From positions 1 to 32,034 of the forward strand of contig CAZFAZ010000010.1 of the NCBI GenBank assembly GCA_964517155.1: a stretch of DNA of 32,034 nucleotides, in the 5' to 3' direction. Origin of the DNA: an uncultured Thermoplasmatales archaeon. Lineage in GTDB: Archaea; Thermoplasmatota; E2; DHVEG-1. The position numbers were made by a program, and so were the translations under genes. Positions 1-32,034 of the stretch are shown here, in pieces. The notes below the pieces were generated by a model, which saw nothing but the letters and a program-made list of their open reading frames with translations, ran no database searches and had not been told where the DNA came from. The first letter of the stretch is position 1. Each line of letters starts with the position of its first letter.

Positions 1-644
1 GTAAACCTCTTGAAGAATGTCTTTCTGAGTTTAAAAAAGGACTTAAACAGGGTTATACTCATTTTGTTTTGACTGCAGATGACACAGGAGCTTATGGGAT
101 AGATATTGGAAATACTTTTCCAGACCTTCTAGATGAGCTGCTAAAATATCAAGGGAATTATGTTATTGAACCGCAAGGTTTGAATCCTGTATGGATAGTA
201 AAATATATCGACCAATTAGAAAAGCAACTAAAACTCGGGAAAATAAAAACAATTCTTTCGCCCATTCAATCGGGTAGTAGCAGAATCCTCCAACTTATGC
301 AAAGATATCACAACACTGAACAAATGAAAGAAATCTTTTTAAGATTAAAAAAAGCTTATCCAGATTTAAATCTACATATGCATTATATAATGGGTTTTCC
401 AACAGAAACAATGAAAGATGTTGATTTGACTCTCAATTTTATAAAAGATGCAGGTTTTGATGGAGGATATATATTTTCTTACTCATGTAAATCAGGCAGT
501 AAAGCAGAGAAAATTGAGCCAAAAATTTCTCAAGAAGAAATTAAAAAAAGGATGTATTATGTTAAAAAGTTTTTAAAAAAAGCAGGATACCGTGTGATTT
601 ATCTTTCTGAAATGCATTTTTTTATATTTGAAAAAAGAAAATAG
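1..644 (+). CDS. MiaB/methylthiotransferase-like radical SAM protein, 5'-truncated by the window edge; no TRAM domain
   Basis: The frame is open from nt 3 (KPLEECLSEFKKGLKQGYTHFVLTADDTGAYG...). It has PIQSGS, HYIMGFPTET and FSYS motifs and is a clear paralog of 1178-2437. Confidence 0.85.
   Translation, partial: KPLEECLSEFKKGLKQGYTHFVLTADDTGAYGIDIGNTFPDLLDELLKYQGNYVIEPQGLNPVWIVKYIDQLEKQLKLGKIKTILSPIQSGSSRILQLMQRYHNTEQMKEIFLRLKKAYPDLNLHMHYIMGFPTETMKDVDLTLNFIKDAGFDGGYIFSYSCKSGSKAEKIEPKISQEEIKKRMYYVKKFLKKAGYRVIYLSEMHFFIFEKRK
504..589 (+). repeat. 86-bp near-identical repeat, copy 1 (copy 2 at 2294-2379)
   Basis: gcagagaaaattgagcc...aaaagcaggata matches 2294-2379 with one mismatch (T562 vs C2352). 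Confidence 0.9.
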
Positions 645-895
645 CTATTTGCTAATCATGAAAATAATATTTGATAGGTGACATTATTTTGCTCGCAATC
701 TTTTTTAGATATAATCATTCCGCTTTAAAAACCAATAATAAGCTTTATTTAAATCGTTTTATTAATAAAATAATGAAAACATTGTTCATTCAGATTACTA
801 TGTCCTATCAGGGGAATAAAAACTTAAAGCTAGACTACATATAAAATCGTTTATATATGTAAACCCAGGATGTCGTTGTGAATTAAGATCTTTGG

Positions 896-1090
896 ATGCA
901 GAAAGAATTGGAGAGTTTTTTGATTATTTACTCTGAAAAAGACGAAATAATGTCAAACAAAACAAAGTTTATTTCAAACGCGTTTTATCATGATGCAAAA
1001 ATTGTTGTAATTCAAGGCGTTGCTCATATGTTTCCTGTCTCTAATAATAAAAATTTTGTTGATTTAATGATAGATTATCTTAAAAGATAA
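896..1090 (+). pseudogene. C-terminal remnant of an alpha/beta hydrolase
   Basis: LIIYSEKDEIM...AKIVVIQGVAHMFP resembles the catalytic Asp and His segments. No nucleophile-elbow region is visible upstream. Confidence 0.5.
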
Positions 1091-1177
1091 TTATTTAACC
1101 ATTAGTTTTTTTTATGTTTGTATCAAATCAGGATAATAACTAATAACTATTTGTTATATGTGCCAGGTATGAATCAT

Positions 1178-2437
1178 ATGAAAAGTGTTTACATTTGTTT
1201 AAATCACGATTGTGAGCTAAGATATCTTGATGCTACAAAAATTAGTAAATATTTTAAAAAAAACAATTTTAAAATTGTTAAAAAACCATATGATGCGGAT
1301 ATTATTTTTTTTATAGCATGTGCTGTAGTAAACGAAGTATCTGACGATGCATTAAATCGTATTCAATCATTCAAAAAATATGATGCGGAGCTTATTGTTG
1401 CAGGGTGTCTTCCAGAAATGGAAAAAGAAAAATTATCAAAAATTTTTGACGGTAGAACATTGGTTACAAAAGAGTTTGATGGAATAGATGAATTATTCCC
1501 AGAAAACAAAATAAGTTTTAATGAAATTAAGGAGGGTAATAATCTTTTTGATTTTGATCATCAAAATACAATTTTTACAAAATTAAAAGAATCTTTTTCA
1601 GAAAATTTTTTTATTTTTAAAATACTTGAAAGAGCCACTGTTTACGTAGTAAAGCACATTTTAGTTGAAAAATCTTTTTTATATCATGTTTTAATAGATT
1701 CTAAAAAAAAATATTTTATATGCATATCTCGAGGTTGTATGGGAAATTGTTCATATTGTACCATTCCTAAAGCAGTTGGTAGACATAAAAGCAAACCTTT
1801 TGATCAATGTTTAAATGAGTTTAAAAAAGGACTTGAACAAGGTTATAAACAATTTGTGATAACTGCAGATGATGTAAGCATTTATGGTTTAGATATTGAT
1901 AGTACATTGCCTAAATTATTAAGATCGATTGTAGCAATCCCAGATGATTTCGAAATTTCTATTAGAGGCATCCATCCTAGGTTTTTAATTAAGTATATAG
2001 ATGATTTGATGGATATATTTGATAAAGGGAAGATAACTAGGTTGGGTATACCCATCCAATCAGGCAGTAGTAGGGTACTGAAATTAATGAACAGATACTC
2101 AGATACTAATAAGATGAGCGAAGCACTTATAAAATTCAAAAATAATGCGCCTTTTGTTACAGTTCACACTCATTATTTAATGGGTTTTCCAACTGAAACT
2201 TTTGAAGACGTTACAGAAACATTAGAATATATGGTTGGTATTAAATTTGATGCAGGGTTTATTTATCCATTTTCTTGTAAAACCGGTAGTGTGGCAGAGA
2301 AAATTGAGCCAAAAATTTCTCAAGAAGAAATTAAAAAAAGGATGTATTATGCTAAAAAGTTTTTAAAAAAAGCAGGATATAAAGTTATATATCTACCAAA
2401 AACCAGGTTTTTTTCATTCGAACTTAAAGATCAATAG
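1178..2437 (+). CDS. MiaB/UPF0004-like radical SAM protein lacking the TRAM domain
   Basis: N-terminal MTTase-type cysteines (HDCEL, IACAV, VAGCL), CMGNCSYC radical SAM motif, PIQSGS and GFPTET. The protein ends right after the radical SAM domain. Start placed at ATG 1178 behind aggt; the ORF track extends to 1118. Confidence 0.85.
   Translation: MKSVYICLNHDCELRYLDATKISKYFKKNNFKIVKKPYDADIIFFIACAVVNEVSDDALNRIQSFKKYDAELIVAGCLPEMEKEKLSKIFDGRTLVTKEFDGIDELFPENKISFNEIKEGNNLFDFDHQNTIFTKLKESFSENFFIFKILERATVYVVKHILVEKSFLYHVLIDSKKKYFICISRGCMGNCSYCTIPKAVGRHKSKPFDQCLNEFKKGLEQGYKQFVITADDVSIYGLDIDSTLPKLLRSIVAIPDDFEISIRGIHPRFLIKYIDDLMDIFDKGKITRLGIPIQSGSSRVLKLMNRYSDTNKMSEALIKFKNNAPFVTVHTHYLMGFPTETFEDVTETLEYMVGIKFDAGFIYPFSCKTGSVAEKIEPKISQEEIKKRMYYAKKFLKKAGYKVIYLPKTRFFSFELKDQ
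2294..2379 (+). repeat. 86-bp near-identical repeat, copy 2
   Basis: 85/86 identical to 504-589. Confidence 0.9.
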
Positions 2438-3387
2438 TATTTATAACCATTATATTCAAAAAAAGCTCTAGTTTTTTTGTAGATAAATCTTCGCATATTT
2501 GATACTGCAGGATCTAAAGTTAGATTTCTTGTTTTTATCAAATCTTTATACTCAATTTTTTTTACAGAATCTAATTCTAAAAATTTCAATATATTACCAA
2601 TCGTATCATTGGGATTTTTACAAAATTCTTCGTATTTTATATTTATATATTCAGATTTTTTTATATTTTTTATGTTTTCAAGGAAAGTATTCATAAATTT
2701 TTTCATATGTCTTGTAATTGCCATAACTCCTAATGGTGATAATTCATTATACAAAAATCTAAGAAATAAAACTAATAAATAGTAATTATAAATCTCATCA
2801 TAAAAGCTATCTATTTTTGAATGATAAAACGGTTTTTCTTTATATAAAAAACGTTCCGACCCAAGACCAGAATTGATGCTGTTAAACGGATGTCTGTGAA
2901 TAAAAATAAATTTTGCATCTGGTATTTTCTTTTTTATGAATACAAATCTAAAGATATCTTGTGGATTTTTTAATAATATGGGTCTATTGTTTTTTGATAT
3001 AAACTGGATTTTTTTACACAACTCAAAAAGTAGATCTAGATTTTTTTTAACAGTTAAGTTTTTCCTGGTTTTTTTATATAAAATAAATCCATATTCTTCA
3101 GGTGTTGTTGATCTCGCTTCGAAAGAGTCTATCCCGCGATTAGTCACATCGTTTTCTGAGAAGAATTGATCTATTTTTTTTAATTCATCTGACTCTTTTC
3201 CAGATATGTAATTATTCAAAAGATGGTCGTACTCTAAAATATGATAGATATTTACATAATTAAAGCAATTAGATGATACAAGAGTTTTGTACAAAATACT
3301 TGTGCCGGAACGTGGTAAACCCAATATAAAAATAGGTTTAAATGATATATTTTCAAGTTCACAAAGATATTTTTTTTCTTTTTCCAT
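2431..3387 (-). CDS. PAPS-dependent sulfotransferase family protein
   Basis: PIFILGLPRSGTS 5'-PSB loop, LLKNP, KFIFIHRHP 3'-PB motif and IKYEEF. Alternative TTG start at 3408. Confidence 0.85.
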   Translation of the reverse strand: MEKEKKYLCELENISFKPIFILGLPRSGTSILYKTLVSSNCFNYVNIYHILEYDHLLNNYISGKESDELKKIDQFFSENDVTNRGIDSFEARSTTPEEYGFILYKKTRKNLTVKKNLDLLFELCKKIQFISKNNRPILLKNPQDIFRFVFIKKKIPDAKFIFIHRHPFNSINSGLGSERFLYKEKPFYHSKIDSFYDEIYNYYLLVLFLRFLYNELSPLGVMAITRHMKKFMNTFLENIKNIKKSEYINIKYEEFCKNPNDTIGNILKFLELDSVKKIEYKDLIKTRNLTLDPAVSNMRRFIYKKTRAFFEYNGYKYY

Positions 3388-3505
3388 TTTATTACTCTTT
3401 TTATGCAATGTAACTATTATCTACTTAAAAATCCATTTAAAATCAAAAAAGATTTAACTATATAGTTGTTTTTTTATATGTGATAAAAATGGGGCTTAAT
3501 CTTTT

Positions 3506-4822
3506 ATGAAAATTCTTTTTGTATACCCATCTCATAGAAAATTTGGTTGCGATAGTTCTAATAATTTTAAGATGCTTAAAACAATGAGTGTTCATGTACC
3601 TTCTACTCTCTTACAATTAGTATCATTGACTCCTGAATTTCATGATATTAAAATTATTGATGAAAATCATTATGAACAAATAAATTTTGAAGAAAAATAT
3701 GATTTAGTTGCAATTACTTGCATGACAATGCACTCTTTGAGGGCTTATGAGATTGCGGATGAATTTAGAAGAAGAGGAGCAACTGTTGTATTAGGCGGAT
3801 ATCATCCAACGGCTCTTCCTGAAGAAGCGAAACAACATTCAGATTCGGTAGTGATAGGGGAGGCTGAGGAATCATGGCCCAGATTGCTAAACGATGTTGA
3901 AAACTGTCGTATCGCTCCTTTTTACAAATCAGGAATTGTTGATACTAAATTAATACCTCCAGTTAAGAGATATTTTAAAAAGGGCTACTATCCAACAGGA
4001 ATCCAGGCAACAAGAGGATGTCCATATAAATGTGATTATTGTTCAATTCAAAATGTTGAAGGATCGCATTTTAGAAAAAGACCTATCGAAAATGTAGTAG
4101 AAGAAATCAAGAACTTGAAGACAAATTTTTTTTCATTTACTGATCCATCTCTAACTATAGATTTGGATTATACCCAAACTCTTTTTAAAGAAATTAAAAA
4201 ATTGAATAAATTTTTTGATTGCCATGGAAATATAAATGTTTTGAATAATAATGAAGATCTTATTAAACTTTCAAAAGAAGCAGGTTGCCAAACCTGGTAT
4301 GTAGGATTTGAATCAATTTCAAAGGAAAGTCTTGAAAGTGTTAATAAGTCGAATAATCCTAATTTATATCCTGAAGGAATTAAAAAAATTAGGAGAAATA
4401 GGTTATCAATTAATGGGTTGTTTATGTTTGGATTCGACGGAGATAAACTCGATGTTTTTGATAAAACCCTTAAATCTATAATTGATTGGAAAATAGATAT
4501 TGCTTCTTTTGCTATTCTAACACCTTTTCCAGGAACACCTGTTTTTAAAAGATTTGAAAAAGAAAACAGAATAATCACCAAAGATTGGTCAAAATATTAT
4601 TTTAACAATGTTGTTTTTGAACCTAAAAACATGACACAAGAAGAGCTATATAATAACACAAGGCGAATTACACAGAAGTTTTATTCTCTTTCAAACACTT
4701 TTAGAAGGTCCCTTGATAATCATTCTCTCAGCTATCACCAGTTTATAAATAAATTAAATCATAATTTAACAGATAGGCGGATCGTTAAAAAAGAATTTAA
4801 ATTTAAATATCAAAACATGTAA
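3506..4822 (+). CDS. B12-binding domain radical SAM protein (class B methyltransferase-like), copy 1
   Basis: VVLGGYHPT...VIGEAE cobalamin-binding region, TRGCPYKCDYC, GFES and TPFPGTP. Confidence 0.9.
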   Translation: MKILFVYPSHRKFGCDSSNNFKMLKTMSVHVPSTLLQLVSLTPEFHDIKIIDENHYEQINFEEKYDLVAITCMTMHSLRAYEIADEFRRRGATVVLGGYHPTALPEEAKQHSDSVVIGEAEESWPRLLNDVENCRIAPFYKSGIVDTKLIPPVKRYFKKGYYPTGIQATRGCPYKCDYCSIQNVEGSHFRKRPIENVVEEIKNLKTNFFSFTDPSLTIDLDYTQTLFKEIKKLNKFFDCHGNINVLNNNEDLIKLSKEAGCQTWYVGFESISKESLESVNKSNNPNLYPEGIKKIRRNRLSINGLFMFGFDGDKLDVFDKTLKSIIDWKIDIASFAILTPFPGTPVFKRFEKENRIITKDWSKYYFNNVVFEPKNMTQEELYNNTRRITQKFYSLSNTFRRSLDNHSLSYHQFINKLNHNLTDRRIVKKEFKFKYQNM

Positions 4823-4849
4823 AACCAGCTTCTGCATACATTATTTAGA

Positions 4850-6136
4850 ATGAAAATTTTGTTAATTAATGCAATTTTACAACCTAAAAAACATTTTTCA
4901 TCTGTAATAAAACTGACCAATAATCTTTTTATGTCTACTAGTTATTCGTTAAAACAGATACAGTCCCTTTGCCCCCCTTCTTATTTTGTAAAAATAGTCG
5001 ACGAAGCTTTTGAAAAAATTAAATATGATGATAAATATGATTTGGTAGGCGTTTCCTGCATACACACAAATGCAGCTTTTAGAGCTTATGAGATTGCTGA
5101 TGAGTTTCGTCGTCGTGGTATCACGGTGGTTCTTGGTGGTTGGCATCCATCGGTTTTACCTGAAGAAGCGAAACAGCATGCAGATGCTGTAGTAGTGGGT
5201 GAAGCTGAGGATAGTTGGCCAGAGTTACTTAGGGATTTTGAGAATGGACACTTGAAATCTTTTTATAAGCAAGAAGAACCTACTGATCCAAAAAAAATAC
5301 CGATTATAGATCATTCTATTTTTAAAAAAAAATCTTTAAGTTGTTTAATTAATGCAACTCGTGGTTGTCCATACCGTTGTAATTTTTGTTCTATTTCCAA
5401 TCAAAAGTTTGGTTGTGTATTTCGTAAGAGAGATATAGATGATGTGGTAGAAGAAGTTAAAAAAATTCCTAATAAACATTTAGTTTTCGTTGATACGTCC
5501 TTTTCGATCGATTTGGATTATACAAAAAAACTTTTTAAGAGGTTAAATGGTCTAAATAAAAAATTTCGATGCTGGATGAATGCAAACATACCTTTGGATG
5601 ATGAATTCTTGAAAATAACTAGTGATGCAGGATGTATAGCAATTGAGATGGGACTTGAAACTTTATCAAAAAAAACTCTAAGTTCATTAAACAAAAAAAC
5701 TAACGATTTAGATCAGTATAAAAAAATTATAAGAAAATTGCATGACTATGGAATGGCTATAGGTGCTACTTTTGTTTTCGGTTTCGATGCAGATACAAAA
5801 AGCGTATTTGATGAAACAATCAAAAATTTATATTCGCTAAACATTGATTTCCCAAGATTCGCAATTTTAACTCCTTATCCGGGTACACCTCTGTTTAATG
5901 ACTTAGAAAAAAATGGGAGAATATTAACAAGAGACTGGTCAAAATATGATATGACCCATGTTGTGTTCGAACCAAAAAAAATGAGCCCTGAAGAATTACA
6001 AAATGGATGGTATAAAGTTTGTGAGGATGTTTATTCTATTAAAAATATAACAAAACGTGTTTTTACAAACAATAGTTTAAAGTTTAGTGCTTGGCTGTGG
6101 AAAACATCATTAAATTATGTTGAAAAAATTAGATAA
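4850..6136 (+). CDS. B12-binding domain radical SAM protein, copy 2
   Basis: VVLGGWHPS...VVGEAE, TRGCPYRCNFC, GLET and TPYPGTP. Confidence 0.9.
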   Translation: MKILLINAILQPKKHFSSVIKLTNNLFMSTSYSLKQIQSLCPPSYFVKIVDEAFEKIKYDDKYDLVGVSCIHTNAAFRAYEIADEFRRRGITVVLGGWHPSVLPEEAKQHADAVVVGEAEDSWPELLRDFENGHLKSFYKQEEPTDPKKIPIIDHSIFKKKSLSCLINATRGCPYRCNFCSISNQKFGCVFRKRDIDDVVEEVKKIPNKHLVFVDTSFSIDLDYTKKLFKRLNGLNKKFRCWMNANIPLDDEFLKITSDAGCIAIEMGLETLSKKTLSSLNKKTNDLDQYKKIIRKLHDYGMAIGATFVFGFDADTKSVFDETIKNLYSLNIDFPRFAILTPYPGTPLFNDLEKNGRILTRDWSKYDMTHVVFEPKKMSPEELQNGWYKVCEDVYSIKNITKRVFTNNSLKFSAWLWKTSLNYVEKIR

Positions 6137-6192
6137 TAGTTATATGTCTTATCGAACATTTATAAAATTATAAAGTTTAAGAGATCTGAAAA

Positions 6193-7482
6193 ATGAAAAT
6201 TTTACTTATCCTTGCTCATACTGGTACAACTTATCATGTGGTCGATGAATTAATTTATAGATATTATTATCCTTCGCTAACATTAGGGCAGTTAGTTTCA
6301 ATAACTCCAGATCATCATAAAATTGAAGTTATCGATGGTAGATATCAGAAGGTAGATTATAATTGGGTAGGAGATATTGTAGGGATCTCGTGCAGAACTG
6401 TTGCTGCTAAAACTGCTTATAAAATTGCTGATAAATTTAGAGAGAAAGGCATCAAAGTTGTTCTTGGTGGTTGGCATCCCTCACTAATGCCTGAGGAGGC
6501 TAAGCAGCATGCTGATAGTGTTGTTATTGGTGAGGCTGAGGATACTTGGCCTCAGTTGCTTAGGGACTTTGAGAATGGTGAACTAAAATCTTTTTATCGC
6601 CAAACAAAGCCCGTTGATCCGCGAAGTATACCCTCCCCTGAAATAATTAAACAAAAACATATTTTTTGTATGCCTATCCAGGCAACTAGAGGTTGTCCAT
6701 ATGGTTGTAGTTTTTGTCCAGTTAGTACTTTTCAAGGAAAGAAAATTAGACTTAGGCCTATCGATGATATTTTGAAGGAAATTAAAGATGCTCCTACTAA
6801 AAGATTATATTTTGTTGATAATTCTCTTACAATCAATGTCAGTTATACAAAAGAGTTATTCCGTGAGATGATTGGATTAAATAAAAAATTTAGTTGCTAT
6901 GGAAATATAAATGTTCTTGGTGAAGATATAGAACTTTTAAAACTTTCAGCTGATGCCGGATGCGATTGTTGGATAGTCGGATTTGAATCAATATATCAAG
7001 AGACAATTAATAAAATTGGAAAAATAACTAATGTAGTTGAGAAATACCCCAAAGCAATCAAAAAAATGCATGATCACAATCTTATTATACAAGGCCTTTT
7101 TGTTTTTGGTTTAGATGATGATAAACCCTCTGTTTTTAGAGAGACACTAAAGGCCATTTATAAATGGAAACTAGATAAAGCCGGTTTTGCGATTAGGACA
7201 CCTTTTCCAGGAACAACAGAGTTTGATAAGCTAGATTCTCAGGGAATGATAATCTCTAAAGATTGGTCTAAGTATAATTTAAAAAATGTTGTTTTTCAAC
7301 CAAAAAATATGAATCCTGTAGAATTATTCAAGGGTACGAATTGGGCTATAAATAATTTTTATTCAAATACAAATCTAATTAAAAGAAACATTCAGGATAA
7401 AGAAATAAATTTAAATCGTATAATTAATAGAACGATATCAGAAGCTTTGTCAAAAAATTTGTATAAAATATTAGGTTTTTAA
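6193..7482 (+). CDS. B12-binding domain radical SAM protein, copy 3
   Basis: VVLGGWHPS...VIGEAE, TRGCPYGCSFC, GFES and TPFPGT. Confidence 0.9.
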   Translation: MKILLILAHTGTTYHVVDELIYRYYYPSLTLGQLVSITPDHHKIEVIDGRYQKVDYNWVGDIVGISCRTVAAKTAYKIADKFREKGIKVVLGGWHPSLMPEEAKQHADSVVIGEAEDTWPQLLRDFENGELKSFYRQTKPVDPRSIPSPEIIKQKHIFCMPIQATRGCPYGCSFCPVSTFQGKKIRLRPIDDILKEIKDAPTKRLYFVDNSLTINVSYTKELFREMIGLNKKFSCYGNINVLGEDIELLKLSADAGCDCWIVGFESIYQETINKIGKITNVVEKYPKAIKKMHDHNLIIQGLFVFGLDDDKPSVFRETLKAIYKWKLDKAGFAIRTPFPGTTEFDKLDSQGMIISKDWSKYNLKNVVFQPKNMNPVELFKGTNWAINNFYSNTNLIKRNIQDKEINLNRIINRTISEALSKNLYKILGF

Positions 7483-7485
7483 TTT

Positions 7486-7665
7486 TTTTTTAAAAATGGA
7501 TACAAAATAAACACTTGGTCAAGTGAGGGACAAATTATTATTGTTTTTACTTGTGCTGCTTTTAATTCAAAAACAAAAACGTCTCTTAAAAAGATAAAAG
7601 AATTCCATAAATTTGATGCTTAGCTTATTTTTGCAGGCTATATATCTAAAACAGAAAAAGAAAAA
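7486..7665 (+). pseudogene. Remnant of the N-terminal domain of a third MiaB-like radical SAM paralog
   Basis: Hand translation FFKNGYKINTWSSEGQIIIVFTCAAFNSKTKTSLKKIKEFHKFDA*LIFAGYISKTEKEK aligns with FKKNNFKI...IIFFIACAVVNE...FKKYDAELIVAGCLPEMEKEK of 1178-2437. An in-frame TAG at 7621 stands where the paralog has Glu. Confidence 0.75.
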
Positions 7666-7681
7666 AATAATATAGATATTT

Positions 7682-7835
7682 AATAAGAGAAACAAACAAA
7701 TGGCAAAAAAATTATGAGACAAAAAAATGAAAATATTATAACTGTGTTGGTGACGGTCATGTTTTAGGTATTTCAGAAATATTGAAAAACAATAATATAA
7801 AATTTGAATCAGTTAAGTATTATCTTTTACTTTAA
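7682..7835 (+). pseudogene. Possible frameshifted C-terminal remnant of a TraB/GumN-family protein
   Basis: NKRNKQMAKKL*, then ENIITV and VGDGHVLGISEIL across frameshifts, resembles the TraB RNxxM...VVGxGHxxGI signature. Confidence 0.4.
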
Positions 7836-7896
7836 ATAAAACAACAACATTTTAATACCCTACTTTGTTAAAGGGAAAAATTCTGGTGATTAACAA

Positions 7897-8526
7897 ATGG
7901 TTGAAAAAATAAAAAATACAAGCGAAATATCTGTAAAGGCAATGCCTGTTGCAATTGCAGAACCAGCAGCACTCGGTCTTTTAGGTCTTGCTGTAGCTGC
8001 TCTTGTTATTGGTGCAGCATATTTTGGTTTAACACATGGTGAAGGATTTGGATCAAAATCACTTATGATTCCATGGATTTTAATGTTTGGAGCAACCTCG
8101 CAGCTTATAGCATGTTTAATGGATTTTAAAAGAAACAACATTTTTGGAGCAACAGTATTTGGAACATATGCAATGACGATGTATTCTATTGCAATTACTC
8201 TTCTAATAGCAATATTTGGTGGAGAAGGTGAAAATGTTGAATTTGCACATTATGCATTTGGTCTTATTGCAATACTTTTCTTTAGCCTTATTGCAACAGT
8301 TGCATCACTTATGACAAACAAGGTTTTATTTGCAATATTAATTGCGGTTGATATTGCAGTTATTGCATTGATACCTCATTACTTATCAGGGATTTCTGCT
8401 TTTCCAGCAGGAGTTTTTCTAATGATTACTTCTGTGTTATCGTTTTATGCTGCAGCTGCAATTTTAATTAATACAATGGCTAAAAAAACAGTTTTTCCCT
8501 TAGGCAGTCCTATATGGAAACCTTAA
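7897..8526 (+). CDS. GPR1/FUN34/YaaH (SatP-like) acetate uptake transporter
   Basis: AEPAALGL (variant of NPAPLGL), NNIFGATVFGTY and about six hydrophobic segments. A GGTGAT ribosome-binding site lies upstream. Confidence 0.85.
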   Translation: MVEKIKNTSEISVKAMPVAIAEPAALGLLGLAVAALVIGAAYFGLTHGEGFGSKSLMIPWILMFGATSQLIACLMDFKRNNIFGATVFGTYAMTMYSIAITLLIAIFGGEGENVEFAHYAFGLIAILFFSLIATVASLMTNKVLFAILIAVDIAVIALIPHYLSGISAFPAGVFLMITSVLSFYAAAAILINTMAKKTVFPLGSPIWKP

Positions 8527-8539
8527 TTTTTCTTTTCTA

Positions 8540-9232
8540 TCATTTTTTTAAGGCATAGGCTACAGCGGCTTTTGCATGAATACTTGTAGTATCAAAAACA
8601 GGTATATCCAAGTCGCTTTGCTTAATTAATAATGGTATTTCAGTGCAGCCAAGAATAACTCCTTGTGCACCTTTTGATACTAGCTTTTTGATTATCTCTA
8701 TGTATTTTTGTTTTGATGAATCTTTAAAGATTTCAAATCCCAGTTCATTTTCTAATATATCTTCTATTATTTTTTGATCCTTTTCATCAGGTATAACTGT
8801 TTCAATGTCATATCTGTCTTTTAGTTTCTTCTTAAAAAAATCTTCATTCATTGTATATTTCGTTCCAATGAGACCTACTTTTTTTAGGTTTTTTTCTTTT
8901 ATTTTTTTGGCCGTTGCATCTACAATGTGAATCAGTGGGATTCCAATGTTTTTCTGAAGTTCATTTGCTATTTTATGAGGAGTATTTGCACATATTATAA
9001 TTAATTCTGCACCAGCATTTTCTAGCATTTTACTAATGTCAATAAAAGACTTTGTTATTTCATCCCAGTTATTCCAGTTTTTAACCATTGTTTCTTCAAA
9101 ATCAATTGAATATAAAAGACATTTGGCAGAATGTTTACCTCCGAGTTTTTTATTGACATTTTCGTTGATAATTCTGTAATATTCCATGGTTGATATCCAG
9201 GTTGTTCCACCTATAAGGCCGATTTTTTTCAT
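8540..9232 (-). CDS. Aspartate/glutamate racemase family (YgeA/RacX-like amino-acid racemase)
   Basis: MKKIGLIGG...STMEYY, with both catalytic cysteine motifs present (ICANTPH and LGCTEIP). Confidence 0.9.
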   Translation of the reverse strand: MKKIGLIGGTTWISTMEYYRIINENVNKKLGGKHSAKCLLYSIDFEETMVKNWNNWDEITKSFIDISKMLENAGAELIIICANTPHKIANELQKNIGIPLIHIVDATAKKIKEKNLKKVGLIGTKYTMNEDFFKKKLKDRYDIETVIPDEKDQKIIEDILENELGFEIFKDSSKQKYIEIIKKLVSKGAQGVILGCTEIPLLIKQSDLDIPVFDTTSIHAKAAVAYALKK

Positions 9233-9238
9233 ATCAAT

Positions 9239-10150
9239 TCATATTTTAAACAGATTTGTACTTAAATATCTATCACCGCGATCTGGAAATATTGTAACAA
9301 TCACGCCACTTTTTGCTTTTTTGGAAGTTTCAATTGCAGCAAGCATTGCAGCACCACTACTCATACCAGCAAAAATGCCTTCTTTTCTTGCAATAGTTCT
9401 TGTCATCTCAAAAGCCTTTTCTGATTCAACCATGATTTCAATATCAATCATGTCTGGATCGTAAATCGCAGGAACAATTGCTTCCTGCATATTTTTAAGC
9501 CCTTGTATATAATGGCCTTTTGTTGGATGTGCACATACAACCTTTAGATTAGGATTGTATTCTTTTAGGTATTTTCCGACACCCATAATTGTACCGGATG
9601 TTCCTATTGCTGAGACAAAATAATCGATTTTTCCGCTTGTTTGATCAAGTATCTCGCATGCTGTTGTCTCATAATGTGCCATTTTATTGTAATGATTTGT
9701 AAATTGATCTGTGCAAAAATATTTATCAGGATATTTTTTTCTTAGTTCTTTGACCTTAAGAATTGCCCCATCTGTTCCTTTCTCTGCAGGGGTTAAAATC
9801 ACGTTTCCGCCAAATGCTTTTATCATTTTTCTGCGTTCAACTGATACGGCTTCACTCATAACAATCTCAACATTGTATCCTTTTGAAACGCCAATCATTG
9901 CAAGAGAAATACCTGTGTTTCCAGATGTTGCCTCAATAATTGTTTTGCCTTTCACAAGTTCTCCTTCTGTTTCTGCTTGTTCAATCATTTTAAGTGCGAT
10001 TCTGTCTTTTATACTTCCGCCAGGATTGTTACCTTCAAGTTTTGCATAAATAATAGTGTTTGGATTAGGATTGAGTTTATTGATTTTAACTAGAGGTGTA
10101 TTTCCAATTAAATCAATTATGTTATTTCCAACGTTCTCTTTTCTCAGCAT
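9239..10150 (-). CDS. cysM: PLP-dependent cysteine synthase (CysM/CysK family)
   Basis: IGNTPLV, AKLEGNNPGGSIKDR (PLP lysine), EATSGNTG, GTSGT, GMSSG and PDRGDRYLS. The CysM versus CysK assignment is tentative. Confidence 0.85.
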   Translation of the reverse strand: MLRKENVGNNIIDLIGNTPLVKINKLNPNPNTIIYAKLEGNNPGGSIKDRIALKMIEQAETEGELVKGKTIIEATSGNTGISLAMIGVSKGYNVEIVMSEAVSVERRKMIKAFGGNVILTPAEKGTDGAILKVKELRKKYPDKYFCTDQFTNHYNKMAHYETTACEILDQTSGKIDYFVSAIGTSGTIMGVGKYLKEYNPNLKVVCAHPTKGHYIQGLKNMQEAIVPAIYDPDMIDIEIMVESEKAFEMTRTIARKEGIFAGMSSGAAMLAAIETSKKAKSGVIVTIFPDRGDRYLSTNLFKI

Positions 10151-10199
10151 ATTTTCAGCCCTGTCAAATTTTATTTGCTTAAAAAGCTAATGTATTATT

Positions 10200-10571
10200 T
10201 CAAAGATATTTGTTAATAATTTTTTTAATTTCGCCTACAGTTTTTAGTCCAGTTAACGTGGCCTTTTCTTTTCCATTTATAAAAAGCAGCAGGGTTGGTA
10301 TGCTCATTACGTTATATTCTTCTGCAAGAGCCTTATTTTTTTCTATGTTTACTTTTCCAAAAGCTACTTTTCCTTCAAATCTTTTTGAAAGTTGTCTTAT
10401 ACGTGGGCTCATGTTTTTACATGGTTGACACCAAGAAGCCCAGAAGTCAATTAAACATATATTGTAACTTTCTATAAAATTCTTAAATTTTTCTTTATCT
10501 AAAGTTTCAATATATTTGGGAAAATCATTTTTTTGCAATTTTTCTTTTGTTTTTTTAGCAAAAAACTTCAT
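10200..10571 (-). CDS. trxA: Thioredoxin
   Basis: DFWASWCQPC active site, KVN and VMSIPTL. Confidence 0.88.
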   Translation of the reverse strand: MKFFAKKTKEKLQKNDFPKYIETLDKEKFKNFIESYNICLIDFWASWCQPCKNMSPRIRQLSKRFEGKVAFGKVNIEKNKALAEEYNVMSIPTLLLFINGKEKATLTGLKTVGEIKKIINKYL

Positions 10572-10590
10572 TTTGTCACTAAAAGATTTT

Positions 10591-10932
10591 TTAATTTTTT
10601 ATTGGAATTAAACATATAAATTTTAAAGTATTTTTTCCTGTGTTTACAAACTGGTGCCATTCCATGGGTTTGACAAAGAAAAAATCGCCTTCTTTGAAAG
10701 ATTTTTTAACTTCTTTATTTCTTGCCTCACCTTCTCCTTCTAAAATAAAAACTTCATGTTCCCAGTCATGTTGATGAAGCGGCGTGTATCCGCCTGATTT
10801 AACTTCAAAAACACGCATAGCAAAGTTTTCTGCCCCATCTTTTTTTGATATAAGCCAGCGTACTTTTGTATCTTTGATTCCTTTTTCTTTTGGGGTTTCA
10901 AGTTCAATTTCTGTGTAATGCATATGTTTCAT
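10591..10932 (-). CDS. Cupin-2 domain protein
   Basis: FAMRVFE...TPLHQHDWEHEVFILEG...WHQFVN metal-binding cupin motifs. ATG 10932 follows AGGTG. Confidence 0.88.
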   Translation of the reverse strand: MKHMHYTEIELETPKEKGIKDTKVRWLISKKDGAENFAMRVFEVKSGGYTPLHQHDWEHEVFILEGEGEARNKEVKKSFKEGDFFFVKPMEWHQFVNTGKNTLKFICLIPIKN

Positions 10933-10941
10933 AAAAAACAC

Positions 10942-11802
10942 CTATAGTTTTTCTTCAATTCTTCTCCACATTTCAATTATTTTCTTTGATAAATCTGATT
11001 CTTTATCATATTCAATAATGTTTTTTTCATCAATTAAAGCCTTTGTAATAATTGTATCATATGGTATTTTTCCAACAACATCAATGTTTTTCTCTTTGCA
11101 GTATTTTTCTATTTTTTTTGTATTTTCAATGTTAATATCGTATTTATTTATGCATATCGTAGCAGGAATCTTAAAATGTTCTGCGACACCAATTATTCTT
11201 TCTAAATCACTTATCCCTGAAAGTGTCGGCTCTGTTATAATTAAAACTAAATCAACACCGGTTATCGCAGAGATTACAGGACATCCTATTCCTGGCGGGC
11301 CGTCAATTATTATCATATCTTTGTTTTTTTCTTTTGCAATTTTTTTTGCATTTTCACGAACAACGGTTACAAGTTTTCCTGAGGCTTCTTCTGCAGTTTT
11401 TAAAACGGCATGTGACATTGGTCCAAAACGTGTATCTGATATATATGAAAAGCCAGATTCTCTAGGAATCATTTCAATTGCATCAACAGGACATACATAC
11501 TGGCATACTCCGCATCCTTCGCAAGATGCTTTTTGAATAATCATTCTTTCAGTTATAGCATTAAATTTACAGTTTTCCACGCATCTTTTGCATTCAATGC
11601 ATTTTTTTGTATCGATTTTTGCAAGCTCTAGTCCATAAAAACTCATTGTTTTTTTTACTTCTGGTTTTAATATGAGGTAAAGATCTGCAGCATCAACGTC
11701 ACAATCAGCAAAAACAGCGTTTTTTGCAAGCGATGCAAATGTGCCTGTGATACTAGTTTTTCCAGTGCCGCCTTTGCCGCTTATCACTGTGAGCTCTTTC
11801 GT
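10942..11802 (-). CDS. MinD-superfamily P-loop ATPase with inserted ferredoxin (COG1149-type); apparent ACG start
   Basis: (T)KELTVISGKGGTGKT, DCDVDA, two CxxCxxCxxxC motifs, DGPPGIGCP and TEPT. GGAGGT lies 6 nt upstream of ACG at 11802. The next possible start is GTG at 11787. Confidence 0.85.
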   Translation of the reverse strand, partial: TKELTVISGKGGTGKTSITGTFASLAKNAVFADCDVDAADLYLILKPEVKKTMSFYGLELAKIDTKKCIECKRCVENCKFNAITERMIIQKASCEGCGVCQYVCPVDAIEMIPRESGFSYISDTRFGPMSHAVLKTAEEASGKLVTVVRENAKKIAKEKNKDMIIIDGPPGIGCPVISAITGVDLVLIITEPTLSGISDLERIIGVAEHFKIPATICINKYDINIENTKKIEKYCKEKNIDVVGKIPYDTIITKALIDEKNIIEYDKESDLSKKIIEMWRRIEEKL

Positions 11803-12635
11803 TTTTCTACCTCCTCTGAAATTTCTTTAAATATTTTTTTAAATTCATTTTTCCAGGTGGGGATGCTTTTGATAAAAGGTATTCCTTTTGAGTACAACTC
11901 GGCTATCTGAGCGCTTTGAGGGATTTTTAATAAAATAGGAATTTTTTCATGTTTGCAGTATAATTCTACTTTGTTGTCGCCTACTCCATCGCGATTTATA
12001 ATAACACCAAATGGTATATCTAGTAGTCTTACTGTGTCAACTGCAATTTTTAAATCATTTAGCCCAAAAGGCGTGGGTTCTGTAACAAGAATGCAATAAT
12101 CTGAGCTTGTAACTGTTTCAACAAATGGACAAGCAGTTCCAGGGGGTGCGTCTAGAATTACATTTTTATTTACATCAATTTTTTTCTTAAGAGCCTTCAT
12201 CACAGGTATTGCTTGTGCCTCGCCTATATTTAATAAACCTTGGTAAAAATCAATATTTTCTTTCTTCCCATGCTCTATTTTTCCGATAGATCTAAAACTG
12301 TATTTTACAGCTTTTACAGGGCAGATTAGAGCACAGCCGCCGCATGAATGACATAGCTCTGGAAAAACAAGCACATCTTTTTTTAATACAGCAAGTGCAT
12401 TGTATCTGCAAAACTCTGAGCATTTGCCACAAAAAGTACATTTTTCCTTATCGATTTCAGGGATTAGTACATTAACATTTTCTTCTTCAAAAATCTTTGT
12501 TTTTAAAAAAATATTTGAATCAGGTTCTTCTACATCAAAATCAAAAAACTGAACATTTCCTATACTTCTCGCAAGGTTTGTAGAAACTGTGGTTTTACCA
12601 GTGCCTCCTTTTCCACTTGCAACAGAAATTATCAA
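11784..12635 (-). CDS. MinD-superfamily P-loop ATPase with inserted ferredoxin (COG1149-type)
   Basis: VASGKGGTGKTT, DVEEP, CTFCGKCSEFC, CHSCGGCALICP, DAPPGTACP and TEPTPFG. Confidence 0.9.
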   Translation of the reverse strand: MIISVASGKGGTGKTTVSTNLARSIGNVQFFDFDVEEPDSNIFLKTKIFEEENVNVLIPEIDKEKCTFCGKCSEFCRYNALAVLKKDVLVFPELCHSCGGCALICPVKAVKYSFRSIGKIEHGKKENIDFYQGLLNIGEAQAIPVMKALKKKIDVNKNVILDAPPGTACPFVETVTSSDYCILVTEPTPFGLNDLKIAVDTVRLLDIPFGVIINRDGVGDNKVELYCKHEKIPILLKIPQSAQIAELYSKGIPFIKSIPTWKNEFKKIFKEISEEVEKRKSSQ

Positions 12636-12650
12636 TAGTTTTACACCTTT

Positions 12651-13055
12651 TTAGTGGTAGTGATGACCTTGTTCATGGTCATGTTCGTGTTCTCCACGAA
12701 ACGCATGTTGTCCGCATGCATCTGATTCAGATGCCTTTGTAAGCTGTCCTTTTTTGTATGCATCTATTGCATCTTTTACGGTACCACTTGCACCAATGTA
12801 TACATCTATTCCAAAATCATTAAACATGATTATTGCTCGTCTTCCAAGACCTTGACATATCATTACGTTTACGCCATATTCTGCTAAAACTTCTGGAGGG
12901 TTTTTTATTCCACCCATATGATTGCTTGTATTTGGTATTACTTTTACATCATTTTTTTCTAAATCAACTATTGTATAGGTTGACACGCGTCCAAAATGCT
13001 CGCCAACATAATCGTTTAGTCCTTTGTCGCTATTTGTAGGGATACATACTTTCAT
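12651..13055 (-). CDS. NifB/NifX-family (FeMo-cofactor-binding fold) protein with His-rich tail
   Basis: HFGR...YTIVD and GLGRRA, with C-terminal CGQH...EHEHDHEQGHHYH. Confidence 0.85.
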   Translation of the reverse strand: MKVCIPTNSDKGLNDYVGEHFGRVSTYTIVDLEKNDVKVIPNTSNHMGGIKNPPEVLAEYGVNVMICQGLGRRAIIMFNDFGIDVYIGASGTVKDAIDAYKKGQLTKASESDACGQHAFRGEHEHDHEQGHHYH

Positions 13056-13060
13056 TTTTT

Positions 13061-13426
13061 TCACCTTATTCCACTATGGCTATTTACATTTGATGAGTTG
13101 GTTTCACTAAGTTCATTGTTTTTGTATTTATTGACAGCATCTTTTATAGTACCTGTTACTCCTGTAAAAACTTTTATACCTGCAGCTTTAAGAGTACTAT
13201 GTGAATTTGGTCCTATGTTTCCAGTGAGTACTATTTCTACGTCTTGATTAGCAATTGTTTCAGCAGCTTTAATACCTGCTCCTCCAGATGCCATAACACT
13301 TTTGTTAGATACTACTTTGAATTTCATGCTTTCTGAATCTACAATTATAAAGTATTTGCATCTTCCAAAACGCATGTCGATATTAGAATCTAAATTGTCC
13401 CCTGTTGATGTTACTGCGATTTTCAT
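13061..13426 (-). CDS. NifB/NifX-family protein (Orange protein-like)
   Basis: MKIAVTS...RFGRCKYFIIVD...GAGIKAA...LTGNIGP. Confidence 0.88.
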   Translation of the reverse strand: MKIAVTSTGDNLDSNIDMRFGRCKYFIIVDSESMKFKVVSNKSVMASGGAGIKAAETIANQDVEIVLTGNIGPNSHSTLKAAGIKVFTGVTGTIKDAVNKYKNNELSETNSSNVNSHSGIR

Positions 13427-13482
13427 AATATTTCTCCCTTATTTTATGTTAATATTAAGTGGTGTTAATAATTGTTTGTATT

Positions 13483-13668
13483 TCATACACGGCTCATTGG
13501 TGCACCACATTTAGGACATTTCATGGTATAACATGGTGTAGCTGGGTGGTGCGGCTCTCTGTGCCCACAGTTTGGGCATATGCAGTCTCCACCTGGGCCC
13601 ATGCCAAAACCTTTTCTGTTTTGTCCACTCCCGCCTCCAACTGGGCCTGTTCCATCGCCTCCTGGCAT
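13483..13668 (-). CDS. Small DUF5320-like protein with double CxxC metal-binding module
   Basis: MPGGDGTGP start followed by CICPNCG...PC...KCPKCG. A GGAGGTG ribosome-binding site lies upstream. Confidence 0.75.
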   Translation of the reverse strand: MPGGDGTGPVGGGSGQNRKGFGMGPGGDCICPNCGHREPHHPATPCYTMKCPKCGAPMSRV

Positions 13669-13670
13669 AT

Positions 13671-14489
13671 TTATTTTTCACCTCCAATTATTTTTTCAAC
13701 ATTTTCTACAAATTTTTTATAGCTATCTATTGTGTTTTTATCTTTTATACTTGTTTTTTGCTTATTGTCACCTATTTCTACAATTTCTGGGTTGAGTGGT
13801 ATTGAGCCAAGATATGGTATTTTGAAGTCTTCTGCTGCTTTTTTACCCCCGCCTGTTTTGAAAATATTTACTTTTTCGCCGCAGTGTGGGCAAGTAAATC
13901 CACTCATATTTTCAACTATGCCAATAATTTTTAGATTCATTTTTTTGACAAAATTGATTGATTTACGTACGCTTACAAGTGCGACATCTTGAGGGGTTGT
14001 GACAATTATTACTCCTGTAATATCTGGTATTAATTGTGCGATGCTTAGTGGTTCATCTCCTGTTCCTGGTGGCAAATCAATAATGAGGTAATCTAGATCT
14101 TCCCAAACAACACCTCCCAGCAATTGTCTGAGGGCACCCATTTTCATAGGGCCTCGCCATATAACAGGGGCGTCTTTGTCTGGGATAAGATATGCCATTG
14201 ACATTACTTTTAACCCGTCTTTTGTTTTTACAGGAAGTATTCCATTGTTGCTCCCCATTGCTCTTTCTTCTTCAACTCCAAGTATTTTTGGAATGCTTGG
14301 TCCATGTATGTCTGAGTCTAGTATTCCTACTTTTTTTCCTTTTTCTGAGAGTAGTTGTGCTAAGTTTGCAGAAATCGTACTTTTTCCAACTCCGCCCTTA
14401 CCGCTTAGTACTACGATTTTGTTTTTTACATTTTTAAGGTTTTCTTTAACATCGAATTCTTTTTCTTGTGTTTGATTCATATTTATCAT
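13671..14489 (-). CDS. mrp: Mrp/NBP35 (ApbC) Fe-S cluster carrier ATPase
   Basis: SGKGGVGKST, DSDIHGPSIP, VIWRGP, DLPPGTGD, VTTPQ and ENMSGFTCPHCG. Confidence 0.93.
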   Translation of the reverse strand: MINMNQTQEKEFDVKENLKNVKNKIVVLSGKGGVGKSTISANLAQLLSEKGKKVGILDSDIHGPSIPKILGVEEERAMGSNNGILPVKTKDGLKVMSMAYLIPDKDAPVIWRGPMKMGALRQLLGGVVWEDLDYLIIDLPPGTGDEPLSIAQLIPDITGVIIVTTPQDVALVSVRKSINFVKKMNLKIIGIVENMSGFTCPHCGEKVNIFKTGGGKKAAEDFKIPYLGSIPLNPEIVEIGDNKQKTSIKDKNTIDSYKKFVENVEKIIGGEK

Positions 14490-14543
14490 CCATTTTACAT
14501 TAGATTAAGCTCTACGACTAATAAATAAAAGAAATAAAATTGT

Positions 14544-14873
14544 TTAGTTTTCTTTTTTTAGTTCTTCCAGTCTTTTTTTCATTTCTTTTAGGTCTGCTTC
14601 TATTGATTTTATGCTTTCTTCTAGATAGTGCTTTTCTTCGTCTTTTGTTGGTTTCGGGTATTCTGGTCTGTATATTGGTGCTGGTTCATAGTATGGCTCA
14701 GGATAGTAAGCTCTGCGCCAAAATCCTCTGCCGCGTCCACCGCCTCGGCCGTATCCTCTTCCTCGAGGCATACCTTTTGTAAAACCGGGGCTGTTGTATC
14801 CTTTACAGTATCCAAAAGCTCGACCTGTCATAGGTCCTCTTCCTTCAGGGCCTGTTCTGTCTCCACCTGGCAT
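14544..14873 (-). CDS. DUF5320-family protein
   Basis: MPGGDRTGPEGRGPMTGRAFGYC start, Gly/Arg-rich middle and C-terminal coiled coil. Confidence 0.85.
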   Translation of the reverse strand: MPGGDRTGPEGRGPMTGRAFGYCKGYNSPGFTKGMPRGRGYGRGGGRGRGFWRRAYYPEPYYEPAPIYRPEYPKPTKDEEKHYLEESIKSIEADLKEMKKRLEELKKEN

Positions 14874-15207
14874 CTTCTTTATTCACCTCCTTTTCATTTC
14901 TTTGGATGTGTTCATTTCCTTGGATGCTGATTTGGTAGCCATTTACAAGAGCGTTTATTACTTTTTTTCTAGCTTTTTGAAGGTCGTTCCATAGTGTTTT
15001 TCTGGAAACACCCATCATCGCTGCTGCTTCTTCCTGGGTGAGGTCTTCTAGATCTACTAGTCTTAATGCTTCTAGCTCGTATATTTTTAAGATTATTGTG
15101 TTTTGAGGCTGCTGGTATCCATCTGGTGTAAAGTCTTTTGTGTCATGTGGGTGATTTACCCAACGCATACCTCGGCAGCGACCTCGTCTTCGTCCGTATC
15201 CTGACAT
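14845..15207 (-). CDS. DUF134 (UPF0251) predicted HTH DNA-binding protein
   Basis: ELEALRLVDLEDLTQEEAAAMMGVSRKT...ARKKV..ALVNG. Confidence 0.88.
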   Translation of the reverse strand: MSGYGRRRGRCRGMRWVNHPHDTKDFTPDGYQQPQNTIILKIYELEALRLVDLEDLTQEEAAAMMGVSRKTLWNDLQKARKKVINALVNGYQISIQGNEHIQRNEKEVNKEDARWRQNRP

Positions 15208-15230
15208 GTTTTAACATCCTATACTAATTA

Positions 15231-15254
15231 CTCATATGAGAACTAATATATAAA
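15231..15254 (-). promoter_or_regulatory. Putative TATA box and palindromic operator for the ORP-like operon
   Basis: TTTATATA on the minus strand (15254-15247) is followed 6 nt downstream by the perfect palindrome CTCATATGAG (15231-15240), upstream of the DUF134 start. Confidence 0.45.
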
Positions 15255-15329
15255 TATTTCTACAATTTGAACTTGTTTTTATAGTTTTCGGAGTAATCTT
15301 ATCACCACCTTTTTTATTACAGCTAAAGT

Positions 15330-16094
15330 ATGAAACTTATATCATGGAATGTAAACGGAATACGTGCAGCAGACAAAAAAGGACTTTTTACTTTTTTACA
15401 AAAAGAAAAACCAGATATATTATGTTTACAAGAAATCAAAGCATTATCTGAACAATTTCCACCGCATCTTAAAAACACTCCAGGATACAATGTTTTTATC
15501 AACTCAGCAGAGCGTCCAGGTTACAGCGGTGTTGCAACGTATACAAAACAAAAACCAAAATCTGTGAAAAAAGGTTTTGGAATAGAAAAATTTGACAGTG
15601 AAGGAAGAACAATAATTACAGAATACAAAGATTTTGTTTTATTCAACATTTATTATCCAAACGGCAAAAAAAACCAGGAAAGATTAGATTATAAACTAGA
15701 TTTTTATGATACTTTCTTAGCATACGCCGATAATCTAAAGTCCCAAGGAAAAAACATAGTTGTATGCGGAGATTTTAACACAGCACATAAAGAAATAGAT
15801 TTGGAGCATCCAAAACAAAACGAAAATATATCTGGATTCTTACCAATTGAACGTGCATGGATTGACACGTTTATTGACCATGGTTATGTAGATACATTTA
15901 GACATTTCAATAAAGAATCTAAACAATATACTTGGTGGAGTATGAGAACGGCAGCACGCGAAAGAAATGTTGGTTGGAGACTTGATTATTTCTTTGTAAA
16001 CAAAGAATTTATGAAAAACGTAAAAAACGCTTTTATCATGCAGGATATTCAAGGTTCAGATCACTGTCCCGTTGGAATCGAACTTGAGGTATGA
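15330..16094 (+). CDS. xth: Exodeoxyribonuclease III (AP endonuclease)
   Basis: [33 protein letters not shown] and GSDHCP. Confidence 0.95.
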
Positions 16095-17605
16095 AAATGA
16101 AAGAATCACTTGATTTTATCTACAAACAACAAAAGGAGTTATCAGTCATCAGTGGAATTGGTGCACTTATTGGTTGGGATCAAATGACTTATATGCCAAA
16201 GATGGGTGCAGAAGAAAAATCCGAGCAATCTGCTTTTATTTCAAGATTATCTCATGAAAAAGTGATCTCTGATGAATTCTGGTCTCATATCGAAAAATTA
16301 AACAAAGAATCTGTTTATGAAAATCTCTCTGAAAGAGATAAACATGTTGTAAAAAGATTATATATTGACGTAGAAAAATCTAGAAGAGTTCCTTCAGATT
16401 TTGTGGAAAAAATTTCAAAAGCAACAACACTTGGATATCAATCATGGGAACAAGCAAGAGCGAAAAATGATTTTAAAATATTTGAGCCGCAGCTTAAAAA
16501 AATAATAGATTTAGAAAAAGAATACTGTGATTTTTTTGAAATACCGGGGCCTAAATACAACACACTTTTAGACGACTATGAGGAAGGGATGACTGTAGAT
16601 ATTCTCAAAAAAGAGTTTAGTTTTCTTAAATCTGAAATTGTAACAATTCTTGATAAGATTAAAAATACAAGTCTATATAAAAATCAGAAAGAGTTCGATA
16701 AAGATATAACTGTCGAAGAACAAAAAAAGTTATGTAAAATTGTTATTGACAAAATGCATCTTTCTTCAGAGAGAACCCGTCTTGATGAATCAACTCATCC
16801 ATTTACAACGAGCATGGGAAATGATGATGTGAGAATCACTACAAGTTTTAATCGGAAGGGTCCATTTTTCTCATTTTTTTCAACTATTCATGAAGCAGGA
16901 CATGCATTGTATGAGCTTGGTATGCCTCAGGGTGATTACAAAGATACAGTTATTTCTGATTCACCTTCTCTTGGCCTGCATGAATCTCAATCTCGGTTTT
17001 GGGAGAACATGATTGCTCGAAGCAGAGAGTTTTGGGAGTATTTTTATCCAGAGTTTAAAAAAGTAAATTTAGATGCAGTTAAAGATATTGATTTTAACAC
17101 TTGGTATAGAATGGTAAATCTTGTAAAACCCTCTTTTATCCGTGTCGAGGCAGATGAGCTTACCTACTGTTTGCATGTAATACTTCGTTTTGAAATAGAA
17201 ACAGATATGATAGAAAATAAAATCGATGTTAAGGATTTACCATCTGTCTGGAATGAAAAAATGGATGAAATGTTTGGGATAAAACCTTCTAATGATGTAG
17301 AAGGTGTGCTTCAGGATATGCATTGGAGCGGTGGAAGTATCGGGTATTTTCCGACTTATGCAATTGGAACTATATATTCTGCACAAATTTTTAGAAAAAT
17401 GTTACAGGATAATAAAAATTTGTTATCTGAAATTAGAAATGCAGAATTTGAAAATATAATTGGTTGGCTTAGAAAAAATATTCATGAATATGGCCGTCTG
17501 ATGGATGCTGATGGTATAATTAAAAAAGCATGTGGAGAAGGTCTTAACTCGAAAATATTTGTTGATTATTTGAAAGATAAATATTTTGAGATTTATCAGA
17601 TATAA
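16091..17605 (+). CDS. Thermostable carboxypeptidase, peptidase family M32
   Basis: [40 protein letters not shown] and GYFPTY. Confidence 0.95.
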
Positions 17606-17680
17606 TATTTAATCCACTTAATCTTCTAATTATTATTTTATACCAATAACTATTTAAGTTTAAATACAATTATCATAATT

Positions 17681-19072
17681 ATGTTTAAACAATTTGTTGA
17701 TAGAAAAAAAGAACTGCAGTGGTTCGAAAAAAACTATCAGAAAAAAGAAGACAGTTTTTTGGTTCTTTATGGTAGAAGAAGAGTAGGAAAAACAGAACTA
17801 ATCAAACAATTTATAAAAGACAAACCGCACATCTATTTTTTAGCCGGAACAAAAACAGACAAAGAAAATATTTCAGATTTGCAAAAGATAATGGCAGATT
17901 TTTTAAAAGACGATCTTTTCCAAAAAATAAAATTTGATGGATGGGAAGAACTTTTCAAAGGATTTATTAAAAAAATACAAAAACGAATAATTATAGCAAT
18001 TGATGAATTTCCATTTTTAATAGAAGGAAACAAAGCAATTCCATCAATATTTCAGAAGATATATGATGAGATATTAAACGATAAAATAATGTTAATATTA
18101 TGCGGATCATCAATTGCAATGATGGAGCGCCATTTACTTGGCCATAAAAGCCCGCTTTACGGACGTAGAACAGGTCAATGGAAACTTGAACCTTTTAAAT
18201 TTAAAGATTTGAAACTTGTTTCTAAAGAATCGTCATTTGAAGACAGAGTTAAATATTTTTCATTTTTGGATGGAATCCCTCAATATCTAAATAAGATGGA
18301 TTTTAACGATTCTTTAACTTCTAATTTGAAAAATAAGATTTTTCAAAAAGGAGAGTACCTATATGAAGAAGCAGAAAATTTACTGAGACAAGAATTCAGA
18401 GAGCCTCGTAATTATTTTTCTATAATTCAAGCAATATCAGAAGGTTACAATAAATATGGTGAAATTGTAAATAGGACAGAGTTAAACAAATCAATAACAT
18501 CTCAATATTTAAGCAATTTAATCGAACTACATATAATCAAAAAAGAGTTTCCAGTTACCCAAAAAAAAGAAAGCAGAAACGCCCGTTATTATTTATCTGA
18601 TAATTATTTTGATTTTTGGTTTGAATTTATTTATCCAAATAAAAGTTTAATCGAAGAAGATAGACAAGAGTTACTATTATCAATTATTTCAGAAAAGCTA
18701 GAAAAACATTCTGCTTTTGTTTTTGAACAAGTTTGCAGGCAACTCCTCTGTGAGATATATCCATATATTGGAAGGGTTGGCAAATGGTGGTATAAAGATA
18801 TCAAAATCGATATAGTAGGGATAAACGAAGGAAATAAAGATATTGTATTTGGAGAGTGTAAATGGACTGATAAAAAAGTAGATATAGATGTTTTAGAAAA
18901 CCTTAAAAGAAAATCAGTAGAAGTCAAATGGAAAAATAAAGTAAGAAAAGAAAATTTTATCATTTTTTCAAAATCAGGCTTTACAAAAAAGTTACAAGAA
19001 CTTTCTAAAAATCAGCATGATGTCAAACTTTATGATACAAAAAAATTAGATGAACTTGTGAAAAATTTTTAA
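17681..19072 (+). CDS. Archaeal AAA-type ATPase with C-terminal DUF234/PD-(D/E)xK domain
   Basis: FVDRKKEL, YGRRRVGKT, IDEFP, LCGSS, SPLYGRRT and IDIVG...GECKW. Confidence 0.9.
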   Translation: MFKQFVDRKKELQWFEKNYQKKEDSFLVLYGRRRVGKTELIKQFIKDKPHIYFLAGTKTDKENISDLQKIMADFLKDDLFQKIKFDGWEELFKGFIKKIQKRIIIAIDEFPFLIEGNKAIPSIFQKIYDEILNDKIMLILCGSSIAMMERHLLGHKSPLYGRRTGQWKLEPFKFKDLKLVSKESSFEDRVKYFSFLDGIPQYLNKMDFNDSLTSNLKNKIFQKGEYLYEEAENLLRQEFREPRNYFSIIQAISEGYNKYGEIVNRTELNKSITSQYLSNLIELHIIKKEFPVTQKKESRNARYYLSDNYFDFWFEFIYPNKSLIEEDRQELLLSIISEKLEKHSAFVFEQVCRQLLCEIYPYIGRVGKWWYKDIKIDIVGINEGNKDIVFGECKWTDKKVDIDVLENLKRKSVEVKWKNKVRKENFIIFSKSGFTKKLQELSKNQHDVKLYDTKKLDELVKNF

Positions 19073-20277
19073 GCCCCAAACTTTTCAAGCCTGAGTGCAT
19101 TTGCCATAGCAATAGGAAGTATTTCAACAGCTGGAAGCCTTGGCCCCAAACCACCTGTTATACAATCTCTTTCTCCAAATTTTTCTACTTTATCCGGTCT
19201 GCATTGTTTTGAATAAATAAGCAGTGGTACTGGATGCCAGCTATGAGATTTCAATAAAGATGGTGTTGAATGATCACCTGTAACAATTACAACATCAGGA
19301 TTCAAATTCATAAGTTTAGGGATAAGTCCGTCTACTTCTTCTATTACTTTTACTTTTGAATCAAAGTTTCCATCCTCGCCATAACTATCAGTTTTTTTAA
19401 CATGTAAAAAGAAGAAATCATAGTTATCCCAGTTTTCTTCAAGAGTTTTAAATTCATCGTCAACAGTTTGTCCTGTTTCAAGCAGGTCCATACCAATTAA
19501 TCTTGCAAGTCCTTTATACATCGGGTAGCATGCTATTGCTGCACTGCGAAGACCAAAAACCTCTGGAAAACTAGGCCAATTAGGTTTTTTTGAAAAACCA
19601 CGTAGTAGAATCATATTTGCAGGATGTTCATCTGCTAATATTTCGCCAGATTGTTTCATAAATTTTTTTACAATATCTGTTGTTTTATCAAATCCTTTAG
19701 ATTTAAGTTTTGGCTCCAGTGGTTTTTTACCTGTAACCTGAGGATCTGTGTCTATAAGCTCTCCTGAAAGACCTTCTCCGCGTAACACAAGTAAAAAACG
19801 GTGTTCTTTAACTGTTTGAACAAAAACTTCAGCACCCTCTAAATCAATGTTTTCACAGAGTTTTTTACATAGCTGTTGATTTTTTTCATTGCTTATTCTT
19901 CCTGCACGCCTATCTGTTACAACACCATTTTGATCAACAGTACAAAAATTACCACGTGCTGCTACATCACCTGGTTCAAGCTTAAAACCAATGCCTGTTG
20001 CAGCAAGAACACCACGACCTACCTGATATTTTACAGGATCATAGCCAAAAATACCAAGATGCCCAGGACCACTACCTGGTGTTATACCCGAGCCGATGGG
20101 CAGTTGAAGTCCACAAACACTTTTTCTTGAAAGATTATCTAGATTTGGAGTATATGCTTTCTCAAGCTCAGTAAGTCCATTTTCTTGAAGTGGGTGACCG
20201 CCTAATCCATCCATTACAAGCATTACAATTTTTGTATCTGCTGGCTTTACAAGTTTGCTAATAAAATCTAAATCCAT
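19069..20277 (-). CDS. apgM: 2,3-bisphosphoglycerate-independent phosphoglycerate mutase, archaeal type
   Basis: MDGLG, TPNLD, PGSGPGHL, DRRAGRI, HVKKTDSYGEDG, TGDHSTP and HSWHPVP. Confidence 0.93.
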   Translation of the reverse strand: MDLDFISKLVKPADTKIVMLVMDGLGGHPLQENGLTELEKAYTPNLDNLSRKSVCGLQLPIGSGITPGSGPGHLGIFGYDPVKYQVGRGVLAATGIGFKLEPGDVAARGNFCTVDQNGVVTDRRAGRISNEKNQQLCKKLCENIDLEGAEVFVQTVKEHRFLLVLRGEGLSGELIDTDPQVTGKKPLEPKLKSKGFDKTTDIVKKFMKQSGEILADEHPANMILLRGFSKKPNWPSFPEVFGLRSAAIACYPMYKGLARLIGMDLLETGQTVDDEFKTLEENWDNYDFFFLHVKKTDSYGEDGNFDSKVKVIEEVDGLIPKLMNLNPDVVIVTGDHSTPSLLKSHSWHPVPLLIYSKQCRPDKVEKFGERDCITGGLGPRLPAVEILPIAMANALRLEKFGA

Positions 20278-20448
20278 ACTTGGTTCCTCTTTCTCTCCAG
20301 ATATTATTTTTTTTAAGACTCATAATTTAATTTTGTTAATAAAGATTATGATGTAAAAAATTTTAAAATCAATCTTTTTATTTTATTTATATAAATAAAA
20401 ATTAAATACTTGTTAGCTATCAAGTATTTTCACAAGAATTGATATAAT

Positions 20449-21553
20449 ATGATTACAAAAAAGGTCGAGTGTCCAAAATGCAAACAAATCTTTACATCAT
20501 CTGGTAACCCGGGTGACATCATAAGGACAATTTGTCCTTCTTGCGGTCTTGCAGGAAAAATTATTTTTGAAAAAACTTTTTCATCAAGTATTATAAATGA
20601 AAACGCCGCATTAGGAGTTATCAATCTTAGAAAAGAATATGGTAGCCTTGTAGCAGTAAACAATATTTCTTTTTCTGTTAAAAAAGGTGAAGTATTTGCT
20701 TTTCTTGGCCATAATAGTGCAGGTAAAACTACAACTGTTGAAATGATTGAATCAATTAGACAACCAACCGCGGGAACAATAAAAATACTTGGAAAAGACA
20801 TTAACACATCTTTTGTTGATGTAAAAGAAAAAATTGGTGTACTTCCGCAGGAGTTTCATTCCTTTGAAAGACTTACCGTAAAAGAAACCTTAGAATTTTT
20901 TTCAAAGCTTTTTAAGAAACGTGCAAAAATAGATGAAATAATTAATGCTATGGATTTAAAAGATAAAGAAAACACACTTTACATGAATATTTCTGGTGGT
21001 AGAGAACTAATTAAGATAAACGATGTTGAAACAATCACTGGTGAGTTTAGCTTTATTGATTTCTTTTTACCAGGTATGATTGGTTTTACTATAATACAAA
21101 CCTGTATTTATGGTAGTCTTGAGCGTAATACAAAATTTAAAAAAGATGGAATTTTAAGAAAACTTTTAACAACGCCGATTACTCATTCTGAATGGATTTT
21201 TTCAAAGATGTTTTTCCAGTTGTTTTTATCGTTTGTATCTGCGGCTTTAATCATTGTTTTAGGGGTGTTAGTTTACGGCATTAAAATTAATATTAACATC
21301 TTTATGATTTTGATAATTATTGGCACAAGTTTTCTTTTTACAGGAATAGGTATGCTCATCAGTCGTTTTGTAAAAGATGAGGACTCTGCAGGTATGGCTG
21401 GTGGTGCTGTTACTGTTCCTATGATGTTTCTTGCAGGAACTTTTTTTGCACTTGAGCAGATGCCAGAGTTTTTACAAATAGTTGGCTGTAATCATTTTTG
21501 CAGTGGTTTTCTTTGTATCTAGTTTAATTTTAACTAAGTGGAAGGAAGATTAA
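20449..21553 (+). pseudogene. Deletion chimera of an ABC exporter ATPase (with N-terminal Zn ribbon) and an ABC-2 permease
   Basis: CPKC/CPSC, then an altered Walker A (GHNSAGKTT) and Q-loop. The ATPase stops at the ISGG signature (~21000) with no Walker B or H-loop and runs into a permease C-terminal half. The apparent permease end LAVIIFAVVFFVSSLILTKWKED* is out of frame (21482-21553). Confidence 0.8.
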
Positions 21554-21702
21554 GCTGTTTTTCTGAAACTTGTATTTTGAAAAAGAAAATTTTGATTTGC
21601 AATAAACAATTTGTGTGCCTTTTCCTATTTCATTTATGCCTACATGCAGATTTATTTCATGTTCTAAAAAAAATGTTTTTTAGTCTGTTGGTAAATGTTA
21701 AT

Positions 21703-22266
21703 TCAATATCTTTTAAAACCAATCCAACGCGAAGTTTTCTTCATATACTCCTTGTATTTTTCACCATATTTTTCAATACAAAACTCTTCTTCATATCCAA
21801 CATATAAAACTATTACAATCATGTAAAAAATTGTTATTATTAGGAAAATTAAGGAGTTTGACATCAATACTATTCCAACATATGCAAAGAAAAATGAAAG
21901 ATACATAGGATTTCTTGAGTATTTGTACATCCCCATCATAACGAGACTATCCGCCGATGTTTTTATCCAGCTTATACAAACACTGATGGCAATAATTATT
22001 CCAATAGTCCATAAGACAAATCCAAAATTAAAAAAAACTGTATCAAAAACTATTGGTGCTAAAAAGCTTACAATAACTGCGAGTATGAACATAATTGATG
22101 AAAGATTATATAGAAATCTAAAAAAGTTATCTCTTTTAATTTTTTGGGAAGAATCTTCATGTTTGTTCTTTTTTTTATAAACAGAAGGAATAACTGTTAT
22201 TATAATATAAACTATTAAGAAGAGATATGCATTCATTAATCCTAATTCAAAGGTAGTATACATCAA
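21703..22266 (-). CDS. Isoprenylcysteine carboxyl methyltransferase/PEMT-family membrane methyltransferase
   Basis: Multiple transmembrane segments, LVMMGMYKYSRNPMY and EE...KYGEKYKEY...RW. Confidence 0.85.
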   Translation of the reverse strand: MMYTTFELGLMNAYLFLIVYIIITVIPSVYKKKNKHEDSSQKIKRDNFFRFLYNLSSIMFILAVIVSFLAPIVFDTVFFNFGFVLWTIGIIIAISVCISWIKTSADSLVMMGMYKYSRNPMYLSFFFAYVGIVLMSNSLIFLIITIFYMIVIVLYVGYEEEFCIEKYGEKYKEYMKKTSRWIGFKRY

Positions 22267-22437
22267 TTTTTAACCTTATTTTCTTTCTTAAAAAGATTGT
22301 TTTTCCAGAATACATACAAATTTTAATTATAAAATAATTTCCCTTTTAATATTCCCTAACATTATTTCTGTTTAATTTATTTAGGAAAAAATGAAAATAA
22401 AGAAATAAATTAGATTTTTTAATCAGTTGAATAAAGA

Positions 22438-22524
22438 TTATGCAATTGGGCACTCTGCAACATGTAGAGATCCATATGTTATTTCTTTATCTACAGATTT
22501 CATTTTTGGCTTTGAGTATTTCAT
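22438..22524 (-). CDS. Candidate RiPP precursor peptide, 28 aa: MKYSKPKMKSVDKEITYGSLHVAECPIA
   Basis: ATG at 22524 and TAA at 22438-22440. GGGTTGAT ribosome-binding-like site 6 nt upstream, a TATA-like box at 22607-22614 and a T-rich tract downstream. It carries a YxxP leader motif and lies near the PqqD and radical SAM genes. It is below the ORF-track length cutoff. Confidence 0.75.
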   Translation of the reverse strand: MKYSKPKMKSVDKEITYGSLHVAECPIA

Positions 22525-22562
22525 TTTTTTATCAACCCACTTTATAATTTCAATTTTATTTC

Positions 22563-22614
22563 TCGTATATCTAATTTATACGATATATATCTATATTAAT
22601 CTACTTTATATAAA
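22563..22614 (-). promoter_or_regulatory. Putative promoter and inverted repeat upstream of the precursor gene
   Basis: Minus-strand AAACTA-TTTATATA (TATA at 22614-22607) and TCGTATA-N7-TATACGA at 22563-22583. Confidence 0.4.
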
Positions 22615-22771
22615 TAGTTTTCCTTACAATAGTATAATACTTTGATTTTTGGACAATATAGTCTGTTGTAGTAAAATTTGTTTTGTCCAACTATCTTTTT
22701 CGTATACTACATTCAACACCGTAAACTTACAAATGATGAAAATAAACAAAATTTTAACTTAAACGCTAAAG

Positions 22772-23797
22772 TTAAGAAGAAATATGTTTTAAAGAATGAT
22801 AAATTTTAAAAGAATTTTTAAAGAAAAGTAGTATTGCAATTATTAAAAATATAGCTGGTATAATAGAACATGTTAAAATACAAAGGAGCAAAAAAACTAA
22901 GAATGACCACAACATCGTTGAAATCGGAAGGAAAAAATTTATGTTTTTTTGTCTTAAATCTTTTAGTTTGATGTGTCTTAGCCATAAAATCATAAGAACA
23001 GGAAACACACCTAAAAAGGAAATAGTAATAACATCTAGATAAAACTTATAAACACATAAAAATAATAATAAAATCCATAAAATAATAGCTGCATGAATTG
23101 TCCAGTTATAACCAAGTAGTACATTAGTAGGTTTTATTCCAAATTCTGCATCTGTTTTAATATCTCGCCAGCTTATAAGTAAAGTATAAGAAATAACAGG
23201 AATGCCCATTATTAATCCGAGAATAAAGATGTCCATACTTGTCTTTGCTCCGCTAGTTAACCATCCTAAAACAAAAGGTAAAGAGCCGAAAATTAACATA
23301 TTTGAAACAATATCTATCAGCGGTTTGGTTTTAAATCTAACAGGAGGCATGGAGTACAAAAATGTGATAATAACAAGAATCGAACCCATAATAAAAACCG
23401 TGAAGTCAAAATAATGCCACAGAAAATATAAACCAACAACAGAACAGATAATTGATGATATTAAAAGTTCTTTATCTGAAATATATTTGAATATCCACAC
23501 ATTATGTTTTCTTGCAAAAATATCAAGTTTTTTATCAAATAGAAAATTGGTAAAACCACTAACAAACTCAGCCAATATTAAAAAAAACATCATTATTAAA
23601 GTAGGATAAAACAAAAATTCTTTTATCGCCCACCATTCTCCTAATAAAAAAAATGAAATAGTAATAGGAATTGTTGGTATTCGCGAAGCAACAAGATATG
23701 CTAAAATTTTTCTTTTTAAAAGGTTTGAACTTGGATTCTTGATATTTTCATCGTCGATTTTTTTTCCCCAAAAAAATTCTTCGAAATTTTCAGCCAT
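22772..23797 (-). CDS. UbiA-superfamily membrane prenyltransferase, copy 1
   Basis: NFLFDKKLD (NxxxDxxxD), YSMPPVRFK, RDIKTDAEFG and many transmembrane segments. Confidence 0.87.
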   Translation of the reverse strand: MAENFEEFFWGKKIDDENIKNPSSNLLKRKILAYLVASRIPTIPITISFFLLGEWWAIKEFLFYPTLIMMFFLILAEFVSGFTNFLFDKKLDIFARKHNVWIFKYISDKELLISSIICSVVGLYFLWHYFDFTVFIMGSILVIITFLYSMPPVRFKTKPLIDIVSNMLIFGSLPFVLGWLTSGAKTSMDIFILGLIMGIPVISYTLLISWRDIKTDAEFGIKPTNVLLGYNWTIHAAIILWILLLFLCVYKFYLDVITISFLGVFPVLMILWLRHIKLKDLRQKNINFFLPISTMLWSFLVFLLLCILTCSIIPAIFLIIAILLFFKNSFKIYHSLKHISS

Positions 23798-23861
23798 TTA
23801 ACTCCACCAATTTTTTCTTTTATGCAATAGTTTTTAAGCTTTTTATATTTACTAAGATATT

Positions 23862-24905
23862 ATGGATAACCGTGATACAACTGACTTCTCCAGTAACGAT
23901 ATAAACATTGACGGTTTTAAAATAAAAATAGATGATTTTATAGAAGAAAAAATACTTCCAGATCATTTCAACTCACCATTTATTGGACAATGGGAAATTA
24001 CACGAGAATGCAATCTTAGATGCATATTTTGTTATAATAATTCAGGAGAAAAACATTCTAATGAATTAACGCATGAACAAAAAATAAACGTTGCAAATCA
24101 GATTGTAGACGAGAAGATATATAGAATGTGTATAAGCGGAGGAGAACCTATTCTTTGCGAGTCTTTTTGGGATATCGCCAAAATTTTAAAACAAGGAAAC
24201 ATCTTTTGCAATACTATAACTAATGGATGGTTTGTAAACGAAGAAAATTCATCTTTATATGCTAATTATTTTAAAAGTATTCAGATTAGTTTAGATGGCA
24301 GAAAAAAAGATACCCACGATAAATTACGGGGTAAAAAAGGTAGCTGGGAAAAAGCTGTTAATGCCTGCAGACTAATCAAAGAGGCTGGAGGCAGGATATC
24401 CATTGCAACAGTCGTAAATCCGATTAATCTATCTGAACTTGAAGAATTAATTGATTTTACATACAGCCTAGGTGCAACAGATATGCGACTTGATGAAGTG
24501 ATATTTACGGGCAGAGCATCAAACAGAACTTATGATGATATTTCTTTATCTGAAAAACAATCATCTCAGCTGGAAAAAATAATAAAAAATAAAAAAAATG
24601 AATATAATGAAAAAATGTTTAATGTCGATATCGTGCCCAAAACACAATATAATTATGTTAGGGGTTTTGCAAAAATCCCGCCGTTATCTATTTATATTTC
24701 ACCAACCGGCACATGTGCAATTGACCCAGTTCTTCCTTTTTCAGGTGGTTCTTTAAAAGAAAAAAATCTAAAGGAAATTTGGAATGAACTTAAAACAATT
24801 CATAAAAATAAGGATTTCATAAACTATTCACTAAAAATAAAAACAGGTAAAGATTTTAAAAATATTGACAATATCCCCTACGCCAAAGGTGAATTACATG
24901 ATTGA
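23862..24905 (+). CDS. PqqE/MftC-like radical SAM protein with degenerate SPASM/twitch region
   Basis: WEITRECNLRCIFC, SGGEP, TNG, QISLDG...HDKLRG..GSW and TGRA. The C-terminal IYISPTG...GSLKEKNLKEIW retains only one Cys. Confidence 0.87.
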   Translation: MDNRDTTDFSSNDINIDGFKIKIDDFIEEKILPDHFNSPFIGQWEITRECNLRCIFCYNNSGEKHSNELTHEQKINVANQIVDEKIYRMCISGGEPILCESFWDIAKILKQGNIFCNTITNGWFVNEENSSLYANYFKSIQISLDGRKKDTHDKLRGKKGSWEKAVNACRLIKEAGGRISIATVVNPINLSELEELIDFTYSLGATDMRLDEVIFTGRASNRTYDDISLSEKQSSQLEKIIKNKKNEYNEKMFNVDIVPKTQYNYVRGFAKIPPLSIYISPTGTCAIDPVLPFSGGSLKEKNLKEIWNELKTIHKNKDFINYSLKIKTGKDFKNIDNIPYAKGELHD

Positions 24906-25191
24906 TAAAAATCTTAAACCAAAACTTGCAAAAGACATAGTATACAAAGATGAAGGAAAAGATGGGGAGACTATAAGCATGGCAAGCTACATAGGTGGCC
25001 CAATTAGAATTTTAAATCCAGTTGCAAGTAAGGCTGTTAAACTTTTAGATGGGAAGCATACAATTCAAGAAATTATAAATGAAATATGTGACTCATTTGA
25101 GGATGCCGATTTAAAAACAGTAGAAAATGACATAATAGAATTTTTATTAGATCTTGAAAAAAAGAAAATTATAGAGCCGTTAAAAAAATAA
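24898..25191 (+). CDS. PqqD-family RiPP recognition element (RRE)
   Basis: LNPVA...LLDGKHTIQEII..I...F....VENDIIEFLLDL...II pattern in a 97-aa protein. It has an AAGGTGA ribosome-binding site and overlaps the radical SAM stop codon. Confidence 0.87.
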   Translation: MIDKNLKPKLAKDIVYKDEGKDGETISMASYIGGPIRILNPVASKAVKLLDGKHTIQEIINEICDSFEDADLKTVENDIIEFLLDLEKKKIIEPLKK

Positions 25192-26154
25192 TTATCCTCT
25201 AACATATTTTGTAAATATAAAAATATCGTAAATTGTAAAAATTATCCAAATCACTAAAAAGAAAAATGGGAAAATATTTTTTGAAAAAAAGCTTAGAAAA
25301 ATTAAGATAACACCAGCAAAAATTAAAGTGCTTAAACCCCCAACTATATTTACCAACAATTTACGATTATTTCTATAAACAAAAGCAAGAGCTATAAGAG
25401 GGATATATGTCAAAAGAGAAATTACCAGCAAATCAGCAATTCCAAAAAAACAGATTGCTATAACTAAATCTGTTATATATATGATAGCTCCTAATATAAG
25501 AGAATTTTTTAAACCTATGATATTACAAGAAGTTCTTATGCCTAACTCTTTATCCCTCTGTATATCAATTGTTGTATAGAAAAAGAAAATATGCGAAATA
25601 ATTAAAAAAAGAATTAGAAAATAAATCATAGAGCCAAAGGTTAAAGGATTTAGTAGTATCATCCATCCCATGAAAAAAGGAACAGACCCACCTAATGCAT
25701 TCATTAAACAATCAAATGGTGGTTTTGTTTTAAGTCTAATAGGAGGAGTAGAATAAAATACGCCTATTATAACTATTAACAATCCTAACAAAAAAACTTC
25801 AACATTTATAAAAAAATATAGAAATAACAGAGGAATGACTGATAAAAAAACAGACACGACCAGCATTTCTTTTGCAGAAATATATTGAAATACTCTAACA
25901 ATAGGTTTTCTTGCAAAAATATCAAGTTTTTTATCAAAAACTACATTTATCAAAGAACCTGCTGAAAAAATTCCTAAAAGAGATAACAATACAATTAAAG
26001 TTTGAAAAAATGGGAATTCTTGTATAGAATACCATTCACCTAAAAGAAAAAAAACTGATACAAGAAACCAACAAGACAGTCTAAATGATTTAAAATAAGA
26101 AATAAATTTATTTTTTAAAAAAATGGATTTTGAATTATTTTTTTCTTCAACCAT
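25192..26154 (-). CDS. UbiA-superfamily membrane prenyltransferase, copy 2
   Basis: NVVFDKKLD, YSTPPIRLKTKP and DIQRDKELG. It is a paralog of 22772-23797. Confidence 0.87.
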   Translation of the reverse strand: MVEEKNNSKSIFLKNKFISYFKSFRLSCWFLVSVFFLLGEWYSIQEFPFFQTLIVLLSLLGIFSAGSLINVVFDKKLDIFARKPIVRVFQYISAKEMLVVSVFLSVIPLLFLYFFINVEVFLLGLLIVIIGVFYSTPPIRLKTKPPFDCLMNALGGSVPFFMGWMILLNPLTFGSMIYFLILFLIISHIFFFYTTIDIQRDKELGIRTSCNIIGLKNSLILGAIIYITDLVIAICFFGIADLLVISLLTYIPLIALAFVYRNNRKLLVNIVGGLSTLIFAGVILIFLSFFSKNIFPFFFLVIWIIFTIYDIFIFTKYVRG

Positions 26155-26261
26155 CTGTATTAAGTCTATTAGTTTTTTACTTAAATAACTTGTTTTAAGT
26201 TTTTATATTTTTAAAAAGTGTATAACTTTTAATAATGAGATAGAATATTATATTAACAAAG

Positions 26262-27518
26262 ATGATTAGCGACAAAAATCTATTAAATAAATCTTCTAAA
26301 GAAAAACATATTATTGATAATGTACCTTATGTTGGTCAAGATAACAGTATTTTTTGTTCATATGCTTGTCAAACAATGATTATGAAATATTATGATAGAA
26401 ATGTTAACTTAGACGATTTTGTTTTTAACTCAGGAGTAAGTTATTCATCAGGCTATGTTAAAGATTATTTTAACTATTTTCCAACTTGTGGAACTTTTTT
26501 ATCACAATGGCCACTTGATAGAAAATTTGTAGCAGATATTTATGGTTTAGAGTTTGAAACATGGTTTCCAAATGTTTTAAACAGTTCAGTATCTGAAATC
26601 TGGAATATTTACTGGGAAAAAATAAAATCATATGTCAAAAATGATATTCCTGTATCTACAGCAGTAGATTTAGTATCTCTACCTGCCTTTAGAACGCTTA
26701 TGGATAGTCAATTGTGGATAAATGCAAAAAAAATCCCAAATTTTGCATGGAATTTGGTTTCAACTGCTCATGAAATAGTAATTGTTGGATTTGATGAAGA
26801 AAATAAATTAGTTTACTATAATGATCCTGTTTCATTAAATCTAGGTAATGCCAAAAATGGGATATGTGCCTCTGTTTCTTTGGATATTTTTGTAAGGTCT
26901 GTTGCTAATGCAAAAGTTGGTAATTTTTTTCCTAACTTTATCATCAATACATATAAGGAGAAAAAATCTGCTTTATCGGATGATATTATTTTTAGAAAAT
27001 CACATGACAGAAATATACAAAAAATTAAAGGAAATCCTTTATATTATGATGAGAAATGGAGAAAATATCCACTTGGCATAAATGGATTAAATGAAATGAT
27101 TAAGGTTTTTCAAAGTACTGACGAAGCTAAAAATAAAGAATTAATATCAATGTATAAATTAGATAGCGTTAGAAAAGATTTTATGAAAAAGATTTCTTCA
27201 TTTTTTACTAAAAAATCAGACTCTCAATATCTAATTGATTCTCTTATAAATATCTATGATATTGTTTCAATTGAAAAAAAATACGCTTATGAATATTTAA
27301 AAAATCATGGCATATCCTCAAAAGAGTTAAATGATGAAATAGAGTTATTTGGTAAAGAAATAGAGAGATGGAAAGAAATTTCAAAGTTTTATTCACGTTT
27401 TTATAAAGAATTAATGTTTTCAACAAAAAACAACAAAGTTGAAAAATTTAATGAAAATGTAGTTTCAAATATTTCAGATATAATAGATATTGAAAAAACG
27501 ATGGCCAGAATTTATTAA
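26262..27518 (+). CDS. C39-like (papain-fold, BtrH-like) cysteine peptidase
   Basis: VPYVGQ....CSYAC..M.MKYY gives the oxyanion Gln and catalytic Cys. HEIVIVGFD...VYYNDP gives the His and Asn/Asp. A helical C-terminal extension follows and no signal peptide is evident. Confidence 0.75.
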   Translation: MISDKNLLNKSSKEKHIIDNVPYVGQDNSIFCSYACQTMIMKYYDRNVNLDDFVFNSGVSYSSGYVKDYFNYFPTCGTFLSQWPLDRKFVADIYGLEFETWFPNVLNSSVSEIWNIYWEKIKSYVKNDIPVSTAVDLVSLPAFRTLMDSQLWINAKKIPNFAWNLVSTAHEIVIVGFDEENKLVYYNDPVSLNLGNAKNGICASVSLDIFVRSVANAKVGNFFPNFIINTYKEKKSALSDDIIFRKSHDRNIQKIKGNPLYYDEKWRKYPLGINGLNEMIKVFQSTDEAKNKELISMYKLDSVRKDFMKKISSFFTKKSDSQYLIDSLINIYDIVSIEKKYAYEYLKNHGISSKELNDEIELFGKEIERWKEISKFYSRFYKELMFSTKNNKVEKFNENVVSNISDIIDIEKTMARIY

Positions 27519-27542
27519 AAAAAGTTAATTGTAATTGCAGGA

Positions 27543-28409
27543 ATGAACATGGATGATATAAAAATTGATATAAAGGGAGTATCAGAGACACTTTTTTTTA
27601 TTTTATATTCAAGAGCTATCGAAAGTCAATCAAAAGATCCAATTATACAAGATCAAAAATCTGTTGAAATCGTCAAAATCCTTGATAGATTTCTTTCAGA
27701 ATCTGATTCAAAAACACTTAAAAAACTTTATACTCGTAGTCTTTCAAAATATTATGTAGTTCTAAAAGCATTAAGAACAAAAAAATTTGATTGCTATGTT
27801 AAAGATTTTTTATCAAAAAATCCAAAGGGAGTTATCGTAAATATGGGGTGTGGACTTGATACAAGATTTCATCGAATCAATATAGGCAACGGAGAATTTT
27901 ATGATGTAGATTTACCTGAAGTAATAAGTTTAAAAAAGAAATTCTTAAAAGAAAATGATAGGTATCATTTTATTAGTTCTTCACTACATGATTTTAGTTG
28001 GATGGATGTTTTATCAAAATATAAAGACGGTTCGTTTCTGTTTCTCGCTGAAGGGGTCTTTCAATACTTTTATGAAAATGAAGTAAAATCACTACTATTT
28101 GAATTACAAAAAAAATTTCCCGGATGTGAAGTTGCATTTGATGTTACAAGTACATTTACGAAAAGAAAACAAAATAACAGATTATTTAATGCTTATTTTA
28201 AATTTATGACAGGTTTAGATCAAACTGTAAATATTAAATTTGGCATTAAAAAAAGTCAAGAGATTTCTTCTTGGAATGATAGCATTGAATTATTAGATGA
28301 GTGGAATTTTTTTGATAAAGAAATAGATAAATTAAAATTTTTTAAGTTATACAAATTTTTAGAATCTGTAAGAAAAAGTGATTGGATTATACACTACAAA
28401 CTAAATTGA
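27543..28409 (+). CDS. Class I SAM-dependent methyltransferase, LCM/TcmP-like family
   Basis: SETLFFILYSRA, VNMGCGLDTRF, DVDLPEVI and LAEGV. Confidence 0.87.
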   Translation: MNMDDIKIDIKGVSETLFFILYSRAIESQSKDPIIQDQKSVEIVKILDRFLSESDSKTLKKLYTRSLSKYYVVLKALRTKKFDCYVKDFLSKNPKGVIVNMGCGLDTRFHRINIGNGEFYDVDLPEVISLKKKFLKENDRYHFISSSLHDFSWMDVLSKYKDGSFLFLAEGVFQYFYENEVKSLLFELQKKFPGCEVAFDVTSTFTKRKQNNRLFNAYFKFMTGLDQTVNIKFGIKKSQEISSWNDSIELLDEWNFFDKEIDKLKFFKLYKFLESVRKSDWIIHYKLN

Positions 28410-28455
28410 AAATTTAAAAATAAATAAAAGAAAAAATTAGATTTTAAAAGGGCAT

Positions 28456-28791
28456 TCATACTCTTTTGTCCTGGATTTTCAACATAAAAATAGTTTTATT
28501 ATATATTCCGTCAATTATTGTTTTTTCTCTGTTTTCTCCTTGTAATTTTATTTTTTTGTTTATGGATATTGTTTCATTGTATGTACCGCTATAAACAAAT
28601 ATTGTGTCATAATCATTTACATTGTCTATTGCATCTTGCATATTTATGTAGTCAGCTGTGCCATCATCATCTACACTTATTATAACTCCAGAGTATGTGA
28701 AACTATTTTTGTCTTTTTGTTCTAATGTTTTTGATATTCCTGTTGTAGAAAATAGTACAACTATAGCTAGTATTATGATTGTTTTTTTCAA
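28456..28791 (-). pseudogene. Truncated secreted NosD/pectin-lyase-fold (beta-helix) protein
   Basis: Signal-peptide-like start (TTG at 28791 after GGGGA), then VDDDGTADY..MQDAID...DTIFVYSGTYNE...GENREKTIIDG. It stops before any beta-helix repeats. Confidence 0.65.
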
Positions 28792-29627
28792 TTTCTTATC
28801 CCCCAAATTTTAAAATATTAATAATATAAAAATTATTTTCCGTAATTTTTTTATTTTTTCTATTTCTGATGTTTTTATACTAGATTATTCTTGTTTTTTT
28901 AGAAATCATATTCAAATTCTTTGAAATATGATTTCATCATTTTGTATATAAATTTACGTAAAAACAGAATCCGTGGTATTAGTTTTAGTTTCCTTGGTTT
29001 AACATATTTATTAAAGTCCTTATCTGTTTTCATATTAAGAAAATCCAAAATTTTTATAATAACTTTATTTGGTTCCATGCAGAGTTTTTCATAGTTGATT
29101 GAAATGTAATCTTCGTCTGATAGGTATTTAATATTTTTTAAAAAATACTTATTTGCTTTAGTAGAGTGCCAAATAATCTTAAAAACACCCAGGGGAAAAC
29201 AAGACGTGTAATATATCCTTGCTAAAAAAAGAGCTAAAGGATTTTGAAATAGTTTAGTATATTGTTCATAGTATAAGCCCATTAATTTGTCTTCGTTTTT
29301 AAATCGCGTTTCATAAAGTCTCAAGCTAGAGCTAATAACTTCAAGGGGGTTTCTATGAATAAATATAAACTTTGCGTTAGGGTAGTTTTTTTTTACGAAT
29401 AAAAAATTTGGATAATCATATGGGTTTTTCAAAAGTAATGGTTTGTTGTTATCTGATATATATCTAAGTTTTTTACATAACTCTTCAAATAATTGCTTGT
29501 TTTTAGCAGTTAATTTCCAAGGATAATTTTTCTGCGAAAAGATATACATATATTCATGGGCATAATCTGCTGTTACCTCTAATTCGTCTGTTTTCCTGGT
29601 TGTTATACCCATATTTTTAAATAAATT

Positions 29628-30898
29628 CAAGACTTTTGCACTTTTTCTAAATCATCCATAAATTACAGATAGAAGAACATCGTTTCCATCCTTCATTTAG
29701 GATGGGATGCAAAATATGTTCTTTACAAAAGAAATAGATGTTTTTGGTACAGCCCTTGGAAATTATAGGTATTGTTTTTCAAAACCGCAATGGAACCATT
29801 TCAACACTTATATGCATGGTCTTCTCTTAGGTGAACGGGGTGAGAAAAACATTCAGGATATCGCAGATAATCAGCTGCATGGAAGACATCAGAGTAGTTT
29901 GAACCGTTTTCTCACCCAGCCAAAGTGGGATGTTCGAAGATTAAATGCTCTTCGTATCAAGCAAAGTCTCTCCAATCGCAATGGTGGTGTCTTGGTTATT
30001 GATGACACCATCATAGAGAAATCTGGGGAACATATGGATGGTGTAGGTTATTTGTTTGATCATTCTCAGGGGAAGAGTGTACGGTGTCATGATATTGTCT
30101 CCTCTTTTTATCATAATGATGATGGTGTACATGTTCCCTTGTATTTCAGTCCTTATGTGAAGGAGGAACATGCCACCCGGTTAGGTATTTGGTTTAAAAC
30201 CAAGATACAAATCGCCCTTGATATCATCAGGAAATCCTTGCTGCAGATTTCTCCGGAGGTGGTGGTGTTTGATGCTTGGTATATGTCCAAAGAGTTGGTT
30301 GATTTTATAGGTTGCAGAGGTCTAAGTTGGGTGTCTCAGGCGAAAAGTAATCGCCTGATCCAGGTGGATGACACCTGGATATCAGTAAGTAGGTATGCAA
30401 AGGATTTGTCTAAACAATCCTTTAAGAGAATTAATACGACCCTGGATGAGCAACGGTTCAAATGGATGTATGAAATCAGTTTGGTGATGAAGAATATTGG
30501 GTTGGTGAAACTGATTATTCTTAGGGAACGACGGAACAGTAAAATCTGTACATTCTTGGTTTCCAACAACACAGAGTTGGATGGTTTGCAGGTGCTCGAA
30601 TACTATAAAAAACGCTGGGCTATTGAGGTTTTTTATAGGGATTGTAAACAGCATTTGGGAATGGGCGAGTATCAAGTAAGACGGCTTGACGCTGTAGTTA
30701 TACACCTACACCTTGTTGTTCTTGCTTATACCCTCCTAAAAAATGCCTGGCGCAATCCCTTTCTTACTACTCTTTTGAGTGGTGTGAGAGCGGTTGGTTC
30801 TGTTTGTAAACGGTTGAAACGTTGGGTGTTTATTCAATTAGCTGGGAGATTGAAAGAGCAAAGAAGTGTTCTTTCAACCTAAATCTGCAAAAGTCTTG
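29628..30898 (+). mobile_element. IS701-family insertion sequence, complete
   Basis: Perfect 13-bp terminal inverted repeats CAAGACTTTTGCA (29628-29640) and TGCAAAAGTCTTG (30886-30898). A direct repeat TAAATT flanks it (29622-29627 and 30899-30904), and it is visibly more GC-rich than its flanks. Confidence 0.9.
29707..30882 (+). CDS. IS701-family DDE transposase
   Basis: SSLNRFL, VIDDTIIEKSG, FDAWY and RWAIEVFYRDCKQHLGMGEYQVR. Confidence 0.9.
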   Translation: MQNMFFTKEIDVFGTALGNYRYCFSKPQWNHFNTYMHGLLLGERGEKNIQDIADNQLHGRHQSSLNRFLTQPKWDVRRLNALRIKQSLSNRNGGVLVIDDTIIEKSGEHMDGVGYLFDHSQGKSVRCHDIVSSFYHNDDGVHVPLYFSPYVKEEHATRLGIWFKTKIQIALDIIRKSLLQISPEVVVFDAWYMSKELVDFIGCRGLSWVSQAKSNRLIQVDDTWISVSRYAKDLSKQSFKRINTTLDEQRFKWMYEISLVMKNIGLVKLIILRERRNSKICTFLVSNNTELDGLQVLEYYKKRWAIEVFYRDCKQHLGMGEYQVRRLDAVVIHLHLVVLAYTLLKNAWRNPFLTTLLSGVRAVGSVCKRLKRWVFIQLAGRLKEQRSVLST

Positions 30899-30997
30899 TA
30901 AATTGTTTATTTTCCTCTTTTTTTCTTCTTCTAAATTGTTTGCATGGTAATATAAAAGCTTATCATACTCTAAGGCTTCATCCCAAAATAGTTTTTT

Positions 30998-31018
30998 AGC
31001 AGACATAATATGTCTGCT
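30998..31018. repeat. Perfect inverted repeat AGCAGACATA-A-TATGTCTGCT
   Basis: 10-bp arms with a 1-nt spacer, 8 nt upstream of the transposase ATG at 31027. Confidence 0.8.
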
Positions 31019-31026
31019 TAATTAAG

Positions 31027-31980
31027 ATGGGATGTGCGAAAAAACGAGTTAATCCAAAAATTTTGAACTATGTAAACCGAAACTTCAACGTATTGTACAT
31101 AAAAAGCACCATCAAAGCAGTTGAACAACTCCCACCACCATGGAAAACGAAGAAAAAAGGACGAAACGGACATGACCCAAAAGAAGTAGCCACTGGTTGC
31201 ATCCTCAAAGTAGGATTCAACCAAACCTATGATAGCATTGAAGCATACTTGAAAGAAAGCGAAACGTTCAAAGATCATTTCGATGACATACCCGGTCATA
31301 GTGTTATCCATCGAGGAATGAAGAAACTAACCACTCGATACATTCGAAAAATTACAAACCGGATCATCTGTTTTCTCAAACGAAAACACAAAAATGTTGC
31401 CGTGGACAGCAGCGGATTCAGCACGCATCACCACAGCCTCTGGTATGACATCAGAATTAAAAAAAGAGGAAAACGACGAGATTGCCTGAAATTACACATC
31501 GTTATCGATATTGACACGGGTATCATCCTCTGGTTTAAAAATACCCGGTGGAATCAACATGATTCACCCGTGTTTCAAAAACTCCTGAAACATCTCTCAG
31601 ATCTTGGAGCAGTCTTCGGAGATAAAGCCTATTCATCACGAGACAACTGTCAACTTGTGGCAAACAAAAACGGCGTACCTTTTCTCTGCTTCAAAGACAA
31701 TGCTACCAATCATGCCCATGGAAAACCTGCATGGATCGTTTCCATTCGTTCATACAAGAAAAACAAAGACGAATGGATGTCCGCGTATCATTTCCGATCT
31801 ATCGTAGAAAGCGTGTTTTCCTCCATCAAACGACGATGGGGTAGTTTCCTGAGAAGTAAAAAACGATGGATGCAACGAAAGGAGATATCCTTGAAGGTGT
31901 TATCGTACAATATCAAACAAGGATTACTAGTTCAATATGCAAAGGAAAGTAAGATTCCTTTGTGGAAAACGTGCGAATAA
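31027..31980 (+). CDS. IS5-family DDE transposase
   Basis: AVDSSGF, KLHIVID, HDSPVF, GDKAY and YHFRSIVESVFSSIKRRWG. Confidence 0.88.
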   Translation: MGCAKKRVNPKILNYVNRNFNVLYIKSTIKAVEQLPPPWKTKKKGRNGHDPKEVATGCILKVGFNQTYDSIEAYLKESETFKDHFDDIPGHSVIHRGMKKLTTRYIRKITNRIICFLKRKHKNVAVDSSGFSTHHHSLWYDIRIKKRGKRRDCLKLHIVIDIDTGIILWFKNTRWNQHDSPVFQKLLKHLSDLGAVFGDKAYSSRDNCQLVANKNGVPFLCFKDNATNHAHGKPAWIVSIRSYKKNKDEWMSAYHFRSIVESVFSSIKRRWGSFLRSKKRWMQRKEISLKVLSYNIKQGLLVQYAKESKIPLWKTCE

Positions 31981-32034
31981 TTCCACAAAGGTCCTTACAT
32001 TCCACCAGTATATGAGTGGATACTATGTTTCGCT

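Follow-up and report, generated by a model that had tools for sequence, protein, structure and literature searches.

A precursor peptide gene with a CaaX-like end in a rare radical SAM and UbiA gene cluster of an uncultured Thermoplasmatales archaeon

Within the 32,034-nucleotide stretch of DNA analysed here (the window; contig CAZFAZ010000010.1 of an uncultured Thermoplasmatales archaeon), a 28-codon open reading frame (ORF) encodes a peptide ending in C-P-I-A. This raises the question whether the locus specifies a prokaryotic analogue of yeast a-factor maturation, in which UbiA-family enzymes would prenylate the peptide. Two features behind this original prediction were confirmed. According to the ORF listing, the single cysteine of the peptide is residue 25, fourth from the end, and the ORF is flanked by a UbiA-family gene upstream and a PEMT/ICMT-like gene downstream, all three on the same strand. 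The features of the locus are given in Table 1.

Table 1. Features of the peptide locus and neighbouring genes (positions in the window).
Feature	Position	Strand	Basis or remark
ABC-transporter ORF, 357 aa	20449..21522	plus	Truncated ATPase part joined to partial ABC-2 permease part
PEMT/ICMT-superfamily membrane methyltransferase, 187 aa	21703..22266	minus	Pfam PEMT; tblastn; PDB match
Precursor peptide gene, 28 aa, MKYSKPKMKSVDKEITYGSLHVAECPIA	22438..22524	minus	ORF listing; homologues; codon test; profile search
Stop codon of peptide gene	22438-22440	minus	
Putative core LHVAECPIA, residues 20-28	22441-22467	minus	
Cys25 codon	22450-22452	minus	
Putative leader, residues 1-19	22468-22524	minus	Conservation; G-S/A end; lasso-like Y-x-x-P-x-M spacing
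UbiA-family prenyltransferase 1 (UbiA1), 341 aa	22772..23797	minus	Pfam UbiA 67 bits, cut-off 34.2
Radical SAM enzyme, SkfB/PqqE-like	23862..24905	plus	Pfam Radical_SAM 87 bits
PqqD-type peptide-recognition protein, 108 aa	24865..25191	plus	Pfam PqqD 42.9 bits; NCBIfam PqqD-family matches
UbiA-family prenyltransferase 2 (UbiA2), 320 aa	25192..26154	minus	Pfam UbiA 88.6 bits, cut-off 34.2
Papain-like peptidase (Peptidase_C39_2), candidate leader peptidase	26262..27518	plus	Pfam 51.5 bits
LCM/TIGR00027-type SAM methyltransferase (carboxyl O-methyltransferase family)	27543..28409	plus	Pfam LCM 59.1 bits

An ORF count across the window's genome put a cysteine at position -4, taken alone, at chance level: it was found in 18 of 1438 ORFs of at least 100 amino acids (1.25%) and in 280 of 8212 ATG-started ORFs of 20-60 amino acids (3.4%), and in 101 of the latter (1.2%) it was the sole cysteine. 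The feature that stands above chance is the conservation of the ORF as a gene, not the CaaX-like pattern. Its coding sequence was 87% identical between the window and the metagenome locus L001, against 26-31% for the two flanking spacers, and the first 19 codons differed from those of the G019 homologue by eight synonymous and two non-synonymous changes. The leader is under purifying selection and the 28-codon ORF is a real precursor peptide gene. Scans of positions 21500-24000 with models of bacterial signals, applied here to an archaeal host, gave 14 promoter-like sites where 17.5 would be expected, and no terminator-like site. No RNA run was listed as containing this stretch; two DNA runs contain it and are possibly the source from which it came.

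Homologues of the peptide were sought by tblastn, a small profile and scans of loci, and were identified in three other clusters, L001, L016/G019 and L027, the last with two copies. In a profile search of 40,051 stop-to-stop segments these five close peptides scored E-values of 1.9e-20 to 2.8e-18; a regular expression for the leader motif matched three of them only, the L027 pair having come from a small-ORF listing. Eighty metagenome loci were taken in. Of these, 68 (L036-L103) share no more than 33% identity with the radical SAM enzyme and were not counted as orthologues; the peptide profile search covered them too, without a match below E 1. M1, K2, Y3, P6, K7, M8, V11, E14 and G18 were invariant in all five peptides, residue 20 to the end was variable, and the only conserved side chain of the core was a His or Tyr at its second position. 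A short precursor whose leader is conserved and whose core varies, beside genes for modifying enzymes, as is characteristic of clusters for peptides that are synthesized ribosomally and modified post-translationally (RiPPs), is thus present. From this pattern we infer a leader/core boundary after residue 19, which would place Y, P and M at -17, -14 and -12. A YxxPxL motif at -17 to -12 is described for lasso-peptide leaders in the part of the source available to us (PMC10368454), and Y-x-x-P-x-[LMI] also occurred in the divergent peptides of L035, L034, L030 and L033.

The genes around the peptide recur together. The interleaved order UbiA1, radical SAM, PqqD, UbiA2, peptidase was kept down to 50% protein identity (G019), and a form of it in L027, so that both the conserved gene with its leader and the recurrent cluster are matters of observation. 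Of the 14 distinct sequences related to this locus, 10 have a UbiA gene adjoining the radical SAM/PqqD pair (the window, L001, L016, which equals L031, L024, L025, L026, L027, L028, L032 and L033); in the remaining four (L029, L030, L034 and L035) the contig ends close to that pair. Peptidase orthologues were present in L001, L016, L025, L026, L027 and L028, and LCM-type orthologues in L001 and L016. The system is rare: of 197 genomes belonging to the class, 3 had an orthologue of the radical SAM enzyme, as did 2 of 401 genomes sampled from the phylum; a large database contained 37 orthologous protein clusters, and the gene cluster was absent from genomes of the same genus. Across 18 UbiA sequences N84, D88, D92 and D212 were invariant and D216 was at least 90% conserved, so that the two proteins combine a UbiA family score with both Asp-rich motifs; UbiA1 and UbiA2 formed separate orthologue clades with support of 99/97 and 100/99, respectively.

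Conceivably, the UbiA and ICMT-like genes function in the metabolism of lipids or quinones and are mere neighbours of an unrelated radical SAM peptide cluster. The window's genome has 17 UbiA-family genes in 1.58 Mb, several in arrays with genes for FAD oxidoreductases and methyltransferases, which makes a UbiA neighbour in itself less special; related UbiA paralogues were found in non-peptide contexts, among them two adjacent UbiA genes followed by a PEMT-like gene beside gyrA in G025, with neither a radical SAM nor a PqqD gene. Against such a chance neighbourhood stand the conserved interleaving described above and the head-to-tail arrangement of radical SAM, PqqD and UbiA genes in L032/L033, and we regard it as improbable.

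The cysteine did not share the conservation of the leader. The original prediction would have had homologous precursors keep Cys at -4, and this failed, as only the window and L001 peptides have it (two of the five close peptides, or two of nine when the divergent peptides of L035, L034, L030 and L033 are counted). In L001, where the peptide ends in CPVG, the cysteine codon is changed synonymously from TGC to TGT; both Cys-bearing peptides have an aliphatic residue at -2 (I in the window, V in L001) and a proline directly after the cysteine. The G019 peptide, MKYQKPKMKDVDKEITYGSQYFVLAIPGPD, and the two L027 peptides (...AYMLLAQTP and ...AYLLIQSSP) have no Cys, and their clusters nevertheless retain the genes for the radical SAM enzyme, PqqD, the two UbiA proteins and the peptidase. 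Enzymes common to all clusters therefore cannot depend on a Cys that occurs in few of them. The CaaX-like ending is confined to a single sub-branch rather than being the working principle of the family, and the CaaX reading of the window is weakened.

A similar distribution was seen for the neighbouring methyltransferase gene, which had been taken for a member of the ICMT family. This holds at superfamily level (Pfam PEMT PF04191, 38.6 bits, cut-off 25) but not by the curated ICMT cut-offs, the scores being 18.4 bits for Pfam ICMT PF04140 (cut-off 24) and 52.5 bits for the NCBIfam isoprenylcysteine O-methyltransferase model NF040696 (cut-off 160). By sequence, the closest solved chain was Ma-ICMT of Methanosarcina acetivorans (4a2n), aligned over residues 15-181 of the window protein; the two proteins resemble each other in length (187 vs 194 amino acids), in their nearly full-length alignment and in the C-terminal R-x-P-M-Y and E-E region, whereas the similarity is weak (E 1.5e-8) and the His of the R-H-P motif is an Asn in the window protein. 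An AlphaFold2 model was of low confidence (mean pLDDT 65.4, pTM 0.54), and Foldseek found nothing for it in the PDB at E <= 0.001, with 5v7p and 4a2n coming first at E of about 1. To our knowledge, the natural substrates of prokaryotic ICMT-like enzymes, Ma-ICMT included, are not known.

A tblastn search of 15 related sequences detected the ICMT-like gene in the window and L001 alone. It was absent from L033 and from the fully flanked L016/G019 and L027 clusters, the sole PEMT-family gene of G019 being on another contig; its expected retention in sister clusters was thus borne out in L001 and failed in the two more distant ones. Two more clusters probably have it, as judged only from equal lengths of the longest contig: the homologue P0062 (70%) agrees in this with the radical SAM orthologue P0003 (7101 bases) and P0064 (59%) with P0005 (18643 bases). 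PEMT-like genes as such are common in the class (126 of 197 genomes); outside the clusters the nearest is that of G028 (51%), which is flanked by genes for a phosphorylase and an amino-acid permease. The surroundings (+/-1.5 kb) of ICMT-like genes in other genomes were examined at 30 loci; a UbiA gene was seen only in the window and G086, and the few small ORFs with a C-x-x-x end at those other loci showed no conservation. The PEMT/ICMT-like gene is an accessory gene of the window/L001 sub-branch. It goes together with the cysteine, the window and L001 having both and G019 and L027 neither, and the peptide gene adjoins it in the first two clusters, lying after the peptidase gene in the others. 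Since the window and L001 are close kin (83% identity in UbiA1), this co-occurrence amounts to one lineage against two.

A CaaX-like step confined to this sub-branch has therefore to be weighed on its own. By analogy with yeast a-factor, a UbiA enzyme would S-prenylate Cys25, and after loss of P-I-A the prenyl-cysteine would be methyl-esterified by the ICMT-like enzyme. As in the eukaryotic system (FTase or GGTase-I, Rce1 or Ste24, and ICMT), there is a short peptide with a Cys at -4 and an aliphatic residue at -2, flanked by genes for a prenyltransferase and an ICMT-superfamily methyltransferase; the silent codon change in L001, the presence of the adjacent, co-oriented ICMT-like gene only where the peptide has Cys, the different position of the peptide gene in G019 and L027 and the kinship of the methyltransferase to Ma-ICMT all agree with such a step. 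The machinery differs, however. The lack of an FTase or GGTase, remarked upon for the window, extends to the whole genome (90.8% complete), in which the protein prenyltransferase alpha family (PF01239) gave no match above its cut-off and the beta family (PF00432) no match at all; the prenyltransferases present here are membrane UbiA enzymes, for which we know of no S-prenylation. The window is likewise devoid of an Rce1 homologue, as had been observed, and so is the cluster, the two Rce1-like genes of the genome both being on contig C78; this family also had matches in 11 of 14 control genomes. With Pro at the a1 position, the Cys-Pro bond would be a poor site for the protease, X-Pro bonds being poor cleavage sites for the aaX-removing endoprotease. 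In addition, the same UbiA pair occurs in clusters with Cys-less peptides (three of the five close ones), the methyltransferase falls below both curated ICMT cut-offs and belongs to a group common in the class, a carboxyl methyltransferase is already offered by the LCM-type enzyme, and the sample consists of two related clusters. On the strength of the co-occurrence in two clusters with both features and two with neither, the step keeps a small probability.

The cysteine could instead be a substrate of the radical SAM enzyme, which would link it by a thioether to a backbone or side-chain carbon in the manner of SkfB, the ICMT-like enzyme methylating some other group. Profile searches against the PDB gave the thioether-forming SkfB (6efn, E 1.7e-36) and PqqE (6c8v, E 1.3e-23) as closest solved relatives, and such systems typically include a PqqD partner; this is a separate protein here, as in PQQ synthesis, with its gene overlapping the end of the radical SAM gene. 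The CX3CX2C motif (C50/54/57) was present in 36 of 37 sequences. Unlike in SkfB and PqqE, no canonical SPASM/twitch Cys motif and no Pfam SPASM match were found in the window's protein, which has just four scattered further conserved cysteines (90, 116, 169 and 285, with C285 the only one after residue 169). Moreover, the same orthologues serve the Cys-less peptides that make up most of the substrates, no Glu/Tyr pair in PQQ register is present, and the tracking of Cys by the ICMT-like gene would be left unexplained. We consider a thioether at this cysteine very unlikely.

The best explanation of the locus as a whole, in which we place moderate confidence, is that the 28-codon ORF encodes the precursor of a rare RiPP-like cluster of the Thermoplasmata type, comprising the radical SAM enzyme, the PqqD-type protein, two UbiA prenyltransferases, the papain-like peptidase and the LCM-type methyltransferase, and that the UbiA enzymes prenylate the peptide at a site other than Cys. 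The PqqD-type protein would bind the leader through Y3-x-x-P6-x-M8 and present the peptide to the radical SAM enzyme. A predicted complex of the G019 PqqD and the G019 peptide scored 0.57 (median of three runs) and the best of three controls 0.02, with at least 80% of contacts agreeing between runs and a partner pLDDT of at least 53. Of 157 solved complexes 116 reached the pass mark, as did 2 of 215 mismatched pairs, and passes at 0.60 or under comprised only 18 of the 157 solved complexes plus both passing mismatches. As complexes of RiPP recognition elements with leaders have already been solved, the pass may reflect likeness to them, and the model weakly supports binding of the leader. The peptidase may then cut after G18-S19, releasing the nine-residue core. 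This handling of the leader recalls that of lasso peptides (B1 of PqqD type and B2 a cysteine protease) in the PqqD-type protein, the papain-clan peptidase and the Y-x-x-P-x-M motif at the same distance from the putative cleavage site. In contrast to lasso systems, no cyclase (asparagine-synthetase-like) was found among the cluster genes in Pfam and NCBIfam scans, the penultimate leader residue is Gly rather than Thr, and the peptidase is of the C39_2 type, not the transglutaminase type.

Isoprenoid chains attached by the UbiA enzymes would have to be at a site common to all cores, either a terminus or the His/Tyr in the second position of the core, and not at Cys because three of the five close peptides lack it. 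Tyr, His and Trp are known acceptors in peptide prenylation. The LCM-type enzyme, which at 74.2 bits scored below the TIGR00027 cut-off of 93.55, may methylate a carboxyl group. Given a real precursor in a cluster with prenyltransferases and methyltransferases, a lipidated and methylated product is plausible. The Cys at -4 and the PEMT/ICMT-like gene would be add-ons of one sub-branch, and their joint occurrence suggests that this methyltransferase probably acts on a Cys-dependent feature of the sub-branch product. What survives of a-factor-type maturation by UbiA enzymes is a real precursor beside prenyltransferase and methyltransferase genes, with the Cys and the ICMT-like gene shared by L001; given the Cys-less, ICMT-less sister clusters, classic CaaX processing (S-prenylation, aaX removal and carboxyl methylation) is not the scheme conserved across the family.

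We know of no UbiA-family enzyme that accepts a peptide, and no publication linking UbiA enzymes to ribosomal peptides was found. The enzymes normally prenylate small aromatic acceptors, which would suit a different role of the peptide, as a scaffold out of which a small aromatic molecule is cut by the radical SAM enzyme and the peptidase (compare PQQ and mycofactocin), to receive a polyprenyl tail and become a membrane cofactor; the His/Tyr as sole conserved core side chain is in keeping with this. However, the tails of cofactor precursors are almost invariant, while in these peptides it is the leader that is conserved and the tail that varies, and L027 has two different precursor copies. The rarity of the system and its absence from same-genus genomes also fit an accessory natural product better, and a cofactor is an unlikely outcome.

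Prenylation of the peptide itself, the preferred reading, would resemble the cyanobactin prenyltransferases of PagF type and the ComQ/ComX system in the (here putative) transfer of an isoprenoid to a ribosomal peptide. Those enzymes are soluble ABBA or isoprenyl-diphosphate-synthase-like proteins, unlike the two integral-membrane UbiA candidates of this archaeal host. In the part available to us, a 2026 review of peptide and protein prenylation that lists the known peptide prenylation enzyme classes names three and never mentions UbiA (PMC13290415). The lipidation of archaeal lipoproteins by AliA/AliB was considered as a precedent and set aside, UbiA not being mentioned in the accessible part of that source (PMC12462473). 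If the UbiA enzymes act on the peptide, they would form a fourth, membrane-bound class of peptide prenylation enzyme, and the pathway would be among very few for peptide natural products from uncultured Thermoplasmata. Whether prokaryotic ICMT-like enzymes ever meet prenyl-cysteine can be tested directly in the sub-branch with Cys; should the CaaX-like step of this sub-branch be real, it would be a prokaryotic a-factor-like pathway with non-homologous prenyltransferases, grafted onto a radical SAM peptide cluster, and a prokaryotic ICMT homologue would for the first time have a natural substrate assigned to it. The locus is a good target for expression and mass spectrometry.

The ABC-transporter ORF next to the methyltransferase gene covers positions 1-113 of 137 of the Pfam ABC_tran profile and 51-192 of 211 of ABC2_membrane; it is possibly the remnant of an exporter, and its membership of the cluster is uncertain. 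In L029, a gene for an ABC ATPase directly follows that for PqqD.

The 28-aa peptide ORF, UbiA1 (one of two UbiA-family prenyltransferase genes) and a membrane methyltransferase gene form one edge of a larger gene block on contig C10 of an archaeal genome of 1.58 Mb, 90.8% complete. The original prediction was of a CaaX-like peptide matured as in yeast a-factor, and it was borne out in that the sole cysteine of the peptide is the fourth residue from the C-terminal end. Of the two neighbours that it named, the prenyltransferase was confirmed, and the label 'ICMT family' for the other is true at the superfamily level only: the 187-aa methyltransferase passed Pfam PEMT (cut-off 25), but reached neither Pfam ICMT (18.4 bits against a cut-off of 24) nor the NCBIfam isoprenylcysteine O-methyltransferase model (52.5 against 160). 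The closest solved relative of this ICMT-like protein was Methanosarcina Ma-ICMT (4a2n; E 1.5e-8, almost full-length).

Features of the gene block and its surroundings in the window
Feature	Position	Strand and placement	Basis
ABC transporter ORF, 357 aa, apparently damaged	20449-21522	plus	
Membrane methyltransferase gene (ICMT-like), 187 aa	21703-22266	downstream of peptide ORF	Pfam PEMT, 38.6 bits
T-rich stretch (…AATCTAATTTATTTCTTTATTT…)	22380-22437	minus, just 3' of peptide stop	
Precursor ORF, 28 aa	22438-22524	minus	ORF listing; sequence MKYSKPKMKSVDKEITYGSLHVAECPIA
UbiA-family gene (UbiA1), 341 aa	22772-23797	minus, upstream of peptide ORF	Pfam UbiA, 67 bits
Radical SAM enzyme	23862-24905	plus	Pfam/NCBIfam scans
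PqqD-type protein	24865-25191	plus	Overlaps 3' end of radical SAM gene
Second UbiA gene (UbiA2)	25192-26154	minus	Pfam/NCBIfam scans
Peptidase_C39_2 papain-like peptidase	26262-27518	plus	Pfam/NCBIfam scans
LCM/TIGR00027-type methyltransferase	27543-28409	plus	Pfam/NCBIfam scans
NosD-like fragment	28456-28806		
Sulfotransferase-like ORF	28899-29630		
IS701 transposase	29707-30882		

Judged by sequence comparison, the 28-aa ORF is a genuine precursor gene. In the sister MAG cluster L001 (UbiA1 82-83% identical), MKYTKPKMKSVNKEITYGSLHVPECPVG occupies the equivalent site and is followed by the ICMT-like gene. In genome G019 (locus L016; 51% identity to the window for UbiA1 and 62% for the radical SAM enzyme), MKYQKPKMKDVDKEITYGSQYFVLAIPGPD is encoded on the opposite strand, with the peptidase gene on one side and the LCM gene on the other, and in L027, a 21-kb metagenome locus (radical SAM 58% identical), the tandem pair MKYISPKMEDVDREVSSGAAYMLLAQTP and MKYISPKMEDVDKEVSSGAAYLLIQSSP follows the peptidase gene. 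A profile of these five close peptides, searched over 40,051 stop-to-stop segments from all fetched loci, recovered its sources at E 1.9e-20 to 2.8e-18. The same search also picked up a cut copy in L031, a locus that represents the L016 cluster again, and, at E 0.43, a divergent relative that immediately precedes the radical SAM gene of L035. Over the first 19 codons, window and G019 differ by 8 synonymous and 2 non-synonymous codon changes; between window and L001 the peptide CDS is 87% identical and the two flanking spacers 26% and 31%. The T-rich stretch after the stop codon might be an archaeal oligo-T terminator of a short precursor transcript; it is near-identical in L001 and also rich in T in G019, whereas the remaining spacer is not conserved. 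L027 differs in its accessory genes (3529-8537 and 13551-15329): they include those for a protein of beta-lactamase fold and for a second C39_2 peptidase whose start is signal-like, a sulfatase gene lies between its UbiA genes, and a clostripain-Hint protein is encoded after its precursor pair.

All five peptides share M1, K2, Y3, P6, K7, M8, V11, E14 and G18 and have Ser or Ala at residue 19, and the downstream part is variable in sequence and length (9-11 residues); we infer that the leader ends at residue 19 and that a variable core follows. Given this leader end, Y3, P6 and M8 fall at positions -17, -14 and -12, matching the spacing of the YxxPxL motif of lasso-peptide leaders, which spans -17 to -12 in excerpts of PMC10368454. 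The pattern Y-x-x-P-x-[L/M/I] is also present in the divergent precursors of the related loci L035, L034 and L030, with a candidate in L033. A second precursor type of 41-52 aa, found directly upstream of related radical SAM genes in L034 (2016-2141, plus) and L030 (3396-3554, plus), is rich in lysine at its start and continues with Y-x-x-P-x-M/I and a P-P-M stretch; in both loci the ORF before it is 227 aa long and similar in sequence. In lasso systems, the leader is read by a PqqD-type protein. The predicted complex of the G019 PqqD protein and peptide scored 0.57 (best of three controls 0.02), with contact agreement of at least 80% and partner pLDDT of at least 53 across runs. Of 157 solved complexes, 116 reached the mark applied, as did 2 of 215 mismatched pairs; at scores of 0.60 or below, only 18 of the 157 did so, along with both passing mismatches. 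Similar complexes are already solved, so that the pass may reflect likeness to those. The prediction hints that the PqqD protein may bind the leader; the peptidase would act on the precursor, in a leader-removal role. The five cores share only one side chain, His or Tyr at core position 2, and each has a Pro within its last four residues.

The N-x3-D-x3-D and D-x3-D motifs are preserved in both UbiA lines, each of which forms a well-supported clade of its own. Adjacency alone weighs less, since the genome's UbiA-family genes number 17, several of them forming arrays with FAD oxidoreductases and methyltransferases, and paralogues occur in other contexts. The genes are spread over contigs C1, C10, C23, C40, C56, C57, C58, C59, C79 and C85, with tandem arrays of four (C40), three (C56) and two (C59) beside FAD oxidoreductases, methyltransferases and an LPG-synthase-like gene, and near-duplicate blocks on C57 and C58. 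Elsewhere, a paralogue of the same broad group adjoins a YcaO gene and a B12-binding radical SAM gene (L017, G025:C4, 8966-13511), and another adjoins B12-binding radical SAM and signal-peptide peptidase genes (L019, G007:C42, 3786-6092). The L018 locus (G025:C8, 8500-11950) has neither a radical SAM nor a PqqD gene; it carries a tandem UbiA pair and a gene for a 277-aa PEMT/ICMT-like protein next to C25 peptidase genes and gyrA, and a small ORF starting MSNYIWERPKRYNIPYAHFNFT is present twice downstream of these UbiA genes. The interleaved gene order counts for more than adjacency: the succession UbiA1, radical SAM, PqqD, UbiA2, peptidase is kept down to ~50% identity, L032/L033 have their radical SAM, PqqD and UbiA genes arranged head to tail, and in 10 of 14 distinct related sequences the radical SAM/PqqD pair has a UbiA gene next to it, the other four contigs ending close to the pair. 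The UbiA enzymes are likely the lipid-attaching step of a peptide-modification cluster.

The family does not operate on the CaaX scheme. The predicted cysteine at -4 is kept in L001 (ending CPVG, codon TGC to TGT) and the peptides of G019 and L027 contain no cysteine at all, while their clusters retain the radical SAM enzyme, PqqD, both UbiA genes and the peptidase. As both UbiA lines keep their motifs despite Cys-less peptides, the conserved prenyl acceptor cannot be Cys. Nor can the radical SAM chemistry in general be Cys-dependent. Cys at -4 alone means little (in this genome, 18 of 1438 ORFs of at least 100 aa, 1.25%, and 280 of 8212 ATG-started ORFs of 20-60 aa, 3.4%). The expectation that sister clusters keep the ICMT gene held for the nearest one, L001, and not for G019 and L027: among 15 related sequences, tblastn found it only in the window and L001. 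It is absent from L027 and from L016, where UbiA1 ends 28 bases from gyrA, and the sole PEMT-family gene of G019 is a distant paralogue on a different contig.

CaaX-type processing might instead be an add-on of the sub-branch of window and L001, a reading of low probability. In the four judgeable clusters, cysteine and ICMT-like gene always go together (both in window and L001, neither in G019 and L027), and in window and L001 the peptide gene has moved beside the ICMT-like gene; however, these two are close kin. For two ICMT-like homologues in the protein database, at 70% and 59% identity, the longest contigs measure 7101 and 18643 bases, the same sizes as for radical SAM orthologues (81%), so the methyltransferase-bearing sub-branch probably extends beyond window and L001. 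Against this, PEMT-like genes are common in the class (126 of 197 genomes) and occur in 28 other loci with no UbiA gene adjoining; the nearest of them outside the clusters (51% identity) sits between phosphorylase and amino-acid permease genes. The window was correctly said to lack FTase/GGTase and Rce1 genes; no protein prenyltransferase subunit reached threshold anywhere in the 90.8% complete genome, and its two Rce1-like genes, of a family common in prokaryotes, sit on a different contig. CaaX cleavage here would also have to cut a Cys-Pro bond.

The closest solved relatives of the radical SAM enzyme were SkfB (E 1.7e-36) and PqqE (E 1.3e-23). It contains CX3CX2C and four more conserved cysteines (90, 116, 169, 285), and neither Pfam scan nor conserved-Cys alignment gave a SPASM match or motif. 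Orthologues were found in 3 of 197 genomes of the class (E <= 1e-40), 2 of 401 sampled genomes of the phylum, 12 of 80 retained metagenome loci and 37 of 59 database proteins at E <= 1e-30 (identity at least 41%, the remainder at most 35%). The nearest relative carrying the cluster is recorded as a Thermoplasmatales MAG; among the class genomes searched, those of the same genus lacked it. A full-text literature search for UbiA and RiPP found no paper on such a system. 'UbiA' does not occur in excerpts of a 2026 review of peptide and protein prenylation, which treats three enzyme classes (PMC13290415), nor 'prenyl' or 'UbiA' in excerpts of a 2025 survey of archaeal RiPPs. The 28-aa peptide is a genuine precursor of a rare archaeal peptide-modification system that is apparently undescribed.

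On the other side of the block, the ABC transporter ORF joins a Cys-rich N-terminus and the start of an ABC ATPase (profile positions 1-113 of 137) to the later part of an ABC-2 permease (51-192 of 211), and resembles the outcome of an in-frame deletion, or of two transporter genes being joined in assembly. Gyrase genes and large C25-type peptidase genes adjoin the cluster, or the UbiA/PEMT-like pair, in three genomes (L001, 10314-12779; L016, 3652-8045; L018, 14580-17030); past the cluster, the window instead carries the NosD-like, sulfotransferase-like and IS701 genes.

Follow-up and report, generated by a model that had tools for sequence, protein, structure and literature searches.

The window considered here, a stretch of 32 034 nt from the genome of an uncultured Thermoplasmatales archaeon (1.585 Mb, 31.8% GC, in 91 contigs), carries on its minus strand, at 22438..22524, a reading frame of 28 codons plus stop that is a conserved coding sequence tied to a set of genes for a radical SAM enzyme, a PqqD-family protein and UbiA-family enzymes. 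That it is the translated precursor gene of a RiPP belonging to an undescribed archaeal class is, in our estimation, very probable (roughly 85%).

A small coding sequence in a 505-bp spacer

The frame runs from ATG (22524-22522) to TAA (22440-22438) and specifies MKYSKPKMKSVDKEITYGSLHVAECPIA. It occupies a spacer of 505 bp between the stop of a UbiA-family gene (22772) and the start of an ICMT-like gene (22266), with which it is co-oriented, and its ATG is 1338 bp from the start of the radical SAM gene (23862), which is followed by the gene for PqqD. In these respects the sequence-only reading that drew attention to the peptide, with its empty gap of about 500 bp and its distance of 1.3 kb to the PqqD/radical SAM pair, was accurate, although it overlooked the orientation, the peptide gene being on the strand opposite to that pair. 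The signals that it listed are also there, all on the minus strand: a ribosome-binding-like (SD-like) site, GGGTTGAT, 6 nt 5′ of the ATG (22531..22538); an exact TATA-like TTTATATA at 22613-22606; and, beyond the stop, a T-rich tract (about 22385..22413) that might serve as a terminator. The TATA-like box is part of a 24-nt BRE/TATA-like element, GTAAGGAAAACTATTTATATAAAG (22604..22627, minus strand), which is a candidate archaeal promoter for the peptide gene. The 17-mer GGAAAACTATTTATATA has a single occurrence in the 1.585-Mb genome. Purine-rich SD-like motifs were found 5-10 nt upstream of all eight peptide genes examined; the 3′ end of 16S rRNA, sought in the window's genome for an anti-Shine-Dalgarno comparison, was not found there. 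Scans of the window for tRNAs and Rfam families gave no match. The further claim that the gene had been missed by ORF calling holds for the first-stage ORF list, but not for public data as a whole, as one source, JGI/IMG, already lists an unnamed protein of precisely these 28 aa. Among the sequencing runs listed as containing the stretch there are two of DNA, both of them possibly its source, and none of RNA.

Taken alone, an ORF of 28 codons is not beyond chance in a spacer of 32% GC. Twelve ORFs of at least 20 aa overlap the 600-bp region 22200-22800, and TATA-like octamers are common (the genome has TTTATATA at a density of 0.265 per kb), and these facts speak for a chance ORF or a conserved non-coding (regulatory) element of the AT-rich spacer. 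Conservation as a coding sequence, on the other hand, does go beyond chance. In a set of 40 relatives the radical SAM gene has one orthologue, that of G024 (62% identity, E 6e-149, against 1.3e-35 for the runner-up), and the G024 peptide, the 30-aa MKYQKPKMKDVDKEITYGSQYFVLAIPGPD, is encoded between the C39 and LCM genes, not after the first UbiA gene as in the window. Over the 19 leader codons the two genes show eight synonymous and two non-synonymous codon differences, and their flanks cannot be aligned. A third genome, that of locus L052, has a radical SAM protein 86% identical to that of the window, the same gene order, and the peptide MKYTKPKMKSVNKEITYGSLHVPECPVG, whose leader differs from that of G024 by nine synonymous and three non-synonymous codon differences. 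Between the window and L052 the ORF, the GGTTGAT of the SD-like site, the 24-nt promoter-like element (identical in both) and part of the T-rich tract have been kept, and the remainder of the spacer has diverged, with indels. Synonymous changes thus dominate the leader; frame, start, stop and SD-like site are retained even though the place of the gene and its relative strand differ among loci; and there are 17 distinct homologous peptides. An origin by chance, or as a non-coding element, is therefore close to refuted. A six-frame scan of related loci for the conserved motif had been proposed with the original observation, together with lack of conservation as a ground for abandoning it: 17 distinct relatives with the shared leader emerged, and the ORF is conserved as a coding sequence in related clusters.

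The anatomy of the family (12 peptides aligned, and five more read by eye) is that of a conserved leader followed by a hypervariable core, which is the pattern of RiPP precursors. All 17 share a Y-x-x-P-K-(M/L/I) leader and, around position 18, a Gly that is followed three positions later by an aromatic residue; M1, Y3, P6, K7 and G18 are invariant. The aromatic residue is Y in eight peptides, H in four, W in four and F in one. The change from conserved to variable sequence falls at G-S or G-A in 14 of the 17 (G-T, G-V and G-Y occur once each), and the C-terminal 9-13 residues are hypervariable, the 7-11 that follow the aromatic position being variable and Pro-rich. For the window we accordingly propose a leader of residues 1-19, MKYSKPKMKSVDKEITYGS, and a core of residues 20-28, LHVAECPIA. 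Cysteine is absent from 13 of the 17 members; in the other four it always stands four residues from the C-terminus and is followed by Pro (CPIA, CPVG, CPVA and CPGL).

The gene cluster and its distribution

By Pfam assignment, the genes run in the order ABC protein (+), ICMT/PEMT-like (−), peptide (−), UbiA1 (−), radical SAM (+), PqqD (+), UbiA2 (−), Peptidase_C39_2 (+) and LCM-type methyltransferase (+). The ICMT/PEMT-family membrane methyltransferase gene (21703..22266, minus strand) lies 172 bp downstream of the peptide gene, and the first UbiA-family prenyltransferase gene (22772..23797, minus strand; PF01040, 67.0 bits against a cut-off of 34.2), which has orthologues in related loci, lies upstream of it. 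The radical SAM protein (23862..24905, plus strand) resembles peptide maturases. The PqqD-family protein, a RiPP recognition element (RRE), is encoded at 24898..25191 on the plus strand (PF05402, 42.9 bits; cut-off 23.4); the longest version of its ORF begins at TTG 24865, but the start conserved among orthologues is ATG 24898, and since this overlaps the radical SAM stop codon by 8 nt, translational coupling of the two genes is suggested. Then follow the second UbiA-family prenyltransferase (25192..26154, minus strand; PF01040, 88.6 bits, cut-off 34.2), a papain-like Peptidase_C39_2 protein that is a candidate leader peptidase (26262..27518, plus strand; PF13529, 51.5 bits, cut-off 24), and an LCM/TIGR00027-type SAM-dependent methyltransferase (27543..28409, plus strand; PF04072, 59.1 bits, cut-off 22.3) with orthologues in L052 and G024. 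The proteins of the cluster all score below the cut-offs of the NCBIfam models, and homology therefore assigns no reaction to them. The UbiA superfamily is defined by two Asp-rich motifs, and both UbiA proteins have them (NxxxDxxxD-like and DxxxDxxxG). In the C39-like protein, which is stand-alone and soluble, with some 230 C-terminal residues that have no family assignment, Q26, C32, H170, N187 and D188 are invariant in all six orthologues and are the putative catalytic residues.

Membership of the ABC protein (20449..21522, plus strand) is uncertain. In this ORF of 357 aa the ATPase part covers profile positions 1-113 of 137 and is joined directly to an ABC-2 permease part, so that it is possibly an odd transporter, truncated or fused. 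As a homologue (37% identity over 139 aa) lies 3′ of the PqqD gene in L059, the window protein may export the peptide. Close by, a hydrophobic plus-strand ORF of 89 aa (21538-21807), which shares about 100 bp with the 3′ end of the ICMT-like gene, matches no family and in L052 has only a weak match of 31 residues; it is probably not a gene.

Beyond the LCM gene are a sulfotransferase-like ORF (28899-29630, minus strand) and transposases of the IS701 (29707-30882) and IS5 (31027-31980) families. These transposases at the edge of the cluster fit its patchy distribution, a radical SAM orthologue being present in three of 108 genomes of the family. Elsewhere in the window, positions 1-7482 hold a second enzyme cluster, possibly another biosynthetic locus, with a partial radical SAM gene (3-644), a MiaB-like gene with UPF0004 and radical SAM domains (1118-2437), a sulfotransferase gene (2431-3408, minus strand) and tandem genes for B12-binding radical SAM proteins (3506-4822, 4850-6136 and 6193-7482). 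Positions 10942-15207 encode two MinD/ParA-type ATPases with 4Fe-4S domains, two Nitro_FeMo-Co (NifX/NifB-like) proteins, an NUBPL/Mrp-type ATPase, DUF5320 and DUF134.

Among 5.8 billion proteins there are 37 orthologues of the radical SAM protein (at least 43% identity and 272 bits), followed by a gap down to 175 bits. A metagenome scan with the alignment of these 37 gave 80 loci, 12 of them orthologous (L054-L065, at least 45% identity). One (L061) nearly duplicates the G024 contig and is not counted, leaving 14 distinct orthologous loci for which there is DNA: the window, L052, G024 and 11 metagenome contigs. Candidate peptides are present in eight of the 14, namely the window, L052, G024, L057 (two tandem copies), L065, L064, L060 and, weakly, L063, whose candidate (MVYIPPKIHEISPKMTVYMYT, after a UbiA gene) is recognized from the motif alone and whose sister contig L062 ends before that point. 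The six loci with no candidate are all on contigs measuring 1.6-5.6 kb, whose ends fall within the enzyme genes or just past them; in L056 neither the 336 bp past UbiA1 nor the 98 bp past the C39 gene contain a candidate, and this locus counts as a genuine miss, if within short flanks. When all six frames of 401 genomes sampled from the phylum were searched with the peptide profile, only G000 and G024 came below E 1e-3, and these are the two that have a radical SAM orthologue. Searches of protein collections with alignments of the peptides (one led by a natural 43-aa member) added P0056-P0060, and a further profile search added P0071-P0074 and P0080. Seven of the 16 matches of the exhaustive profile search were set aside as outside the family, because they are long, repetitive proteins in which the profile matched a number of short segments.

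One or two UbiA genes are found beside the radical SAM and PqqD genes in every orthologous locus that is long enough to reveal neighbours, with the exceptions of L059 and L060, and the larger clusters also carry the C39-like peptidase and the LCM-type methyltransferase. The G024 set comprises UbiA1 (abutted by gyrA), radical SAM, PqqD, UbiA2, C39 and LCM genes, and lacks an ICMT-like gene. Individual loci have features of their own. The peptides of L060 and L064 form a second subfamily (44% mutual identity, E 7e-12) with an internal YxxPx(M/I), and a gene for a 227-aa double winged-helix (HTH) regulator precedes the peptide gene in both (regions 1873-3342 of L060 and 1254-1937 of L064), with a heliorhodopsin gene just upstream in L060. 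The tandem precursor genes of L057 (13040-13259) differ by 1 nt in the leader and have different cores; beside them a clostripain (C11) peptidase is encoded in fusion with a Hint domain (13551-15329), and a sulfatase gene and two C39_2 genes are present in L057 as well.

Proposed leader recognition and the radical SAM enzyme

That the peptide is the substrate of the PqqD/radical SAM pair, as had been suggested from the window alone, is supported, in that the peptide family travels with orthologues of the pair. In the accessible parts of PMC13381572, [Y/W]xxPx[L/V/I/F/A] is given as the motif recognized by the discrete RREs of lasso-peptide systems, YxxP being essential for one RRE-precursor complex, and the part of PMC10906245 available to us describes binding of the N-terminal PqqA leader by PqqD. 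The likeness of the leader to this motif, which the sequence-only reading had pointed out, stands as far as Y3 and P6 are concerned (17/17), but Met8 of the window is outside the published set; four relatives have L or I at the hydrophobic position. The modelling of peptide with PqqD that had been suggested as a check was done with the G024 PqqD and its own 30-aa peptide, and it lends weak support: the predicted complex scored 0.54 against 0.02 for the best of three controls, with contacts agreeing by at least 85% between runs and a partner pLDDT of at least 52 (from own alignments). The mark that it passed is reached by 116 of 157 solved complexes and by two of 215 mismatched pairs, with passing scores of 0.60 or less coming from just 18 of the 157 solved complexes and from both of the mismatches that passed. 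The pass may moreover reflect likeness to known structures, because solved RRE-leader complexes exist.

The radical SAM protein is closest in sequence to RiPP maturases (SkfB, 6efn, E 2.4e-24; PqqE, 6c8v), and its model (pLDDT 87.3) has the same kind of fold matches, with SkfB first (TMq 0.67) and then SuiB and PqqE. The cysteines of its CxxxCxxC (C50, C54 and C57) are nearly invariant in the 37 orthologues. SPASM/twitch cysteines are typical of RiPP maturases, yet are missing here: PF13186 (SPASM) was not detected in the protein, no auxiliary-cluster set of cysteines was found, and the single Cys past residue 169 (C285) is not among the conserved columns.

The arrangement in the window and in L052, where the peptide gene has UbiA1 on one side and the ICMT-like gene on the other, shares their strand and is opposite to radical SAM/PqqD, might be taken to mean that this is a real small gene served by the co-oriented membrane enzymes (UbiA and ICMT-like) only, with the radical SAM/PqqD pair acting on a different substrate. 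We regard this as improbable, given that in L060, L064 and L065 the peptide gene is directly upstream of the radical SAM gene and on the same strand, that the leader has an RRE-type YxxP motif, and that the clusters yielded no other candidate for a substrate.

Our preferred reading is the RiPP precursor, and its maturation might proceed as follows. PqqD would bind the leader through Y3-x-x-P6-K-M8 and present the peptide to the radical SAM enzyme. The main site of modification would be the invariant aromatic residue at core position 2 (His21 in the window; Tyr, Trp or Phe elsewhere), through radical SAM chemistry, aromatic prenylation by the pair of UbiA-family membrane enzymes, or both, a prenyl acceptor being suggested because H, Y, W and F are invariant as a class and yet interchangeable. 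The C39-like cysteine peptidase would remove the leader after the G-S junction, a position that fits such a peptidase with its invariant Q26, C32, H170 and N187/D188, and the LCM-type methyltransferase, joined in the window's branch by the ICMT-like one, may methylate the product, which would be a short (about 9-residue), lipidated and methylated peptide.

Position among known peptide systems

The system has points in common with several that are well known, and matches none of them throughout. Lasso precursors that are served by a discrete PqqD-like RRE (B1) resemble it in the small precursor with N-terminal Y-x-x-P-x-hydrophobic sequence, in the stand-alone PqqD-family protein, and in having a papain-like cysteine peptidase in the cluster. 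They differ in that a lasso cyclase and a transglutaminase-like B2 were not among the Pfam matches of the 34 window ORFs; the peptidase here is of C39_2 type, and the window's cluster has radical SAM and UbiA enzymes instead. The residue before the proposed junction is Gly, whereas the abstract of PMC10368454 gives a penultimate Thr for lasso leaders. With double-glycine leaders and C39 peptidases there is similarity in the boundary after G-S or G-A (14/17) and in the presence in the cluster of a C39-like peptidase with conserved Cys and His; the C39_2 protein is, however, stand-alone and not the N-terminal domain of an ABC exporter, and the cleavage is a prediction.

The radical SAM protein is matched best, in both sequence and fold, by those of the SkfA/SkfB and SuiA/SuiB systems, and SkfB and SuiB are RiPP maturases acting on short cores. 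The identities are low, though (24% and about 14%), the auxiliary-cluster cysteines are missing here, and the RRE is a separate protein. Moreover, a thioether cannot be the family-wide reaction, because Cys occurs in only four of the 17 cores.

The combination of a short peptide, a PqqD-family chaperone and a radical SAM enzyme recalls PqqA/PqqD/PqqE and the mycofactocin proteins MftA/B/C, and the presence of PqqD, a radical SAM enzyme and UbiA-family enzymes together, with an invariant aromatic residue in the peptide, would suit the precursor of a peptide-derived, prenylated redox cofactor of that general kind. The NCBIfam scores are nevertheless far below those required (PqqE 95.4 against a cut-off of 381, MftC 104.7 against 265, PqqD 36.8 against 46); SPASM cysteines are lacking; no other PQQ-biosynthesis domain was among the Pfam matches of the ORFs examined; and of the conserved Glu and Tyr that mark the PQQ precursor core, LHVAECPIA has no Tyr. 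Cofactor precursors have near-invariant cores, whereas in this family the core is hypervariable, to the point that the aromatic residue itself may be H, Y, W or F. The rarity and patchiness of the cluster (three of 108 family genomes) and the IS elements that flank it also weigh against a cofactor, and we think such a role very improbable. The peptide-tail motif of a different PqqD/radical SAM/MenA cassette has three chance matches in this genome, none of them a small ORF. A signal or antagonistic peptide fits better than a cofactor, because the core varies from strain to strain.

The prenylated pheromones of the ComX/ComQ type offer another comparison. ComQ is a soluble trans-IDS-like enzyme, and ComX is made without a radical SAM or RRE step; the enzymes here are, by contrast, two membrane proteins of the UbiA family. 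What the systems share is a very short core, a single fixed aromatic residue in a polymorphic sequence, and a prenyltransferase encoded alongside (as described in the accessible part of PMC13290415).

The four peptides with Cys raise a further comparison, with eukaryotic CaaX processing (a-factor and Ras), since there is a Cys at −4 (CPIA in the window), an adjoining gene for an ICMT-like methyltransferase, and a prenyltransferase gene upstream. The Cys branch (the window, L052, P0059 and possibly P0072) might conceivably be an archaeal counterpart of this processing and give an a-factor-like lipopeptide: a membrane UbiA-type enzyme would S-prenylate the Cys at −4, the three residues beyond it would be trimmed, and the adjacent ICMT homologue would methylate the new prenyl-cysteine carboxylate. 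We consider this rather unlikely. The ICMT-like protein does give a full-length match to the Methanosarcina ICMT homologue (PDB 4a2n, E 1.6e-8), but the family model that it passes is PEMT (38.6 bits, cut-off 25), and the ICMT-specific models fall below their cut-offs (PF04140, 18.4 against 24; NF040696, 52.5 against 160); and because there is also a weak match to a model for MddA, a thiol methyltransferase, S-methylation of a thiol is an alternative. The prenyltransferase is of UbiA type, not the soluble alpha/beta enzyme of eukaryotes, which, like an Rce1/Ste24-type protease, was not among the Pfam matches of the ORFs examined, and 13 of the 17 family members have no Cys.

The distribution of ICMT homologues bears on the same point. 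Orthologues of the window protein (48-73% identity) are on contigs of 58192, 7101 and 18643 bp, and these would be, on the sole basis of equal sizes, the contigs of L052, of the radical SAM protein P0003, and of the radical SAM protein P0005 together with the Cys-containing peptide P0059. The Cys-less loci G024 and L057 have no ICMT-like gene in the sequenced neighbourhood. ICMT homologues occur more widely, in 62 of 401 genomes of the phylum (E ≤ 1e-8), and at 15 loci of other full-length homologues (L135-L149) there was no consistent adjacent ORF with a YxxP start or a Cys at −4, which indicates that there is no general tie between ICMT homologues and such peptides. From the absence of ICMT near Cys-less peptides and of any pattern elsewhere, it follows that the link between Cys and ICMT rests on one clade of closely related clusters. 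If the CaaX-like scheme were nevertheless true, a prokaryotic ICMT homologue would have a physiological substrate, and a peptide would for the first time be the substrate of a UbiA-family enzyme.

In the literature searched, as judged by titles and abstracts, no link between the UbiA family and ribosomal peptides, and no UbiA-type peptide prenyltransferase, was found. A review of peptide prenylation from 2026 (PMC13290415) does not mention UbiA in its accessible text, and the available portion of a survey of archaeal RiPPs (PMC12144867), in which products beyond lanthipeptides are described as scarcely characterized, mentions neither PqqD nor prenyl groups. The archaeal lipoprotein enzymes AliA and AliB are, in the part of PMC12462473 that is accessible, possibly derived from Lgt and not from UbiA. 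RiPPs themselves are already known, and what is supported here is a RiPP class with UbiA-family enzymes in archaea, the chemistry of which we infer from the genes.

An unannotated spacer thus becomes the key gene of a biosynthetic cluster, and one that joins RRE-guided radical SAM chemistry to membrane prenyltransferases of the UbiA family. With leader and core defined, it becomes possible to reconstitute the pathway. Precise predictions about a new chemistry of peptide lipidation follow from the invariant aromatic position and from the Cys/ICMT branch, and that branch may also point to a natural substrate of prokaryotic ICMT homologues.
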